64,000 nt of DNA from IMG/VR virus record IMGVR_UViG_3300044984_001421, positions 21,368 through 85,367 of that record; one strand, 5' to 3'. Source of the stretch: a virus. Positions 1 to 64,000 of the stretch are shown piece by piece. The notes under the pieces are model-generated. The model worked only from the letters and a program-made list of their open reading frames with translations. It was not told the DNA's origin and searched no databases. The first letter of the stretch is position 1. Each line of letters begins with the position of its first letter. Both the position numbers and the translations under genes were made by a program.

Positions 1-1434
1 CTCGACCTTCTTCGCAGCCTCGGCATTACCCATGGATGGATTTTTTTCGAGCAGATCGATGACCTTCGCCGCCATCGTGGCGCTGCCGCCAAACAAGCCC
101 TTGGTTGCGGAAGCCATGGCGTTTTTACCCATGCCGCCGTACTGCGATTTCAGTTGCTTGATCAACTCCGGGCCGATCATCTTGCCGTTGCCCATCTTGC
201 CGGCAAAGCCGCCTTCAAGCGCCATTTCGATGTCGAACGGGTCGTCCGTGCCGTTTCTCGACATGACGTTGTAGATGAAGTTCTTGCCGGAGTCTCCCGC
301 GCGCCCACCAGCCCGCACAGATTCGTCGTAGCCGCCAAGGATGCCGGCCGCATTGGCGCGGATGCCCTTGTCGCTGCTGTTGAACAGCGCCAGCAGCCGG
401 CCGGTATAGCCAGCAACATTGCCGCCGTCGCCGATCATGCTTGCGCTTCTCTCGGCAAAGCGAATCATCGCCTCGGCCGCATCAGACTGACGCGCGCCAA
501 GGTTGCTGCCGGCCATGGCTTCGGCCAGCATCTGCGCCTGCTTCTTCGGATCGCCGCCACCCAAGCCAAGGAACGACATGCGCCCCATCATCGACGCGCC
601 TTGACTCGGGTCCAGACCGAACTGACGAGACAGCGCGATTCCGGCGCGCGTGCCGGACGCGATGCCGCCGCTGCCTGACACGCCGGATAGCTGCGCGAAC
701 GACTTCGACAGCGCCAGCGTCTCGTTGTATGTGACACCCAGCCCATCGCCAGCCGCGCGGATGTTTTCGCGGAAGTCTCCGAATTCCTCGTTGATGCCGT
801 AGACGCTGCGGCGAAGGTCGGACATGCCGAACGCTTCCTGCATTGACTGTTCGGCGTATTTGCTGGCAGCAGCCTGTAGCTTGCCGCCGATGGCCGCGCC
901 TATCATGGCACCGATCGGACCACCAGCCAGACCACCCATCGCGCCTCCCGCGATGCCGCCGATGTTGCCGCTCATCAAGCCACCCAGCGCTGCACCCATG
1001 CCTGGACCACCGTACCAGCCAGGACCGCCAGGACCGTGACCACTACCACCACCTCCGACACCGCCGCTCATCGCAGCGATGTTTCCGGCTTGCGATAACA
1101 CCGAGTCGATGTGCCGTTGCTGCGCGTGTTGATCCGGGAATTGACGTCCTACGTTCTGGTGCCATGAAATGGCGTCGCTGTACAGGCCAGCCTGCCGGCC
1201 AGAACGCAGCGCAGCGGCGGCGTTGCCGCGCACGGCGGTCGAGTACATCTGCTGCATGCCGGCGTTGATGTCGCGGACGTGCTGCTTGGCTGCGTCAAGC
1301 CCAGGCAGCATGTCCAGGTCCGACATCTTTTTGACTTCAAGCCCGAGGCGGCGAGCCTCGTCCATGATTTGCTTGAACGCGTTGACAGCCTGGTTCGGCT
1401 GCGCGTTGATACCGATTGAAACGTTCTGGCTCAT
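1..1434 (-). CDS. Tail tape measure protein, N-terminal part (runs off the window edge)
   Basis: Hand translation from ATG 1434 (MSQNVSIGINAQPNQAVNAFKQIMDEARRLG...) stays open to position 1; Gly/Ala-rich and helical; directly follows the tail chaperone pair. Confidence 0.8.
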   Translation of the reverse strand, partial: MSQNVSIGINAQPNQAVNAFKQIMDEARRLGLEVKKMSDLDMLPGLDAAKQHVRDINAGMQQMYSTAVRGNAAAALRSGRQAGLYSDAISWHQNVGRQFPDQHAQQRHIDSVLSQAGNIAAMSGGVGGGGSGHGPGGPGWYGGPGMGAALGGLMSGNIGGIAGGAMGGLAGGPIGAMIGAAIGGKLQAAASKYAEQSMQEAFGMSDLRRSVYGINEEFGDFRENIRAAGDGLGVTYNETLALSKSFAQLSGVSGSGGIASGTRAGIALSRQFGLDPSQGASMMGRMSFLGLGGGDPKKQAQMLAEAMAGSNLGARQSDAAEAMIRFAERSASMIGDGGNVAGYTGRLLALFNSSDKGIRANAAGILGGYDESVRAGGRAGDSGKNFIYNVMSRNGTDDPFDIEMALEGGFAGKMGNGKMIGPELIKQLKSQYGGMGKNAMASATKGLFGGSATMAAKVIDLLEKNPSMGNAEAAKKVE

Positions 1435-1725
1435 TTACACTTCCTCCCAATCGCCATCGTCGCCGTTCATGAACCGTTCGAAATCTTCGTCAAAATCAGG
1501 ATTCTCGAAGTCGTCTTCAAGCTTGCCGGCCCGGTGCAGATCGTCATAGTGCTGCGACCAATACTCGGTGAGGATTTCACCGATGGTCAGGTCAAGGTAG
1601 CGCGGATCATTGGCCGGCAGGTTGAACTGGCGGCGATACCACAGCGGTATGGTTCCCGCCTGCTCCCGCCCCGCTACCTTCGACAGACGCTCCACTTCCA
1701 GATCGAAATCGGGCCTCTGCGGCAC
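1435..1725 (-). CDS. Tail assembly chaperone C-terminal (gpT-like) frame, probably reached by frameshift
   Basis: WYRRQFNLPANDPRYLDLT motif with acidic tail; overlaps the upstream chaperone in the +1 frame; directly before the tape measure. Confidence 0.65.
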   Translation of the reverse strand: MPQRPDFDLEVERLSKVAGREQAGTIPLWYRRQFNLPANDPRYLDLTIGEILTEYWSQHYDDLHRAGKLEDDFENPDFDEDFERFMNGDDGDWEEV

Positions 1726-2002
1726 GTAGCGCGCCGTAGACCTCCAGGATTTTGCGGTAGGTGTCGTTGTCGTCGGGCTCCATCTCGTCCAGGTTCCAGC
1801 CGGCCGGCGCTTCAGCGGTCAAGGTCTTCAGCGTCGAGAACGCGGTGGCGAACATATCCAGCCATTGCGACGGGGTGGCGACGCCTTCGGTCAGCCGCGA
1901 ATACTCCGCGCCGATCTTGAACTCGTCGCGCATGACGCGTCGGCGGAAAGTGAAAGTGCCGACATTCGGCACCTCGATGGTGTGTTGGCGCTCGTTGCTC
2001 AT
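1607..2002 (-). CDS. Tail assembly chaperone (gpG-like)
   Basis: MSNERQHTIEV start after GAGGA RBS; size and position upstream of tape measure; conserved-looking part ends EARFR. Confidence 0.7.
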   Translation of the reverse strand: MSNERQHTIEVPNVGTFTFRRRVMRDEFKIGAEYSRLTEGVATPSQWLDMFATAFSTLKTLTAEAPAGWNLDEMEPDDNDTYRKILEVYGALRAAEARFRSGSGASVEGSGAGAGGNHTAVVSPPVQPAGQ

Positions 2003-2469
2003 GTTTTCCTCAGTAGTAGTTGTGCTTCGGCCTCTCGCCTGACTACAAGCCCGGCCAGCACCTTGCCGCCCGCCTTGTTCCATCGCCGTATCTCGAAAGC
2101 AGCAGCAGTCCAGTCACGCTGATTGACGCGACGCCGAAGGGTTGATATTTGAAGTTGACCAGCGCCAAGGTTGTAAGCGAAGTCGATCAGCGCGGCGAAC
2201 TTGAATGGCTGATCGTGAACGACAGGACACAGGCGAAGCACCGACTGCGCGCAGGATTCCAGTTCATGCATCAGCATGGAATCGGCCTGCGCCTTGGTGA
2301 TCGGCGTGTCGTTCATCTGCACGCGACGACCGTCGTTGTAGCGAGTGCTGCCAACCCCAATAGTCGGCACGCCGGCCGGGCAACGATAGGGGTAAATCAA
2401 CCCATCGCGCCCGAGGCGAGCCAAGCCCTCGAACTTGACGGCAAGCAGGACAGCGGCGTCAGGAACCAT
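1999..2469 (-). CDS. Endolysin, GH24 phage lysozyme
   Basis: KFEG...YRCPAGVPTIGVG, ALIDFAYNLG, RWNKAGGKVLAGLVVRREAE motifs. Confidence 0.92.
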   Translation of the reverse strand: MVPDAAVLLAVKFEGLARLGRDGLIYPYRCPAGVPTIGVGSTRYNDGRRVQMNDTPITKAQADSMLMHELESCAQSVLRLCPVVHDQPFKFAALIDFAYNLGAGQLQISTLRRRVNQRDWTAAAFEIRRWNKAGGKVLAGLVVRREAEAQLLLRKT

Positions 2470-2478
2470 CGCCGCCCA

Positions 2479-2958
2479 TCACTTAGAGCCTTTTTCGAGA
2501 ACTCTACCGAGGAACCAAAAATTCAGGATTGCAGACGCAATTGCCTTCTCTTCTGGCCCGAATGTATTCGCCAGCGCAATCAACGGCGGCGTGCCGGAAC
2601 TTACGGCCAGGCTGAATGCGGCAATCATGGCAGCCGGATAGAGAACCACCACCCATTGCAGGGTGATGATCGGCCGCATGATGGTGGACAACGCATCAGC
2701 CCACTTGACACCAGACTTCTCAGACTGACCCTTGATCGACTCGACCAATGCACCCATTGCCCCAGTGTTCCAGGCAGAATCTGCGGCCGCGCCAATCTCA
2801 GCCATCTTCTGTGCGCCGCGCGTCTTCTCGAATTCAAGCGCCTTGTCCTGCATCGCCAGTTCGTGCTTGCGCTCGTTCTTGGCATCAAGCATCTTGAAGA
2901 CTTCCGGAGCGAGCCGGAAGACACCGCCGAGCAAACCTCCCAGTAGCGTTTCCAGCAT
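2479..2958 (-). CDS. Holin-like membrane protein
   Basis: Hydrophobic N-terminus, ERKHELAM, MRPIIT plus transmembrane segments and FWFLGR; adjacent to lysozyme. Confidence 0.65.
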   Translation of the reverse strand: MLETLLGGLLGGVFRLAPEVFKMLDAKNERKHELAMQDKALEFEKTRGAQKMAEIGAAADSAWNTGAMGALVESIKGQSEKSGVKWADALSTIMRPIITLQWVVVLYPAAMIAAFSLAVSSGTPPLIALANTFGPEEKAIASAILNFWFLGRVLEKGSK

Positions 2959-2960
2959 GA

Positions 2961-3386
2961 TCAGAACCCGGTGCCCTGGACGTCGCGCGCCTTGAACTGC
3001 GCGGTGCCGGATACGATCTGGTGCTTCTGCACGTCGATGTCGCCGGAGTCGAAGACGCAGCCGATGTACTTGCGCAGCACCGAACCGTCGTCCTTGTCCT
3101 GGATCAGAATGTCGAACTCGACGCCTTTCAGCGCTGCGTCGCCGTTTTCCGGGATCAGGCCGGCACCTTGCAGACTGGCGTTCTTGAACTTCAACTGAGT
3201 CAGCGACAGGGTATGGTTCGCTACGGTCGGGACGAATTCCTGGACATGGATATCACCAATGCCACTGGCTCCTTCCATGCCGTATCCGTCAGACGAGCGG
3301 CAGGATTGCGCCATGCCGACTGTGGTGCCGTCGAGTTTGACGATAACGCGGTTGCCGGTGCGGGCATTTGCGCGGGTAGTTGCCAT
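2961..3386 (-). CDS. Tail tube protein
   Basis: 141 aa beta-rich protein (TGNRVIVKLDG...GIGDIHVQEFVP) directly downstream of the sheath; AAGGAG RBS. Confidence 0.8.
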   Translation of the reverse strand: MATTRANARTGNRVIVKLDGTTVGMAQSCRSSDGYGMEGASGIGDIHVQEFVPTVANHTLSLTQLKFKNASLQGAGLIPENGDAALKGVEFDILIQDKDDGSVLRKYIGCVFDSGDIDVQKHQIVSGTAQFKARDVQGTGF

Positions 3387-3429
3387 GATGCGGTCTCCTT
3401 GGGTATCAGGGTCTTTTCGATACCGTCAA

Positions 3430-3444
3430 GAATTGCGTCACGAC
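3430..3444 (-). promoter_or_regulatory. Putative late promoter GTCGTGACG-CAATTCT for the tube/lysis/tape measure operon
   Basis: Matches the motif repeated in front of many late genes; follows a terminator. Confidence 0.7.
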
Positions 3445-3449
3445 TAAAG

Positions 3450-3478
3450 CAAAACGGGCCGCGTTGTGCGGCCCGTTG
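3450..3478 (-). terminator. Intrinsic terminator after the sheath gene
   Basis: AACGGGCCGC-ACAAC-GCGGCCCGTT hairpin followed by T residues on the minus strand. Confidence 0.75.
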
Positions 3479-3498
3479 GTTGCTGCGAATTGCGCTGG

Positions 3499-5211
3499 TT
3501 ACACAGAGACAGACCCCGAGTAGGGCACGGCGTGCAGCACGCAGAGGATGTAGTTCAGCGGAATCACCGGGCTGCACTCGAACTCAATCCGCATCACATC
3601 GCCATCCAGCGAAACCTGGATGTTTTTGTAGGCCGGATTGATTTCGTCGCCCGCCAGTACGCCCGGTCCCATCGGTTCCGGTCGCGCCAGTTCGCGCAAG
3701 GTCGATTCGACGCGAGCGCCTGCTTCCGCCAGGATTGCCGGCGTTCCCTTGGAGCCACGCAGATCGTCTACCGCGTTGCGGACATTGCGCGCAGTGAAGT
3801 CGACCGCGAAGCCGGTGGAGACTTCGACCCGGTTGTAGTTGTCGTTGATGCGCCAGGTGCTGATCGACTTCACCACCTTGTAGCCGCGCGCCGTTTCTTC
3901 GATACACAGCACGCCGGACAGGATCAGGTCGTCGGTATCGGTCGGGTTACGCAGTTTGGTTTCCATGCCGCGTACCTTCAGCGCCTTGTTCGTCAACGAT
4001 GTGCCAGGATTGCTGCCTGCGAACGCCGCCGCGACCATCGCAGCAGTCATGTAGCTGGGATACAGCGTCAGCGCGCCGACATTGTCGTAGTCGTAGAAGC
4101 CGGGGTAGCACTGGCTGGTGCGATCGCTGTTCAGCGCCTTGGCTGCCGCCTTGGCTTCGGCGATTGTCTGGCCTGCAGCGCCACCGACAAGGCAACGACG
4201 TTCCATGCGGGCAACGTTGGACATGAACGTGCAATGCGTGTCGGCCTGGGCATGAATACTGACATCCGATGTCAGCGGCACTACCCATTGCACATCTTCC
4301 GATTGCAACGTGGTGAAAGCGGCTGCCCATTCGGTCGATGTCGTGGTGCCATTGGAACCGCCAGCCAGGTAGGTCCAGGCGACGTTATCCGGCACGACGC
4401 CGACGCTGGCCTGTCTGGTGGCGGTGACGTAGCCCTCGCCGTAGCCGTTGAACCAGTCAACAATCGCTTGCAGGTTAGCGGTGGCGGTGACGGTGGCGGT
4501 CTTGACGTCGACGTTGCTGGCGTAATCAAGACCGTTCAAAACCACTTTTTCATCATTGCCATCGAGCACCACAGCGGTGAAGCTGGACACCGAATTGATG
4601 CGGTCAACCAGTTTGCGCACGCTGTTGTAGGTGGCGAGGTCGATCGTGGCAACGACTGTTGAGTTCGGCGCTTCCAGCGTCAACGTGGTGCCGGTGATGC
4701 TCATGCGGGAGGTCGCTTGTGCGCCGGTGTAATGCACCGAGAAGGCGTCGCGGTAAACGTCATCCTGGCTGTAGTAGTCGTTGCCGACTTGCGTACTCAG
4801 ACGCTTGCCCTTGTTGGTGGCAGTCTCGACCTTGGCCTTTATCTCGTTGGTCCACAGTCCGTAATCGGTGGATTGCAGGTTGATGATGTTGGTGGCGCTG
4901 GCCTTCAGCATCAGCGCAGCCTGCACGGCAGGGTTAGCGCGAACAGCCATGACCGTACTCGGCGCGAAGGTCTGCGGAGACGGGTCAAAGGCGCGCTCAA
5001 CCGCATCCAACAGAGGACCGCTGCGCAGCATGGCGCGAGCTTCGCTGGGCGATCCAAACTTGAGCGGCGTGTTCGGTGCGCCACCTTCTGAAGTTCCAAC
5101 CAGGGCAAGGACATTCGCCACAGTCAGGTTTTTGTTGCGCATGGCGGAATCATCCACCAGCGAGGAAGTTGCGGGAGAAACCAGCAGTCGTCCGTTGAAA
5201 AATACGCTCAT
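3499..5211 (-). CDS. Contractile tail sheath protein
   Basis: 570 aa; sheath-type C-terminus (...IQVSLDGDVMRIEFECSPVIPLNYI) and LAGGSNGT motif; upstream of the tube. Confidence 0.9.
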   Translation of the reverse strand: MSVFFNGRLLVSPATSSLVDDSAMRNKNLTVANVLALVGTSEGGAPNTPLKFGSPSEARAMLRSGPLLDAVERAFDPSPQTFAPSTVMAVRANPAVQAALMLKASATNIINLQSTDYGLWTNEIKAKVETATNKGKRLSTQVGNDYYSQDDVYRDAFSVHYTGAQATSRMSITGTTLTLEAPNSTVVATIDLATYNSVRKLVDRINSVSSFTAVVLDGNDEKVVLNGLDYASNVDVKTATVTATANLQAIVDWFNGYGEGYVTATRQASVGVVPDNVAWTYLAGGSNGTTTSTEWAAAFTTLQSEDVQWVVPLTSDVSIHAQADTHCTFMSNVARMERRCLVGGAAGQTIAEAKAAAKALNSDRTSQCYPGFYDYDNVGALTLYPSYMTAAMVAAAFAGSNPGTSLTNKALKVRGMETKLRNPTDTDDLILSGVLCIEETARGYKVVKSISTWRINDNYNRVEVSTGFAVDFTARNVRNAVDDLRGSKGTPAILAEAGARVESTLRELARPEPMGPGVLAGDEINPAYKNIQVSLDGDVMRIEFECSPVIPLNYILCVLHAVPYSGSVSV

Positions 5212-5224
5212 TTCATGCTCCCGA

Positions 5225-5449
5225 TCAGTTTACAGGGCGGTCAGCGTACTCGGCGAAGGCGCGGAGGAAGCCCACGTCAACGTCCTTGTTATGCCCGCGT
5301 TTTTTTGCATCGGCGAAAAAACCGCCGATCAGTTCCACGCGCTTGTCGGTCTTCGACAGGCGTGCGCAGAACTCGTCCAACGTCAGTGATTCCGCCGCGA
5401 TTTCATCGACGGGGTTCTTGACGTCGGCTTTTCCTTCCGATTTGCTCAT
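5225..5449 (-). CDS. Small hypothetical virion-module protein
   Basis: AAGGAG RBS; 74 aa; lies between neck genes and sheath. Confidence 0.6.
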   Translation of the reverse strand: MSKSEGKADVKNPVDEIAAESLTLDEFCARLSKTDKRVELIGGFFADAKKRGHNKDVDVGFLRAFAEYADRPVN

Positions 5450-5461
5450 TGCTTTATCTCC

Positions 5462-6304
5462 TTACGGATTGATTGCTGTGGCGACGACCGGGATATCCGA
5501 AATCGTCAAGTAATCGCTGTTGCCAACGACGTTTGAGGTTGTCACGCACGAAAACTGCGAGGACGTCATGTACACAGGCGCGCTATAGCTCTCGTAATCA
5601 TTCGAGTCAGCAGACGGGGAGAAGGTCACTTCATACATTCCGTTGGCATTGAAAAGCGGGATGTTTGCGACCACGATGCGCTCAATCTCCCGGCGCAGCG
5701 TGATGCGCTCATCCGGATTCAATGCCCACCCGACAATGTGCAGCGATACCCTGCTGATCCAGCCGTCCTCGTCGCCTTGATCAAAAGAAATCGCGTCGCC
5801 CTGCCCTATCTGCGCGCCAACACTGTTTGCATCAGGCGCACCCCCGGCGAACTCGACCGTCACAACAGGCCACGCAACATCAGACGCAAGAGGCGGCGAA
5901 TTCAATACCTGAATTTTCCCGCGTGAGTGCGTCATCCGTCCGCGCGCAATCGAATCCTGCAGTCCGTAGTCGAGACGGTCGCGCATGACAGAAAGCGGGT
6001 CCGGGAAATCAATCGTGTAAGTGGACGCTGGGACCACGCTCGTCGCCGTCTCCGTCGTCCAGGACGTTCCATCAAAGAAGAACGGCTGGTAGAAGTAGGT
6101 CGTTCCATTGACCAGCGCAGAGTCATCCAGAACCACTAGCTCGGTTCCGGAATGGATGACAGACGCGGTCGGGTCATTGTGCGCGACGATGTCGTTTGTT
6201 TTTTTGCGCAGCAGCACCCAATTCACCGCGCCAGACGGCGGGCGCAGGAAAAGCCGAACGGCATTCCCGATAGGAAGTGGGTCAGTGAACCAGATTGAAG
6301 GCAT
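5462..6304 (-). CDS. Neck or tail-terminator-like protein with an N-terminal Fn3-like domain
   Basis: LVNGTTYFY is Fn3-like; WPVVTV...SLHIVGWALNPDER is terminator-like; position before the sheath. Confidence 0.55.
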   Translation of the reverse strand: MPSIWFTDPLPIGNAVRLFLRPPSGAVNWVLLRKKTNDIVAHNDPTASVIHSGTELVVLDDSALVNGTTYFYQPFFFDGTSWTTETATSVVPASTYTIDFPDPLSVMRDRLDYGLQDSIARGRMTHSRGKIQVLNSPPLASDVAWPVVTVEFAGGAPDANSVGAQIGQGDAISFDQGDEDGWISRVSLHIVGWALNPDERITLRREIERIVVANIPLFNANGMYEVTFSPSADSNDYESYSAPVYMTSSQFSCVTTSNVVGNSDYLTISDIPVVATAINP

Positions 6305-6310
6305 GACAGA

Positions 6311-6326
6311 ATCATGCCGTCACGAC
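6311..6326 (-). promoter_or_regulatory. Putative late promoter, leaderless (ATG 6304 at predicted +1)
   Basis: GTCGTGACG-GCATGAT-TCTGTC-ATG. Confidence 0.7.
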
Positions 6327-6329
6327 CAG

Positions 6330-7109
6330 CTAAGGCAATACAACCATCTGAGCGAAGTTCTGCATGAACTTCTGCTCCACTCCGCTCGCCAGGTCTCGCG
6401 CGATGTTCAACCCAGGTGTGGCGCGCACTATCCACTTCCCAGTCTGATCCTCTCGCATGACGCGGAAGGTCAGATAGGCGGACGACTTCGACTTACCTGT
6501 TGACGTGTTGAAACGAACCATGCCGGCATGAATGTCTGTCGTGTGGTGAGGCTTCAGCTTTTGAGTCAGGCCAGCCGGCAATCTACCGCCCCACTTGTAG
6601 ACACTCTGCGGCACGGTCGCGCCGGTAGCGGACAATCGTGTCTTCTTTCCGATAACAGAAGACTGAACGAGCTTCTTTGCCTGATCGTAAACATGCTTCG
6701 GCATAGCCAGCGCCAGCGCGCCATGGCCGGGCGTATTGTGACGAAACGGGATGATCAGGTACTTCTTGCCGGCCTTGGTCTGCCGCGTGCGCTGCGATGT
6801 CTGCAGCATGACCTTCAAGTCCCGCTCAGGGAAGCCAGACTCTATGCCAGAAACAGTTTTGTCTTCACTCGATACAAGCGCCGATGTGTTTCCGGTCATC
6901 CGCCACTTAATCGAGTCGATTGCTGCCTTCTTCCCATCCTCACGCACGCCAGGCGCGTGATATATGGCGAGTTGCCATGCCGTCGCAGTTTCTGCCGCCG
7001 TCTTTTCGACTGCATTCGAAACCGACTGCATCACGTCCTGAAGCATGACATCAGCCAGAGCACCAAGGTGCGTCAGGTCAATGTCGACTTTGAATGTGGC
7101 TTGCATCAC
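6330..7109 (-). CDS. Neck or tail completion protein
   Basis: Basic protein with IESG..RDLK, YLIIPFRH and YLTFRVM motifs; in the neck gene cluster. Confidence 0.55.
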   Translation of the reverse strand: MMQATFKVDIDLTHLGALADVMLQDVMQSVSNAVEKTAAETATAWQLAIYHAPGVREDGKKAAIDSIKWRMTGNTSALVSSEDKTVSGIESGFPERDLKVMLQTSQRTRQTKAGKKYLIIPFRHNTPGHGALALAMPKHVYDQAKKLVQSSVIGKKTRLSATGATVPQSVYKWGGRLPAGLTQKLKPHHTTDIHAGMVRFNTSTGKSKSSAYLTFRVMREDQTGKWIVRATPGLNIARDLASGVEQKFMQNFAQMVVLP

Positions 7110-7732
7110 CGACCGAACAGGTCAAATCGCCTGACGACAACCCGCCTGGGTAACGGCAATCCACCATGGTGAGCACGCTCTGTCGGGAGTTCCTGAAAGA
7201 CGAAATAGTCCGGATTCCAACGACCAGTCACCGTGTATTTTGTTCCCGCTGCCGGCTGCGGATCGACACCCCAGTCAATCTGTGAATTAACGATTGCACG
7301 CGCCGTTGAGTCCACAATCGTCGCGCCACTGATCCAAAAAACGCGATCAATTGAGTCTGGCGTGAACTGGATGTCATCCAGAACGCCTCTCTCCAAGATT
7401 ACGCTGAATGGCTGGGTTGCTTCAATCAGCCGAACAATGTCGAATTGGCCCATCGCATACAGCGGAGAGTCAGACGGCAGCGTCAACAACAGGTCGCCCG
7501 CCTCAAATATGCCAAAGGCGGCATATTGACGCTTTGAATGCATGCTCGATACGCCGACACGTCCAGCGACTGAAGTCTGCCAAATGCGGCCTTTGCCGGC
7601 ACAGTGTGGGCATGTCGTGCTGGCAGCGCCGGAATGGGGAGAAACGCACGGACAAGCATCTGACTTGCTCCATAGCGTGTCCTGCCCGATTCCAGCCAGA
7701 AATCCATTGAAGGCAATCGGTGATAACTTCAA
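7106..7732 (-). CDS. Head closure or neck protein with a Zn-binding CPC...CxxCxGxG motif
   Basis: CPCVS...CPHCAGKG motif; neck cluster position. Confidence 0.55.
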   Translation of the reverse strand: MKLSPIAFNGFLAGIGQDTLWSKSDACPCVSPHSGAASTTCPHCAGKGRIWQTSVAGRVGVSSMHSKRQYAAFGIFEAGDLLLTLPSDSPLYAMGQFDIVRLIEATQPFSVILERGVLDDIQFTPDSIDRVFWISGATIVDSTARAIVNSQIDWGVDPQPAAGTKYTVTGRWNPDYFVFQELPTERAHHGGLPLPRRVVVRRFDLFGR

Positions 7733-7944
7733 CTTGCGACCCCCAATGGGCGAGCATCTTCCATGTCGAAACGCTTGGTCAACGTCTCGACTGGTTCTGC
7801 AATCCCATTCCCAAGGTAACGATAGACGATTCCGTCACGGACAAATAGGTCGCCTGGGGAAAGTACCAGCCGGTTATCTTGATCCATTTCTTGCCCTTGC
7901 ATCAACACGCTTCTGCCAGTCTTGTAGGCAATCCGGGAAGGCAT
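7729..7944 (-). CDS. Small hypothetical protein (start uncertain)
   Basis: Fills the gap in the operon and overlaps the start of the next gene. Confidence 0.4.
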   Translation of the reverse strand: MPSRIAYKTGRSVLMQGQEMDQDNRLVLSPGDLFVRDGIVYRYLGNGIAEPVETLTKRFDMEDARPLGVAS

Positions 7945-8140
7945 CGCAACTCTTCATCTGCTGTCCGTGATGACTGAACTCGCATGCCTGACAAAACACT
8001 TGCAATGGTTCGCGCCGTAGCTTTTGCGCTTCGAGTGCTTGTTTAAGGTCAAGCGCCTCCCTGAACTGGGCCTGGTCGCACTCGTCCATGACATCGCGGA
8101 ATGTCCCGTTGTCTTGGTCTTCAATCATACGAACATGCAC
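7874..8140 (-). CDS. Small Cys-containing protein (DksA/TraR-like Zn finger possible; start may be MDECD)
   Basis: MDECDQAQFREALDL...CQAC...C...DCLQDWQKR pattern. Confidence 0.45.
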   Translation of the reverse strand: MHVRMIEDQDNGTFRDVMDECDQAQFREALDLKQALEAQKLRREPLQVFCQACEFSHHGQQMKSCDAFPDCLQDWQKRVDARARNGSR

Positions 8141-8907
8141 CTGATACCGTGGATCGCATCCCGCAACGCGTCCAGCTTGTCATCGATGCCATCGTGCAAC
8201 TTCTGGGTATCAACAGAAGTGCTCTGAGACAACCCATCCGCAGAAATAGAACCAGACTGCGGGAAGAACATGCCGTCAATGATGCGCAGCAGCGCCATCT
8301 TCTTGATGACATCCAGCAGGTCCGGATAGTTGTTCACGGCATCAGTCAATCCAGCCGTATAGCGAATCCTGACCATGTGCGGAACAGATCGCCCGCCGCC
8401 AATGATCTGCATCAGGTGCATGGCAATCGGCGTCGCCATCGATGCGCCGGTCGGTACGATGCGAATTTGTCCGTATTTGCGATCCATGCGTATCCAGTCG
8501 GCGGCGATGTCGAACGGGTGCGATGCGACAGCGGGGAAAACCATCTGAATGCTTTGCACGGCGATGATCGGCTTCTGGCGAGTTACGATAAAGCCCCACT
8601 TGTCGTTCTGGAACATATCTGGCTCGTAGTCATACGCAGCCTCGACCAGATGTGGGACGGTCGTGGTGACCGGCTCCGGGCCATCGCTCACCGTAGTCAG
8701 CGCGGCTATTTCGTCATCTGTCGGGTCGCCAGCAAATATCTGCGTCGGCTCGAACAGCACGCGCAACTGACGCGACGCATCCGCCTCTGCGGCTTTGTAC
8801 TGCGACCATAGGAAGCCCGCTTCATACGAACTTGGCATGGGCATAGCCATGCGGTTCAGAGAGGCTTGTAGCGCGGTTTCTGCATCAATTTGTGAAAGTA
8901 GCGGCAT
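8125..8907 (-). CDS. Head-tail adaptor (neck) protein
   Basis: VRIRYTAGL...YPDLLDVIKK and SISADGLSQS motifs; first gene after the capsid block. Confidence 0.65.
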   Translation of the reverse strand: MPLLSQIDAETALQASLNRMAMPMPSSYEAGFLWSQYKAAEADASRQLRVLFEPTQIFAGDPTDDEIAALTTVSDGPEPVTTTVPHLVEAAYDYEPDMFQNDKWGFIVTRQKPIIAVQSIQMVFPAVASHPFDIAADWIRMDRKYGQIRIVPTGASMATPIAMHLMQIIGGGRSVPHMVRIRYTAGLTDAVNNYPDLLDVIKKMALLRIIDGMFFPQSGSISADGLSQSTSVDTQKLHDGIDDKLDALRDAIHGIRCMFV

Positions 8908-8913
8908 ACGAAC

Positions 8914-8929
8914 ATCCTTTCGTCACGAC
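8914..8929 (-). promoter_or_regulatory. Putative late promoter, leaderless (ATG 8907 at predicted +1)
   Basis: GTCGTGACG-AAAGGAT-GTTCGT-ATG. Confidence 0.7.
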
Positions 8930-8933
8930 AAAC

Positions 8934-8962
8934 AAAAAGGGCCACCGAAGTGGCCCTTTTTT
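8934..8962. terminator. Bidirectional intrinsic terminator
   Basis: AAAAAGGGCCAC-CGAA-GTGGCCCTTTTT. Confidence 0.85.
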
Positions 8963-8975
8963 GTGAGCTTGCGGA

Positions 8976-9176
8976 TTAACGCTCGCTCAAGGTTTTGACG
9001 CTATGTGCCGACACAAACGTGGTCGCTGTAACGCCACCGTCCAGGTCAAGCTTCGCCATCGCAGCGTTGTGCGCCACGATCAGCTCGTCAATAACATCAC
9101 CAAGCTTCACCTTTGCTGCTGTGGGAGACATTCTGTTCAGGTCAGATTTGAAATTGCGTTTCGGCATATCCATCAC
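8976..9176 (-). CDS. Small hypothetical protein (possible head decoration)
   Basis: 66 aa; translationally coupled; downstream of the capsid gene. Confidence 0.55.
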   Translation of the reverse strand: MMDMPKRNFKSDLNRMSPTAAKVKLGDVIDELIVAHNAAMAKLDLDGGVTATTFVSAHSVKTLSER

Positions 9177-9361
9177 TCACCGCCTTTCTTTTTTGTGGCA
9201 GGCTTTTCTTCAACGGGTTCAAGCGTGTAGCCCGGTATTCCATTGAATTGAGCAGCCGCGTCATCTTCCATCACCGACTCAACGCCACCTTCAACGGATT
9301 CGAACTCGATGCCGTTGATGTTGGTGGACGCATTCGGTAACTTGCATGTTACTTTGATCAT
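9173..9361 (-). CDS. Small hypothetical protein
   Basis: AAAGGAG RBS; ATGA overlap with the upstream gene. Confidence 0.6.
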   Translation of the reverse strand: MIKVTCKLPNASTNINGIEFESVEGGVESVMEDDAAAQFNGIPGYTLEPVEEKPATKKKGGE

Positions 9362-10305
9362 CTTTGATCTCCTTTGTTTGAGATGAACGCATTTATGACG
9401 TCACGACTGAATAACTCGGTGTTTCCGTTCTCCATTATTGGCGGGCCTTGGTATTTGAGATGTGCAAAGTCGCGGTGGAATTGGCGCTCGGCAGCGCGAG
9501 CGTGTTCACCGCGAGTGAAGCGAACCTCATGGACCACTTTTGCATTTATCCCGTCACCCAGGCCAAGCCCTTGCTTCCTGAGTTTTGCCGTCCGGTTCGT
9601 TATCCCGATCTTGCACAACACATCCCCACCAGGGAGGGTGAACTCCATGCAGTACAGGATGGCTGGCTTGTCGCCATCAAATCCGTATTTGCCAAGATCC
9701 ATGTGCGCGCAGGCTTCTTCAAGGTAGCCATGCTCTATGGCGTGTTTGTAAGCGCCAGGACACCCGGAATGAAACAGGCTTCGTGTTACAAACTTTCTGG
9801 CGATCAAGAGAGCAGAAGTCTTATGCCAAGATGTTTTTGCATCCATGTGCCCAGATACAGCATCCATCAATCCGCTCCTCATCGCGTAGACGTATGCCGA
9901 TACGTTTCCTCTTCTGAACGCCGCGCGAGTTGTGTACTTTCTCGCCTCATGCGTGATTTTTTCTAAATCCCATAGTGGGTATGTTGGTGCCATGTGAGCG
10001 CATGCTTCATCCAGGAATCCATTGTCCTTTGCATGACAGTATGCCCCTGAACATTTACGCTTGAACTCACTTTTGCTTTTGTGTTTCAGCCCTTCCGTAA
10101 GCGCGGATGCCTTGTCCCAGCGAACATCCGAGTAAACCAAAGATATTTGCATGTGCGAGCAAATGCTATCCAGAATTCCGAGTCGCCATGCAAACATGTA
10201 CGCTGACTGCGAGTGGCGAGCAAACTCAGAGCGGGCTGAGAACTTCATCGCCTCAAGGCTTGCTGACTCAATTGTGAATCGCTTCTTGCGTTTTTTCTTT
10301 TCCAT
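9358..10305 (-). CDS. Putative free-standing homing endonuclease: repeated DNA-binding modules plus C-terminal GIY-YIG/T5orf172-like domain
   Basis: Four repeats of about 50 aa (A.K...R..F......AY..A...G.LD..C.HM), then LYCMEF...KIGIT...AE...H...GNTELF; codon usage differs from neighbours. Confidence 0.65.
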   Translation of the reverse strand: MEKKKRKKRFTIESASLEAMKFSARSEFARHSQSAYMFAWRLGILDSICSHMQISLVYSDVRWDKASALTEGLKHKSKSEFKRKCSGAYCHAKDNGFLDEACAHMAPTYPLWDLEKITHEARKYTTRAAFRRGNVSAYVYAMRSGLMDAVSGHMDAKTSWHKTSALLIARKFVTRSLFHSGCPGAYKHAIEHGYLEEACAHMDLGKYGFDGDKPAILYCMEFTLPGGDVLCKIGITNRTAKLRKQGLGLGDGINAKVVHEVRFTRGEHARAAERQFHRDFAHLKYQGPPIMENGNTELFSRDVINAFISNKGDQR

Positions 10306-10315
10306 CTCGTCACCA

Positions 10316-10345
10316 AAACAAAACTGGCCGGATAGCCGGCCAGTG
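10316..10345 (-). terminator. Terminator after the major capsid gene
   Basis: ACTGGCCGG-CTAT-CCGGCCAGT followed by TTGTTTT on the minus strand. Confidence 0.75.
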
Positions 10346-10373
10346 ATGTGAGCATACTTCTAGTGCGTTAAGG

Positions 10374-11816
10374 TCAGAACGGACGCCAAGCTGAGCCTGT
10401 TGGCACAATATTGGTGATCAGGACATGCTGACGACGCTTGGTGATGCGCAGGTAACCGCACACCATTTGCAGCCAGGGGATGATCGGGCTACGAACCGCT
10501 GCCATCGGGATCTTCATCATCGGCAGGAACTGCTTCCAGGAGATGGCGTGATCCGATGTGTTCATGTTCAACACATAGGCGGTCGTGGTTCCGGGAATGT
10601 CCAGGTTTTCATCAACCACGACGGTGGTCGCACCAGCCTTGGCAACGCGGGTCATTTCGCGGAAGTCAGTAACAGCATTCGTGCCGTTCAGACGCGAGCG
10701 ATAGATCACGTAACCAGTCTCAGTGCCGCCAGGAGACGCAGTGATGGTCAGGGTGCATTTCTGCGCCGTTGCAATCGCCTGCTGGGCAGTGATCACGCCG
10801 GTGGATTGACCCTTGGCATTGATGCCGGTAACCAAGTAGTAGTAGTTGCCAGCTTGGCCGGCAGCGAACTTGTTGGCAGTGGTGCCAGCAGCAACAGCGA
10901 GCGTGCAACTTGCAGGCTTGAAGATGTTGTTGTTTGCGGCAGTGGCGGAATACTTCACCTCGAAAGGCTTCTGCAGGCGCTCGTCACGGATGAAGACGTC
11001 CTGGTTGGTGGCAATCGCACCGTAGGAAGTCTGAATGGCGCGCACATGAGTGCCGAGGGATACGCTGTTCGGCGTATTGTCCAAGGCGACACGGAAGGCC
11101 GGGTCGAGCTTCGAATTCAGGTCGGTCTGAACGCTGGTCGAACAGAAGATGTCGGTCGGTGTGCCGAAGTTGTCGATACCGAAGATGGTCTCGGCAGCCT
11201 TGGCAATCGGCTCAACGGAATCCAAGGCAGCGCCGCGCATGTCGATGACATGATCGGTGGAGCCAAGACCCTTGATCTGAGTGCGAACGCCGTTGAACTC
11301 GGTCGGAACGATGATGTCGTTGCCTTCCCAGCACAGGTATTCGATGTCGGTCAGCAGTTGCTTCGCGCCGTTGCTGGCTTCCATGGCCTGGGCATCCACG
11401 ATGTTGTTCTGGTGTTGCAGAACAATCGGGATTTTCCGGTAGGTGGACAGGTACTTGACCTTTCCAACCATGCGAGCGTAGTCGCCATTCGCCTCTTCAG
11501 CGTCGCCGTCTTCGGTGTTTGTCGTGCCACCCAAGAATCCGCCGACAGAATACTGTTCGGTCCATTCATCGATGGTCGCGGTTGCGCCAGGCTTCTGCAG
11601 TTTGTTGAACAGGACGAAATGCTTGTTGTCCTGAACGGTTGCCTGCATCGTGGTATCCAGAGACTGGATACGCAGCGCGCCGCCACCAGTCAAAGATGCA
11701 ACGTCAGTGCCGTAGCCAGCGGTAAGGGATTTCTGCAGTTCGGCAAGCTCTTGCATGCCGATCTCGCCGCCCATGGTCTGGCCGGCTCCCGGATTGTTCA
11801 TCAAATTGTCGAGCAT
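10374..11816 (-). CDS. Major capsid protein (SPO1/phage K-like type)
   Basis: LQKSLTAGYG...GALRIQSLD N-terminus and IEYLCWEGN...TEFNG resemble Herelleviridae capsid proteins; strong codon bias; followed by a terminator. Confidence 0.88.
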   Translation of the reverse strand: MLDNLMNNPGAGQTMGGEIGMQELAELQKSLTAGYGTDVASLTGGGALRIQSLDTTMQATVQDNKHFVLFNKLQKPGATATIDEWTEQYSVGGFLGGTTNTEDGDAEEANGDYARMVGKVKYLSTYRKIPIVLQHQNNIVDAQAMEASNGAKQLLTDIEYLCWEGNDIIVPTEFNGVRTQIKGLGSTDHVIDMRGAALDSVEPIAKAAETIFGIDNFGTPTDIFCSTSVQTDLNSKLDPAFRVALDNTPNSVSLGTHVRAIQTSYGAIATNQDVFIRDERLQKPFEVKYSATAANNNIFKPASCTLAVAAGTTANKFAAGQAGNYYYLVTGINAKGQSTGVITAQQAIATAQKCTLTITASPGGTETGYVIYRSRLNGTNAVTDFREMTRVAKAGATTVVVDENLDIPGTTTAYVLNMNTSDHAISWKQFLPMMKIPMAAVRSPIIPWLQMVCGYLRITKRRQHVLITNIVPTGSAWRPF

Positions 11817-11847
11817 AATGTCTCCTGATAACTCGGTTTATGAAAAT

Positions 11848-12480
11848 TTACTCGGGGAGCCGAGCAAGAATGTCGCCGGGAACGGTCAGACCGTTCTCGA
11901 CAGCAACGTTGGCGCGGGCGACATCGAGTGCAGTGATGCTTCCGGCCTTTTGTGCGGTAAGACACTTCGCCATCAGGTCGCCGCTGGTAGGCTGCGGGTC
12001 TTCGGATTTGGCAAGCGTCGATGTCTTCTCGGAGATGGTCAGAACAGTCTTGCGACCACGACCTTCGCCACTCAGATCGCTCACACTCTTCTTGAGCGAT
12101 GCGATCTCGGCGGTTTGAGACTTGAGCATGTCGGCAATCAAGCCGAGAGACTTACCAAGGTGCTCGCGGTTTTCAGCGTCAGTGGACTCAATGCCATCCA
12201 TGCGCGCAGTCATCGACTTGATCAGCGCAGTTGCGTCGTAGGCGCGGACCTTCTCACCATCGCGTTCCATGCTGTAGCTTTTGCCGAGAACCTCGTCTTC
12301 ACCTTCGGCATCGCCGTCAGTGTCGCCGTCAGTATCGCCGTCGCCGTCCTTGTCTTCATCTTCGTCAACGCCTGCAGCGTTGGCGATTTTCTCGTCTGTT
12401 TCTTTGCCTTCGTCTTGCGACTTAGCAAGCAGTTCGAGGTCTTGGGCCAGCTTGTCGAATTCGCTCATTTGCGTCTCCAT
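11848..12480 (-). CDS. Capsid scaffolding protein (start may be 12468)
   Basis: Acidic and coiled-coil; many xxKS sites; between protease and capsid genes. Confidence 0.7.
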   Translation of the reverse strand: METQMSEFDKLAQDLELLAKSQDEGKETDEKIANAAGVDEDEDKDGDGDTDGDTDGDAEGEDEVLGKSYSMERDGEKVRAYDATALIKSMTARMDGIESTDAENREHLGKSLGLIADMLKSQTAEIASLKKSVSDLSGEGRGRKTVLTISEKTSTLAKSEDPQPTSGDLMAKCLTAQKAGSITALDVARANVAVENGLTVPGDILARLPE

Positions 12481-13310
12481 GTTTTCAAATCATTAAGGAA
12501 CCGCTCGACCATCTTTTTCGCCTCTGTCGCATCCATCCCGAACGTGTCAGAGACGAACTTAGTGAGCGAAGCAGGGTCGCGCTTGGGGAGAATGCTGCTG
12601 TCACGACTACGCAACATGCCAGCAAGCTTGTTGCGGAATACGTTGTAAACACCGTCATCGAGTGACTGCGCACGCAGCGCACCGCCGCCCGTCAGCGTCG
12701 CGGAATCGGTGCCGTAGCCAGCCTCAAGACCTTTCAGGACGAAAGCGTTCATGGACTTGGCGAAGACACCGAATGGCGATGTCGAGACGTTTGGAATGTG
12801 CTGGTTGACCGGCGTGCGAGACAGCGCGACGTTTGACCATCTCACCTTTTCCACACAGGTGACCGCGTTCTTGGTTTCAGGATCAATCCGGGTGGACTTC
12901 GCCAGGACAGAGCCACCGACAGACGGATACCAGCGCGCAGGCGGCGAAAGCTCGGTGAGCGACGCCCATACCATGTTCGCGTTTGCAGCCAGGGCTGTGT
13001 CACCCTTGTAGAGTTGCGCCTTGACGAAGGTCGTCTTGTCGTTGATCACGACATCGGTCGGCATGCCGATTTCATAGTTCTCCGGATTGGCGATTCCAGA
13101 ACCGGTGCGCTTGCCGAGGATGGTCAGGTGGTCAAGGTCGACGTTGCCGTACTTCTTGTAGAACTCGGCAGACTCGGCCAGCGCTTTCGACAGCACGCGC
13201 TCGCCTTGCTGGTCGATGCCTTCATTGCTGGCTTCAAAGAAGACGAAGCGCTCGCCGCCAATTTCATGCGGCGTCGCCTTGAGAAAGTCGAAGGCAATGA
13301 AGTCGTTCAT
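12465..13310 (-). CDS. Prohead maturation protease
   Basis: EASNEGIDQQGE...VDLDH...EIG...YPSVGG...NVALSRTPVN resembles HK97/Herelleviridae-type His/Ser proteases. Confidence 0.8.
   Translation of the reverse strand: MNDFIAFDFLKATPHEIGGERFVFFEASNEGIDQQGERVLSKALAESAEFYKKYGNVDLDHLTILGKRTGSGIANPENYEIGMPTDVVINDKTTFVKAQLYKGDTALAANANMVWASLTELSPPARWYPSVGGSVLAKSTRIDPETKNAVTCVEKVRWSNVALSRTPVNQHIPNVSTSPFGVFAKSMNAFVLKGLEAGYGTDSATLTGGGALRAQSLDDGVYNVFRNKLAGMLRSRDSSILPKRDPASLTKFVSDTFGMDATEAKKMVERFLNDLKTWRRK
12592..12607 (-). promoter_or_regulatory. Variant late promoter inside the protease gene, upstream of scaffold and capsid
   Basis: GTCGTGACA-GCAGCAT: one mismatch, conserved A and T retained. Confidence 0.55.
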
Positions 13311-13942
13311 TATTTACCACCAGCCTTGTCATAGGCTTCTTTGACCATCTTTGTTTCAGAGCCAAATTTCGGATTGGCGTGATGGATCGTGAGTTCGTTG
13401 TTCTTGAATGTGGCGACATGCCCGTCCTGGTGGACCATGACGTCATGCTTGTCGCCATCCATAAAGCCCATCTTTCCCTTGTGGACGCGCCAGCCTTGAT
13501 CTCCCATGGCATCCATGGTGTCGACGTGCCGACCGCCGCCAGTCCGCATCGTGACGACTGTCTTTCCGTCAGCCCCAGACTTCGAATGAACCCACCCAGC
13601 ATCCTCTGCTTCATTGCCACCTGTCAGGCGGCTTTGAAGGTCAGAAACAGCCTTCGGAGGGGTGATCGAGTTGCCTTCAGGCTTTTTCGCTATGTGGCTT
13701 GACGAATCTTTTCCGCCATTGGCAAAAATGTAATTGCCGACGTGGTTGGTGCCAGACCAGGCATGAACAACGCCTTTCTTCGCATCCTTTTTGAAGTCGA
13801 CGTTTCCGTGAACGGACTTGACTCCGGATACCCATTCGTCATGAGACATCTTCGTGCGTTTGTCGTCGTGAGCCTGAACGACAGCGCCATCCTTCCGGGT
13901 GTACGCATCGATATGGCTCTTGAGTAGGGTGAACTGATTCAT
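13310..13942 (-). CDS. Putative virion-packaged internal protein with an N-terminal LLKSHIDAYTRKDG tag
   Basis: MNQFTLLKSHIDAYTRKDGAVVQAHDD start after AGGAG RBS; His/Lys-rich. Confidence 0.7.
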   Translation of the reverse strand: MNQFTLLKSHIDAYTRKDGAVVQAHDDKRTKMSHDEWVSGVKSVHGNVDFKKDAKKGVVHAWSGTNHVGNYIFANGGKDSSSHIAKKPEGNSITPPKAVSDLQSRLTGGNEAEDAGWVHSKSGADGKTVVTMRTGGGRHVDTMDAMGDQGWRVHKGKMGFMDGDKHDVMVHQDGHVATFKNNELTIHHANPKFGSETKMVKEAYDKAGGK

Positions 13943-13965
13943 GCACGGCTCCTGAATATGGAGCC

Positions 13966-13981
13966 AGCATTGCGTCACGAC
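13966..13981 (-). promoter_or_regulatory. Putative late promoter
   Basis: GTCGTGACG-CAATGCT. Confidence 0.7.
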
Positions 13982-16900
13982 TTAGAACATGGATGCCTGC
14001 GGCTGATCAGTCTTTGGCTTGATGAAAGACGCAATCCCTGTGTCGTCCAGCCCATCCATCGGGTCGGTCATAAACTCGCGCAGCATGTGCTTCTTCGCCA
14101 GGCGGTCGCGCGCAGCCTTCTCGGATTTGTGATTGGCAACAACATCCAGCAATTCGACGTTGTTCTTCTGTCCGAGCCGGTGGATTCGCGCATTGCGCTG
14201 ACCGTGGACCATGGCGGTATTCGGCGAGTCGTGCTGGATAAGCCAATTTCCGCGCTGGAGGTTGAGTCCAACGGCTGCCGCGTCAGACGCGACCATGATG
14301 TCCGCCGATGCTTCTCCGCTCTCCGGGTTGAACTGCTTGCGCTTGGCATCCTTGTCCTGCGCCGAGTCAGATCCGGTGATGGTGACGACGCGATGGCCGG
14401 CAGCCTTCAGGCGCTTCTCGATTTCAGCAACGGCAGCGCGACTGTGCGCGAACACAACGCCGGGCTTGCCTTTGCGCGCGCCGACCAGTTCCATGACCTT
14501 GTCGATCTTGGCGTTATCCGGGTGAGTGTTGATGATGCGCGATGCGGCGGATTCCTTGATGATGCCAAGCGACTCCTGGATGTTCTTGGCGATCGCTTCG
14601 TGCTGTTCTTCCGGTACCCCGTCGAAGGAGTCCGGGCTGATCGCCTTGCAGGATGCGACATCGACCTTGCCGGCCGTTTTTGCCGCCTTGGCTTTCGACA
14701 TCGACTTGTCGAGCGCAGCAAGTGCTGACTTCTGGCCGGCAGACAGTTCGACTTGATGGACTTCATGCTGCGCGTCGACGTCTGGCGCGATAGTGTTTGA
14801 GATTACGTGGCGGGCCATTTCGCGCTTTAGCGCAGCCTTTGCAGCAATGGTGTCGCCGCCGTACTTGCGCATGAATGCTGCGCGGTCTCCGTAACGCTCG
14901 CGGTCCATTTTCGCCATGACGTCGTGAATTTCAGAACTGTCGTTCTTGATCGGATCGCCAGATCCGTAGACGTGGTATTCGGCATTATCAGAGACGGCAT
15001 CGATCACGTTCGACCGAGCAGAATTCTCCTTTCCGGCACGATTTACGATCTGGTGCGCTTCATCGACCATGGTAGCGTCGAAGTTCATGCCTTCCTTGTC
15101 CATCACTTCCTTGGCCCAGGTCTTGCGCTCGGCCGGCGTCATGGCAGACAGCTTGGCGTTCATTTCTGACTCGGTGATGCCGGCGTGCTTGGCACCCAGG
15201 TGCTGCATGTCGGCGCGGAACGATTCGTGCGTCATCACCGCGAAGTGATGGTCCGGATTCTTGTAGGCGGCAATCCGCTCTGCCTGCGACGCGCCCGGCT
15301 GACAGTGCCAGTTGAACTTGCCAGGCTCCAGGTAGCGCAGAGCCTCGCCGCCAAATTGCCCCTGGACGACAGAAGGCACCAGCATCAGCGCCCGCTTGAT
15401 CTTGCCGGTTTCGTGCAAGTGCGAGAACGCGCCCAGGTAGATGCCGGTCTTTCCGGAGCCGGCACCGTAGGACAGAACCGTCCGCTTGTTGGCTTCGATG
15501 TGCTTGATGGCACGCTGCTGCGGCGTGTACTTGTCGTTCATCGACGGCTGCCACAGCTTCGTCGGATGCCCTGGTTTGAAGTTCTTCCCGACCACCGACA
15601 TCATGCCGGCGATCTGCTGCTCGGCGGCATGGCCCAGCGTGTGGCGTTCGTCGGCCCCCAGCGGAACCTTTTTCCCGGCGTCAGGAAGATGGTCTTCTTC
15701 GGTCGAGAAGAAACCCATCTGCGACTGTTCGAATGCCGCCTTGGCTTCCTGCTGCGCCTCGATCTTGTCTGCAACAGATCCTGATGAGTACTTGCCACCG
15801 GCACGCTCGCGCAGAGAATCCACCAGCGCGCGATGCGATTCCTCACGCTTGGCACGTGCGGCAGGATCGACTGCATCCAGGTGGTTCAAGTTGCCAGCGA
15901 TAACCGTCTTGCCGACCTTGAGCGGGTTCTTCTTGTTGAGCGTGTTGTGGACTTCTGCAAACTTGCTGACAACATGGGAGCGGACCAAGTCCTGCACCGA
16001 CTTGATGGCATTCTCCGGGCTGCCCATGATGCCGACGTACTTGTTCCAGTCCAGGCCGGAAGAACCAGCAACCTGCGACAGTTCGTCACGCTTGGCATTC
16101 CAGGCTGACCACTCCGGCGTCGTGGACGTCTCGCCGAACATATCGACGGATTCCTTCTCCGGCTCGTTGGCAAGGTGCGCCTCATGTTCGTCGCGCGCCG
16201 CCTTGCCGGCTTCGTCCACTTTCGCCAGATTCTCGTTGAACCACTTCCGGAGTCCAGTGCGCTCCTGCGCAGACAGGTCGCCGATGGGCTTGAACGCTGC
16301 GACACCTTCCGGCGTTTCAGACAGCGCACGATGCAAAGCATCGACGGATTTCTGGTTGATCTCGATCTTCTGCCGATGCAGCGGAGAGCGGTCGCCGCCC
16401 ATCTTCCCAACATAGTCGTCGGCCATTTTCTCGAACTCGCCAGCCAGGCTCTCGACCGGGCGCATCTTGCCGTCTTCACTCTTGAGCGGAGCAACAGAGT
16501 CGAGCGCAGCACGGTAGGCTTCAGGGTCGCCAGACTTGGCATGGAAGTCGCCAGACTGGATATCGGCCAGGATGTCTGCGGGTGAATCGCCGTCTGCCGC
16601 GCGCCCGCCGATGTAGTCGCGGAGCGATTGCGCCAGGTCAGCGCCAGGCTTGAACGGTTGCGCCAGGCGTTCAGCGACGCCAGGCTCTGCCTTCATCGCA
16701 AGATCCGGCCGGTTGGCAAAGCCCTTCGGCAGCCAGCCGTCCTCGTCATGCTTTCCGGAGATGATGTCCATGTTCCGGCTGATCTGCTTCATGCCTTCGA
16801 CATCAACAGGCGCAGCAAGTCGGTCCAGACCTTCACCGGTAATCGTGGTGACAAGGTTCCCGTTCACTGATTCCAGCTTGTAGTCGCCAGACTTCAGACC

Positions 16901-19129
16901 GAGCGCGTGCAGTTTGGTAATCGCCGACTTCGGGTCCACCTTTCCGAGCGACACCTCGACATGGTCCTTCGCGCCTTCGCGTAGCGCCATCACCAGCGAC
17001 GCGCCGGCCTGCAGTTGACCGGTTGCCTGCCCGAGTACGCGCTTGGCCTGCATGACGGCTTCCCGGCGCTTGTGATTGGCTTCTTGGGCGGTTGCCAGGT
17101 CGTATCCGGTTTTGCCTTCCGGCATTTCGATTTCACCAGCGGCGTCGGCGAGTTCGCGCGCCTGCTTGACGGCATTCTGCTGGATGTCGTTCTGTGACTG
17201 GACGTGGTAATTCTCGGCACCTTGGCGGATGCGGTCCAGGTCGCCGGCTTCGTAATCCTTGTGGATGCGGCGGGCAATGATCTGCGACGCGGCACTGATG
17301 CCGAGAACGTCAACCACCGAACGGTCGATCATCGAGTCACCGGCTGCAGCCTGGGCGAAGGCGTTCAGCGCGTTGAATGCGCCGGCTCCGACGTGACCGC
17401 CAAGCGATTCCTCGCCGCCCATCTTGTCGATCTCTGACAGCAGGCCGACAGCGCCGATGGTCTTGATGTCCTGCTCCATCTGTTTGCGCGCGGCGTCTTC
17501 AACATCGGCATCCGACACTTCGAGGATGTGCGCCTTGGACTCAACCACGGAAGCGCCGTCCAGTTCCATGCTGGCATGACGCGCGGCCATTTCGAGCATC
17601 TTCAACTTCTTCTGCGCCTTCACCAGCGCGGCAGCTTTCTTGGCGTCGTCCAGCACCTTCGGCTGCGGCTTGACCGTTTCCGGATTGGCGAGCTTGAAGT
17701 CTTCTACCTCTTTGGCGATGCCGGCAGCCAGGTCTTTCTTCTCGGCAGCCTTCGACGCCTGCGCAGCCAGTTCATCCGGCGACTTTGCATCCGCGCCGTG
17801 GACATTGGTCAGTTCCGCCTCGACAGATTCCGGAGTCAAGCCTTTGTCTGCCGCGCGCTTGCCGAAGTCTTGCGAGAAGCCCAGGCCGGGCGTCTTTTCC
17901 GGCATCGGGTCGAGGTCGGCAACGGAAATCTGGTCCGGGCTGGGGTCGGTCAGCGGGATCTCTCCCAGGCCGGATGCCGCGAGAGCTTCGTGGTCTTCGA
18001 CCAGATTCTTGCGGTTCATTTCAACGGCAGCCTTGGCGCGATGGAAGATGTCCTTGTCGTGTTCCTTGCGGGCTTTCGCCTGGGCTTCTTCGGACAAGCC
18101 GGCGTGCGCTTCTTCATCGAACGCCAGCGACTTGTCGTCCCAGCCCATAACGTCGGCGACCGTCTTCACGAATTCCTCGCGCTGCTTCTTGACCGACTCC
18201 TTCAGCGCGCCCTTCTCGGCTTGCTTCTGGTTGTGTATGCCGGCTGCCTTGTCGGCTTCGATTTGCTTCTTCTTGGCTTCCTGCCGAGCCTGCCCGCGCT
18301 GCTTGATGGAGTCCTTGTAGGACTCGCCGGTCTTCACCGAGCGCAGCTTAAGATGGTTCAGCGCGCCGCCCGCGCCGCCGATGACGCGCATCGAGCCGTC
18401 TTCGTGCGGCATAACCAGAATCGGGCTGCCCTTCGCGCCTGGGTGCGAATGAACAGTGACCCAATGTGCCCCGGCAGGGATGGGACCGTGCTCGGATTTC
18501 AGCATGTGCTGACCGAAGTCTAGAGAATGATCAAAGTCAACTCGGGCAACTCGGGTAACCGGGTCAATTACCCGATTTGCCCGGACTTCCGCCTTCACCA
18601 TCCGCCCGTCAGCCGCCAGCACCTTCTGCTTGAATTCCTCCACCGGCATAGCCGTGACCGGACCAAGGAAACGAGGGTCGTCGTAGTGAAGCAGGTAGGC
18701 GCGCTCGGCTTCTTCCTGGCTGGCAAATTGGAGCATCGCCTTGTCCTCGTCATACCGATCCCATGCGCCTGCCTTGCGCTGGTGGATGATGTAGACCATC
18801 GGCGCGGTTTCATCCGGCCCGAGGTAGCAATCCACATGGTCACCGTCGACACCCAGGCTGGACAACACATAGCCGTAGGGAAACACCATCCGCGTCCCCC
18901 AGGCGTGACCGTCCCGATCAACGCCACGCCGGAACGAGCCGGCCTCGTTTTCAATCGAGATGGTCAGGCCATTCCAGGCGACCTTGCGCTTGCCGTAGTT
19001 CCCGGCCTTGATCTGCGCCGGGGTCGGCTCATGCGGGAAACGGTAGACGGCGTTCTGAGTCTCAGCCTTCGCCAGCGGCGTGCCGACGAAAGCTGCAATG
19101 TGACTACGGAGTGCGGATAGAGAGTCCAT
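13982..19129 (-). CDS. Large polyvalent protein: N-terminal inorganic pyrophosphatase-like domain and C-terminal SNF2/SWI2 helicase (DarB-like)
   Basis: AGNY...ISIEN...YGY...DGDHVDCYLGP...DEDK; helicase motifs GAGSGKT, DEAH, GLNLQ, QRNARIHRLGQ. Confidence 0.82.
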   Translation of the reverse strand: MDSLSALRSHIAAFVGTPLAKAETQNAVYRFPHEPTPAQIKAGNYGKRKVAWNGLTISIENEAGSFRRGVDRDGHAWGTRMVFPYGYVLSSLGVDGDHVDCYLGPDETAPMVYIIHQRKAGAWDRYDEDKAMLQFASQEEAERAYLLHYDDPRFLGPVTAMPVEEFKQKVLAADGRMVKAEVRANRVIDPVTRVARVDFDHSLDFGQHMLKSEHGPIPAGAHWVTVHSHPGAKGSPILVMPHEDGSMRVIGGAGGALNHLKLRSVKTGESYKDSIKQRGQARQEAKKKQIEADKAAGIHNQKQAEKGALKESVKKQREEFVKTVADVMGWDDKSLAFDEEAHAGLSEEAQAKARKEHDKDIFHRAKAAVEMNRKNLVEDHEALAASGLGEIPLTDPSPDQISVADLDPMPEKTPGLGFSQDFGKRAADKGLTPESVEAELTNVHGADAKSPDELAAQASKAAEKKDLAAGIAKEVEDFKLANPETVKPQPKVLDDAKKAAALVKAQKKLKMLEMAARHASMELDGASVVESKAHILEVSDADVEDAARKQMEQDIKTIGAVGLLSEIDKMGGEESLGGHVGAGAFNALNAFAQAAAGDSMIDRSVVDVLGISAASQIIARRIHKDYEAGDLDRIRQGAENYHVQSQNDIQQNAVKQARELADAAGEIEMPEGKTGYDLATAQEANHKRREAVMQAKRVLGQATGQLQAGASLVMALREGAKDHVEVSLGKVDPKSAITKLHALGLKSGDYKLESVNGNLVTTITGEGLDRLAAPVDVEGMKQISRNMDIISGKHDEDGWLPKGFANRPDLAMKAEPGVAERLAQPFKPGADLAQSLRDYIGGRAADGDSPADILADIQSGDFHAKSGDPEAYRAALDSVAPLKSEDGKMRPVESLAGEFEKMADDYVGKMGGDRSPLHRQKIEINQKSVDALHRALSETPEGVAAFKPIGDLSAQERTGLRKWFNENLAKVDEAGKAARDEHEAHLANEPEKESVDMFGETSTTPEWSAWNAKRDELSQVAGSSGLDWNKYVGIMGSPENAIKSVQDLVRSHVVSKFAEVHNTLNKKNPLKVGKTVIAGNLNHLDAVDPAARAKREESHRALVDSLRERAGGKYSSGSVADKIEAQQEAKAAFEQSQMGFFSTEEDHLPDAGKKVPLGADERHTLGHAAEQQIAGMMSVVGKNFKPGHPTKLWQPSMNDKYTPQQRAIKHIEANKRTVLSYGAGSGKTGIYLGAFSHLHETGKIKRALMLVPSVVQGQFGGEALRYLEPGKFNWHCQPGASQAERIAAYKNPDHHFAVMTHESFRADMQHLGAKHAGITESEMNAKLSAMTPAERKTWAKEVMDKEGMNFDATMVDEAHQIVNRAGKENSARSNVIDAVSDNAEYHVYGSGDPIKNDSSEIHDVMAKMDRERYGDRAAFMRKYGGDTIAAKAALKREMARHVISNTIAPDVDAQHEVHQVELSAGQKSALAALDKSMSKAKAAKTAGKVDVASCKAISPDSFDGVPEEQHEAIAKNIQESLGIIKESAASRIINTHPDNAKIDKVMELVGARKGKPGVVFAHSRAAVAEIEKRLKAAGHRVVTITGSDSAQDKDAKRKQFNPESGEASADIMVASDAAAVGLNLQRGNWLIQHDSPNTAMVHGQRNARIHRLGQKNNVELLDVVANHKSEKAARDRLAKKHMLREFMTDPMDGLDDTGIASFIKPKTDQPQASMF

Positions 19130-19135
19130 CAGCAC

Positions 19136-19151
19136 ATCGTGGCGTCACGAC
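19136..19151 (-). promoter_or_regulatory. Putative late promoter, leaderless (ATG 19129 at predicted +1)
   Basis: GTCGTGACG-CCACGAT-GTGCTG-ATG. Confidence 0.7.
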
Positions 19152-19157
19152 ACAGGG

Positions 19158-19760
19158 CTATTTGTTCTTCGAACCGGACCCGTTGTTCGCCGTGTTGACT
19201 GCGGCGTGACCATTTGCGTAAGCATGGTGCAGAGCAAGCTGCAGGCTGCGCTTGCTTACGTCATGGAAGTCTTTACGATCAGAGCCGCCCTCTTTCAGTG
19301 TGTCGAAATTGGCGAAATGCTTGGCAGCATCCTTCACCGAGTTGTCACGGTGAACACGCAGCGCGGGATTATTGCCACCAGCGCCCGCGTTGTAGGCATG
19401 TTCGAGAGCGCGCTTCGTGCTTACCTTTCCGGTGTCAACGAAGTCATCGTCGTCATGCCCGACTTCTTTGAAACCATTAACGCCAAGGTGCTTCTTTCCG
19501 GCTTCCTTGGCGGCAGACTCCATCGCATCTGATTTGCCGGCAGCATGGACAGCATTCATCACATCCGCGTGATGTTTGGCAAACCTCTCGTCATCAAGGA
19601 TGACGTGGTGCTTTCCGCCGTTCTTTACCTGAAAGCCGCCATGCTTGAACGGAGACGTTGTGAACGCAGCCTGCCGTGAATCATCATGCGCCTGCACCAC
19701 AGCGCCATCCTTGCGCGTGTAAGCGTCAATATGCGATTTCAATAGGTCGAACTGGTTCAT
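19158..19760 (-). CDS. Tagged putative internal protein with two DUF6900-like repeats
   Basis: MNQFDLLKSHIDAYTRKDG; two copies of KH......D..DF.D......AL.HAY..G. Confidence 0.7.
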   Translation of the reverse strand: MNQFDLLKSHIDAYTRKDGAVVQAHDDSRQAAFTTSPFKHGGFQVKNGGKHHVILDDERFAKHHADVMNAVHAAGKSDAMESAAKEAGKKHLGVNGFKEVGHDDDDFVDTGKVSTKRALEHAYNAGAGGNNPALRVHRDNSVKDAAKHFANFDTLKEGGSDRKDFHDVSKRSLQLALHHAYANGHAAVNTANNGSGSKNK

Positions 19761-19783
19761 TTTCGGTTCCTTTAAGTTACCGC

Positions 19784-19799
19784 ATCGTGCCGTCACGAC
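19784..19799 (-). promoter_or_regulatory. Putative late promoter
   Basis: GTCGTGACG-GCACGAT. Confidence 0.7.
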
Positions 19800-19815
19800 A
19801 GCCGGCCTTGATAGA

Positions 19816-19893
19816 TGGAGCCGAAGACAGGAATCGAACCTGTGACCTGCCGATTACAAATCGGCTGCTCTCCCAGCATAAAGCTACTTCGGC
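19816..19893 (-). tRNA. tRNA-Thr(UGU) with encoded CCA
   Basis: Acceptor stem GCCGAAG/CTTCGGC, anticodon arm GCCGA-TTTGTAA-TCGGC, T arm ACAGG-TTCGATT-CCTGT, 3' TCCA. Confidence 0.92.
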
Positions 19894-19896
19894 ACA

Positions 19897-20049
19897 TACG
19901 GGATGCGACAGGACGCGGCACGCTGGATTTAGACACCTTCCGACTCGGCACCAGCACACCCGGAGCTACCCGGTCTTGTCTATTCCGCCCCTTCTAGCTT
20001 TTCAGGGGGCCGTAGAGGTCGGCTATCGCCGGCCTGTCGCATTTCGTAT
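19897..20049. ncRNA. Candidate structured RNA of about 150 nt closed by a stem of about 17 bp
   Basis: ATACGGGATGCGACAGG ... CCTGTCGCATTTCGTAT terminal inverted repeat; no credible ORF. Confidence 0.4.
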
Positions 20050-20050
20050 T

Positions 20051-20152
20051 GGCTGTTGGTGACCGGTGCTGATCTCCGGCTTCGCCCAATGGATTGTCAC
20101 CAGATGGGCAGACCATAGCTGCGCATCAGCCTGCGCATCCACCAACACGGCT
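20051..20152 (-). ncRNA. Cloverleaf-like ncRNA with complementary (kissing) loops
   Basis: Closing stem TGTTGGTGG/TCACCAACA; hairpins TGCGC-AGGCTGAT-GCGCA and GCCGG-AGATCAGCA-CCGGT; loops GCUGAU/AUCAGC. Confidence 0.6.
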
Positions 20153-20209
20153 GCGCTCTCGTACCGGCCCGGTCGATTTACCTCCGCGAGTCGCAGAGGA
20201 CAAGAGCGC
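20152..20209 (-). ncRNA. Candidate three-way-junction RNA
   Basis: Stem TGCGCTCTTGT/ACGAGAGCGCA enclosing CCTCTGCG-ACT-CGCGGAGG; G-U pairs favour the minus strand. Confidence 0.4.
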
Positions 20210-20398
20210 ATGCGTGTTTGTGCCGTCTCTCCGGCTGCCACGCTGCTGTCCGCGTTCAGATGATTCGGTAACGTCGAGTCAACAACCCCGTACCTGGACA
20301 TTTCTGAAGCGCGACGCCAAGTCTCGTCTTATCGCTCCAACCGGTCTGGTTTCCGGCCCGCACCGATAAATCGGCCGCGTGTGTTCGTGGCTTCTATA

Positions 20399-20632
20399 TC
20401 AACTCTGAATCCGTTCCTTGGCAAGTCCTATCACATGCGCCACCTTGCCGCGCTCCATGGTCAGCTTCCGGTATTCGTCGGCAGCAGACTCGTCCCCGGA
20501 AACAGCCGGCCGGAGTTCGTCCAAGCGCGAGGCAATCTCTCCGTCCCGTTCAACCGCACGGTCGTGGATACGCTGCTCTGCCGCGTTGGTACGGGCAGAC
20601 AGCGCAGCCAGGTCGGAGAACAGGCGCTTCAT
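20399..20632 (-). CDS. Hypothetical helical protein
   Basis: TAATG coupling to the upstream tagged gene. Confidence 0.6.
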   Translation of the reverse strand: MKRLFSDLAALSARTNAAEQRIHDRAVERDGEIASRLDELRPAVSGDESAADEYRKLTMERGKVAHVIGLAKERIQS

Positions 20633-21516
20633 TAGATCCGGTGCAGCTTGGTCGGGTGGAAGTCTTTGCCGCTGTAGGTCTTCACCGATGAACCGACGTG
20701 TTCCATCACTTCGTGTTCCTTTCCGAAGTTGTCCTTCACCTTGTCGCCGCGACGGAAATAAGCGCCGTACTTCTGGTGCTCTTCGTGACCAACATCGCCA
20801 GGCTTCGGAACGCGCTGGTCGTCGTGCGCCTGAACTACCGCGCCGTCCTTCCGAGTGTAGGCTTCGATGTGCGACTTCAGGACTTCATGGTCTTCGTCGT
20901 CTTCGTCGCGGTCTTCATCTTCGTCGTCTTCGTCATGCGGAGACAGATCGGACTCATGGTACGAAGCCTTGCTGCCGTCGCTGTGCTTGACGATGTGGAA
21001 GTGACCGCTCGGCGCGGTTTCTTGGATCACGCCGGTTTTACCTTGACCGTTGACCTTGCCGGTCACCTTCACCGAGTCGCCTTCTTTGTGCGTTACCGTC
21101 TTTTCTTCGGCGGCAGCGGAATCATCAATGGGCGCATGGTAGCGGGCATAGCCGTAGCCTTCGGTATTCACAAGATGACGCCCACCATCCTTGTGCTTCA
21201 AGACAAAGTGCTGCGGAGCATTCTCGGCGAAGTCCTTATCGAAATCTGACCCGGCCGGGCTTGTTTTCCCGGCGTTCCCGTAGACCTGTTGATGCGAGAA
21301 TTCAGGAGCGCCATCCGGGATGTCGCCGGCTGGGATTTTCTTCGTGTCGCGCGACCACTCGGTGTCCTTCGACATGAACTTGTCGTCGTGTTTTTCAGCG
21401 ACAGCACGGAGGTCGACCTTCTTGGTGCGCTTGTCATCATGCGCGTTCACAACGGCACCATCCTTGCGCGTGTAGGCGTCGATGTGGCTTTTCAACAGAT
21501 CAAACTGGTCGGTCAT
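20632..21516 (-). CDS. Tagged putative internal polyprotein (two tags; KOW/SH3-like modules)
   Basis: LLKSHIDAYTRKDG at the N-terminus and VLKSHIEAYTRKDG internally after an acidic linker; GDSVKVTG...GKTGVI is KOW-like. Confidence 0.72.
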   Translation of the reverse strand: MTDQFDLLKSHIDAYTRKDGAVVNAHDDKRTKKVDLRAVAEKHDDKFMSKDTEWSRDTKKIPAGDIPDGAPEFSHQQVYGNAGKTSPAGSDFDKDFAENAPQHFVLKHKDGGRHLVNTEGYGYARYHAPIDDSAAAEEKTVTHKEGDSVKVTGKVNGQGKTGVIQETAPSGHFHIVKHSDGSKASYHESDLSPHDEDDEDEDRDEDDEDHEVLKSHIEAYTRKDGAVVQAHDDQRVPKPGDVGHEEHQKYGAYFRRGDKVKDNFGKEHEVMEHVGSSVKTYSGKDFHPTKLHRI

Positions 21517-21814
21517 CTTTGCTCTCCTTAACGTCCGGACATTCTGCCGTCACGACACGCCGCCCGAACGCCTCTCCTTCCGGGCCTCTCGGCGCAGCAG
21601 GAGAAATGGCGATGCGCGACAGCACCGCGCGGAAGTCGACGCCTTTGTCGGCCATCTCCCCCATCAGCGCAGCCGATACAGCAAGCCACTTCGAGACGTG
21701 CCCGCTGGTCCCGTAGTTGGCGACAGCAGCAGGGTGCATTTTCACAAGCTCGGCGAACTCCTTGATGGAGAGGCCGGCTTTGCCAAGGTGGCGTTTGAAT
21801 TCGTCATAGGTCAT
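21500..21814 (-). CDS. XRE-like helix-turn-helix transcriptional regulator
   Basis: KAGLSIKEFAELVKMHPAAVANY HTH pattern; divergent from the island promoter. Confidence 0.7.
   Translation of the reverse strand: MTYDEFKRHLGKAGLSIKEFAELVKMHPAAVANYGTSGHVSKWLAVSAALMGEMADKGVDFRAVLSRIAISPAAPRGPEGEAFGRRVVTAECPDVKESKDDRPV
21541..21556 (-). promoter_or_regulatory. Putative late promoter within the 3' end of the HTH gene
   Basis: GTCGTGACG-GCAGAAT, then AAGGAG RBS of the tagged gene. Confidence 0.7.
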
Positions 21815-21891
21815 GGGTAAAGCATATCACGCCGCGCGGGCGAAGCAACTCAAATAAAAAACAGAACAATTTAATTATCTAACATTTCTGT

Positions 21892-21919
21892 TTGCTTTAT
21901 AACAAAACTGTTATAGAGT
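21892..21919 (+). promoter_or_regulatory. Sigma70-type promoter with a palindromic operator in the spacer
   Basis: TTGCTT-16 nt-TAGAGT; palindrome TATAACA-AAAC-TGTTATA at 21898-21915. Confidence 0.7.
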
Positions 21920-21950
21920 GAGGTCGTCCCCAAACAAACAGGAGCACGAA

Positions 21951-22145
21951 ATGAACGGCACCGAACAGACCACCTTGGAATTCGGAACCAAGTACCTCGT
22001 AACCCATTCCGGTGGCACCGAACGCCTGACGCTGGTGCGCGGATGGAATGACCGGCTCCGGTTTGTTGACGAAGACGGCAGCGGGATCTGGATCAACCGC
22101 AACACCATCGCATGCATGGCGCAACTTGAAGGAGAGACGGCATGA
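21951..22145 (+). CDS. Hypothetical early protein
   Basis: AGGAG RBS; first gene after the promoter. Confidence 0.6.
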   Translation: MNGTEQTTLEFGTKYLVTHSGGTERLTLVRGWNDRLRFVDEDGSGIWINRNTIACMAQLEGETA

Positions 22146-22321
22146 GCAAAGAAACGGAAGCGCTAAAGAAGATCGCCGCACACAACATATTGAAGCGTGC
22201 AGCCCCCGATCTTCTTGCGGCACTCGAACAGATCATGGCTGAAGTTGCCGGATGCCAGAAAGAACCGAAGTACGAGGCGGCAAGAGCCGCAATTGCAAAA
22301 GCGAAAGGAAACAAATCATGA
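22142..22321 (+). CDS. Small phage protein of the AAPDLLAAL...ARAAIAKA type (59 aa, absent from the ORF track)
   Basis: Hand translation MSKETEALKKIAAHNILKRAAPDLLAALEQ...; ATGA overlaps on both sides. Confidence 0.65.
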   Translation: MSKETEALKKIAAHNILKRAAPDLLAALEQIMAEVAGCQKEPKYEAARAAIAKAKGNKS

Positions 22322-22602
22322 GCGTCAAGCAAACAATTTCAGCGGCAGCAGAAGCGATCCCCGCCGAGTTCATGAAGCAGATCGGTGCTTCTAACGCGCA
22401 GGTTGTCAGCGACAGAAGCATTCGCTTCGACATCAAGCAAACATCGGCCGGCGTCAACCGCATCAAGATCACGCTGCAGCCTGACGGCGAGTGGCGGCTC
22501 AGGACATACAAGGTCGAGGAACTGGAAGACGTGCCGGGCATCTTGCCGGCCAGCCTGACCGGTGCGATTGCACAGATTGCAGGGATTGGAGAAGAAGCAT
22601 GA
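22318..22602 (+). CDS. Hypothetical early protein
   Basis: AAGGA RBS; ATGA overlap. Confidence 0.6.
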   Translation: MSVKQTISAAAEAIPAEFMKQIGASNAQVVSDRSIRFDIKQTSAGVNRIKITLQPDGEWRLRTYKVEELEDVPGILPASLTGAIAQIAGIGEEA

Positions 22603-22826
22603 CCGCAGCACTCATCACAGAACAAATCGTGGACCCAGGCAAGAACATGATGGAGTTCATCGTGGACGCTTCCAGCATCGGACTGAAGCCGGGTGAGTGG
22701 CCTGACACACTCGCAACGAACATGGGAAACACGCTCCCGTTCGCCAAGATCAGCGCCGACGCAGAAGGAACGCATGTGTACCGGCAGATTGCCGGCGGGA
22801 TCACGCTGACCGTCCTCAACGACTAA
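22599..22826 (+). CDS. Hypothetical early protein
   Basis: GGAG RBS; DASSIGLKPGEWP...LTVLND. Confidence 0.6.
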   Translation: MTAALITEQIVDPGKNMMEFIVDASSIGLKPGEWPDTLATNMGNTLPFAKISADAEGTHVYRQIAGGITLTVLND

Positions 22827-22858
22827 AACATAATTGTTTTATTTCTTAACTTTTCTGT

Positions 22859-22886
22859 TTGCTTTCTAACAGTTTTGTTATAAAGT
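22859..22886 (+). promoter_or_regulatory. Second copy of the promoter/operator cassette
   Basis: TTGCTT-16 nt-TAAAGT with TAACA-GTTT-TGTTA; downstream leader resembles the first copy. Confidence 0.7.
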
Positions 22887-22917
22887 GAAGTTGTTCCAAA
22901 CAGACCGGAGAAACAGC

Positions 22918-23115
22918 ATGAGCGAAATCACCATCAGCGGCGCGATCAAGTTCCAGCCCGACGCTGGGAACAAAGACGGCGGGGAATACAAGTTCCAACT
23001 GAACGAGCACCAGACATGGGGAATCCCGGTGAGAACCATCACCCCGGAAGACCTCCGCGCGATGGCTGACCACCTCGAAGCGCAGCGCAAAAACCAAGGA
23101 GCGAGTAATGCCTGA
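22918..23115 (+). CDS. Hypothetical early protein
   Basis: GGAG RBS after the promoter. Confidence 0.6.
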   Translation: MSEITISGAIKFQPDAGNKDGGEYKFQLNEHQTWGIPVRTITPEDLRAMADHLEAQRKNQGASNA

Positions 23116-23362
23116 CATGACCATCACCATCAAGATCCATGTGTCCCCAGACGATGCCGCATACGCCGAATGCAAGACCATCTATGAGATGTGCGCAGCA
23201 GAACTTGCTGCATGGATAGGTAACGATTTGGATGACATGGTGTCCGGATACACGCCGGCCAGCATAACGGTCACTCCAGGTCACGATGAAGACACCAGCG
23301 CGGCGGAAGAAGCCGCATACCTTGACGAGTTGAATCGCGGATACGCGCAAGACCGAATTTGA
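23108..23362 (+). CDS. Acidic hypothetical protein
   Basis: AAGGAG RBS; acidic; ends YLDELNRGYAQDRI. Confidence 0.6.
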   Translation: MPDMTITIKIHVSPDDAAYAECKTIYEMCAAELAAWIGNDLDDMVSGYTPASITVTPGHDEDTSAAEEAAYLDELNRGYAQDRI

Positions 23363-23433
23363 CATGCCACCACGCTGGGTGAGTTTTCACTAGGCAAATA
23401 CGCCGCACACCACGGCATCTGAAAGGAGATCCA

Positions 23434-23919
23434 ATGTCCACAGTAATAAGGCTCGACAGAAACGCGATAGACGCACTGTTCCCGGATGGAAGCGAAGCCA
23501 GAGTTGAACTCCAGCGCGCGGTACTTTCAACAGTGATAAAGCAGTCGATGCACGTTAAAAGCCCGGCTCAGATCGAGGCCATGATCGAGAAAGAACTCAC
23601 GGTGATCCATGCCGACACCAGGAAACTGGTCGCTGAATCATCGGCCAGCGTTGCGAAAGAATGGTTTCAATCTTCATGGGGAAATCATTTCCTCACGTCA
23701 GACCGGAAACAGTGCATACGCAAGGCTGTCGAGGATTCGATGGCCGAGCATGTATCCGAATCCATCAAATCTGCGGTTTCCGCGTCTCGGGAATCGGTGG
23801 TGTTCCGAGCAAGCAAAATCGCTGAACGTGACATACAGCGAATCGTTGACGAAACAGTCGATAAGTCCATTGAAGAAGCGGTCAAGAAGCGCTTCATCGA
23901 ACTCGCAGCAAAAGCCTGA
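23434..23919 (+). CDS. Hypothetical helical protein
   Basis: AAGGAG RBS. Confidence 0.65.
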   Translation: MSTVIRLDRNAIDALFPDGSEARVELQRAVLSTVIKQSMHVKSPAQIEAMIEKELTVIHADTRKLVAESSASVAKEWFQSSWGNHFLTSDRKQCIRKAVEDSMAEHVSESIKSAVSASRESVVFRASKIAERDIQRIVDETVDKSIEEAVKKRFIELAAKA

Positions 23920-23952
23920 CCAACATCACCACCAACCAGACAAGGAATCAAC

Positions 23953-24438
23953 ATGGCACACGGTGATATCAGAAAAGCCCTTGGCCTTGATTTAAATGAA
24001 AACCTTGGCAAGCACCGAACATATCGAATTTGGAAAGCGATGAAATCGAGGTGCTCATGGGATGGACACGAAGCAACCGACAGATACAGAGGTAAAGGCG
24101 TCAAGGTCTGCGCGCGCTGGATGGACTTTTTGTCCTTCCTCGAAGACATGGGACACCCCCCAACAGCAACCCATTCAATCGACAGAAAGGACACCAACGG
24201 CGACTACGAACCAGACAACTGCAGATGGGCAACAAAACTCGAACAAAGCAGAAACCGAGTCATGTGCATTTACTTGGACACCCCAATTGGCAGGGTCACC
24301 ATGACGGAAGCTGCAGCCTACTACGGAATTGATTACCACACGGTGTGGAAGCGCCATTTAAGAGGATGGCCGCTTGCAAAACTATTCTCACCAATCACAA
24401 AACCAGGCCCAAACAGAAGGAATCAAAATCATGCATGA
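23953..24438 (+). CDS. HNH-type homing endonuclease
   Basis: WKAMKSRC...YRGKGVKVCARW..F..FLEDMG...SIDRKDTNGDYEPDNCRWAT. Confidence 0.88.
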   Translation: MAHGDIRKALGLDLNENLGKHRTYRIWKAMKSRCSWDGHEATDRYRGKGVKVCARWMDFLSFLEDMGHPPTATHSIDRKDTNGDYEPDNCRWATKLEQSRNRVMCIYLDTPIGRVTMTEAAAYYGIDYHTVWKRHLRGWPLAKLFSPITKPGPNRRNQNHA

Positions 24439-25414
24439 ACTCGACACTACAACAGGCACCGCAGCGATGGCATACGCGGCCGGCAGCGCAACACCATGGC
24501 ATGGCCTGGGCCAGACCATAGACCCGAACGCGAAGCCGAAAGACTGGCAGCGCGCGGCCGGCATCGAATGGGAAGCCAAGCGCACCCCGGTCGTCTTCAA
24601 CAACATAAAGGATGAATACCAGGAGTGGAATGCCAAGCATGTGCTTTACCGCAGCGACACCGGCATGCCTTTATCGGTGGTCAGCGATGACTACCAGATC
24701 GTCCAGCCGGCCCATGTGATGGGCTTCTTCGGCACACTCGCAGAGCAGGGCGGATTCCAGATCGAGACGGTCGGCGCAATCCGCGAAGGTCGCCGCATCT
24801 GGGCGCTCGCCAGGGTCGGAGAAAACGCCAAGATCATGGACGACGAAGTCGCACCATACCTGCTGCTCGCCACCAGCTACGACGCAAGCATGGCGACGGT
24901 GGCGAAGTTCACCACGGTGCGAGTGGTGTGCAACAACACGCTCCAGGCCAGCCTGAAGAACAACGCCGGCCGGAAGCAAGTGTCTATCCCGCACTCGGCG
25001 ATGTTCAAGCCAGAACAGGTGCGCGCGGAACTTGGCATCGCGCTCAACTCTTGGGAGGAATTCAAGCTCAAGGCCGGCACGATGGCGAAGATGAAGATCA
25101 CCGACACCGAGATGGACGTCTACCTGCAAGAACTTCTGGAAGACTTCATCCCATACGGAACGACATACAACCCGGATAAGGTGCGCGCCAGCAAGGGATA
25201 CCAGCGCATCACGCAACTGTTCCACGGTGGGCAGCTTGGAACCGGCCAGGACGCGATCAACGGCACAGTCTGGGGTCTGGTGCAGGCAGTCGGACAGTAC
25301 GTCGACCATGAGAAGGGTCGGCTGCAGGACAACAGGCTCGACGCGGCATGGTTTGGCCCAGGCGCGAAGATCAAGGACGCTGCATGGACTTTGGCCGAAA
25401 AGGTAACGGCATGA
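24431..25414 (+). CDS. DUF932 / phage-plasmid TIGR03299-like protein
   Basis: TPWHGLG, LYRSDTG.PLSVVS..YQIVQP, GRRIWALA, YLLLATSYD, RVVCNNT, GTVWGL motifs. Confidence 0.88.
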   Translation: MHELDTTTGTAAMAYAAGSATPWHGLGQTIDPNAKPKDWQRAAGIEWEAKRTPVVFNNIKDEYQEWNAKHVLYRSDTGMPLSVVSDDYQIVQPAHVMGFFGTLAEQGGFQIETVGAIREGRRIWALARVGENAKIMDDEVAPYLLLATSYDASMATVAKFTTVRVVCNNTLQASLKNNAGRKQVSIPHSAMFKPEQVRAELGIALNSWEEFKLKAGTMAKMKITDTEMDVYLQELLEDFIPYGTTYNPDKVRASKGYQRITQLFHGGQLGTGQDAINGTVWGLVQAVGQYVDHEKGRLQDNRLDAAWFGPGAKIKDAAWTLAEKVTA

Positions 25415-26325
25415 AAGACACAGCAACCGTAGTCGACACGCTGGTCGGTACGTCGGCCATCAACGCGATGGTCACGAAGTCGAACCGGGACAAGATGCCT
25501 TCGGAAAAACTCGGTCGAGTATTGGCCGCGCTTGGGGTCAACCCGATAGGCAAAGACCCGCGCGGGTTCATGCTGTGGTCTAGCATCGCTGTGCAAGCGG
25601 TCATCCCAGGAATCAGAAAGGTCATCGAGGACGAGAAGTCTGTGATTGACAAGCTGTCCGAGCCGCAGAAAGAAGAACCAAAGCCGGCCGCATTGCCAGA
25701 ATACGCGAACCTTATCGCCGACATGGACCACCGGGTCAGCCTGATCATCGGCGACATAATGGAGGATACGGTCGAGAAGGTCGCGCAGATGCACGCTGGG
25801 AATCAAACCATCTTCAAGACGCTGATCGAGCACGACAAGAAGCGGAAGGACGAACATGATGCGGTCATGCAGAACCTGCTCGATGTGACATCTGGACTTG
25901 CGGCCATCGTTGCGAAACTGAATGAGCCGGTAGTCGATAAAAAACCCGCGCAGGCGCAGATTGCCGATCCAACTTCCAAAGAGATACCGCGAGTTGTTGA
26001 AATTCTTGAGTCGGCAATCCAAGGGAAAAAACACCGTCCGCACATCGGCATCATCGGCATCACATCGCCGGCATCGTCGCAGATTGAAAAAGAGTTCTGC
26101 GATAGTTTCAAGATATCGATGCTCGGCCCGAACGAGCCGCACAAGATCGTCAATATGCGCAACTGCGACCGCGTCTTTACGCTGCGCGGCAAGGTCATGT
26201 CGCGCCACATGAACGAACTCAAGAATATCGGACAGAAGCCGTACAGTATCGGAGACAGCGTGAGCAAGATCCGCGACGCGCTGACGGCTTACTTCATCGA
26301 AGTGTCTGAGAAGGAGGCAGCATGA
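25411..26325 (+). CDS. Hypothetical protein with a C-terminal alpha/beta domain
   Basis: Coupled ORF of about 300 aa. Confidence 0.6.
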   Translation: MKDTATVVDTLVGTSAINAMVTKSNRDKMPSEKLGRVLAALGVNPIGKDPRGFMLWSSIAVQAVIPGIRKVIEDEKSVIDKLSEPQKEEPKPAALPEYANLIADMDHRVSLIIGDIMEDTVEKVAQMHAGNQTIFKTLIEHDKKRKDEHDAVMQNLLDVTSGLAAIVAKLNEPVVDKKPAQAQIADPTSKEIPRVVEILESAIQGKKHRPHIGIIGITSPASSQIEKEFCDSFKISMLGPNEPHKIVNMRNCDRVFTLRGKVMSRHMNELKNIGQKPYSIGDSVSKIRDALTAYFIEVSEKEAA

Positions 26326-26558
26326 TGCTTCCGCAATCATCGGAACGCATCAGAAAGCTCAAGTCAGAAGGTGCTGCCAAACGTAAGCGCCTTATGTCTC
26401 TGGTGCCTGATGAATTCACCATAGCGCAGTTGGTGATGGCCTCTGGGATGAGCGCATCAGAAGCCAGATCACAGATCCAGAAAATGATGCGATGGAATGA
26501 AGTGAAGCAGACAAGCGAATACAAAACTCCACGCACATACAGAAAGGATGCAGCATGA
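26322..26558 (+). CDS. Small winged-helix-like protein
   Basis: FTIAQLVMASGMSASEARSQIQKM; AGGAGG RBS. Confidence 0.55.
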   Translation: MMLPQSSERIRKLKSEGAAKRKRLMSLVPDEFTIAQLVMASGMSASEARSQIQKMMRWNEVKQTSEYKTPRTYRKDAA

Positions 26559-26839
26559 GCCGCCCTACACATCGAGGAAACACACTGTCCCCGGAAATGA
26601 ATGCATCAGAACTGACCTATCTTGCGATGAGAGCAGGCCCGATTGATGCGTCTGCGCTCCGCATAAGAGCCGGAGGAATCAGCCACGCAAACAAGATGGT
26701 TCGCATCGGGCATGCGACGGTCAGTACAGACGGACAGAATCCGGTCTACCGCATCACGAATGAAGGACGTGCAGCGTGCCCAAGCCGCCGCACAATCGAG
26801 AAGGAAATCGTTGAGATTTATCCGGGAGTGATGGCATGA
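26555..26839 (+). CDS. Small hypothetical protein (winged-helix-like, YRITNEGR)
   Basis: ATGA-coupled ORF. Confidence 0.55.
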   Translation: MSRPTHRGNTLSPEMNASELTYLAMRAGPIDASALRIRAGGISHANKMVRIGHATVSTDGQNPVYRITNEGRAACPSRRTIEKEIVEIYPGVMA

Positions 26840-27099
26840 ACGAAACTGAACTCGAATCTCCGCGAGATGAAATGGGCCGGCTGCTCAGTCACGGTGAGCA
26901 TTACTGGCTGGACTTGCCGATTCACCCCAATGCTGCTGCGGCTCTCGGAGAAGAACGGATGATCGTGATCTTCAACCAGACGATGGTGGCGCTCCACAAC
27001 AACGTCGCCAACCGGCTGATATTTGCCTGGTCCGGTTCGATGCGTTACCCAGGCTGCCACGGTGATGTCGTGTTTAACGAAGCTGGGGATGCAGCATGA
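26836..27099 (+). CDS. Hypothetical protein
   Basis: ATGA-coupled ORF. Confidence 0.55.
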   Translation: MNETELESPRDEMGRLLSHGEHYWLDLPIHPNAAAALGEERMIVIFNQTMVALHNNVANRLIFAWSGSMRYPGCHGDVVFNEAGDAA

Positions 27100-27416
27100 A
27101 AACAGCATCGAAACAAACCTTGGAAGCGCGCATAGCAACGCTTGAGCGTCAGCTTCAAGAAGCCATAGCAGGGCAAGCGCACACCTACCACTTCGCTGAC
27201 GCCTATCTGGACAAGGCGAGCACTAAACACCTCATGGCTTCTGGTGTGATTCTGACCATGACGGTGCTCGGTGGGAGGGCAATCTGCGAACCAGTGTTGA
27301 TCCGGGATGGGCTGTCAGACGAAACGATAGCCGCACTGAAGGCTGACATGCGCCGAAGTTACGAACTGGCGACCATGTACAAACCTAAACCGCTGCCACA
27401 AAAGGAAGAAAAATGA
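27096..27416 (+). CDS. Hypothetical phage protein
   Basis: ATGA-coupled; LMASGVIL...IRDGLSDETIAALKAD. Confidence 0.6.
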   Translation: MKTASKQTLEARIATLERQLQEAIAGQAHTYHFADAYLDKASTKHLMASGVILTMTVLGGRAICEPVLIRDGLSDETIAALKADMRRSYELATMYKPKPLPQKEEK

Positions 27417-27781
27417 GCAACAAGCACTACGCGGAACGCGACGCCATGGAACAGGGGCAGTTCTACATCGACCACGTCATGGCAATGACAGCAGAGGAAC
27501 TGCACAGCAAGGCGGACATCGCCGCAGAGTTAGCGCACCGAGACATCATCATCAAGAACCTCGAAAACCGCCTCGCTGTCTGGGAAGCCGGCACTGCTGC
27601 GGACATCTCGCGGTCGATGATCAAGACGGCAGACAAACTCATGCAGGAGCGCGATGCCATCAAGTCCGCGCTCTCCGATCTGCTGTTTGTCATCAACCCG
27701 GACAAGGACGGGTCGTTTTTCATCTGCGAAGAAGGAGCGGTAATTATCGCTGCCGCGCGGATTACATTGGAGGAATCATGA
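27413..27781 (+). CDS. Conserved phage hypothetical protein (YAERD...HV.AMTAE.LHSK.DIAAELAHRD type)
   Basis: Recognisable phage motif; coupled ORF. Confidence 0.65.
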   Translation: MSNKHYAERDAMEQGQFYIDHVMAMTAEELHSKADIAAELAHRDIIIKNLENRLAVWEAGTAADISRSMIKTADKLMQERDAIKSALSDLLFVINPDKDGSFFICEEGAVIIAAARITLEES

Positions 27782-28002
27782 GCGAGAAAAACACAGGCGG
27801 GCCGGCGTTTCCGTTTGCATTTGCAGATGAAGACCGGGTTAGTGATGGCATGACCATGCGCGATTACTTCGCGGCGAAGGCGATACCTTACGCACAAGAA
27901 TCAGGTTTCTATGACAAAACAAAGCCTGGAACTTGGGCAGAACAGGTTGCGGTTGAGTGCTATGAGATGGCCGACGCAATGCTGAAAGCGAGGGAAGCAT
28001 GA
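27778..28002 (+). CDS. Conserved phage protein (GGPAFP...GMT.RDYFAAKA...ADAMLKAR type)
   Basis: Recognisable phage motif; GGAGG RBS. Confidence 0.75.
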   Translation: MSEKNTGGPAFPFAFADEDRVSDGMTMRDYFAAKAIPYAQESGFYDKTKPGTWAEQVAVECYEMADAMLKAREA

Positions 28003-28083
28003 GCCGGCCAGGACAAGGAACAGACATCAAGGTCGCCAGCCCGGCATGCCGGATGTTCGAGCAGAAATAACCGTTTTTTTATG

Positions 28084-28112
28084 TTGCTTTATAACAGTTT
28101 TGTTTGTACTGT
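28084..28112 (+). promoter_or_regulatory. Third promoter/operator copy; probably leaderless (ATG 28119 at +1)
   Basis: TTGCTT-17 nt-TACTGT with TAACA-GTTT-TGTTT. Confidence 0.65.
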
Positions 28113-28118
28113 AAGCGC

Positions 28119-28313
28119 ATGGACAGAAAAACAGCCATCCAGGTAATCAAGGTCGCCGGATACCACGGTGATACGAAAACATTCATGCGGACCTACTGCG
28201 AGAACAGGATCAGCTTCGCCGTCGCGGATAACTTCTTCCGCAAGGGTAAGCAAGCAAAGCTGGCCGGCATGAAGTGCGACTGCAACCAGTGCAAGAAGGA
28301 GAAAGGCGAATGA
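28119..28313 (+). CDS. Small basic protein with a C-terminal CxCxxC
   Basis: ATG 7 nt after the -10 element; coupled to the next gene. Confidence 0.6.
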   Translation: MDRKTAIQVIKVAGYHGDTKTFMRTYCENRISFAVADNFFRKGKQAKLAGMKCDCNQCKKEKGE

Positions 28314-28546
28314 GCACGCACACGGTCTTACAGTGCCACAAAACCAAGTGGCACAAGAATCCGGTGTCAGGTCACGAATGGCCTGAATTCACGTTCATCA
28401 ACCGCTGGCAAGTTCAGGGCGGTGTGGCGCTTGGCGAAGTCTTCTTCAGCGAGAAAGCTGCGCAGAAGCATGCCGACTTCCTCAACAAGTTCTGCCCGCC
28501 TGAATACATCAAGCGCATCCAGGCGATAACTGCACCGAAGGAGTGA
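28310..28546 (+). CDS. Hypothetical protein
   Basis: ATGA overlap; RBS. Confidence 0.55.
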   Translation: MSTHTVLQCHKTKWHKNPVSGHEWPEFTFINRWQVQGGVALGEVFFSEKAAQKHADFLNKFCPPEYIKRIQAITAPKE

Positions 28547-28547
28547 C

Positions 28548-28895
28548 ATGGACAACAACAAGACCGCACTCATGCTATCCCAGGCCATACCGATGGGAGA
28601 GCACGACAACCCGCACGGAGAATGGATTCGGGTCCGTCTCGACGTTGTTCTTGACGCCATCGAGCAACTCAAAGACGCGGCACGTTACCGCTGGCTGATG
28701 GAGCGGATGCAGGAAGTCTATGACGGCGCTAACTATGACATTGGTCATGTCGACATAAGCTGCATGATGATCTTCGGCCGCAAAGAAGTGCGTCGCGTGT
28801 CGGCAGAAATTAGCTGGTTCGATGAGCGAGACGAAGACCTCAACTTGAGCTCGGCAATTGACCGCGAACTCCAACAACCAACAACAAAGGATTGA
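28548..28895 (+). CDS. Hypothetical protein (KDAARYRWL motif type)
   Basis: AAGGAG RBS; common phage motif. Confidence 0.65.
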   Translation: MDNNKTALMLSQAIPMGEHDNPHGEWIRVRLDVVLDAIEQLKDAARYRWLMERMQEVYDGANYDIGHVDISCMMIFGRKEVRRVSAEISWFDERDEDLNLSSAIDRELQQPTTKD

Positions 28896-28897
28896 AG

Positions 28898-29260
28898 ATG
28901 TGGATCGCACTTAATAACAGCTTCTTAAGCATTGTCCGAAAGCAGCCGCGCGACAAGTTCCTGACCGTCCGCGCCAGGGTTGCTGGCGACATTGAGCGCG
29001 TGTTCCCGGACGCTAAGGTCCAGGTCGGAGGCGGAACGGATTACAAGTTCCGCGCGCAGATCGGCGATAAGGTCGTGGCGGATGCCATCGCAAAGCAGAT
29101 CAAAGGCATCAGCTACGGCAACTTTAAGGACAGCGTGCAGGACGATGACCGGCACGATGCCTACTTCAACGTGTGGCGCGCGATGATGGCGATGCAGAAG
29201 ATGCCAGTCGACCACCGGCAAGATGCGATGTTTGACTTCTACGAAGACAGTGTCGATTGA
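28898..29260 (+). CDS. Conserved hypothetical protein (MWI...FLSIV...VRAR...DY.FRA...Y.NFK type)
   Basis: AAGGA RBS; recognisable motif pattern. Confidence 0.7.
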   Translation: MWIALNNSFLSIVRKQPRDKFLTVRARVAGDIERVFPDAKVQVGGGTDYKFRAQIGDKVVADAIAKQIKGISYGNFKDSVQDDDRHDAYFNVWRAMMAMQKMPVDHRQDAMFDFYEDSVD

Positions 29261-29262
29261 TT

Positions 29263-29326
29263 ACGCAACGCTGGCGTAACCGGCGCGCAGCGAAGCGGAG
29301 CGTCCGCGTTGACGCAAATGTTAGAA
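29263..29326 (-). repeat. attC site 1
   Basis: Minus strand TTCTAAC-ATTTG-CGTCAACG-CGGACGC...GCGCCG-GTTACGC-CAGC-GTTGCGT, with the extra C in L'' and extra A in GGACGC. Confidence 0.8.
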
Positions 29327-29344
29327 CTCAGGAGGGAATAGACC

Positions 29345-29551
29345 ATGCAACTCAGAGAGGGCGAAGTGGCTTTTGTGATGGCGCAAATTGCGCTGCTGAA
29401 CTGCGAAGTGGCTGGCATGCAGGCCGAAAACACGCACCGCCTGAACTGCGGAAATTCCGTTGCCTACGGCGCGGACGAGTTCGCGGCCGTGCGGCAGCAG
29501 TACGAGGCGCTGATCGGCAGCAACGCGATCTTAGAGATGGCGCGGTCATGA
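29345..29551 (+). CDS. Cassette 1 gene, hypothetical
   Basis: AGGAGG RBS; bounded by GTTAGAACTC (29320) and GAGTTCTAAC (29550). Confidence 0.7.
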   Translation: MQLREGEVAFVMAQIALLNCEVAGMQAENTHRLNCGNSVAYGADEFAAVRQQYEALIGSNAILEMARS

Positions 29552-29575
29552 GTTCTAACGAATGACGTGTTAGCC
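29552..29575 (-). repeat. Collapsed attC (outer R boxes only)
   Basis: GTTCTAAC-GAATGACGT-GTTAGCC; both R boxes match the far ends of the neighbouring cassettes. Confidence 0.6.
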
Positions 29576-29609
29576 ACGACACGCTAAAACGTGGCACCAC
29601 TGAGAGGAT

Positions 29610-29978
29610 ATGAACGTGCGAACTTTGACTGACCATAAGATTAACCCCGGCAATGACACGCTGACCATTACCGTGCTGGACGAACCTGGGCACGGTGGAG
29701 CAAACCACGCCTACGACATCGAAGGTGGCGAGGCGGTACCGACGCACCTGCGCTTTCAAAACGGCCCGATCAACGCGGACGGCAACGGCGTGAATGGCAT
29801 TACTCACGAGGCGTTGCTTGCGGTGCTGTGTGACCGCCTGCGTGGGTTCCAGGCGGGGCAGTATGCCTGCAAAGCGAACGCTTGCGCACTGACCCACCTG
29901 GAAGAAGCACAGCACTGGCTGCAACAGCGCACCATCGAGCGTATGCGGCGTGGCGTCGAAGGCACGCACACGGTTTGA
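29610..29978 (+). CDS. tad1: Tad1-family anti-defence sponge protein (anti-Thoeris/anti-CBASS)
   Basis: G.GGA.H.Y.I...FQ.GP...LL....DRL..FQAG....NACALTHLEEA..W...R...R..RGVEGT matches the Tad1 pattern as I recall it. Confidence 0.85.
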   Translation: MNVRTLTDHKINPGNDTLTITVLDEPGHGGANHAYDIEGGEAVPTHLRFQNGPINADGNGVNGITHEALLAVLCDRLRGFQAGQYACKANACALTHLEEAQHWLQQRTIERMRRGVEGTHTV

Positions 29979-30014
29979 TGTTATGGCCGGCATGACGACG
30001 CGAGAACTCATGCC

Positions 30015-30105
30015 GGCTAACGAACCAGCTAAGTGGCGCGCGTGACCAAGCCAAACGAAGCTGCGCCGGATGTTCGCGCGTCCCGCCTTGAGCGCCTTGT
30101 TGGGC
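30015..30105 (-). repeat. attC site 3 (long loop)
   Basis: Minus strand GCCCAAC-AAGGC-GCTCAAGG-CGGGACGCGCG...CGCGCGCCA-CTTAGCT-GGTTC-GTTAGCC. Confidence 0.85.
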
Positions 30106-30269
30106 TTCTCTGGGCGATCATCTGGCGTCGATGGATGACTGGGCCTGGCGGTCACAAGCGGCGAGTGGTGCGCGTTAAGGGGTGGCGCACAGCCATCGTC
30201 GAGAGCGACTGGGAAATGCGCGTGACGGTGACGCCGTGTTTCTCGGTTTTTGGATGGCGGTTCGATTGA
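30033..30269 (+). CDS. Cassette 3 gene, hypothetical; starts inside attC (GTG 30033 or 30042)
   Basis: Only ORF filling the cassette; stops just before the next core site. Confidence 0.5.
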   Translation: MARVTKPNEAAPDVRASRLERLVGLLWAIIWRRWMTGPGGHKRRVVRVKGWRTAIVESDWEMRVTVTPCFSVFGWRFD

Positions 30270-30273
30270 TGAC

Positions 30274-30341
30274 GCCGAACGCCTAGCTAACCGGCGCAGG
30301 CGGCCTTATCGCCTGCGTCCGGGTTGAGCGACGTGTTATGC
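30274..30341 (-). repeat. attC site 4
   Basis: Minus strand GCATAAC-ACGTC-GCTCAACC-CGGACGCAGGCG-ATAAGGC-CGCCTGCGCCG-GTTAGCT-AGGC-GTTCGGC. Confidence 0.87.
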
Positions 30342-30364
30342 CTTTGACAACGAAAGGATGCGCA

Positions 30365-31048
30365 ATGGAACACACAAAAGAGCGTTGGGAGTGGTCGGAG
30401 CACAAATTCAACGCGCCGCCGTTCGAGGGGACACTTGACCACGAATGCGGCATTTACCCACCAGACGGCGAGAGCGGCCCTGTGGCGATAGCCAGCGGGA
30501 AGAACGACGCACGGCGCATTGTGGCTTGCGTGAATGCTTGCGCCGGAGTGACGACGGAAGAACTTGAGCAGGGCGGGTTTGTTTCTGGACTGATTGAGCA
30601 GCGCGACGAGCTTGCAAAACTGTGCAACTACAACGAGCGCTTGATGCAGGACTGTTTGCGCCTGGCCGAAGAAGCGCCGCGCTGGCGTGATGTGGTTGAT
30701 GAGCTTCCGCAAGAGGCGCAAGAAGTGCTGTTTGTGCGTGACGGAAAGACAGTTCACGGCGCGTGGATTGGCGGGATATTCTGGCACAGCAACAAGAAGA
30801 TGGCCGCTGCGCAATGGATGCCACTGCCGAAACCGCCAACGGCGGCGCTTGCGAGACGGCGGCCTGTGGCGTGGATTCGGTTTTGCAGCGACGGATGCTA
30901 CGAGGGGCCGATCATGGACGCACAGATTGAAGATGTGCGAAAGCAAAGCGGGGCATGGACTCCGCTCTATAAGCACAACGACTTGCGACTGGTGCAGGTT
31001 GGTCCCTGCACATGCAGCGACCACGAATGCGGGGAGTGCATGCGATGA
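30365..31048 (+). CDS. Cassette 4 gene A: mosaic phage protein with a DUF551-like module
   Basis: NDARRIVACVNACAG motif; WRDVVDELP..AQEVL...QWMPLPKPP; AAGGA RBS. Confidence 0.7.
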   Translation: MEHTKERWEWSEHKFNAPPFEGTLDHECGIYPPDGESGPVAIASGKNDARRIVACVNACAGVTTEELEQGGFVSGLIEQRDELAKLCNYNERLMQDCLRLAEEAPRWRDVVDELPQEAQEVLFVRDGKTVHGAWIGGIFWHSNKKMAAAQWMPLPKPPTAALARRRPVAWIRFCSDGCYEGPIMDAQIEDVRKQSGAWTPLYKHNDLRLVQVGPCTCSDHECGECMR

Positions 31049-31287
31049 ACTTCGACGACTGGATGGCTACGCAAAACCCTAAGTACATGCCGACCGACGA
31101 CACTGTGGCGCTGAGGTTGCTGCGCGATTGCTGGAGAGCGGCGGAGTTCCACAGTGATAGAGCGCAGGAGCGCGAGCGGATGATTGCACTGATGCGAGAT
31201 AAGTGCAGGAAAGTCGGCGCTGACAGGACGGCGGCACCTCATGGGCGTTGCGGCATACCAGGAATGCTTGGACACCATGAGGCATAA
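31045..31287 (+). CDS. Cassette 4 gene B, hypothetical
   Basis: GGGGAG RBS; ATGA overlap; stop TAA lies within the core site GCATAAC. Confidence 0.55.
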   Translation: MNFDDWMATQNPKYMPTDDTVALRLLRDCWRAAEFHSDRAQERERMIALMRDKCRKVGADRTAAPHGRCGIPGMLGHHEA

Positions 31288-31318
31288 CGCATGAGACACA
31301 GCAGAATTGACGTATAAC
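31282..31318 (-). other. attI-like or insertion end of the cassette array
   Basis: Core GTTATGC (minus strand) with no attC hairpin and a direct GTTATAC repeat 30 nt upstream. Confidence 0.45.
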
Positions 31319-31335
31319 TGCGAAATCTAGATGTT

Positions 31336-32559
31336 TTACTTCATGCCAGCCTTGCTGATGACATCGTGATCTGCTTCGCTATCCAGATACAGATGAAGAT
31401 CTGACTCTGGAACAAGATGCGCTGCCTGGCTCTCCCAGCCAACGTCCGCAGGCGTTCCTCCGACACGAACCGCATGATAGTAGCGTGTTACAGATGACGT
31501 CCGGTCGACGTCACAGGCATAGCCTACGATCTTCACCTTCAGGCCGGATTCTTCGAACACTTCCTTGATGGCATTCGCCTGCCAGGACATCTCGTCCTCG
31601 ATTTTCCCTTTAGGGAACGTGTTTTTATAGCCGCCGAACTGGTTGGTCGGAGACACCAGCCAGACACGACCATCCGGCTCTTTGATGATGCAGCCTGATG
31701 CCGGCTTGAGTCCTTGCTTCAGATGCATGACAGGCTCGTCCAGGTCTTCCATCTGCCCTTCGACGTAATCCCACTCTTCGTCGGTCTTGGGATGATCCAG
31801 CCAGGGTGACAACGCGAGTCCGTTCAATTCGTCCGGGCAAGCGCCACCAGGGATGAACGTCGCCGTCTTCTTCTGGTCGTGCCAGGTTTCAGGCGCAGTC
31901 TGATGATTCGGGTTGTAGATCCCGACCGGCTTACCGTTGTCGCCGTTCTTCGGGTGGTAGACCTTGGGCGGCGCTTTCGGCAGCGTGTGGAACAGGAACG
32001 AGCCGCCACCCATGCCGTACTGCGGCGCGACAATCTTCTGGTGCGGCTGCGTACTCAGTTTCTTGATCTTGCCGGAGTCGGTGTGCTTGATGCGGAACAG
32101 CGATCCTTGGCGCTCGTAGTCCTTGACGACCGTGCCGTCCTTCTTTGTGTGACCGTGGACGTGCGACTTCGCCATCGTCTCGCCACCGGCAAGCATTTTG
32201 TCTACTGCCTTCTTTGCGTCTTCAATGCCGCCAGGATTCGCCCATGCCTGCGCACGGTAGTGGTCAGAGGACTTCTCTCCGGTGGATGGGTTGACGACCA
32301 GTTTGTAATCATGCCGGTCGAGTATCTCGAACACCGTGGTAACAGTTTTCTTCGTGCCAGCCTTCATCTGCCCAAACACAGATTTTGTTGCCTTTTTCGA
32401 GCCTTCACGCTTGAACACGCGCAACCGAAAGCCACGATACGGCTCGCCGACGTTGTGCTCAGTTCTTGAGTCCTCATGGGCGCGAACGGCTGTGCCGTCT
32501 TTGCGCACAAAGCCGTGGACGTGCGACTTCAACAACCCGGAGTCGGTGACAACGATCAT
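31336..32559 (-). CDS. Tagged polyprotein ending in a NUDIX hydrolase domain
   Basis: Two tags (LLKSHVHGFVRKDG, MAKSHVHGHTKKDG); Nudix box FPKGKIEDEMSWQANAIKEVFEESGL; ATGA overlap with the upstream gene. Confidence 0.85.
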   Translation of the reverse strand: MIVVTDSGLLKSHVHGFVRKDGTAVRAHEDSRTEHNVGEPYRGFRLRVFKREGSKKATKSVFGQMKAGTKKTVTTVFEILDRHDYKLVVNPSTGEKSSDHYRAQAWANPGGIEDAKKAVDKMLAGGETMAKSHVHGHTKKDGTVVKDYERQGSLFRIKHTDSGKIKKLSTQPHQKIVAPQYGMGGGSFLFHTLPKAPPKVYHPKNGDNGKPVGIYNPNHQTAPETWHDQKKTATFIPGGACPDELNGLALSPWLDHPKTDEEWDYVEGQMEDLDEPVMHLKQGLKPASGCIIKEPDGRVWLVSPTNQFGGYKNTFPKGKIEDEMSWQANAIKEVFEESGLKVKIVGYACDVDRTSSVTRYYHAVRVGGTPADVGWESQAAHLVPESDLHLYLDSEADHDVISKAGMK

Positions 32560-33050
32560 GCCGGCATCCTTTCTTCTGCTCCCATCAGAACTTTGACCGC
32601 GTACTGCAGCGACGGCTTGAGCATCACACCAAACAGCATGTCGTCGCCATCGGCCAGCTTCCACTTCTCGATAACCAGCGCAGCCAGCCAGTCGAACAGG
32701 ACCGCGACAGGATCATCGGCGAACTCATGCCGGTGAGCATGCCAATGCGGTCCCAGGTCAATCTTCAGCTTGTTGCCCAGCGTGAAGTCGTTATAGCCAT
32801 TGATGATGCTGTAACCAGGGTCACGCCCGGAGAAGATGCCGGCCAGACGGGTGATCTCAGAGCCAAGTTCAGCATGCGCAGAATCTCCCGGAACCTCTCC
32901 GGAAGACGCTGCCATGGCAATCGCTTCAACCTTGGCGGCGAATCCACCAACCAAGCCGGCGACTACATCAGGATTGCCAAGACTGGTCGCGCTTGACGGG
33001 TCCGAGAAGGCTCCTGGCGATACACGATAACGGTCTCTTTCTTGTCCCAT
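32556..33050 (-). CDS. Hypothetical protein between the kinase/ART polyprotein and NUDIX
   Basis: AAGGAG RBS; overlaps the 3' end of the giant gene. Confidence 0.6.
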   Translation of the reverse strand: MGQERDRYRVSPGAFSDPSSATSLGNPDVVAGLVGGFAAKVEAIAMAASSGEVPGDSAHAELGSEITRLAGIFSGRDPGYSIINGYNDFTLGNKLKIDLGPHWHAHRHEFADDPVAVLFDWLAALVIEKWKLADGDDMLFGVMLKPSLQYAVKVLMGAEERMPA

Positions 33051-36000
33051 TCCGAATTACTCCTTAACGATTTCGCCAGCGTCTGGCCTTTAAGTTGAGC
33101 CACGAAGCCAGTGTCTGGCGGCAGCATGATAACGTCGATGAATACGCCTTGCGGGTGGTTGTGACCGCCAGGCTGAACATCGACTACCAGATACCGCTGG
33201 CCCGGCAACGTTGTCAGTTCGCCCTCACTGCCGAGAGAGCCTGTGCCATACGTCGGCGTTGCTTTGCACCCTGCCGCGCAGCGAATCCGCATCTTGATCT
33301 GCTTGCCGTCCCCGTTCGTAAAGTGCGGCGAGTCGCCCCAGCTTTCGTGGAACGAGGTACACATCGAGTCCGTGTTCTGCAGTATAGCGCCCGGCTTGGT
33401 GGCGAGAAGCTGCTTGGTCATCGACTTGCCAGCCGTGTCGTCGTCCATCCATCGCCACATCTGCGTGCCTTCAGGAAGATCCACAGCGTCGTCGTAGATG
33501 CCAGCCGTCACCTTGTTGATCGGCGTCGAGTCGTATGACGACTTGCCATGCGACCACAGATGGTTTGCAGCACCAGAACCCTGCACACTTGAGATGTAGG
33601 TCTTGGTCGTGCTCCTGACCTTTTGATAGGCAGCCTTGAGCATTCCAGCGAACGATGTTCCTGACTTCTGCCAGAACCACTTCGTCCTTTTCAACAACGC
33701 GACAGCATCGCCTTCATCGATCTGGCACAACTTCATGAAGTACCCGAGACGGTGCTCCTGCGGGATTGTCGTCACGTTCTGGCCTGGCGCGAAAGAACCG
33801 ACCGCATCGGCAATCTCGCTGACCAGACCGAAGCTGCCAAGCGACGGCATCTCCAATGTTTCGACAGGAGGATAGCCAATCGACTGCAGCGTCTGGACCA
33901 GCGACGCCCACTGCTGCTGGATGTGGTTGGAAGGATGCTCTGTAATCGGCTTCTTGCCGATGGACTGGCCGGTCTCCTTGTCCACCGCGTCGTAGTGGTA
34001 ATCCTTCAACGCCTTCAGGTTGCCTTGCATGGCGAAGGCTGCCAGAGCCGCGCTGTCGGCGCTGTTTTTGTCGTTGACGTGCTGCTTCGAAGATACCGGC
34101 TTTCCGCCGTTCAGCGTGTTGAAGTCAAGCGGCGGCTTGATGTCGGCCGGGTCGACGGTCAGCTTTGTCTCATCGACCGGAGGCGTATCCCACTGGTCGA
34201 CAATTCCCATCTGCTTCAGGACGTCAGCGCGCCTGGCAATCAGCTTCTTGGCAAGCGCGGCCTTTTCCGCATCCGTGCCAGGCCCGGCAATTTTGCAGAG
34301 TTCTTCGATTTGCGACGGCTTCAACTTGTTCAACTGCTTGCCACCCCAGGCAATCGATGCGTCCGTAGCGCCGGCAAAGACCGCCGCAGCCTTGGCGTTC
34401 TTGCCGTAGTCCTTCATGGTCTTCAACTCGGCAACCGTGTCGCCGAAGTCCGCGCCCTTCTTGCCGCCCATGGCACGGTAGTCGAGCGAACCGCCCACGT
34501 CGATGCGGACAGCGCCGCCTGAACTGTTGAGCAGCAGGTTGTCGTTCGCCATGCCGACGACATCCCAGTTGCCGATCCAGGCGTCGATGGCGAATGCCTG
34601 GTGTGCGCCAGCTGCGCTGGCAAGATTCTCAGCGCTGCCCTTCTTCATCCCATCAACCCACTTCGAGGCGATACCCAGCTTGCCGTCCTTTTCGACCAGC
34701 TTCAGCGTCGGAACATCGACGCCAAGCATCTGGTAGAACTTGGCAGCCAGGAATTCGCTGCGCACCATTTCGGCGTCGGCCGGGAACTTGCAATACCACT
34801 CCTGCCCGCCTTTGTCCTTGAACTTTCCGCCAGGGTTTGAACCCAACTGCGGACCAGTCTGCGGCCAGGAATCCATTACCGAAACGTGGTCGCCAAGCTT
34901 TGACTTGGCAATCGAGATCGGCGCTGCCGGTTCAACTTTGTGCCAATGGCCGTTTTGGAACACCAGCATGCCATCCGCGCCCTGCTTGGTATCGCCGTCC
35001 TTCGGGCTGGCAGATTGAGCGGCAGTAGAACCCAGTGCAGCGGGGTCAACGCCTTCTGCTTCCGGATCGAACTTGCCAAGCGCAGCGGCATGCATTTGCT
35101 GGCAGAACTTGTAGAACTGTTGACGACGAACAAGCGTCGAGATCGATGTACATTTTCCTGTTTTGAATCCAGTGACGTTTTGCTTCGCCGAAACAGAGCC
35201 GTCGTTGTGGAAAGTGACGTACTGCTTCAACCCTGTAACTCCGCCATTCAATACTGCGTTCTTTATCGCAGTCGAGATGTTGACGTAGATTTTTGAGTTT
35301 TGATGCGGATCAAGCGTCTCGTAATCCGGTACCGGAACTGCCGCTATCTGCTGCGCCTTGGTCAGTTTTTTCTTCTTCTTGAAGACGATGACAATCGGCG
35401 GAATCTCGGTGGGTATTGGCTCGAAGCCGGAAGAGCCGACATAGCTGTAACCGTTTGCGCCCTTCATTCCGACCAGCTTGATCGCAGCCTTGACCGCCGC
35501 GTCGTTGCTGGCATGGACTTCGTCGCCGCTGTGGCCTTTCTGCCCGATCTTGCCGTAGGTCTTGGTCAAAACAGTGCCATGGACCTCGACCTTGTAGAAC
35601 TTGTTGTGCCCTGGTTTTTTGTTTTCCATGTGCGCAATCCACTTGTACCCGGTGGCAGGCTGCGCAGCAGGAGCCGCAGGAGCTGCAGCCACACCCTTGA
35701 TCTTGTCCAGCATTCCGGAATCCGGCATGTGAACGCCGAACATCTTGTCCAGCGTGTTGCGGACGTCGTTTTTGTCGAACGCGGACCATGGGCCAGAACC
35801 GCTACCATCGGCATCGGATGTGCCAATTTGGTACTCTTTCAGGTCATTGTCCCAGCCCACATAGATGGTTGATGTGGCTGTGTGCTCAAGCAGGATCACG
35901 TTGTTCCCGCTGAACCCTTCGTCGTTCATCGACACTTGCCAGGTGCCGGATGGCGCAGGAGCATCGGACGCTGCCGGCTTGGCCGATTCCTGCTCGGCCT

Positions 36001-38674
36001 TTTCCTTCAGAAACTCCTGCTGTCCATTGGTCAAAGAATGCCAAAGCGCCCACATGGTCTTGTCCGTGTTGTCGGTCTGCGGCATGCCAGCCGAGATCCA
36101 CAACTTGAGCGCGTGCTCGTCTTCAGCAGACACATTGGATGGAGCAACCTGCAAGTGCCAGCGACCGTTGAACAGGACGTAGTTCTTGCCGTTGATTTCC
36201 TTGACGTCGCCCTCTTTCGGCCCGCCTTCCTGCGTTTTCTGGCCTGGATGAAAGGCCAGGTTGAGCATCTTTATCGGGTCAGCGCCTTCGTTCTGGACAG
36301 CAACCTCGACCGCAAGTTCATAGGACGCTGAGTGCATCGGCGGCGATGCGGGAGCAGGAATCTCGCCGGCCAGCATCGAGAACATGGCAGCCTTCCAGCC
36401 GTTCTTGCTGTAATCCTGTCCGGTCAAGATGTTCTTCCAGGAGCCGTCCTTCTGCTTCTGGTAGTTGTGCCCTTTGTACGAAGCGTTCACCGCCATCTTG
36501 CCAGCGGCAGCATCCATCTTGCCGGCCGTTTGCATGGCCTGGTCGAGCGCGTACATCGGAGAAGACCAGCCGTCGCCGTCCAGTTCATCGTCGATGAACG
36601 ACTGATAGAAGCCATCGGCAGTCTTGACGACCTTCACATGGTGCCCGTTTACGTTGTCGAACAACACAGTCTCGCCGGCAGCAGGAGGAACGTCAGGCAT
36701 TACCGGAGCACCGACCTTGCCGCCTTGTTTCTTGTTTTCCGCCTTCAAGTGCTGGACTGCCGTCTTCAACGCGGAAGGTTTCAGCCCTGCGTTGTTCGCC
36801 AGAGCCGTAACGACACGCTCCAGCGCTTCACTCGGAACGTGGGCGAGGACCGACATATGATCAATCACGGCGTTGATTGCTTCCTGCGACGGCATGTCGG
36901 GAGTGGATGGCTTCGAAGCTGCAAGCCACTGCTCTCCTGCCTTGTCGATCAAGTGACCAACTTTATCCAGCCCATGCTTGGCAATCGCCGCACTTATGTG
37001 CTGCTGGCCGTTCAGTTCCTCGTAAGTCATTGCTTCGTGCTGCTCGACAGTCGGCACCTTGCCGGCATCGAGCGAGGCGTGCCAGCCATCAACGCCAGGG
37101 ATGGTGTGCGGGTCAACGTCTGGCGCGACCTCTGATTCATGCAGCCACACGGCAACCTGCTTCGGGTTGAATCCGTTCTTTTGATACGTCCCTTGATCGA
37201 CACTGGATAGGTGGGCATACACCGTCTCGTCGGCCGAGAGCTTTGCGCCGATGGCGAGCAGATACCACTTGCCACCGTCGTAATCGACGACCTTCTTGTC
37301 GGCCATCTTCGCCTGGTATTCTGCCTTTTCTTTTTCGGCTAAAGACGGCGACTTGTGCCAACGCCCGTCCTTGAAGGTCAGCGTCCCGCCTTCGCCTTGC
37401 TTGGTGTCGCCATCCTTCGGCGAATCATCCGCTTGCAGCACCACCTTTGCAGTACCGGCAGCGAGCGCAGCGTGCAGCGTCTCCTTCGGGATTGAGACGG
37501 TGTTCTTCGGGCCAGGCACCGTCGCTCCGACCTTGTGCATCTGGTAGGAGTCTGCGCTCTGGTTGTAGATCGTCCAGTCGCCCGCGTTCATCTTGGCGTA
37601 CTGGCTGTCCAGCTTCAGCACAGCGCCGGTCTTGAGGTCCGGGTGCTTGGCAGGCTCTGGTACCGGAGCGGCAATGTTCGCGGCATTCCAGCCGACAGAC
37701 CACTCCTGCAGCGCGTCCATGTATTCGGCATACGGCAGATGGTTGTGCGCCTGCAAGAAGTCCTGGTCGATACCTGCTGCGTGCGGCTTTCCAGCAGCGA
37801 ACGCCGCTGCGCCGTATTCCTTCGGGGTCATGGGCTTCTTGTCGTTCGCATCGACATGAACAGGCGACGTGTCGCTGTTTTCCGTTTTCTTCGACACGAC
37901 ACCCATCAATGCCTCGGCCTTTTCAGCGCCAATGGCCGACTCGATATCTGTCGCCATTTTGGCGACTTTGACCGGGTACTTAGCTGCGTACTCGAAGTAC
38001 GCCTTCTTCTGGCCGGAAGTCGGCGTCTGGCCGGCGAGCATTGCCGCCTTCCAGCCCGAAACAGCAGCGGACAGCGAAGCCTCGGCCTGCAGATCGGTGG
38101 CGTGCGCCAGGACCAGCATCGCCTTGTCGTGGTCGCCAAGCGCGCCGAAGTCTTTCAGTTCCGCCGACAGCTTCTTGTGCGCGGCTTTCTGGTAGTGCGA
38201 GCCTTGGCCGTTTCCGACCTTGGCATGGTCGTGGTCGTCCGAGACGTTGACCATCTTGTGATGGGCATGGATTACCGTGCCGTCCTTCTTCACCGACGCA
38301 GGAATCCACATCTCCTTTTTCACGGTCGCCTTCAGCAAGTCCTCGGTGAACACCAGTATTGACTTGTGAATCGGCACGCCGGAAGACTTCGCGTTCTGAA
38401 CAGCCGCATGCAACTGCTCGGCGGTTGCACCTTCGCCGCCGAATAGATCGTTCGTGCATTTTTCAGGCTTCTTCATGCATTCGTCAGAGAACGGCGACGC
38501 CTTCATGGGTGGTGCTTTCGGACGGGCGAACAGATCAGACGTGTGCGCGTCCTTGGAGGCTCCGCGCGAGTTTGAATGCGGTGACACCTGGACGACGCGA
38601 CCGTTGGCAAGGCGACGCTCGTAGCCACGCACAGCGCCCTTGATGATGTCGGTGACGAAAAACATGATGGTCAT
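32963..38674 (-). CDS. Giant polyvalent protein: tag variants, three short repeats, WGR domain, PI3/4K-HipA-like kinase, C-terminal ADP-ribosyltransferase
   Basis: NKFYKVEV...YGKIGQKG (WGR); GSNPGG...WYCK...E.LA...DAWIGNWDVVG...DN...RIDVGGSL (kinase); WR...MCTS...SEGELTTLPG (R-S-E ART). Confidence 0.78.
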   Translation of the reverse strand: MTIMFFVTDIIKGAVRGYERRLANGRVVQVSPHSNSRGASKDAHTSDLFARPKAPPMKASPFSDECMKKPEKCTNDLFGGEGATAEQLHAAVQNAKSSGVPIHKSILVFTEDLLKATVKKEMWIPASVKKDGTVIHAHHKMVNVSDDHDHAKVGNGQGSHYQKAAHKKLSAELKDFGALGDHDKAMLVLAHATDLQAEASLSAAVSGWKAAMLAGQTPTSGQKKAYFEYAAKYPVKVAKMATDIESAIGAEKAEALMGVVSKKTENSDTSPVHVDANDKKPMTPKEYGAAAFAAGKPHAAGIDQDFLQAHNHLPYAEYMDALQEWSVGWNAANIAAPVPEPAKHPDLKTGAVLKLDSQYAKMNAGDWTIYNQSADSYQMHKVGATVPGPKNTVSIPKETLHAALAAGTAKVVLQADDSPKDGDTKQGEGGTLTFKDGRWHKSPSLAEKEKAEYQAKMADKKVVDYDGGKWYLLAIGAKLSADETVYAHLSSVDQGTYQKNGFNPKQVAVWLHESEVAPDVDPHTIPGVDGWHASLDAGKVPTVEQHEAMTYEELNGQQHISAAIAKHGLDKVGHLIDKAGEQWLAASKPSTPDMPSQEAINAVIDHMSVLAHVPSEALERVVTALANNAGLKPSALKTAVQHLKAENKKQGGKVGAPVMPDVPPAAGETVLFDNVNGHHVKVVKTADGFYQSFIDDELDGDGWSSPMYALDQAMQTAGKMDAAAGKMAVNASYKGHNYQKQKDGSWKNILTGQDYSKNGWKAAMFSMLAGEIPAPASPPMHSASYELAVEVAVQNEGADPIKMLNLAFHPGQKTQEGGPKEGDVKEINGKNYVLFNGRWHLQVAPSNVSAEDEHALKLWISAGMPQTDNTDKTMWALWHSLTNGQQEFLKEKAEQESAKPAASDAPAPSGTWQVSMNDEGFSGNNVILLEHTATSTIYVGWDNDLKEYQIGTSDADGSGSGPWSAFDKNDVRNTLDKMFGVHMPDSGMLDKIKGVAAAPAAPAAQPATGYKWIAHMENKKPGHNKFYKVEVHGTVLTKTYGKIGQKGHSGDEVHASNDAAVKAAIKLVGMKGANGYSYVGSSGFEPIPTEIPPIVIVFKKKKKLTKAQQIAAVPVPDYETLDPHQNSKIYVNISTAIKNAVLNGGVTGLKQYVTFHNDGSVSAKQNVTGFKTGKCTSISTLVRRQQFYKFCQQMHAAALGKFDPEAEGVDPAALGSTAAQSASPKDGDTKQGADGMLVFQNGHWHKVEPAAPISIAKSKLGDHVSVMDSWPQTGPQLGSNPGGKFKDKGGQEWYCKFPADAEMVRSEFLAAKFYQMLGVDVPTLKLVEKDGKLGIASKWVDGMKKGSAENLASAAGAHQAFAIDAWIGNWDVVGMANDNLLLNSSGGAVRIDVGGSLDYRAMGGKKGADFGDTVAELKTMKDYGKNAKAAAVFAGATDASIAWGGKQLNKLKPSQIEELCKIAGPGTDAEKAALAKKLIARRADVLKQMGIVDQWDTPPVDETKLTVDPADIKPPLDFNTLNGGKPVSSKQHVNDKNSADSAALAAFAMQGNLKALKDYHYDAVDKETGQSIGKKPITEHPSNHIQQQWASLVQTLQSIGYPPVETLEMPSLGSFGLVSEIADAVGSFAPGQNVTTIPQEHRLGYFMKLCQIDEGDAVALLKRTKWFWQKSGTSFAGMLKAAYQKVRSTTKTYISSVQGSGAANHLWSHGKSSYDSTPINKVTAGIYDDAVDLPEGTQMWRWMDDDTAGKSMTKQLLATKPGAILQNTDSMCTSFHESWGDSPHFTNGDGKQIKMRIRCAAGCKATPTYGTGSLGSEGELTTLPGQRYLVVDVQPGGHNHPQGVFIDVIMLPPDTGFVAQLKGQTLAKSLRSNSEWDKKETVIVYRQEPSRTRQARPVLAILM

Positions 38675-38677
38675 TGA

Positions 38678-39778
38678 TCAACCCTTCTTTAGATTCTGTT
38701 TCAGCCAGGCATCGAACTGGCTGTTGCTGCCACTAACCGTCTTCGTCAGTTTTTCCCACATGCCACGGCAATGCGGGTGGAACACGCCAGAAGAAGGCTT
38801 CCACATTTCAGAGTCCATGCGCTTGACCAGGCCGGTCGGCGTTTTCTTGTACGGCGATGAGGATCGGCCGACGTTGTTCTTGCCGACCCAAACCTGGGTG
38901 TCCCAGTTCTTCTCTTTGGCATCCGGCGACACGACGTCGAAGACCTTCCCGTTGACCGAAGTGCAGAACGCGCAAGCGCCGTCGTAACGCTCATGCCGGC
39001 GCACCTGATCACCCACTGCGCACGATGCGATAAACCCTTGGTTCGCGTTTTCGCCAGCCTCTGTAACGGCAATTCGCCGCCAGTCACGATTCATGTCGCC
39101 GAAGTCGTCCAGCAGCTTCTGCTGCAACGAGGTCCGACCTTCCTTGTCTGGCACGCCGAGAAACTTCTGCTCCTGCCAGTCGATGATCGAAGTCTTGAGT
39201 TTGGCGCGCATCTTATCGGTGATGCTGGTCACGTACTGGCAGCAGCGAGCCGATCCGAACTCCATCGCGGCTTTTTGCTGGCTTGCCATGCCGCCAAACA
39301 TCGCCTCTGTGGATTTGATGCTGAACGGTGCAGCCATCATCAGCGCGGTCGCCTGCGCAAACGTGATGCCGCTGGCGCGCGCCTGGACTTGCCCCATGAT
39401 GTTCGAGCGAACAGCCAACCATTCGGCTTCTTGCAACATCACGTCCTGCGGGAAGTAGCGCTGGACGAGGTAATCGACAACCATCATCCAGTCATCAAGC
39501 GTGAACAGTTCTGGCGGGACGTTTTCAAGGTAATGCCGCGCGGCCGAAAGCTCTCCAGGAGTCCATCTCTGGACCGAACCAGGCGTGACGACATAGCCAG
39601 GCCGGTCCTTGTTATCCAGCCAGCGAGACAACTCGGACTGCAGCGCGCCGAATTTATCCAGCCCCTTGTTGGTCCATTGCTCGATCAGGTGGCGGATAAA
39701 CTGCGACTCATGCGGTCGCCATGGGTCATCGCCCGGACGGGCAGCCTTCAAGAGTTCTTCGTCGCAGTGTTCGCACAT
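38678..39778 (-). CDS. MuF/SPP1 gp7-like head morphogenesis protein
   Basis: RRIAVTE, ACAFC, FHPHCRG motifs. Confidence 0.85.
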   Translation of the reverse strand: MCEHCDEELLKAARPGDDPWRPHESQFIRHLIEQWTNKGLDKFGALQSELSRWLDNKDRPGYVVTPGSVQRWTPGELSAARHYLENVPPELFTLDDWMMVVDYLVQRYFPQDVMLQEAEWLAVRSNIMGQVQARASGITFAQATALMMAAPFSIKSTEAMFGGMASQQKAAMEFGSARCCQYVTSITDKMRAKLKTSIIDWQEQKFLGVPDKEGRTSLQQKLLDDFGDMNRDWRRIAVTEAGENANQGFIASCAVGDQVRRHERYDGACAFCTSVNGKVFDVVSPDAKEKNWDTQVWVGKNNVGRSSSPYKKTPTGLVKRMDSEMWKPSSGVFHPHCRGMWEKLTKTVSGSNSQFDAWLKQNLKKG

Positions 39779-39784
39779 TGCAAC

Positions 39785-39800
39785 AGTCTTGCGTCACGAC
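39785..39800 (-). promoter_or_regulatory. Putative late promoter, leaderless (ATG 39778 at predicted +1)
   Basis: GTCGTGACG-CAAGACT-GTTGCA-ATG. Confidence 0.7.
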
Positions 39801-39801
39801 A

Positions 39802-40251
39802 CTAAGCCGCCAGAAGGATCGCCATCATTTCAAGTTCGACGTCAACGAACTCTGCCGACGCACTGCAGTCTGCTGCGCCGACAGAATCAACTGAGGCGGA
39901 TGCGACAAGCCGTACCGACTTCACCCTGCCGGAAGCAGAAACGTCCGCGCCGATTTGCTCTGCCGATATGCTGCCAGATAGAACGCGGCGAAGCTGCCGC
40001 TCGATTTCCTGGCGCTGATACTCCGCGACGATGAATGATGTCGACGGGATGATTCCGTGACGCCCGCCAGGCTGTCCGCCTGCGTACTGACCGACGGAGG
40101 CGAGTCTGAGCGATGCATTGCCGGATACTTCGAGTGCCCCGCACTCAACATCAATGTCACCGTGCAGGATTTCGCTGCGCGCACTTCGGCCTAACCCATT
40201 GGCAACGAGTACGTCACCGAATAGTCCAAGTCCGCGTGCAACCAGTGCCAT
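39802..40251 (-). CDS. Hypothetical structural-module protein
   Basis: In the fibre block; ends EMMAILLAA. Confidence 0.55.
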   Translation of the reverse strand: MALVARGLGLFGDVLVANGLGRSARSEILHGDIDVECGALEVSGNASLRLASVGQYAGGQPGGRHGIIPSTSFIVAEYQRQEIERQLRRVLSGSISAEQIGADVSASGRVKSVRLVASASVDSVGAADCSASAEFVDVELEMMAILLAA

Positions 40252-40276
40252 CGTCAGCCCACCTTGTCTTCAAACA

Positions 40277-42406
40277 TTACTGCAATCTCTCTCGGTGCTC
40301 TGCACCTTTACCTCGATACGTTTGTGTCTTAGCCGCATCTTCGTGCAACTGTGCCGTAAGGTACGGTGTCACGCCATCATCAGCATAGACGGTCATAACG
40401 CCAGTTGTCGGGTCAGTGACCGTTTTGTTCCTCAAAATCGCACTACATATCAGCATCTTGTCTGCAAAATCTACGGCTGTTGCGTGCGTCCATACCGCAT
40501 CTGATACTTCGGTTTTGGTCGGGATCAAAGCAATCAGTTCTGCCAGCGTCATATCGCCATCCTCTGTATAGATAATTGTGCCAAGCGTATCGATGGTGGA
40601 TAGCGACCCCACCGAAGACGTAATGGCCGCACCGATAAGCGACTTCGTGCGGAGTATATCGAACGCACCAAACCCTACGGTAACTTGCGATCCAGTAACG
40701 CTGGCAGATCGTTCATTCGAAAGCGCACCAGCCGATGTCGTCGCCGAAGCGCCAGATAGTGCGATTGTTTTGTCGCATACAAGAGAACCTTCTGAGACAT
40801 GGATTTCATCGCCATCAACCACCGCTGATCTGGCGATAGTGAACGTGCCAACGTCAGCCGAAACATGAGCACCGGTAAGCGCGACCAGAATCTCTTTGAC
40901 CGGCGTAACAGTACCAACTGAAGTTGTCGTCTGAGAGCCAACTAATGCAGCAGTTTTTCCTACGGTGGCTGATAGTGCGCCAACAGATGTTGTGGCCGAC
41001 ACACCAGCCAAAGCTACAGTCTTCGCGTGACCCAATATCCCGGTTGAAGTTGCGGCATTCGCGCCAGTCAGTATGGCCGTTTGCGCGACCGTAGCGACCA
41101 GCGTACCAGCATCGGTTGTGGCCGCGCTGCCAGAAAGCGGCTTGCTGACTTGAAGCGCTGTGGTGCCTGCCGATACCGTGACTTCCGCCCCGATAAGCGC
41201 CGCCTGCTTGGACTCAGCGTAGCTGACAGACCCGGATGACGCAGTGACCGACGTTCCTGTCAGTGCGACGGTCTTCGCGTGCGCCAGCGTACCAGCAGCG
41301 GTCGTTACTTCCGACCCAACCAGCGATGCTGCGCCTTCTACGACTGCGACAACTGTGCCAGCCTGGGTCGAGACTGATGAGCCAGCGAGTGCTACCGCGT
41401 TTGCTTGCGCCAGCGTACCGGCTGAGGCAGCGACTTGCTGCCCGGTAAGGGCTGCGGTCTTAGCATGGGCCAGTGCCCCCGCTGATGCTGCGACTTGTTC
41501 TCCAGTCAGCGCCCTCGTATTAACAACCGAGAGCGTGCCGGTTGAGGCCATGACTTGCTGGCCGGTCAGTGCAGCGGACTGTGCGGCGGTGGCTGTGAGC
41601 GTGCCGGCGTGAGTTACTACAGACACCCCAGAGATCGCGGAAGTTACGTCCGCACTGCCCAGTGCGTCGAACTGAACCCACGACACCTTGACGCTGATGA
41701 TGTGGAGCGTGCCCGCCGAAGCTGTGACTGAGCCGCCTGTCAGTGCAGCGGATTGTGCGACGGTCGCGGAGAGCGTGCCGGCTTGTGTGGTTGATGCCGC
41801 TCCCGCGAGTGCCTTGATGTGCTGCTCGGAGATGCTACCCGTAGAGGCAGTCGCTGCGCTGCCAGTCAGCGCGACAGTCTTTGATTGCGCCAGCGTACCG
41901 GCTGAGACAGCGACTTGCTGCCCGGTAAGGGCTGCGGCCTTCGCGTGCGCCAGCGTGCCAGTTGAGGCAATCGCTTGATCGCCGGTCAGCGCCTTTGTAT
42001 TGACAGCCGAGAGCGTTCCGGTTGAAACGAGGACTTGTTGGCCGGTCAGCGCAGCGGACTGTGCGACGGTGGCTGTGATAGTACCCGCCTGAGATGCTGC
42101 CGAAGACCCAGCCAGCGCCTTGCTGCTCTGTACCGACACACTACCTGCTGTGGCAGTGAGTGCGCTTCCAGTCAGGGCAACATTGATGTCCGTTACCGCA
42201 GAAGCGGTGATTGTCCCGGTGGACGTTGTGACCGCACTACCACTCAGTTCAAGTGACTGAACCGCCGCAATCGTGCCGACCGACGCTGTTACCGCTGATC
42301 CAACGAGCGCAACAGATACGTCCGTCACCGCCAGTGCATCGAACTGCACCCACGAGACTTTTACGTCTACTGCTGCAGACTTGCCATAGATTAGCAGCAG
42401 CGACAT
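40277..42406 (-). CDS. Long Ala/Thr/Ser/Val-rich repetitive fibre-like protein
   Basis: Many repeats of about 21-24 aa (ALTGxxxxxSxGTL); duplicated VKVSWVQFDAL; C-terminal RNKTVTDPTTGVMTVYADDG. Confidence 0.7.
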   Translation of the reverse strand: MSLLLIYGKSAAVDVKVSWVQFDALAVTDVSVALVGSAVTASVGTIAAVQSLELSGSAVTTSTGTITASAVTDINVALTGSALTATAGSVSVQSSKALAGSSAASQAGTITATVAQSAALTGQQVLVSTGTLSAVNTKALTGDQAIASTGTLAHAKAAALTGQQVAVSAGTLAQSKTVALTGSAATASTGSISEQHIKALAGAASTTQAGTLSATVAQSAALTGGSVTASAGTLHIISVKVSWVQFDALGSADVTSAISGVSVVTHAGTLTATAAQSAALTGQQVMASTGTLSVVNTRALTGEQVAASAGALAHAKTAALTGQQVAASAGTLAQANAVALAGSSVSTQAGTVVAVVEGAASLVGSEVTTAAGTLAHAKTVALTGTSVTASSGSVSYAESKQAALIGAEVTVSAGTTALQVSKPLSGSAATTDAGTLVATVAQTAILTGANAATSTGILGHAKTVALAGVSATTSVGALSATVGKTAALVGSQTTTSVGTVTPVKEILVALTGAHVSADVGTFTIARSAVVDGDEIHVSEGSLVCDKTIALSGASATTSAGALSNERSASVTGSQVTVGFGAFDILRTKSLIGAAITSSVGSLSTIDTLGTIIYTEDGDMTLAELIALIPTKTEVSDAVWTHATAVDFADKMLICSAILRNKTVTDPTTGVMTVYADDGVTPYLTAQLHEDAAKTQTYRGKGAEHRERLQ

Positions 42407-42409
42407 GGA

Positions 42410-42691
42410 TTAGCTCACTTCACCTGCAGGTGCTAGTCCGTTGGTAACCAAGTACGTGTAGATCGCATATGACAAGTCGTCTCTCCTGGTCAGCCCAGGC
42501 GTGGACATAGCGTCCAGTATTACAGACGTGTTCTCAGGCGAGATCGAAAGTTCCAGACAGTCAATCTCGTTCCACTCGCCATCTTCTTTAACGTACCCCT
42601 TGCGCAGAGTGACCATTGCGCTGCCGTCTGCATGCAAGATCAGCGGCAGCAGCTTGTACGCGATGCGTACCGTATCAGTGAAAATCGGCAT
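42410..42691 (-). CDS. Hypothetical protein (fibre-associated)
   Basis: AAGGAG RBS. Confidence 0.6.
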   Translation of the reverse strand: MPIFTDTVRIAYKLLPLILHADGSAMVTLRKGYVKEDGEWNEIDCLELSISPENTSVILDAMSTPGLTRRDDLSYAIYTYLVTNGLAPAGEVS

Positions 42692-42700
42692 AACTACTCC

Positions 42701-44311
42701 TTAGACCAAGGGGATCATCTCTTGCGAGACGGTTGAAAGGTGAGACTGAAGCAGGATACAGTCGTAGTTGTCCGTGCCGTCGATAACGCAGTACGAAGCC
42801 ATACGCTTACCTTGCGCCGCCGTGCCAGCCTGCAGGAAGTCGGTCGGTGTGAACGGTGCCATTACCCGGTTTTTCACATCGAAGCGGTACATCTGGTTGA
42901 CCGCAGAAGCCACATAGGCGTTCATGTAGAACATGCGGCCCTCGTTTTCGTAGGGAGAATACGCACCGCATGACGCTGCGGTAAGTGTCACTGCACCGTC
43001 GATGGTCTGACCGTTGGTCCATGAGCCGTTTATGGCCCCCGCGATGTCCAGCATGTCAACCGTCGCCGAGCTACCCCGGAAGAAGTGACAGTGGCTATGA
43101 CGCGCATTACGAGCGTCATCCGGCTGAATACCCCACGACGGTGCCCACATACAGCCTGTGGCCATCGCATTACCTGCGGCTGCGAAGTAAGTAGTGCTCC
43201 AAGTGTCCGCAGTGATGCTGTTGGTGCCGTTGTTGATGGTCGCGTCGGTGTAGTTATAGGTGTAGACCGTGGTGGTCGCAGAGGAACGCGCCACAATCAG
43301 GTTCGGCAACTCGATGACGTACTTGGCAGAGGACGAAGGCGTTACCGTCCATGTTGTGCCAAGTGTGTAAACCGGCGAAGGGCCAGCCGTGTGCGAGGCA
43401 ATGATGCGGCGCTGACCGACTGCCGTTGGCGTGGCGGTATCCTGCACGATGCGAATCTGGAAGTTGCGGTACTCGTTGGCGAGAATCACAGCGTCACCCA
43501 GCGTTGCCTGCCCGGTCAGCGTCCCTGGAGCCGCCGCAGTCGCAGCGAGCGCGTGGCGCGTCTCTACCCCGGAGTCATAGACGAATGTGCCCTGGATCAT
43601 GCCCTCACCCGGCATGCAGTCGTAAGGTGTGTACTGCTCGTCCAACACCATGAACGCGGTGTCGGTCGACACAGTGGCCGGTAGATTGGTGCTTACCTTG
43701 TTGGCAAGGAAGTTCGTCGCCAGTTCGTAGCTACGCAAGATTGAGGCGGCGAGAGCGCCGGCAGACAGCATGAACAGGCGACCAGCGACGATTTCGTACC
43801 GTGCGCCAGTGGCCGGCGTAAACGAGAATGCGGACAGCACTTTTATCGTCGGGGTGGTGCTTGCTGTGTTGCCGACGATGTAGCGCTCTTCCGTCTTGCC
43901 CGCTGTGGTGTCGGTGATGCGCAGCTTGAAGCCGTAGTCACCTGAACCTCCACGATTCGCCAGCATGTTGATACCTACCGCTGCGGGGAGAGCGGTGGAC
44001 AGCACGACAGAGGTTGTCGTGGCACCGGCTGCGATGGTCCCGACCAGACCGAAGCTAGGTACGAAAACCGCTTCTGCACCGGCAGCGTAAGTGCCGCCAA
44101 GTGCGGGGGACCCAATGAGGTTCCACGCCTTCGTGACGATGTTGTATCGGTTGAACGTCGTAGCGTTGACTAGGTTGTAAACGAACGGGTTCCTGCTGAT
44201 GCCTGATCGCATGTCGGACGCGAGAATACCCGCAGCAGTATGGGCGTTAGGCGACGGAGCAACCTGTCTCCACGCCAGCATGTCGATGACTTTTTTGAAT
44301 GTGTTTGCCAT
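42701..44311 (-). CDS. Beta-rich structural or receptor-binding-like protein
   Basis: Thr/Ala-rich; two I.I...T...E/Q.R.I..xT...TP...A.Y.I modules inserted in a propeller-like sequence. Confidence 0.55.
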   Translation of the reverse strand: MANTFKKVIDMLAWRQVAPSPNAHTAAGILASDMRSGISRNPFVYNLVNATTFNRYNIVTKAWNLIGSPALGGTYAAGAEAVFVPSFGLVGTIAAGATTTSVVLSTALPAAVGINMLANRGGSGDYGFKLRITDTTAGKTEERYIVGNTASTTPTIKVLSAFSFTPATGARYEIVAGRLFMLSAGALAASILRSYELATNFLANKVSTNLPATVSTDTAFMVLDEQYTPYDCMPGEGMIQGTFVYDSGVETRHALAATAAAPGTLTGQATLGDAVILANEYRNFQIRIVQDTATPTAVGQRRIIASHTAGPSPVYTLGTTWTVTPSSSAKYVIELPNLIVARSSATTTVYTYNYTDATINNGTNSITADTWSTTYFAAAGNAMATGCMWAPSWGIQPDDARNARHSHCHFFRGSSATVDMLDIAGAINGSWTNGQTIDGAVTLTAASCGAYSPYENEGRMFYMNAYVASAVNQMYRFDVKNRVMAPFTPTDFLQAGTAAQGKRMASYCVIDGTDNYDCILLQSHLSTVSQEMIPLV

Positions 44312-44740
44312 TTAGGTGATCCTCGCTCTTACGTTTAAGTTCCATGCCGCGTTGATGTTTGCGCGAACTTGAGCATCCGCGTTGAATCCGCCGATGTTGG
44401 TTTGGCTGGTCAGGGTTCCCACCGTGGTGACACTACCAACGCTGGTGACACTACTCACCGTGGTGACATTTCCCAGCGTTGGCAGTGTCTCAACCACCAC
44501 CGTTCCGCGCTGCCGTTGCAGTGACTTGTCATAGCCCAGAGGCGACAGCAGCATCTGTAGGATGCGACCGAGTATTCCGTTGCCGTCGCTGTCTTGTACT
44601 GGGACTGGGTTACTCTCAGAAGCATCTACAGCTTCGCCGTCGCCGCCATGTGTAAGCTTGACACGTTGGTACTTGACGCCGCCTATGTCGTCTGAGGCAA
44701 TTACGTCCCCAGTTCCGGGTAAGGTGGTGTTATCAGACAT
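44312..44740 (-). CDS. Structural protein with TV-rich repeats
   Basis: DDIGGVKYQRVKL...NPVPV; VTTVSSVT repeats. Confidence 0.6.
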   Translation of the reverse strand: MSDNTTLPGTGDVIASDDIGGVKYQRVKLTHGGDGEAVDASESNPVPVQDSDGNGILGRILQMLLSPLGYDKSLQRQRGTVVVETLPTLGNVTTVSSVTSVGSVTTVGTLTSQTNIGGFNADAQVRANINAAWNLNVRARIT

Positions 44741-45388
44741 TTATTGAGCCTCCAAGGTGACACTGAGATCGGCGTAGTCAGTGATCGCATCACACTCAGC
44801 GCCGGATAATGTGATGGTGTAGTCAGCCCAGGACGCGCCGAGACTGGTGAACGTGCGGGTGGCGATAGTCGTTGCACCCTGCTTCAAGGTAGCCACCAGA
44901 TCATTACCGTTGGCTGACTGAGCGCGGATCGTGATGACCTGACCGGATGACGTTGCCGGGTCGGTGACTGCGTTGAGTGCCACTTCGCAGGTGCTTGCCG
45001 TGGTTGTCTCGATGTAGTCGGTGTCGCTGGCGGTCGTTTCGTCCAGCATGTCATAGAGGTCTGAGCCGGTTGAAGGTGTCCATGCGCCTGCTGAGATGTC
45101 GGAAGATGGTCGTGCAAAGCGAAGTGCAGCCCCACTCAGCGTCGTCCAAGTACCGACAACCTGCACAACATTGGAATACGTCGCGCCGTCATAGATTACC
45201 GCTGCGCTGTCGTACTCAGTCGATGCGCTTAACCCGGTAGCTTCTAGATACTGACCCGATCCTGTCCATGCGGCATTGCCTGCCCACGATGCCGCTGCAC
45301 CTGTCGAATCCTGCCCGGCGACGATTTGCACATTTGACGGTGTGCCGGTGCCTGCGGGGTAGGTGACGATGTAGAGCGTTTGCGGCAT
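44741..45388 (-). CDS. Structural protein with an Fn3-like and a beta-sandwich domain
   Basis: TGLSASTEY; FARPSSDISAGAW...LDE...DTDYI. Confidence 0.55.
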   Translation of the reverse strand: MPQTLYIVTYPAGTGTPSNVQIVAGQDSTGAAASWAGNAAWTGSGQYLEATGLSASTEYDSAAVIYDGATYSNVVQVVGTWTTLSGAALRFARPSSDISAGAWTPSTGSDLYDMLDETTASDTDYIETTTASTCEVALNAVTDPATSSGQVITIRAQSANGNDLVATLKQGATTIATRTFTSLGASWADYTITLSGAECDAITDYADLSVTLEAQ

Positions 45389-45391
45389 AGC

Positions 45392-46234
45392 TTATGCGCT
45401 CGCGGTCAATCGTCCGCCGCTACTGGTGATGTTGCTCACCGCGAGGGAGGTGAGAACGGGGAATGATGATCCGAAGGAATAGATGACTTGCTTCTTATTT
45501 TTATACAGGCCGAATATCTCACCTTTAGTCATCAATCTAGATATTTCTGAATCAGTCAGTGCCCTGTTCCAGTTAGCGGCAAAGTGCACCGCAGAATTGG
45601 ATTCTCCAGATACATTTCTACCAACAATAATCAATCTATTTGCTTCAGATACCTGAATTAAATTAGTCAGTGATCCTGAGGTTGATACGATTGAACCGTT
45701 GTCTGTTCTAGCGTGAATTGAACTACTCGCGCCGTTAAACCGACCGATCACCATCACTACCGTACCGAGCGTATGGGGCGATATAGCGACGGATAAGGCT
45801 GATCCAACGTTATTATAATACAACTGAAATTTAGCATAAGCGACCCCAACATCCGTCCTTGTATGCAAGTGCCAACCTTGGCAATCTATACCGGAAACAT
45901 AATTACCATCATAGAACTGAGAACCTATTGCCGTAGCACTGCTACTCATGATTGTGGCAATAGACATCACCGTGAATGGTTGCCCCGCTGCATATCTTGA
46001 TTTTGCTAATTTTGTCTTATCTATTGTTTGAGCGACACCATTTCCATAGTAGGCATCTTTTTTGAAACTTGGTTGGTCAAAGTTTGCAGCTGAATATAAC
46101 GCTGCGTTATTGACAATCTCATGTGTACCGTTGAAAAGGTGTTGTAACCCCTTCGTAAGTGAATTGTTCCAATTTACGCCAACAGCCGATTGCGGCTGCT
46201 GCGTAAACCTCCGAGGCAGGATTATCGAAGCCAC
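45392..46234 (-). CDS. LamG/concanavalin-A-like lectin-domain protein (AT-rich core)
   Basis: FTV...W...IIVGR...ANWNRALTDSEI LamG-type ending; GTG start. Confidence 0.65.
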   Translation of the reverse strand: MASIILPRRFTQQPQSAVGVNWNNSLTKGLQHLFNGTHEIVNNAALYSAANFDQPSFKKDAYYGNGVAQTIDKTKLAKSRYAAGQPFTVMSIATIMSSSATAIGSQFYDGNYVSGIDCQGWHLHTRTDVGVAYAKFQLYYNNVGSALSVAISPHTLGTVVMVIGRFNGASSSIHARTDNGSIVSTSGSLTNLIQVSEANRLIIVGRNVSGESNSAVHFAANWNRALTDSEISRLMTKGEIFGLYKNKKQVIYSFGSSFPVLTSLAVSNITSSGGRLTASA

Positions 46235-46237
46235 GAT

Positions 46238-46675
46238 TTAGGCCGAGTTCGCCGAGATATTGGCTTGGTAGACGTTGCCAGAAGTCAACGCTACACCAAG
46301 ATCATTTTTAACCACCAGTTTCAGGTATCGCGCAGTCGGCAATCCTGAGATCGAGAAAAACTTGCGGTGGGTGTTGGTGTCGTTCATCGGCAACACACCA
46401 AGAAAATGCAAATCAGATTCTTCCGTTGCCGTGGTTCCGCTTTCCGGACCTGAACCGTAATTGCTGTTATCAAGGCTGAACTTGCAGAACAGCACCAGTT
46501 GTTTGTTGCCTGATGGCGTTCCGTTGGCGTCAGCCTCCACCTCGAAGGTGACATCAATCGGAATGGCTGCGCCAAGGTCAATGGCGGAAGACATGACGTA
46601 AGTCGCACTTGCCAGCGTGCCAAGATTGAGAACTGATGCGCTGCGCGTACCTTGCGCTAGGGTGGTTGTGGTCAT
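46238..46675 (-). CDS. Hypothetical structural protein
   Basis: Beta-rich; RYLKLVVKN.LGVAL. Confidence 0.6.
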   Translation of the reverse strand: MTTTTLAQGTRSASVLNLGTLASATYVMSSAIDLGAAIPIDVTFEVEADANGTPSGNKQLVLFCKFSLDNSNYGSGPESGTTATEESDLHFLGVLPMNDTNTHRKFFSISGLPTARYLKLVVKNDLGVALTSGNVYQANISANSA

Positions 46676-46678
46676 GGT

Positions 46679-47125
46679 TTATCCCCTTGTCGATTGCGCG
46701 ATTTGTTCGATGGTCACGCTGCCGAGTCCTGCTTGTTCCGCCCGCGAAATCAGCGTATCGGCCAGGCTCAGAATCACCAGCTTGTTCGTTTCAGTGAAAT
46801 CCGGGATCAGTTCTTCAGCGACCAGACCATCCAGAACTTGCGTGAACTTGCCCAGGATCATCGGATTGCTCAGGTCGAAGATCGGGAATACTTCGAGCGC
46901 ACGTTTAGCTGCAACGCAAGCAGGCTGCTGGCTGGCTTCGATAGCTATCAGGAGGTCCACCAACATCAGATACTGGCGAATGTCATGACTTGCGACTTTG
47001 CCTTTTGCTGGAATGTCTTTGCGGTTGAGGATTGCCGCAACTACGCCGTCTGCTCCGACGGCGATGTGCGGAGCGAGTTCTTCGGCCAGCGGGCCGGAGG
47101 TGAGTTCTTCAAGTAGTGTGGTCAT
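46679..47125 (-). CDS. Hypothetical protein
   Basis: DGVVAAILN...ISRAEQAGLG.VT. Confidence 0.6.
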   Translation of the reverse strand: MTTLLEELTSGPLAEELAPHIAVGADGVVAAILNRKDIPAKGKVASHDIRQYLMLVDLLIAIEASQQPACVAAKRALEVFPIFDLSNPMILGKFTQVLDGLVAEELIPDFTETNKLVILSLADTLISRAEQAGLGSVTIEQIAQSTRG

Positions 47126-47127
47126 GA

Positions 47128-47550
47128 TTATGCGAACCGAACCAAGCCGGTCGTGCTGTCGTTGGTAGGCATCGTCAGCGTGAAGTTACCCGCCGTGATG
47201 GTCTGGCTACCGAAGGTGAACACGCCGATGGAGCGATCCGAGTCAGTGGTGGAGTAGATCATCACGGCATCGAACGCGGTTGCCAAGGTGACGGTGGTCC
47301 AGGCGATAGACGCCGAAGGAGTCCAGTAAGCTGTAGTGCCAGTCAAGCCGGCACTGTTCGCATTGGTGACGGACGCGCCGGTTGCGGTGTAGCCAGTACC
47401 GGAGACTTCGCCAGTGGCGGTGTACGCCGCGTTGGTCGGGCCAGTGGTTGCCGAGGCCAGATACAGCGAGCCTTTGAGGGTCTTGCCGTTGACGATGGCT
47501 GCGAGAGCTGCCTGTTTGGCAGCGCCGGTAATGCCTTGTGAATTCGCCAT
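47128..47550 (-). CDS. Small structural (decoration or fibre) protein
   Basis: GEVSGTGYTATG...W...IY...FG...GNFTLT; AGGAG RBS. Confidence 0.65.
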   Translation of the reverse strand: MANSQGITGAAKQAALAAIVNGKTLKGSLYLASATTGPTNAAYTATGEVSGTGYTATGASVTNANSAGLTGTTAYWTPSASIAWTTVTLATAFDAVMIYSTTDSDRSIGVFTFGSQTITAGNFTLTMPTNDSTTGLVRFA

Positions 47551-47559
47551 GATGGCTCC

Positions 47560-47760
47560 TTAATTCAAAGATTGGGTGATAGGTTCAGCGGTCAGCCCGC
47601 GCTTGGTCAAAACGTGCGCAGACTCACGCACAACTTCATCACCCAGCGAGTAGGTCTCTACCAACTTGGTGTATTCGTCGGTCACTTCCCAGCGTGTGGC
47701 GTAGGCCAAGTCGCTGATCGGGAGGTTTCCTTTGGTGGTGTAGATCATCGGTGTCGACAT
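47560..47760 (-). CDS. Hypothetical protein
   Basis: IYTTKGN...GDEVVRESAHV. Confidence 0.6.
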   Translation of the reverse strand: MSTPMIYTTKGNLPISDLAYATRWEVTDEYTKLVETYSLGDEVVRESAHVLTKRGLTAEPITQSLN

Positions 47761-47783
47761 GGTCAGCCCTTATATGGTCATAG

Positions 47784-48239
47784 TCATTCAAGTGGTTTTG
47801 AAATCAGGTAGAGATGCTGCGGCGTCAGCCAGTGAGAATCATTCATATCAATGATTGGATGCCCCGTTTCCTGTGCGGCCCATGCAATCAACTCATGGCA
47901 GACCCATTTTTCTTTGTGCTGCCAGTTGCGCCTGAATACCCAGCCGAATAGGTACATCCAGTCATAGGGTTTGCCGATCTGGCTAAACGCAGCCGACCAA
48001 ACAGCCACCGGATCAGGATGCGGAATCATTCTGAAATCCCAATCGCCGCGCGCTATGTAGGCATCGACCTCGCGCACATAAACACCAGACGGTTCTGCTA
48101 TGCCGGATGACTCGATATAGCGGCGATTCATGCCAGGGTGCATCAGCATGCAGTGCGACCAGCGCCCGCGTGTCAACCACTCGATCATTCGACCAATGAT
48201 CGTGTTTGATCGAGAAAACCCGATGACAAGATGCGTCAT
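47784..48239 (-). CDS. Permuted papain-like (YaeF/YiiX NlpC/P60) enzyme
   Basis: WSHC ... GKPYDW ... KWVCHELIA (His before Cys). Confidence 0.75.
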   Translation of the reverse strand: MTHLVIGFSRSNTIIGRMIEWLTRGRWSHCMLMHPGMNRRYIESSGIAEPSGVYVREVDAYIARGDWDFRMIPHPDPVAVWSAAFSQIGKPYDWMYLFGWVFRRNWQHKEKWVCHELIAWAAQETGHPIIDMNDSHWLTPQHLYLISKPLE

Positions 48240-48682
48240 CAGATTGTCACCCCCATGCTTTTCCCAAGCGCATACACACCGTATCCAATCGCTCCGAGTA
48301 CGGCCGCAATCGGGATGAAGTTATCGCGCACCCATCGCATGACAGCCCAGAATCCCTGAATCTTTGCCCAAGTGTCTGGGAAGTCGGTCATCTTGGTCAT
48401 TGTGTTGGCAATCGTCTCGAGCGACGTATTGATAGATCCGATTGACTCGGTCATCTTGTGGACGTCTGCGCGCAGACCATGAACTTCAATCTTCACAGAT
48501 GTGACTGACTCCTGAATGCGCCCGATATCAAGCTCAAAAGTCTGCTTGCACTTGTCGACACGATGCTCAAGCGCCTCTAGCTTTTCGCATGCCTTGCTTG
48601 AGGCGCGACGATCGGGTCCGCTCCATGTATGAGCGTCTTCGCACGATTCGGATTGTCCTTCTTCCTGCATGGCTTCCCTCAT
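48239..48682 (-). CDS. Coiled-coil protein with a C-terminal transmembrane helix (start may be 48670)
   Basis: Heptad region followed by FIPIAAVLGAIGYGVYAL. Confidence 0.6.
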   Translation of the reverse strand: MREAMQEEGQSESCEDAHTWSGPDRRASSKACEKLEALEHRVDKCKQTFELDIGRIQESVTSVKIEVHGLRADVHKMTESIGSINTSLETIANTMTKMTDFPDTWAKIQGFWAVMRWVRDNFIPIAAVLGAIGYGVYALGKSMGVTI

Positions 48683-49089
48683 GGTGAGACAACACGGTAG
48701 GCGACAGAGCCAATATGAAGCTCTCCACCGGGCTGCACCGTGAGTGATTCGTTGATATTCAAATTTCCTTCGTCGCCACCGGTCAGTCCGACAGTTCCAT
48801 CAAAAACAGAATCTCCGGAAACGGTTGACGCGCGGAACCAGACAGCATCTTTGCCGCCTGATGTGTTTGTATCCGGAGTCAACGGGAGCGATAGAATCAC
48901 ACCGTTGACAGCAGGATTGAATGCCGGTAATCCGAACCGAAGCGTTGCGAGCGGAATGTCCGCCGGCGCTATGTCGCAAGATGCTGGCTTCGCATCCCCG
49001 TAGACGTGCAGATACCCGTCATCAAGACTTGAACCAACAGCATCCGCCTGCAGATTGACGGCGAACGTCGAAACCTTCGTCTCACGCAT
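48679..49089 (-). CDS. Hypothetical structural protein
   Basis: L..Y...PA...LA...A.WFR....FDGTVG pattern. Confidence 0.6.
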   Translation of the reverse strand: MRETKVSTFAVNLQADAVGSSLDDGYLHVYGDAKPASCDIAPADIPLATLRFGLPAFNPAVNGVILSLPLTPDTNTSGGKDAVWFRASTVSGDSVFDGTVGLTGGDEGNLNINESLTVQPGGELHIGSVAYRVVSP

Positions 49090-51529
49090 CGCTCACCTCA
49101 ACACTCATCGAACCGTCAGGATTGCGGCGAACGGTCTGGCTGCGCGGCTTCTGTTCCGGCATCTGCAGCGTCAGGTTTATTTCCATCGGCTTGCGCTCTT
49201 CTGCGAGCATGGCGGTCAGCGCCTTGGTCATGTCGTCCGGTTTGCTGGCTGCATCCGCGACAGCATCGATGCGAACAGTTTGCTCGGCGAGCGCAGCAGA
49301 AAGTGCATTTGTCTGGTCGGCCATTGCCTTCTGCATGGCATCGACCAGCGGTTGCATGTCCGTTGCTGCAACATTGATCACAGGGGCTGGAGACTCGGCC
49401 GGAAGATAGACGGTTTTCTCAACCACGGTCGGATCTGACTTGACCAGCGGTTTGCCCAGCACAATCTCGCGCTCGTCGGCCATGTCTTCGTCGTCTTCTG
49501 GCATTTCGCCGGAAAGGAAATGGCGCTTGCCGGTCAGCGGGTCTTCGACAACGGAACCAGACTCGCCACGATCAACGACGTGGTACTGACGCTCGGCACG
49601 TTTCTTGTGACCACGGAACGCATCCCAGAGCACGCCGCTAAACTTGCCGTCTCCAGCGTCTACGGTCATCCCATCCTTGCCAATGGCGCGGACACGACCG
49701 GAAGTCACGCCTGATTCTGGGTGACTATAAAACACCTCGTCATCGATTCCGACACCGTACTGGTTCGCTTTTAGGAGGGATTCACCCAATGCGTCTCCAG
49801 ACTTCGCAAGACCAGATTTGTCGTCATCGCCAGCACGATCCCCACCGCTATTGTCAGAACCGACAGAACCACTACCAGCGCCAACAATGCCGCCCTTTCC
49901 CTCATCGTCATCGTTTTCGTCTTTCTGTTCGCTACCGTCCTGCTCTTCTGCACCGTCTTCTCCATCTTCCTTGTAATCTGGGTGTTGCTCTTCGCCGCTT
50001 GTGTCCGGGCCTTGCTCGGCCTGTTGTTGCTGCTGCATGTCGTTCATCCACGCACCGACCAGCGACGGGTTTGCAGGCGCATCGCCCCAAACAGCGTCGC
50101 TCTTTTCGTACCCCTCTTGAGCGCGGATTTCGTTGATCGACAGAATCGCCTTCTTGAGTTCGTGCCGCTTCTCCTGGTCAACCTCGTCAACCCCGGTCCA
50201 GCGGAAAACGTACTTGTCGCCAAAGTCGCCCAGGACGTAATCGGTAAACAGGTTCTCGAAATAGGACAGCAGCGGGCGCAAGCCCTTGTCCTTCGAGTCC
50301 GCCAGGCGCTCTGCGGTATCGGAGCCGGACAGCGCGGACTTGCCTGAACTGAACGATTCGAAGTTGATCTCGTCCGGCGCAATGCCGTAGACGGCGCAGA
50401 TGATCGAAGCCAGGAAGGTCATCCACTTCGAGAAGTACATCTCATTGAATTCGACGCCGAAGTTCTCGAAACTGGCCTTGCTCTCCTGGTCCTTGGAGAT
50501 CATCACCGGGACGGTCCAGGAGTTGTTAACCCCCTTCACCATCGAGTTCCAGTAACGCTTAAACGCCGCCAGGTCATCCGCGCCATAGTTGCCGGTCATG
50601 TGCAGCACGCCGCGCGGGATGGAGTTGTCCGAGAAGCCCCGGATGTTCAAGGTCATGGCGTTCAGGAAGCCGGTGACAACGCGCACCAGAAGCTCGGTCT
50701 CGGACAGGCCATAGCCAGCGGTCAGCACATTCGACTGCGGGTTGCGCGGCTCGTAGACCAGATCGTAGTGCGAGTAGGCAGCCCTGATCTGCCCCTGAAT
50801 AACCTGCAGCGCGTAGATTTTGTCGTCGCCCCGGTAGCCTTCCTCGGAGCACAGGCGGATGGTCGCGCCATCGACCGCGTACAGGCCATCAATGCCGAGA
50901 CTGCGGTCGCGCTTGAATTCCGTCTCAATGGCGCAGGAGTCCATGACCAGCGAGTCGCGCACCGCTTTAGCCATGAAGCTGCTGAACGTATCGCGGCCAA
51001 GGATTTTCCGTTTGCGCGGATTGAACTCCCAGCCGCAGTTAATGAAGAAGCGCTGCAAAAGCTGGACCGATTCGTCCTCGCTCTTGGTCAACTGGTGTGT
51101 CTTGTCGATGTGGTTGATCGTGAAGCCCGGACCGTCGCCAGACTCCTGCACTTTGCAGAAGGCGTTGACCTGGCGGATGCGGGTCAGCATCACCGCACCG
51201 AGAACCGGAGTCTGATCGACCATCGCGCGCAGCATGTCGAACGACATATTGCCAGGACGTTCGATGTAGTCGCCCTGTAAGGTAATTGTAAGGTCGTCAA
51301 TCTTGACCGACTGCATACCCTTCTTGCCGGCGTTCTTCGATGGGAACGGAATGACGTTGGCCTTGAGCATTTGCTGCTCACGCCAGAGATTCGCCACATG
51401 ATCAATCATCGGGCGGATATTGTCGGAATGGACGATATCGGCCCGCGAAATGGAGGCTTTTTGCAATTCCGACTGTGCGTCGTATCGCTCGTCGGCCGGA
51501 GCGCTCTGATCGAATGCTGGTGAAGTCAT
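49082..51529 (-). CDS. Portal protein with a long C-terminal extension
   Basis: DSLVMDSCAIE, LYAVDGATIR, GYGLSETE, IPRGVL, ICAVYGIAPDEIN, SINEIRA motifs; follows the terminase. Confidence 0.88.
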   Translation of the reverse strand: MTSPAFDQSAPADERYDAQSELQKASISRADIVHSDNIRPMIDHVANLWREQQMLKANVIPFPSKNAGKKGMQSVKIDDLTITLQGDYIERPGNMSFDMLRAMVDQTPVLGAVMLTRIRQVNAFCKVQESGDGPGFTINHIDKTHQLTKSEDESVQLLQRFFINCGWEFNPRKRKILGRDTFSSFMAKAVRDSLVMDSCAIETEFKRDRSLGIDGLYAVDGATIRLCSEEGYRGDDKIYALQVIQGQIRAAYSHYDLVYEPRNPQSNVLTAGYGLSETELLVRVVTGFLNAMTLNIRGFSDNSIPRGVLHMTGNYGADDLAAFKRYWNSMVKGVNNSWTVPVMISKDQESKASFENFGVEFNEMYFSKWMTFLASIICAVYGIAPDEINFESFSSGKSALSGSDTAERLADSKDKGLRPLLSYFENLFTDYVLGDFGDKYVFRWTGVDEVDQEKRHELKKAILSINEIRAQEGYEKSDAVWGDAPANPSLVGAWMNDMQQQQQAEQGPDTSGEEQHPDYKEDGEDGAEEQDGSEQKDENDDDEGKGGIVGAGSGSVGSDNSGGDRAGDDDKSGLAKSGDALGESLLKANQYGVGIDDEVFYSHPESGVTSGRVRAIGKDGMTVDAGDGKFSGVLWDAFRGHKKRAERQYHVVDRGESGSVVEDPLTGKRHFLSGEMPEDDEDMADEREIVLGKPLVKSDPTVVEKTVYLPAESPAPVINVAATDMQPLVDAMQKAMADQTNALSAALAEQTVRIDAVADAASKPDDMTKALTAMLAEERKPMEINLTLQMPEQKPRSQTVRRNPDGSMSVEVSDA

Positions 51530-51536
51530 GCGCTAA

Positions 51537-51552
51537 ATGTTGGCGTCACGAC
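51537..51552 (-). promoter_or_regulatory. Putative late promoter for the portal (leaderless or nearly so)
   Basis: GTCGTGACG-CCAACAT-TTAGCGC-ATG. Confidence 0.7.
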
Positions 51553-51703
51553 TGAAGACGATGAAGCCAGCGCGCCACATTCCAAGGCTGGCGCTTGGTT
51601 TAAGGAGTGGTATCCGTCAGTTTTCTCTGCCAGGCACGGAAACCGTCGTCACGCAACCGATGTGGCACGGTATAGCGCAAGTCGATATGAAGCCTGAGAT
51701 GTC

Positions 51704-51719
51704 ATCTTCACGTCACGAC
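51704..51719 (-). promoter_or_regulatory. Putative late promoter overlapping the terminase stop codon
   Basis: GTCGTGACG-TGAAGAT. Confidence 0.5.
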
Positions 51720-54301
51720 GCGCGACGCGCGAAATAATCGCACGCTGGATCGTCTGACTTTACGCGGCATACTCTCTCCGTGCAGTGAAGGTCTGCCTCA
51801 TAATTGCAACCACCGCATGTGTCCGATGTTTCGAGTGAGATCGTCTTTCCGGGCATGCCATTGATGGTCTTCAAGACGCGCCCCTCCTTGATGTTCGGGA
51901 TGAATATCTCAACCTGAGAACTGCCAATCAGTTCCATGAATGCGCGAGACAGACCATCGACCTGATCGTCCCAGGTACCATTCGGGAACATTCGCATCTC
52001 GGAAATCAGCGCGTCGTTCCAGTCGGCCTTTAGCATCATGACGTTCCCGACGTTGATCTGGCTGGCGAACGGCTCTGCCCGCGTGATCTTGCTGCCAGTC
52101 TCCGGAGACGTTTTGACCGTGTAACCGGCCAGCTTGCGCACCAGATACTTGATCTGAGTCACACCAGCCTGTCCAGGGTCTTGTGGAATTGAGATGCGGC
52201 ATGTGTCGCCGTCCCGAGCCGCTGTATTAACCAGCGCAGCATCCCGTTCATCAGGACCAACGCGGATGCGAACCATGTCGCCGATGATCAACCGCCCATC
52301 CGGAAGCAGGCCAAGCTTCGGCCCAGCAGACCAGTCGCCGGTTGTTGTTGAGGCGAAGTCCCAGCCGCGCACCCAATCAATCGGGCCTGCAGGAATTGCC
52401 CCGACGATCTGGATGTTGTCCGGCTTGAAGATGCCACCAGCCAACGGAGACGGGCGCTGCATGTACTGGCCGGCGAACGTGTACGGGTCGGCCATTTCCA
52501 TCTGGCGCAGCATTTCAATCGAGTGCTTCTCGGGCCAAAGCGCCTCGCCAGTTTCAGTGATCGCGGACAGGCATAGATGCTCCCATTCCTCTCCGCTGCC
52601 ACCGTTCAGCAAGAAGCCAGTCATGTCGTTTTCATGCAAGCGCTGCATGATGACGATGATTGGCGTCTCGGGCGAGTTCGTCCGACTGGCAATCGTGTTC
52701 GTGAAGCGGCGGTTGATCCGGTCGCGCATCGTGTCCGAGAAAGCATCATCCGGCTTCAACGGGTCATCAATGATGATCGCGCCTGCAAATCCATCTGCCG
52801 GGCTTCCAGTTCCAACTCGACGCCGGCCCATTCCGCCAGCACCGAAACCGGTAATCGCACCGCCTGCTGCAGTCGCATACAAGCCGCCGCGCGCCTCAGT
52901 AAACCATTTCTTTTTACTGTCCGAGTCTGCGCGCAACGCCATCGGGAAGAACTTCTGATACTCGGCAGACTTGACCAGATCCCGGATCGCGCTCGAATTG
53001 TCCAGAGCCAGGTCGTCCGAATAGGACAGGTGGATAAACTTCGCCGCCGCGTTGTTCGCCAGGCACCAGGCGATGAACATCTTGACGGCAATTTCAGTGT
53101 TGTGCGTCACCACAAGGTCGCGCCCAGCGCAGAATAGGTGGTCCGGAGCTTCAACGGAGAAGCAAACCATTTCACGCGATTCGACCGGAGAAATATCAGC
53201 AACAAACCTGCGCGGGCTGTTGCGCTCACTGCGTCCACGCACAAGGTCCAGCTTGCGCTTGAGTCGAAACGCAACATCCCCGTTTGCCAAAGAGATGGAC
53301 GTTTTATAGGCCCGCCTGCCACATTCCGGCTGGCTCTCGTTGCACCGCCAAGTACCGCCAAGACTATTAATCAAAAAATGGAGATCGTCTGAAAGCCTTT
53401 TACTTGAAAAGCTAACCGACTGCTCTCCATTCTTCTTGTTTACCGTTCCGTCCGTATCGGAGATACCTTGAAGTAGCGCGAGTCGCTGGCGATGGCTTGA
53501 CCGGAAATACACATCAGGTATGTGCTTGTTTTTCAGAACACCAAGATCCAATAGCGCGCGACCGAAACCTTTCCTGATCCCGTAAGTTGTTGCCCGTCCA
53601 GAGGATTGATGCTTGTGAGGTTTCGGTTCGAAGCCAGAAAAACAGTCGATTATTTCCTTGTCCATCGTTGTTATCGCGGCATAGTGCGAATGACCGTCAC
53701 CAAGCCACAACCCAAATAGATACGGGTCAATTGGCAGTGAAATATCGCAATCATTCCCGTCAGCAAGAACGGGAATGCGCCACTTTTTACGACCATCAGC
53801 CTCAAACAGATCTGCAGCCAATTCGTCTGTTTTCTTGATCTGCCATGGAGCCGTCCATGAACGATCTGACGATTTGTCTCGTAACCTGGCAGACCACAAG
53901 TGCTCACCGCAAGCAACAAGCGATGCGCCATCCGAGAATGAAACCTTATAGGCTGGCTTTACCCCTTGCGGATAAACACCAAGCACGGCCGTCCAGCGCC
54001 CATCACTTCCGAGAAGACTTCCACCAACACGCACATCACCAGCACGAACCCATCCTTCTGGTGTCCACATTGGCGTGTCAGAGTCAATTGCCTTCGCGTA
54101 ACGAGGCGGAATGTTGATGATCAACCGCCGCGTCTCTCCGCGCGCCACCCGTACCAGCGCATCGAACAACTGCGCGTGATACGGCTCCAGCATGAAGCTC
54201 TTGTTGTACTGAGCCTTGAAGAAGAAGCGGACGAAGTAATCGAACTCCGTCAACAACCTCACATACTGCAGATCCAGCAGTTCTTGCTCAGAGTGCTGCA
54301 T
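51713..54301 (-). CDS. terL: Terminase large subunit containing an intein (start 54301 or GTG 54313)
   Basis: LIINIPPRYAK|TE Walker A, IIIDDPLK, MQRLHEND, YMQRP, WDFA, FPNGTWDDQVD. Confidence 0.93.
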   Translation of the reverse strand: MQHSEQELLDLQYVRLLTEFDYFVRFFFKAQYNKSFMLEPYHAQLFDALVRVARGETRRLIINIPPRYAKAIDSDTPMWTPEGWVRAGDVRVGGSLLGSDGRWTAVLGVYPQGVKPAYKVSFSDGASLVACGEHLWSARLRDKSSDRSWTAPWQIKKTDELAADLFEADGRKKWRIPVLADGNDCDISLPIDPYLFGLWLGDGHSHYAAITTMDKEIIDCFSGFEPKPHKHQSSGRATTYGIRKGFGRALLDLGVLKNKHIPDVYFRSSHRQRLALLQGISDTDGTVNKKNGEQSVSFSSKRLSDDLHFLINSLGGTWRCNESQPECGRRAYKTSISLANGDVAFRLKRKLDLVRGRSERNSPRRFVADISPVESREMVCFSVEAPDHLFCAGRDLVVTHNTEIAVKMFIAWCLANNAAAKFIHLSYSDDLALDNSSAIRDLVKSAEYQKFFPMALRADSDSKKKWFTEARGGLYATAAGGAITGFGAGGMGRRRVGTGSPADGFAGAIIIDDPLKPDDAFSDTMRDRINRRFTNTIASRTNSPETPIIVIMQRLHENDMTGFLLNGGSGEEWEHLCLSAITETGEALWPEKHSIEMLRQMEMADPYTFAGQYMQRPSPLAGGIFKPDNIQIVGAIPAGPIDWVRGWDFASTTTGDWSAGPKLGLLPDGRLIIGDMVRIRVGPDERDAALVNTAARDGDTCRISIPQDPGQAGVTQIKYLVRKLAGYTVKTSPETGSKITRAEPFASQINVGNVMMLKADWNDALISEMRMFPNGTWDDQVDGLSRAFMELIGSSQVEIFIPNIKEGRVLKTINGMPGKTISLETSDTCGGCNYEADLHCTERVCRVKSDDPACDYFARRAS
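53099..54091 (-). mobile_element. Class 3-type intein (331 aa) with LAGLIDADG endonuclease
   Basis: Starts Ala (K|AIDSDTP), ends VTHN|T; block B HLW, block F VCFSV, block G THN; LFGLWLGDG and LLQGISDTDG. Confidence 0.88.
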
Positions 54302-54821
54302 CGAGCACGTCACGCATCGACCTCACGCGTTCCGGAGAACGATCAATCTGGACGCTTGTCTGAACCGTGTTGTTGATGATGGTGTCGGGAGACTTCCCAA
54401 GCACCGACTCCTGCGTCTTGGCAATTGCAGTCGCCGCCGCATTCAGTTCGGCATAGCCGGCGTTCACGCCGTCGCGCTGAACCTTGGTCGATACCGTCTT
54501 CGCAATGAGAACATTCGAGTTCCGAAAGAACGCTTCTAGCTTTGTCCGCTCGTCGGCCAGGGTGTTGATTACTCGCTGATCTGTTGAATCTTTCTGTTGA
54601 ATTTCGGCCTTTATTGCCTCAACCCTTTGAACCGACTCAACTTTTTTTTCAACAAGCTGTTGAATTTCGCCGCCCTTCTTCCAGCCTTCTGCCTTCGCCT
54701 TCTTGCTGATCGAGCTTCTATCCTTGATCGCCACTTCATCCCTGGCAGTGATATCCGCCAAAGACAGGCCAGCCTCAAAGAATGACCGAGCAACGCGCCA
54801 CTGTTCGTCCGTGTATGCCAT
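54288..54821 (-). CDS. terS: Terminase small subunit
   Basis: N-terminal HTH (W...FEAGLSLADI...SISKKAKAEGW); directly upstream of terL. Confidence 0.75.
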   Translation of the reverse strand: MAYTDEQWRVARSFFEAGLSLADITARDEVAIKDRSSISKKAKAEGWKKGGEIQQLVEKKVESVQRVEAIKAEIQQKDSTDQRVINTLADERTKLEAFFRNSNVLIAKTVSTKVQRDGVNAGYAELNAAATAIAKTQESVLGKSPDTIINNTVQTSVQIDRSPERVRSMRDVLDAAL

Positions 54822-55072
54822 CAGCGCACCCTCACAAGCCGTGGATGAACCCACATGGAGAACAGCACGCCGGTCGGACCGCCAGCCAGGGTTGCTGCAA
54901 TCTCAGACCAGGACGCAGACGGTATCAAGCGCCAGAGCACGATCTGGACAGCACCGATGGCGACGCTGGTGAGTGCGGCAAGGAGGTAGTGCCGGCCATG
55001 GACGTTCTGCTGCTGGAAGACCAGGAGCGCGACGACAGCGAATGCTGATGCGAACAGCGCGAGTTCAGTCAT
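54821..55072 (-). CDS. Small membrane protein with about three transmembrane segments
   Basis: Hydrophobic segments; LVFQQQNV. Confidence 0.6.
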   Translation of the reverse strand: MTELALFASAFAVVALLVFQQQNVHGRHYLLAALTSVAIGAVQIVLWRLIPSASWSEIAATLAGGPTGVLFSMWVHPRLVRVR

Positions 55073-55238
55073 CGCCAGCCTCGCTCTCAACGTTGCGCAG
55101 GACGGCATCGCATTTTCTGCAGATCACGATGAACTCCTGAAACGGGCTGCACTCCGTGGACGTCCGGTCAGACGGACCCATGTATGCGACATCGGAGAAA
55201 TCCACGGTCTCGTCGCATTGTGTGCAGACCTCGCTCAT
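55065..55238 (-). CDS. Small Zn-ribbon protein
   Basis: CTQC...CRKC. Confidence 0.45.
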   Translation of the reverse strand: MSEVCTQCDETVDFSDVAYMGPSDRTSTECSPFQEFIVICRKCDAVLRNVESEAGDD

Positions 55239-55242
55239 TGGA

Positions 55243-55503
55243 TCACCACTTGGCACGCTCATCTGCTTCAGATGCCATCTCGCGCAGTCGGTTAATGAAG
55301 TTCAATCCGCGAGATGCACACCAAGGCTTCTGCCACTCGTCAACAACACGACGAACCGCCTTGGCGACAGCGCGCCTGGCTACGTGGTCGGCGAACAGTC
55401 GGCAGGACACGGAAGTGACGACGGTTTTGTTTGCCGGGTCATCGAACTCGAAGAACTTGTCGAATTCGTCCTGGATGTCGTCTCGGCTCATGTCTTGGGT
55501 CAT
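55243..55503 (-). CDS. Hypothetical protein
   Basis: MTQDMSRDD start overlapping the methyltransferase stop. Confidence 0.55.
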   Translation of the reverse strand: MTQDMSRDDIQDEFDKFFEFDDPANKTVVTSVSCRLFADHVARRAVAKAVRRVVDEWQKPWCASRGLNFINRLREMASEADERAKW

Positions 55504-57143
55504 GCTTTCCTTGCCTCCATGATTGAAACCGACACGCTCGCACCGGCAAACTCGTTGTCGAACTGCGCGCTCCAGGAAACATCGAATCCAGGCAAGGTGA
55601 ACTTGTTGCGCATGCTGGCCGGCAGGATCGCCACCAGTCTGCCGCCCGGCTTGACCCGGTTTGCGGCAGCTTCGACGTGCGCCTGCGCCCTGCCCTCGCT
55701 GAACGGAGGATTCATAACGACTCGGTCGAACATCGCACCGGTTTCCTTCGCCCACTGGATGAAGTCGGAGCAATCCACCGTGTGGCCTTTTGACTTCAAA
55801 ACCTTGCAATGCAGATCAGACACCTCGACGCAGACAGTGCGGTCCATTGGCATCAAGTCGGCCAGCCCACCGATGCCGGCGCTTGGCTCCAAGCAAGAAT
55901 CATCCGGGCCGATCTGTGCCGCTTCAACCGCGATGCGCGCAAGCCGCTCCGGCGTTGGGTAATACTGGTGCGCCTTTTGGTCTGGAATGCAGCCTGACGC
56001 GACGATATCGCGGATGACATCGCGCGGCTCGTAGTCGAACTGGAAGTAGCCTTTCTGCGTCTTCGTACCGCCGATGGCTTCCAGCACCTTCTCTGCCTCA
56101 TGGCGTGCCGGCTTGCTGTCGCTTGCACTTGCGTAAGAGAACTGCATGGCGTTCGGTATTGGGACGCGTCTGAATTGTTCGCGCCAGTTTCCAGGTTGCG
56201 CGACCATTTCAACCGCCTGCGACATTCCGCTCAGAACCTCCAACACTGCGAACGGCAGCGGGCGTTGGATCATCTGGTATTCCTTGGCGCGCTTCTCCCG
56301 CTTCGGCTTGCGGCGGAATTCCTCCGGGATGGCAGCCGGGTACATGCTGGACAGGACGCTGTTCAAGCGCCATGCCATGTCCGGGTGAACCTCCAAGTGC
56401 GCCGTGCCCTTCTTGTAGAGCCGGATGCGAACCGCGCCGCCGTCCACCGTCACCCATTCACCCCAGCGGTGCTTCAGCGTCTCGATCATGTTGGCGCTGA
56501 CGCCCCACTTCGGCTCGTCGCGGCCCATGAACTTCGCAATCACGCAGCGCAGATCGTTGATATAGCCTGCCTTGCCGTGCTGCACGCTGTAGTAGTCGTT
56601 CAGAACGTAGTTCAGGATCATCCGCTTTCCGAACCCGGCCGGGCTGTTGGTGATGTGCTCGCCGGACAGGTTGCGGAAGATGCCGTCTACCCGCTCGGCA
56701 AAGAACTTCGACCGGCTGGCGAGCAGGGTCTCAATCGTTGCGCGTACCGTATCTTCCGTAAACTCTGGACAGGTCATGTCGCGGATTGAGGCGTGCCATT
56801 CGTCGCGCCGAGCCTGTGGCATCGAGTCGATCACGTCGGTCAACTGGATAGTCTTGCTCCAGCTTTCCGCATCAAGCGCCGATATCGCGGCCTTTTCATC
56901 GAACAGTACAGCAGGCGGAGAGAAGTGCCGATCATTCGACCGTGCGGCCGCGAGGAAGTAATGCACCGCCGCGCCATTCGGGCCGGCGAACTGCCTCGCA
57001 ATCGCCTCGATGCGGGACCGCATATCACGGTACTGACCCATGATGCCGTCGATCATGTCAGATGACGCCAGCGCGAAGAACTCGGGCGCGTCAGGGTCGA
57101 TCAACTCCCCGGCGATGGCGTTATGGATGTCGGAAAGATTCAT
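55500..57143 (-). CDS. DUF4942-type SAM-dependent DNA methyltransferase
   Basis: YKKGTAHLEVHP, QYYPTP, LEPSAGIG, VVMNPPF. Confidence 0.85.
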   Translation of the reverse strand: MNLSDIHNAIAGELIDPDAPEFFALASSDMIDGIMGQYRDMRSRIEAIARQFAGPNGAAVHYFLAAARSNDRHFSPPAVLFDEKAAISALDAESWSKTIQLTDVIDSMPQARRDEWHASIRDMTCPEFTEDTVRATIETLLASRSKFFAERVDGIFRNLSGEHITNSPAGFGKRMILNYVLNDYYSVQHGKAGYINDLRCVIAKFMGRDEPKWGVSANMIETLKHRWGEWVTVDGGAVRIRLYKKGTAHLEVHPDMAWRLNSVLSSMYPAAIPEEFRRKPKREKRAKEYQMIQRPLPFAVLEVLSGMSQAVEMVAQPGNWREQFRRVPIPNAMQFSYASASDSKPARHEAEKVLEAIGGTKTQKGYFQFDYEPRDVIRDIVASGCIPDQKAHQYYPTPERLARIAVEAAQIGPDDSCLEPSAGIGGLADLMPMDRTVCVEVSDLHCKVLKSKGHTVDCSDFIQWAKETGAMFDRVVMNPPFSEGRAQAHVEAAANRVKPGGRLVAILPASMRNKFTLPGFDVSWSAQFDNEFAGASVSVSIMEARKA

Positions 57144-57197
57144 GGCTTTGATTTAGTGGTTTTAGTGCAGCCAATGATACTTGATTTATGTGCATTC

Positions 57198-57212
57198 ATA
57201 ACAGTTTTGTTT
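57198..57212. promoter_or_regulatory. Operator copy ATAACAGTTTTGTTT upstream of the methyltransferase
   Basis: Identical to the operator in the 28084 promoter; AT-rich intergenic region. Confidence 0.55.
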
Positions 57213-57216
57213 GTCT

Positions 57217-58647
57217 TTATGCACCATTCCACTTCGACGTCAGAGCATCGATCACCGACTGCGGGAACGGCTCGCCAGTCTCGGCATGAACTGGAACGCG
57301 ACCGGTGTACATGAAGTAGCGCACAGCAATGACGTCGCAAAACTTCGGATCGAACTCCATCAGCCTGGCGCACATGCCAAGACGCTCGGCGGCAATCATG
57401 GTGGTGCCAGATCCGCCGAAGCCGTCGATGATGATGTCGTTCGCCCTGGCGTTGTTCTTTGCCAGGCGCTCCCACAAGGCGACCGGCTTCATGGTTGGAT
57501 GCATTGCTGACCGCTTCGGCTTGGGAACGTGCAGCAGCGTAGACGGCGCTTCCTCGACAACAGCGTCAGCGTTGAGGTAGTAGATCGAATCTTCAGAGAC
57601 GATGGCGTAACGGCCATCTTCCATGCGCTGTATGGGCGGCGTGTCGCCGTAGGATTGGACCGTTGTTTGCTTGCGCCCGCCGAACCATGCGCGGGTGGCT
57701 CCCGGCTTGGTTGCGTACAGGATTGGCTCATGGCGGTAGTGGAAGTCGCCGCGCCCGAGAACAAGCGCGTTCTTGACCCACATCAGACAGGACTTCAAGT
57801 GAAAACCCGCCTTCTTCAGCGCGCCCCGGAAGTTGGCCCCTTCGCTGTCGGCGTGCGCGACGTACATCGCAGCGCCCGGCTTCATCACCGCAAACGAGCA
57901 GGTATAAAAGTCGAGCAAGAACTGGTAGAACTCGCCGTCCTTCATGTCGTCGTTCTTGATTTTTCCCGCCAGCTTCGACTCGTAGGCGACGTTGTAAGGC
58001 GGATCGCAAACCTGGATATCAGCAAGCTCAGTGCCCATCAGCGCGGTCCAATCCCCCATGTCGGTGGATGACCCGCAGCGAACACGGTGTGGACCGCACA
58101 CCCAGATGTCGCCAATCTTCGAATACGGATCGACCGGGATGTCAGGCGCTGCGTCAGGGTCTTTCTCTGGATTGGTGAGGTCTGGATCAAGCAAGTCGGT
58201 CAGCATATCGCCGAAGCCAAGCAGATCCAGGTCAAAGCCTTCCAACTTCAAATCAGCCAGTTCGACCTTCAGCAGTTCATCGTCCCATCCGCTCGCCAGC
58301 GCGATCTGGTTGTCGGCCAGGATGTACGCGCGGCGCTTTGTGTCGCTCCATCCAGAGCAATCAACGACCGGAACAGTGCCAAACGGAATCTGGTCGCCAT
58401 TTGGCAATTTGATCGGGACACCGGAAGCGTAAAGCTTCTGCGCGCCAAGGACTCGACCGTGACCAGCAACAATCCCTTTCTCGTCCGCAAGGACTGGGTT
58501 CGTGAATCCAAACTCTGAAATGCTTCCTGCGATTAGGGCGACATTCTTGCTGTCGTGCGTCCGCGCATTTCTGATGTACGGGATCAGGCTGTCAACGCTC
58601 GCATAGCGTGTGCTCAACGACTCAGATTGCTTTTCTGCGGTTTCCAT
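57217..58647 (-). CDS. ParB-like N-terminal domain fused to an N6/N4 DNA methyltransferase
   Basis: PYIRNARTH...FGFTNP...AGHGR; DPPYN; HPTMKP; DGFGGSGTT. Confidence 0.9.
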   Translation of the reverse strand: METAEKQSESLSTRYASVDSLIPYIRNARTHDSKNVALIAGSISEFGFTNPVLADEKGIVAGHGRVLGAQKLYASGVPIKLPNGDQIPFGTVPVVDCSGWSDTKRRAYILADNQIALASGWDDELLKVELADLKLEGFDLDLLGFGDMLTDLLDPDLTNPEKDPDAAPDIPVDPYSKIGDIWVCGPHRVRCGSSTDMGDWTALMGTELADIQVCDPPYNVAYESKLAGKIKNDDMKDGEFYQFLLDFYTCSFAVMKPGAAMYVAHADSEGANFRGALKKAGFHLKSCLMWVKNALVLGRGDFHYRHEPILYATKPGATRAWFGGRKQTTVQSYGDTPPIQRMEDGRYAIVSEDSIYYLNADAVVEEAPSTLLHVPKPKRSAMHPTMKPVALWERLAKNNARANDIIIDGFGGSGTTMIAAERLGMCARLMEFDPKFCDVIAVRYFMYTGRVPVHAETGEPFPQSVIDALTSKWNGA

Positions 58648-58655
58648 ATCACTCC

Positions 58656-58671
58656 AGTGTGGCGTCACGAT
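58656..58671 (-). promoter_or_regulatory. First (most upstream) late promoter variant
   Basis: ATCGTGACG-CCACACT, 15 nt before ATG 58647. Confidence 0.55.
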
Positions 58672-59024
58672 TGAACAAGCTCTTGCATGAGGACGACTTC
58701 ATGCGGGAATTCCGGTGTTTTTTCAGGGTTTGGAACACAGCGAACGCGGCTGCTGGCACCGGACGGATAGTGGTGACCACAGAAGCACAGTTCTTTGAGC
58801 TTTCCAGTCTCATGCCCACAGTTCGAGCAGCGATATCCAGTAACCGGAAGCGGTTCTTGCTTTGGCTTATCATTGGAAAATCCAATGAAATCCAGCGTTG
58901 AGGATTCCTTCGTCGGCCTCGGCTTTGCCGGGGTGACAAGACCGGCATCTGACTCGACAAATGACAGGATGCGCCCGACACCGCAATGACGGCACATATG
59001 GTCTACCAACTGATATATCCGCAT
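58665..59024 (-). CDS. Zn-finger protein
   Basis: HMCRHC...YRCSNC...LCFCG...C. Confidence 0.65.
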   Translation of the reverse strand: MRIYQLVDHMCRHCGVGRILSFVESDAGLVTPAKPRPTKESSTLDFIGFSNDKPKQEPLPVTGYRCSNCGHETGKLKELCFCGHHYPSGASSRVRCVPNPEKTPEFPHEVVLMQELVQS

Positions 59025-59594
59025 TCAGAACAACCTCAACTGAACAGGTGCAGCATGCGTAAGAAGACCAGTGACGAAGATCTTGTGCTGGCGCTTCATG
59101 GACCCGGCAAGCAGGAAGTTACTGGTCAGCATTCGGACTGCTTTTCCACTACAGGATCGAAAGGCCAGGACAGCCGCCTCTACTGGCGAACAAAACCGGT
59201 CAAGGTGCGCGTGTCCACCTCCCTGCACGTCATAGTCGACTGAGTGCAGGCGTTTGGCGTGCGTCGGATATGACCCCTTCGCATTCATGCCGATAAGCAA
59301 CTCACGCTCTCGGTTGTAGCAAGAGACGCAGATCGCACCGCGTATCAAGCGCTGATCTGTTCTGCCGCATCTGGCGCACATATGACGCGCCACCTCGCGC
59401 ACAGGGAGAGCACCAGCATGTAGCGCGCCGATATCGCACTCACGGCAGAGTATGCGATTGCAGTTCTCTACGGTGCCGCGAGCACTTCGCCAGTTTTTCG
59501 CGCAGGCATCGACAGAGAACGTCCCGCGATATGGAGTGCATTCGAAATAATCACCGTCAACTCCGTCAATCTTCAAATATTTCACCGTTGCCAC
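59025..59594 (-). CDS. Cys-rich Zn-binding protein
   Basis: C...CA..W...CREC..GA.HAG...CARC...ICVSCYNRERE. Confidence 0.7.
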   Translation of the reverse strand: MATVKYLKIDGVDGDYFECTPYRGTFSVDACAKNWRSARGTVENCNRILCRECDIGALHAGALPVREVARHMCARCGRTDQRLIRGAICVSCYNRERELLIGMNAKGSYPTHAKRLHSVDYDVQGGGHAHLDRFCSPVEAAVLAFRSCSGKAVRMLTSNFLLAGSMKRQHKIFVTGLLTHAAPVQLRLF

Positions 59595-60069
59595 CCCCGC
59601 GCTTTGACCACATTGATGAAACCAAAGACTTCAATTTTTCCGCTTGATCCGGGCCATGCAGCGCCTCGAATTTCATGACCAACGACTGCCTTGCTTGTAA
59701 GTTTCTGGTGATCAATATCTCGCGCGCCGCTATGTAGGTAGGGAACGCGCAAAGAGAAATGCGAAGCCGTTCCTGACAGCAGAATCTTTCCGAATAGACG
59801 TTTGATTCCGATGTGCATAGCGCGCAATCTACCGACTCAACATGATCTGGAATTGCACTTCCAGAAGCTGCGGGTTCTCCAAGTGAATCTCTGCGCAGTT
59901 CCAACAGACCTTCGCTGACATCTTCCTGCCGAGTCCGTTGTGCATCAGGAATATGATCGGGCTGGCTGAAGATATCGGCTCCCCGCACGTCGCGCATGCC
60001 AAAGAGGTCCGTGAACTCTGTGGTGGCGGGAGTAGGACGGGCGGGTTCACTCACGTTCCAGCGCTTCAA
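59566..60069 (-). CDS. Hypothetical protein (start uncertain)
   Basis: Fills the operon; CALC...CC. Confidence 0.45.
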   Translation of the reverse strand: MKRWNVSEPARPTPATTEFTDLFGMRDVRGADIFSQPDHIPDAQRTRQEDVSEGLLELRRDSLGEPAASGSAIPDHVESVDCALCTSESNVYSERFCCQERLRISLCAFPTYIAAREILITRNLQARQSLVMKFEALHGPDQAEKLKSLVSSMWSKRGGGNGEIFED

Positions 60070-60334
60070 TGGTCATGGCGAGCAGGATCGGCTCGCTCAG
60101 TTTGTAACGGCGCTCAAACTCCCTGGTACCGAGTCCGTGCAGGCCGGTCGCTCCACGGTGATGCTCCGGGCACAGACCGATTGCAAGCCAATGACTGGCC
60201 CGCTGCGCCATGCCTTCAGAGAAGCGCGGGTGATGCACCTCTGCCGGCGTCACGCCATAACCAAGGTGCCTGCACAGCACACAGCCGAGACGTGCAACTC
60301 GGTCTAGATGGCGCTTTTCTGCTGACGTGCTCAT
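60047..60334 (-). CDS. Ref-family (recombination enhancement) HNH nuclease
   Basis: EKRHLDRVARLGCVLC...AEVHH...LCPEHHR...GLH...FERRY; the true start is MSTSAEK. Confidence 0.8.
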   Translation of the reverse strand: MSTSAEKRHLDRVARLGCVLCRHLGYGVTPAEVHHPRFSEGMAQRASHWLAIGLCPEHHRGATGLHGLGTREFERRYKLSEPILLAMTIEALERE

Positions 60335-60846
60335 TCCCCGAACCCCATCAGAATTGTTTCCATCATTTCGCTCGGGTCTTCCAGGTGCTTCCAGAGGTAA
60401 TGCGCCGCGTGCGGGCCGCGCAAGAAGTCGATCACTTGATCGTGGTACCGGTGAAACTCTTCCTCGTCGGCCTTGGCGTAACTGATCGACTTCGGGATCG
60501 GAACGACGCCACCCTTCGGGCCGGCAGCCCAGATCACCCAGGCAGCGCCGACCTTCAGCCAGTAGCGGAATTGCTCGAAGTCGGTGAACTTGTCCTGCGC
60601 ATCGAACACCGACTGCTCGATCTTCATGTGCCGACGATGGAACGGACCGGAACGCGGAAACACCATCTCCAGAACTGCCATCTCGCCAGGACCAAGCGCA
60701 ATGAAGCGCTTCCACATGCGACGCCATGCGCGCTTGTCGTCCTTGTGCGCGCCGTCGATGACGCCGAACAGGAATCCGCGAACCTGTTCCAGAACGCTCT
60801 CTGGCGGCAGTTCCTGGTTGGTTCTGGCGATGGTGATGACAGTCAC
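60331..60846 (-). CDS. DUF1367-like phage protein
   Basis: RSGPFHRR...FEQFRYWLKVGA...PKSISYA. Confidence 0.7.
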   Translation of the reverse strand: MTVITIARTNQELPPESVLEQVRGFLFGVIDGAHKDDKRAWRRMWKRFIALGPGEMAVLEMVFPRSGPFHRRHMKIEQSVFDAQDKFTDFEQFRYWLKVGAAWVIWAAGPKGGVVPIPKSISYAKADEEEFHRYHDQVIDFLRGPHAAHYLWKHLEDPSEMMETILMGFGE

Positions 60847-61295
60847 TTGCGCGCGCCTTCATGCTGGTTGGATGCACGCGCCGTCTGCATCTGGATGGCA
60901 CGCGCAACGGCGTCGCCAGCCTCTTGCAGATCTTGAAGCACGTCACCCTTCCCGCGCAGTCCGGAGCACAGCAGTTTCTTGATCGCGTGCTGACGAGCAG
61001 GACAGGTGACGGAAAACGCGTCCAGAACCGCGTACACGTCGAGCGCCCCATCGACAAGGCACACCGCTTTTCGCAGGTACTTTAAACCGCTTTTGTTGAA
61101 CGTCGGTTCTGCTTCAGGAATATCCGGGATAGGTTCATCCGCCGCGTAGATGTCACCACCACCAAACGGCCCCGCTTCAAACGTGCCAGGTTTCACGGAA
61201 TCACGCATGAAATGGTTTGTCGTTCCATGGCATTCTGAACATGGGTATTTGTTATCAGGCGTTGCACTGTGAATGCAGCTTTCGCACGTTTCCAT
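60843..61295 (-). CDS. Phage protein with a DVY.VL.AF.V..PA.QHAIKKLLC.G.RG domain (DUF3310-like)
   Basis: Motif recognition; N-terminal CxxC...CxxC. Confidence 0.65.
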   Translation of the reverse strand: METCESCIHSATPDNKYPCSECHGTTNHFMRDSVKPGTFEAGPFGGGDIYAADEPIPDIPEAEPTFNKSGLKYLRKAVCLVDGALDVYAVLDAFSVTCPARQHAIKKLLCSGLRGKGDVLQDLQEAGDAVARAIQMQTARASNQHEGARK

Positions 61296-61296
61296 T

Positions 61297-61731
61297 TCAC
61301 TCTTTCGGTGTGAACCATGCCGCATCAAAGTACGTATGCGGTGTGGTGTTTCTTGGGGCAGGCGTGACGCGATAGCTCACGCCAGACTGGCTGTATTTCG
61401 TTTCCATGCGACCAACAATCTCGACATCAACCGGGATACCACTGAAGTTTGTCGTCGCCTTGTCGCCAACCTGAAGGTCAAGGAATGTCTTCTTTCCGTC
61501 GCCAAGATGCGGACAGTCCGTGCAGGCCATATCGCTATGGCGCAACGTGTGACCACATGCGATATCAAGCCATGGCGTAGTCACTAGATTTACGATTTGG
61601 CGACGCTCAAGCACATGGTCTGATGCATAGACATTGCGCACAGATGCAGGAATCGAAGCCGTGTCATTGCCGCCACGCTTTAATCCCCAGCATCCGTACC
61701 GATGGCCGGCGTTATGAACACCAGGCTTCAC
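61297..61731 (-). CDS. Hypothetical protein
   Basis: Coupled ORF. Confidence 0.5.
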   Translation of the reverse strand: MKPGVHNAGHRYGCWGLKRGGNDTASIPASVRNVYASDHVLERRQIVNLVTTPWLDIACGHTLRHSDMACTDCPHLGDGKKTFLDLQVGDKATTNFSGIPVDVEIVGRMETKYSQSGVSYRVTPAPRNTTPHTYFDAAWFTPKE

Positions 61732-62144
61732 AGAGATGCCCTCACGCCGCCGAACCGGTCAAGATCAGCCATCATCGCCATCGCTGCATCGAACACATCT
61801 CGATTGGATGAGCGCATCAACGCGGGCAATGTCACCTTAATGGCTGCTCGGATCGGCAACTCTTCTGACGGCGTGATGTGGTTATCTTCACGCGACATGA
61901 CGATTCCGATCATCCTGATGATTGCATCAGCCTGGATGCGCTCAGGGCCAGACTTGAACATCCGTCGAATGATGTCAGCGTGCGCGCACAGCATCGAGTA
62001 ATGCTCCTGAGTCGCCATGCCAGCCTCTAGCGCAAGCAAGGAGGCATGCACATCACCCTCTGTCATCCACGCATTCCGCATGTTCAGAGGACGAATCACC
62101 TCCTTCTGGCGATAGCGCTTGGCCGGCTTTTTGTTTCCAGCCAT
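61728..62144 (-). CDS. Hypothetical protein
   Basis: MAGNKKPAKRYR start; coupled ORF. Confidence 0.6.
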   Translation of the reverse strand: MAGNKKPAKRYRQKEVIRPLNMRNAWMTEGDVHASLLALEAGMATQEHYSMLCAHADIIRRMFKSGPERIQADAIIRMIGIVMSREDNHITPSEELPIRAAIKVTLPALMRSSNRDVFDAAMAMMADLDRFGGVRASL

Positions 62145-62145
62145 G

Positions 62146-62514
62146 TCAGGTGTTCCCGACCATGGCAACCGCCTCTGCGTTCAGATCTCGGAAGTTTGCG
62201 TCGTGCTCGGTGAAGCCGTCCGGGAAACGAGCGCGCAGCTTGTTGATGTTGGCGACGGCGATGTCTTCCAGCGTCACGCCCAGGCCAGTCGCCATCAGCG
62301 AGACGAACCACATCAGATCGCCGCATTCCTCGATCATGTTCTGGCGGTCAAGAACCTTCCCGTAACGGCGATGCTTTTTGATCGCGCTGGCGATTTCACC
62401 GACTTCATCGACCATGCCCTCGAAGGCGTGACCGATCTGTTCGATTTGCGATTCGTTGCGTGCAGTCCGCATCGCCAAGGATTGATATGCGTTGAGCTTC
62501 ATGTCGTGTCTCAC
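62146..62514 (-). CDS. MazG-like nucleotide pyrophosphohydrolase
   Basis: YQ..AMRT...EVGE...KK...EECGDLMWFV...NINKLRARFPDGF. Confidence 0.85.
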   Translation of the reverse strand: MRHDMKLNAYQSLAMRTARNESQIEQIGHAFEGMVDEVGEIASAIKKHRRYGKVLDRQNMIEECGDLMWFVSLMATGLGVTLEDIAVANINKLRARFPDGFTEHDANFRDLNAEAVAMVGNT

Positions 62515-63845
62515 AAGTTGTTGTCGCGCGGTCTGCGCGTAGGTTTGGAAGATGCCGGCTCGTAGTGGCCGGCGAAGTTTTCAAAGCGAACAACGTCGCC
62601 ACGGAAGACAGAAGGCACCATCCCAGTCTCGCCGTGCCGGTTCTTTCTGATCAGGATTTCGCAGACACCCTTGTCCTGCGTGTCCGGGTTGTAGACCTCG
62701 TCGCGGTAGAGCATCAGGATCGAATCAGCGTCCTGCTCGACAGCGCCAGACTCGCGCAGATCGGCTTGTTGTGGACGGCGGTCTGCGCGGTCTTCGAGCT
62801 TTCGATTCAACTGGCTCAAAGCGATGACCGGGCAGCCAAGCTGCTTGGCCGCGATCTTCAGCGAGCGTGTTATCTTTGCGATCTCCTGTTCCCGCGTGTC
62901 GCCAGACGACTGCACCAGGCCGATGTAGTCGATGACGACCGGGCCGATCCCGCCATTGCGGCGTTTGAACGTCCGCATCGTCGCCAGAATCTGACTGAGC
63001 GACGTGCTGTGGTCGTCGATGTAGACGTGGACCTGTTCTAGTTTTCCGACTGCTGCAGCCAGACCACTCCAGTCGTGGTCATCGAACTGCGCTGTCCGGA
63101 ATTTCTTCAGATTCACCCGGCCGGCAGAAGACATCAGCCGGTCGACCAATTGGCCCGCCGACATCTCCAACGAGAAAAACAGGCCGGGCTTTTCCGCCGT
63201 GGACATGGCATCCGCGATCTGCATCGCAAAGGCACTTTTACCCATTCCTGGTCGGCCAGCGACGACCATCATGTCGCCCGGTCGAACCTTGCCCAGCATG
63301 GTGTCGAGATCGGTCAAACCAGTGCTCAAGCCGTCGTCGTTGCCGGCGAAGATGCCGTCCAGCACGTCGATGCGACTCGCCGCCAGCGTCGATGCGCGCA
63401 CCGGCTCCCGCGTTTCTGCGCGGTCGCCTATCGCCATGATCCGCGACTGCGCATCCGCAAGAATGTCGGTCACATCGCCAGACTGCAGCGCCTCGGTGAT
63501 CTGGTTCAACGCCACCATCAGCCCGCGACGGATGGCACGGTCTTTGACCTGGGCGGCGTAGGTTTTCACGTTGGCCGACGAGTAGACGTTCTGCGCAAGA
63601 CTGGTCAGGTAGTCCAAGCCGCCCACGGTGTCGAGCTTGCCGGCACGTTCCAGCGTATCGGAAACGGTGATGACGTCGACCGGCTTACCAGCATCCAGCA
63701 TCGAGCGGATCGCCTGCCAAGCGGTGGCGTGCGACACGCTGGCGAAGTCTTCCGGGACGATTTCCAGACCATCCGCCGAGTCAGGCCAGAGCAGCGCCAC
63801 GCCGATGACATGCTGCTCGGCCGGAATGTTTTTCAGGTCGATCAT
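62511..63845 (-). CDS. dnaB: Replicative DNA helicase DnaB
   Basis: AGRPGMGKS, FSLEMS, IDYIGL, LSQLNR, DLRESGAVEQDAD, KNRHG. Confidence 0.95.
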   Translation of the reverse strand: MIDLKNIPAEQHVIGVALLWPDSADGLEIVPEDFASVSHATAWQAIRSMLDAGKPVDVITVSDTLERAGKLDTVGGLDYLTSLAQNVYSSANVKTYAAQVKDRAIRRGLMVALNQITEALQSGDVTDILADAQSRIMAIGDRAETREPVRASTLAASRIDVLDGIFAGNDDGLSTGLTDLDTMLGKVRPGDMMVVAGRPGMGKSAFAMQIADAMSTAEKPGLFFSLEMSAGQLVDRLMSSAGRVNLKKFRTAQFDDHDWSGLAAAVGKLEQVHVYIDDHSTSLSQILATMRTFKRRNGGIGPVVIDYIGLVQSSGDTREQEIAKITRSLKIAAKQLGCPVIALSQLNRKLEDRADRRPQQADLRESGAVEQDADSILMLYRDEVYNPDTQDKGVCEILIRKNRHGETGMVPSVFRGDVVRFENFAGHYEPASSKPTRRPRDNNL

Positions 63846-64000
63846 GCAGCCTCCTGCTGGTGATATTTACCCTCGATCAATCGGGCAAACGATGACGGCT
63901 GCATCAGAAATTCGAGGTCGGCGAAGAACGGCGACCGGTCCCGGCCATTGACCTGACCGGTCAAAAATTTCGACTGCGCCGCGTAGCCGAACAGGCGGCG
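63842..64000 (-). CDS. C-terminus of a phage replication initiator (partial)
   Basis: Hand translation ...SKFLTGQ...FFADLEFLMQPSSFARLIEGKYH; ATGA overlap with dnaB. Confidence 0.6.
   Translation of the reverse strand, partial: RRLFGYAAQSKFLTGQVNGRDRSPFFADLEFLMQPSSFARLIEGKYHQQEAA

Follow-up and report, generated by a model that had tools for sequence, protein, structure and literature searches.

Integrons have reportedly been described as stores of anti-phage defence cassettes, by Darracq et al. in 2025 and by Kieffer et al. in 2025 in Science. In phages, clusters of attC sites lacking an integrase (CALINs) have already been published, according to the available part of the paper (Qi et al., 2023, Front Microbiol, PMC9892861), and the AntiDefenseFinder survey, in the portion of its text at hand, names integrons as one type of element in which anti-defence genes occur (PMC11370490). 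Tad1 sponges are known from CbTad1 (PDB 7UAV, 7UAW, 8SMD, 8KBE-H), CmTad1 (8KBB-D) and SBSphiJ7 Tad1. Mutation of the residues F82, N92, R109 and R113 of CbTad1 abolishes the binding of gcADPR and 2',3'-cGAMP, and the cyclic dinucleotide spectra vary among Tad1 homologues (PMC10680739). Tad1 sponges and phage attC arrays are each already in print. We found no published account of a signal sponge as cassette cargo (the cassette lists of PMC9892861, available in part, may hold more), of a reversed gene orientation in phage cassettes, or of identical cassettes common to phage arrays and an IntI-bearing element.

The window, i.e. the whole stretch of 64 kb that was analysed, is part of a temperate phage from lake water that carries a terminase, a portal and an ordinary integrase and is without IntI. 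It appears likely to us that a Tad1-type sponge is carried here as one of four integron-type cassettes in the attC array of this phage, the delivery and expression proposed below being included in this judgement. The virus record as a whole is a metagenome assembly of 85,367 bases, 93% complete and without terminal repeats, and its phage gene content comprises the terminase, the portal, a DarB-like helicase and an ordinary Phage_integrase gene. The top match to the IntI model TIGR02249 in this 85 kb record is an ordinary Phage_integrase with 14.4 bits, against a cut-off of 265. Since IntI was not found on the record, the attC array is classed as a CALIN and not as a bacterial integron; the record does not combine IntI, attI and Pc on one element, as a complete integron would. 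The array spans 29263-31325 (2.1 kb) and lies at the end of a plus-strand operon of small genes (Table 1).

Table 1. Positions of the attC array, its cassettes and adjoining features in the window.
Feature	Positions	Strand	Details
Last backbone gene	28898-29260	+	120 aa; stop codon abuts the array; no Pfam or PHROG match; no attC match leftward
Full attC	29263-29326	-	38.3 bits, E 6e-8 (R2); site of the ORF 29345 cassette
Cassette ORF	29345-29551	+	68 aa; no family match
Collapsed attC, Tad1's own	29553-29575	-	23 bases; 13.8 bits, E 0.25 (R2); contains GTTAGCC
Small Tad1-leader hairpin	29573-29595	+	Fold; pairing also kept in homologues without attC
Tad1-family sponge gene	29610-29978	+	122 aa from ATG 29610; probably 120 aa from GTG 29616
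G+C-rich hairpin after Tad1	29980-30021	+	-12.9 kcal/mol, z -3.8, 0/200 shuffles as good
Full attC of next cassette	30015-30105	-	91 nt; 40.8 bits, E 1e-8 (R2); crossover box GGCTAAC
Doubtful small ORF	30135-30269	+	44 aa; in-frame ATG by own count; 168-nt cassette
Full attC, best family match	30274-30341	-	62.1 bits, E 2e-14 (R2); two-gene cassette on the right
Cassette ORF	30365-31048	+	227 aa; weak DUF551-like middle part
Cassette ORF	31045-31287	+	80 aa; overlaps the preceding stop codon
Remnant of a further attC, right end of array	31281-31325	-	By eye; R2 silent at E<=10

With the phage CALINs covered by the available part of PMC9892861, the locus shares an attC array without IntI in a phage genome and a counter-defence cargo, orphan methylases being present there and in the sister arrays found here. 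It differs from them, as far as that part of the paper goes, by its signal-sponge cargo, by the reversed orientation of nearly all genes, by the collapse of two sites, and by cassettes that one phage-like contig with IntI has in common with several uncultured phages. With defence integrons it has in common the recombination sites, the modular one-gene logic and the arms race; however, the carrier is here a phage, the cargo acts against defence, and attI, the Pc promoter and IntI are not present on the element. The original prediction of a mirror case of such integrons hence holds for the carriage on cassettes, whereas the carrier turns out to be a phage CALIN without IntI, with reversed genes and a collapsed attC at Tad1. 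As in the anti-defence islands and hot spots of PMC11370490, so far as its text is available, small accessory genes cluster where an operon of small genes ends; in contrast to these, each unit is here bounded by a defined recombination site, which provides a mechanism for turnover.

Phage genes flank the array on one and the same contig: to the left lies the operon of small genes, which includes a PHROG 1221 protein, and to the right are the portal and the terminase as well as a NUDIX protein and a protein of 1903 aa. It is therefore very improbable that the array is foreign to the phage, be it as an assembly chimera or as a bacterial chromosomal integron miscalled as viral. Such an error would be conceivable in a metagenome assembly that has no terminal repeats, as attC-like repeats can mis-join contigs and the short Logan contigs do end at attC sites. 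However, at least 90% of the sampled words of 28800-31500 are present in nine lake-water runs (six of which may be the source of the DNA), arrays of this kind occur in other, independent viral genomes that have direct terminal repeats (G011 and G015), and the array of a further record (G003) occupies the matching place relative to its PHROG 1221 gene. The array is absent from cultured relatives: blastn of 27000-32000 against cultured phages matched only the NUDIX gene of Pseudomonas and Morganella phages (66-71% identity). Gaps in the cover of the stretch in runs X14, X15 and X18 carry no meaning, and one contig joint skipping 30843-31039, whose shorter side has 26 letters at depth 2, was not counted.

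The reading frame that had been named as Tad1 from its motifs is present on the plus strand, its translation contains GGANHAY, FQNGP, DRLRGFQAG, NACALTHLEEA and RGVEGT, and it is a Tad1 homologue. As most homologues have 120 aa, the GTG is the probable true start. A phmmer search against the PDB matched CbTad1 (7uav/8kbh; E 2e-16, residues 19-121 of 122) and CmTad1 (5e-15), and PHROG 2428 was matched with E 9e-33. The Pfam family PF24729 (Acb2/Tad1 hairpin), a model that spans the helical hairpin only, stays below its gathering score (18.9 bits against a cut-off of 27, E 0.0017); the precomputed tables hold 2924 homologues of the ORF, and the 120 listed all carry PF24729. The AlphaFold model (pLDDT 87.5) predicts an N-terminal antiparallel sheet with strands at 2-47, followed by two C-terminal helices at 64-80 and 86-112. 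Foldseek against the PDB returned 20 matches at E<=0.001, with only Tad1 entries among the matches listed (TM 0.69-0.79); the top match is 8smd_A (E 5e-9, TM 0.78), and the first match beyond this set has E 0.14. Sequence and predicted fold thus both match the solved Tad1 sponges, with the residues of the ligand pocket kept, which bears out the identification made in the original prediction.

The four CbTad1 residues F82, N92, R109 and R113 align to F80, N90, R107 and R111 of the phage ORF (4/4 kept), and among 43 homologues the columns of F80, R107 and R111 are invariant and that of N90 nearly so (90% or more). In the cyclic trinucleotide site, T97 of CbTad1 is kept as T95, and R90, an arginine in contact with the trinucleotide, is replaced by K88. 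The phage protein shares with the known Tad1 sponges the length class of 120-122 aa, the beta sheet with two long C-terminal helices, the F/N/R/R pocket, the threonine of the trinucleotide site and the carriage by a phage, a likeness known here from sequence and model; its host probably belongs to the freshwater proteobacteria rather than to the Firmicutes. In comparison with CbTad1, it is about 33% identical, carries a 7-residue deletion after the GGANHAY motif that shortens one loop, has differing loops around the pocket, and has the lysine in place of the arginine. These differences, together with the variation of cyclic dinucleotide spectra among Tad1 homologues (PMC10680739), would fit a Tad1 fold with a shifted ligand range, which may not counter the Thoeris system of the host and may bind another nucleotide signal. 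We regard such a shift as unlikely, in view of the four binding-essential residues and the T97 equivalent, which are all kept, and of the conservation of the pocket columns.

As for the cassette, the original prediction had taken GTTAGCC at 29569-29575 and GGCTAAC at 30015-30021 as its borders. This pair of 7-mers alone is no proof, since GTTAGCC lies outside the strict core consensus GTTRRRY and this consensus shows no enrichment in the window, with 68 occurrences versus 88.7 expected; the borders are supported by a covariance model of the whole repeat, termed R2. To our knowledge, attC is not represented in Rfam; the attC models used here were derived from the repeats' own family and are not those of IntegronFinder, and their E-values are rough. 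Scanning both strands of the 64 kb with filters off, R2 finds three strong matches and one collapsed match, all on the minus strand, the next best match in the window having E 2.3, and in the whole record of 85,367 bases it finds only the same four sites. These are spaced 227-439 nt apart and form a same-strand array with one or two small ORFs between sites. The remnant at the right end was recognized by eye, with GGCATAAC complementary to GTTATGCC at 30336-30343. Of the five sites, two are degenerate, one being found at only E 0.25 and one being missed by R2. Known attC sites range from about 57 to 141 nt; the full sites of 64, 91 and 68 nt fall inside this range, the degenerate ones of 23 and about 45 nt outside. 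The collapsed attC of Tad1 retains both outer boxes and lacks 49 of the 69 model positions. Within the window, the start of each cassette is complementary to the box of its own attC (8/8, 7/7, 6/7 and 8/8). The far end of the leftmost site is joined to the phage backbone, and this site occurs with several different flanks in lake metagenome contigs.

Across 76 sites of the family, counted on an alignment fitted to the model, pairing is observed in 89% of cells against 71% after shuffling, and none of 500 shuffles equals the observed values. Changes occur on both sides in 17 of 20 pairs overall and in 12 of the 13 inner pairs; the inner helices are paired in 95-96% of cells (slid controls: 26-46%), and three AAC...GTT triplet pairs are nearly invariant, unchanged in 72 to 74 of the 76 sites. 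The result is an imperfect hairpin that combines inner boxes and bulged bases with an unpaired spacer and a variable loop, and its structure is kept more than its sequence. The G+C-rich hairpin behind Tad1, whose 3' arm ends in GGCTAAC, likewise varies in sequence among loci and a lake contig with its pairing kept. Folding of the four intergenic spacers alone yields modest z-scores (-1.6 to -3.9) and does not reveal the site architecture, and a repeat search of the window at default settings did not group the attC sites. In initial MAFFT alignments that combined long and short sites (A1, A2), the loop was misplaced, and these were not used for the model. A plain phage terminator and a REP-like repeat were rejected as identity of the hairpin repeats.

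Matches of the attC models R1 and R2 form one-strand arrays adjoining IntI in three further sequences, a phage-like contig (G004) and genome bins of Methylotenera (G006) and Propionivibrio (G007), with IntI scores of 465.7, 479.3 and 496.7 bits, respectively, against the TIGR02249 cut-off of 265. In the phage-like contig, Tad1 is the second cassette. In two loci (L084, L103), the arrays begin about 130-140 nt from the intI start codon, an attI-type junction. The original prediction of an anti-defence gene on a cassette is in this respect well founded, as the Tad1 ORF is bounded by an attC family that also adjoins true integron integrases. The sister arrays comprise 3 to 13 sites each, and a full attC is found directly upstream of Tad1 in 8 of 80 Tad1 loci, at the same place as the collapsed site of the window. 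The same cassettes (Tad1, ORF 30365) recur with different neighbours in other phage arrays, two of them on the complete genomes with direct terminal repeats mentioned above; arrays of the ORF 30365 type include genomes that have direct terminal repeats and no IntI.

The extent of DNA similarity among these loci speaks for the mobility of the cassettes. In five of the six loci reaching the Tad1 leader, similarity to the window is limited to 29547/29560/29561 through 29986/29992; the exception is L020, where it continues to 30041. On the 3' side, the similarity among Tad1 copies stops just past the stop codon, ahead of the 3' hairpin and not at the crossover point, so other recombination has also acted. 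The attC region 30268-30345 is also shared between the window and other loci, and the attC at 30274-30341 is 98% identical over 62 nt to an attC of locus L004 with unrelated neighbours. In a second reading, the repeats may be derived from attC and serve in phages mainly as patches of homology for general or phage-encoded recombination, IntI having no present role; the hairpins may then also have an RNA-stabilising or terminator role. The absence of an IntI above cut-off from 10 of the 11 viral records with such arrays and the occurrence of the same attC with many different flanks in lake metagenomes would agree with this, and crossovers in the middle of attC would, by reasoning, likewise preserve the complementarity of start and end. 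We nevertheless consider it quite unlikely: compensatory changes keep the structure beyond sequence identity, true IntI is found at the canonical array end with an attI-like junction in the phage-like contig and the two bacterial bins, and 5 of 6 attC sites of other virulent phages recombine with IntI1, as given in the available part of PMC9892861. Among six loci (15 pairs; L020 and L055 were left out, their anchor motif being missing), Tad1 identity showed no significant correlation with that of the attC lying upstream (rho 0.34, p 0.21) or downstream (rho -0.38, p 0.16). Mean attC identity was 71% upstream and 42% downstream of Tad1, one downstream stretch having only 14 nt.

With respect to the top strand of attC, the cassette genes run in reverse, Tad1 being antisense, which is atypical, as the genes of integron cassettes are co-directional. 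In 43 of 61 ORF-bearing cassettes, the longest ORF runs antisense to the model (top) strand; among those ORFs with at least 198 aa, this applies to 10 of 12. A first parse, in which the gene-sense strand was taken as the attC top strand, was overturned by the three IntI-linked arrays. No promoter-like site was predicted in 27800-31500, and terminator-like sites in this range number 3, versus 4.2 expected from shuffles. Contigs from RNA libraries are identical to 29581-29800 and 30049-30287 and may represent DNA carry-over; the RNA runs X20-X24 contain 0.06 of the sampled words.

The remaining small cassette ORFs had been put forward as strong candidates for new anti-defence proteins. The support for this is by association only: the recognizable cargo of sister arrays is of phage type (orphan methylases, RNA ligase, DHH phosphoesterase), and the window's own ORFs match nothing informative. 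Pattern searches found no relatives of ORF 29345 or ORF 30033 in viral contigs, and ORF 29345 retrieves phage hypothetical proteins only in the Atlas (0.89), where all leads for the window's other ORFs (0.80 and 0.89) are sub-threshold. ORF 30033 did not stand up as a cassette gene as proposed, for its 78-aa version starts at GTG 30033 inside the attC, so that the gene is shorter or not real. ORF 30365 is probably a fusion of two modules; its homologues directly follow an attC in 6 of 6 viral loci, all of them dense arrays. ORF 31045 has one relative, in viral contig G015. A tblastn comparison of the window's other cassette ORFs with the Tad1 loci gave nothing relevant.

Based on this dataset, we hypothesize the following mechanism. 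By homology with known sponges, the Tad1 protein would assemble into an oligomer that binds and hides the gcADPR signal of Thoeris, so that the effector of the host would never be switched on, and it would probably also take up some cyclic nucleotides of CBASS. The cassettes may have been delivered by attC x attC recombination, with IntI supplied in trans by a chromosomal integron of the host or by a co-infecting IntI-bearing phage. Transcription would be by read-through from the phage operon: the array lacks predicted promoters, and its cassettes point backwards with respect to the top strand of attC. Because its own attC has collapsed, the Tad1 copy is probably no longer separately mobile and would now be fixed in the array.

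More tentatively, and with less than even confidence, we propose that freshwater phages, probably of Betaproteobacteria, share a pool of counter-defence cassettes that are built backwards, transcribed by the phage, and moved by integrases of hosts or phages. Candidate hosts would be relatives of Methylotenera, Propionivibrio or Aromatoleum, and the cargo of such a pool would include signal sponges, orphan methylases, RNA ligase and phosphoesterases. If this is true, it would be a viral mirror of the defence integrons, and its uncharacterised cassettes would amount to a pre-sorted collection of new anti-defence genes.

Phages appear to exchange counter-defence genes in the way in which bacteria exchange resistance genes. 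If IntI moves these units, small uncharacterised phage ORFs bounded by the attC family would be an enriched set for defence-panel screens, providing a practical filter. Phages would then acquire such genes through the same site-specific mechanism by which antibiotic resistance is spread, and the exchange could be fast and independent of homology.

The open reading frame (ORF) at 29610-29978 (+) contains all five peptide motifs (GGANHAY, FQNGP, DRLRGFQAG, NACALTHLEEA, RGVEGT) for which the original prediction had called it a Tad1 immune-signal sponge, and profile and structure comparison bear out this identity. In a phmmer search of all PDB chains, the best matches are Tad1 of a Clostridium botulinum prophage (CbTad1; 7uav, 8kbh and others, E 2e-16, residues 19-121/122), followed by CmTad1 (E 5e-15) and a first unrelated chain at E 0.27. 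The ORF matches PHROG 2428 (E 9e-33) and scores 18.9 bits with Pfam PF24729 (Acb2/Tad1 hairpin), under the cut-off of 27 bits. A large protein collection holds 2924 homologues; PF24729 is found on the 120 listed, and as most of these are 120 amino acids long, GTG 29616 is favoured as the start of the gene. Foldseek, given an AlphaFold model based on 43 homologues (mean pLDDT 87.5), finds 20 matches in the PDB at E of 0.001 or below; among the matches listed all are Tad1, with 8smd_A on top (E 4.7e-9, TM 0.78), and the next E-value is 0.14.

The CbTad1 study (PMC10680739) assigns the pocket for gcADPR and 2',3'-cGAMP to F82, N92, R109 and R113, and binding of cyclic trinucleotides to the hexamer interface via R90 and T97. 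The HMMER alignment places F80, N90, R107, R111, K88 and T95 of the window Tad1 at these positions. As four of four pocket residues are matched, the gcADPR pocket is intact, and the trinucleotide site, judged from the alignment, carries one conservative change (R90 to K88).

The proposed cassette borders, GTTAGCC (29569-29575) and GGCTAAC (30015-30021), are both present. Taken alone these 7-mers are weak evidence: GTTAGCC lies outside the GTTRRRY consensus, and the strict core shows no enrichment in the window (68 matches versus 88.7 expected from shuffles). When the 24 closest Tad1 loci of viral contigs were compared in their flanks, a common junction motif emerged on the upstream side of Tad1; its 11-base form occurs 17 times in 822 kb (Tad1 loci and window; chance estimate <1), 13 times on the Tad1 strand. 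Each full repeat element (56-70 nt) opens with an outer box whose last bases are AAC; a short spacer, unpaired, and an inner box lead to a G+C-rich stem that carries bulged bases and a variable loop, after which come the mirror inner box, another spacer and a second outer box with GTT as its first bases. R1, a covariance model of the repeat built from 7 short sites, finds 76 sites at E of 1 or below in a scan of 887 kb, grouped in arrays on one strand where neighbouring sites lie a few hundred bases apart. Applied to the window without filters, the refined model R2 returns exactly four matches, which fall between 29263 and 30341 and are all on the - strand, with background from E 2.3; no further R2 sites were found elsewhere in the whole 85,367-base genome. 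Over the 76 aligned sites 89.3% of cells are paired, versus 70.9% when shuffled and 26-46% when slid, and 17 of 20 pairs show changes on both sides with near-constant AAC/GTT triplets, figures that lean to the model because the alignment was fitted to it. By layout and pairing the window repeats read as attC sites; the attC models are home-made, and two of the five window sites are degenerate.

Features of the cassette array and of the surrounding phage genome (window positions)
Feature	Position	Own attC	Strand	Place in - strand reading	Remark
Remnant site	31325-31281			first	by eye only
Cassette with ORFs 31045 and 30365		30341-30274		second	
168-nt cassette		30105-30015		third	
Tad1 cassette		29575-29553		fourth	attC collapsed, 49/69 model positions lost
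Cassette with ORF 29345		29326-29263		fifth	
Backbone gene	28898-29260			after last attC	
NUDIX gene	31336-32664		-		442 aa, C-terminal NUDIX domain
WGR gene	32963-38674		-		1903 aa, WGR domain
Portal	49082-51529		-		
Large terminase	51713-54313		-		866 aa

The first bases of the cassettes are complementary to the outer box of their own attC at 8/8, 6/7, 7/7 and 8/8 positions. The hairpin at 29980-30021, from the Tad1 stop codon to GGCTAAC, varies in sequence across loci L002-L011 and the window with pairing kept. One lake contig has an L004-type hairpin downstream of a window-type Tad1 gene, and the hairpin in the Tad1 leader is kept also in homologues that lack attC.

When 25 loci were compared with the window (blastn), similarity was confined to the Tad1 unit and the attC at 30268-30345, the latter being 98% identical to an attC of L004 with unrelated neighbours. 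In six loci the similarity over the Tad1 unit begins at 29547, 29560 or 29561, and in eight others at the coding region; it ends at 29982-29992 in five of the six leader-reaching loci and extends to 30041 in L020. A full attC match lies directly upstream of Tad1 in 8 of 80 Tad1 loci and is missing there from the others, even from L009, L010 and L012, which are 82-92% identical in protein. With attC beside a minority of loci and absent from near copies, Tad1 is an ordinary phage gene, and one of its clades moves in cassette form. Homologues of ORF 30365 occur in six viral loci, all in dense arrays with attC just upstream (35 matches on one strand in 31 kb). Two of the records concerned, G011 (9 sites) and G015 (6), are genomes with direct terminal repeats; none of the five records contains an IntI-like gene (integron integrase). 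The phage record G002, whose portal is 56% identical to that of the window, has 13 sites across 12 kb. Several sister contigs are fragments that count as viral on the strength of IMG/VR and of a few phage genes. In lake metagenome contigs, the two best window attCs have several-fold higher summed depth and several different flanks, starting at 29267/29324 and 30278/30338-30341.

A two-part pattern specific to this attC family was found in 11 contigs among 185,579 species genomes, with carriers including bins of Methylotenera, Propionivibrio, Sulfurifustaceae and Methylobacter and the isolate Aromatoleum anaerobium. IntI exceeds the TIGR02249 cut-off in two of five pattern-carrying genomes searched (G006, 479.3 bits; G007, 496.7 bits) and in one of five viral records searched (G004, 465.7 bits). 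The Aromatoleum anaerobium isolate genome (G008), which also contains an array of the family, shows only broken integron-integrase model matches with in-frame stop codons at C2:366490-373055, and its integron looks decayed. At 6004-7661 of L104 (G004), a phage-like IMG/VR contig, the true IntI is followed at once by a RusA-like resolvase, with a primase-helicase and a DNA methylase nearby; Tad1 is the second cassette counting from intI.

The arrays of G006 (L084), G007 (L103) and G004 begin immediately upstream of the start of intI, with the model strand pointing away from intI; in L084 and L103 a G|TT junction, about 130-140 nt from that start, separates the first cassette from non-attC sequence. 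Since the model strand reads outward from attI in all three IntI-linked arrays, it corresponds to the conventional attC top strand, and since the genes lie antisense to the strand from which R1 was built, Tad1 and its neighbours are reversed cassettes. The own attC of a reversed cassette lies upstream of the gene, in gene sense. Among 65 inter-site segments, four lack an ORF of at least 35 aa; of the remaining 61, 43 have their longest ORF antisense to the top strand. The same orientation is seen in 10 of the 12 ORFs of at least 198 aa, both exceptions being in the Propionivibrio integron. Between Tad1 copies, attC likeness averages 71% upstream versus 42% downstream (a small sample of 6 loci; correlations not significant). 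In the Methylotenera integron (L084), a reversed C5-methylase cassette ORF (5028-5645, -) overruns its border by 22 bases and stops inside the neighbouring attC, so that the adjacent cassette sets the protein C-terminus.

Pfam searches of 55 array ORFs identified N6_N4 methylase (2), Dam (2), C5 methylase, pentapeptide repeats, RNA ligase, DHH/DHHA1 and SSB (1 each) and several DUFs. PHROGs matched 45 families, including methyltransferases, PAPS-reductase-like proteins, DHH phosphoesterase and RNA ligase. We infer that functions of this kind typically belong to accessory and counter-defence genes of phages. ORFs 29345 and 31045 have no match in Pfam or PHROGs and no informative one in the Atlas, and the listed start of ORF 30033 falls within attC. 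ORF 30365 (30365-31048) has a weak DUF551-like part and is otherwise uninformative; it looks like a fusion of modules. In L112, L113 and L114 its residues 1-158 make up a cassette by themselves, with attC after it, residues 166-213 are located after an ORF 31045 homologue in L117, and one lake contig joins 30842 to 31040 (weak support).

The source record is an IMG/VR virus of 85,367 bases (window, bases 21368-85367), 93% complete by CheckV, and lake-water metagenomes from many studies contain the stretch. Further window genes encode a 1717-aa DarB-like helicase, a PHROG 1221 protein within the + strand small-gene operon, and tRNA-Thr. Outside the window, an ordinary Phage_integrase gene lies beside an SSB gene, indicating a temperate phage; its product is the best TIGR02249 match of the record, at 14.4 bits versus the cut-off of 265, and no IntI was found in the 85,367 bases. 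The NUDIX gene lies just past the array on the opposite strand, followed by the WGR gene. Within 27000-32000, the NUDIX part alone has cultured-phage relatives (Pseudomonas phages Dolphis and Jeremy, annotated 'nucleotide phosphatase'), and the gene could be a further counter-defence gene, related to nucleotide signals or to NAD. The long terminase ORF has two stretches that match PHROG 38, and its N-terminal 300 residues also match primase and DnaC-like P-loop families; in the relative G002, stop codons lie within the terminase match. It may represent an insertion or a split gene.

Qi et al. (2023) describe 17 CALINs (attC clusters without integron integrase) in phages, with methylase cargo, and IntI1-dependent recombination in five of six phage attC sites tested (PMC9892861). 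The AntiDefenseFinder preprint names integrons among the elements holding anti-defence genes (PMC11370490). Our literature search found no published account of a sponge on a cassette or of reversed phage cassettes; supplementary cassette lists may contain some.

No sigma-70-like promoter is predicted in 27800-31500, and an operator-like repeat lies at about 28080; expression therefore probably comes from transcripts that read through from the phage operon. A weak hint of transcription is given by RNA-library contigs identical to 29581-29800 and 30049-30287. A+T-rich elements with an inner palindrome stand ahead of + strand small-gene blocks at 21858-21933, 22825-22900 and about 28076-28112, two being 75% alike (repeat search) and the third similar by eye; they are candidate phage promoter/operator sites.

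We hypothesize that an IntI acting in trans would deliver cassettes to the phage, and that the third A+T-rich copy would drive the operon running into the array. By homology, the Tad1 protein would sequester gcADPR early in infection, and perhaps cyclic oligonucleotides too.
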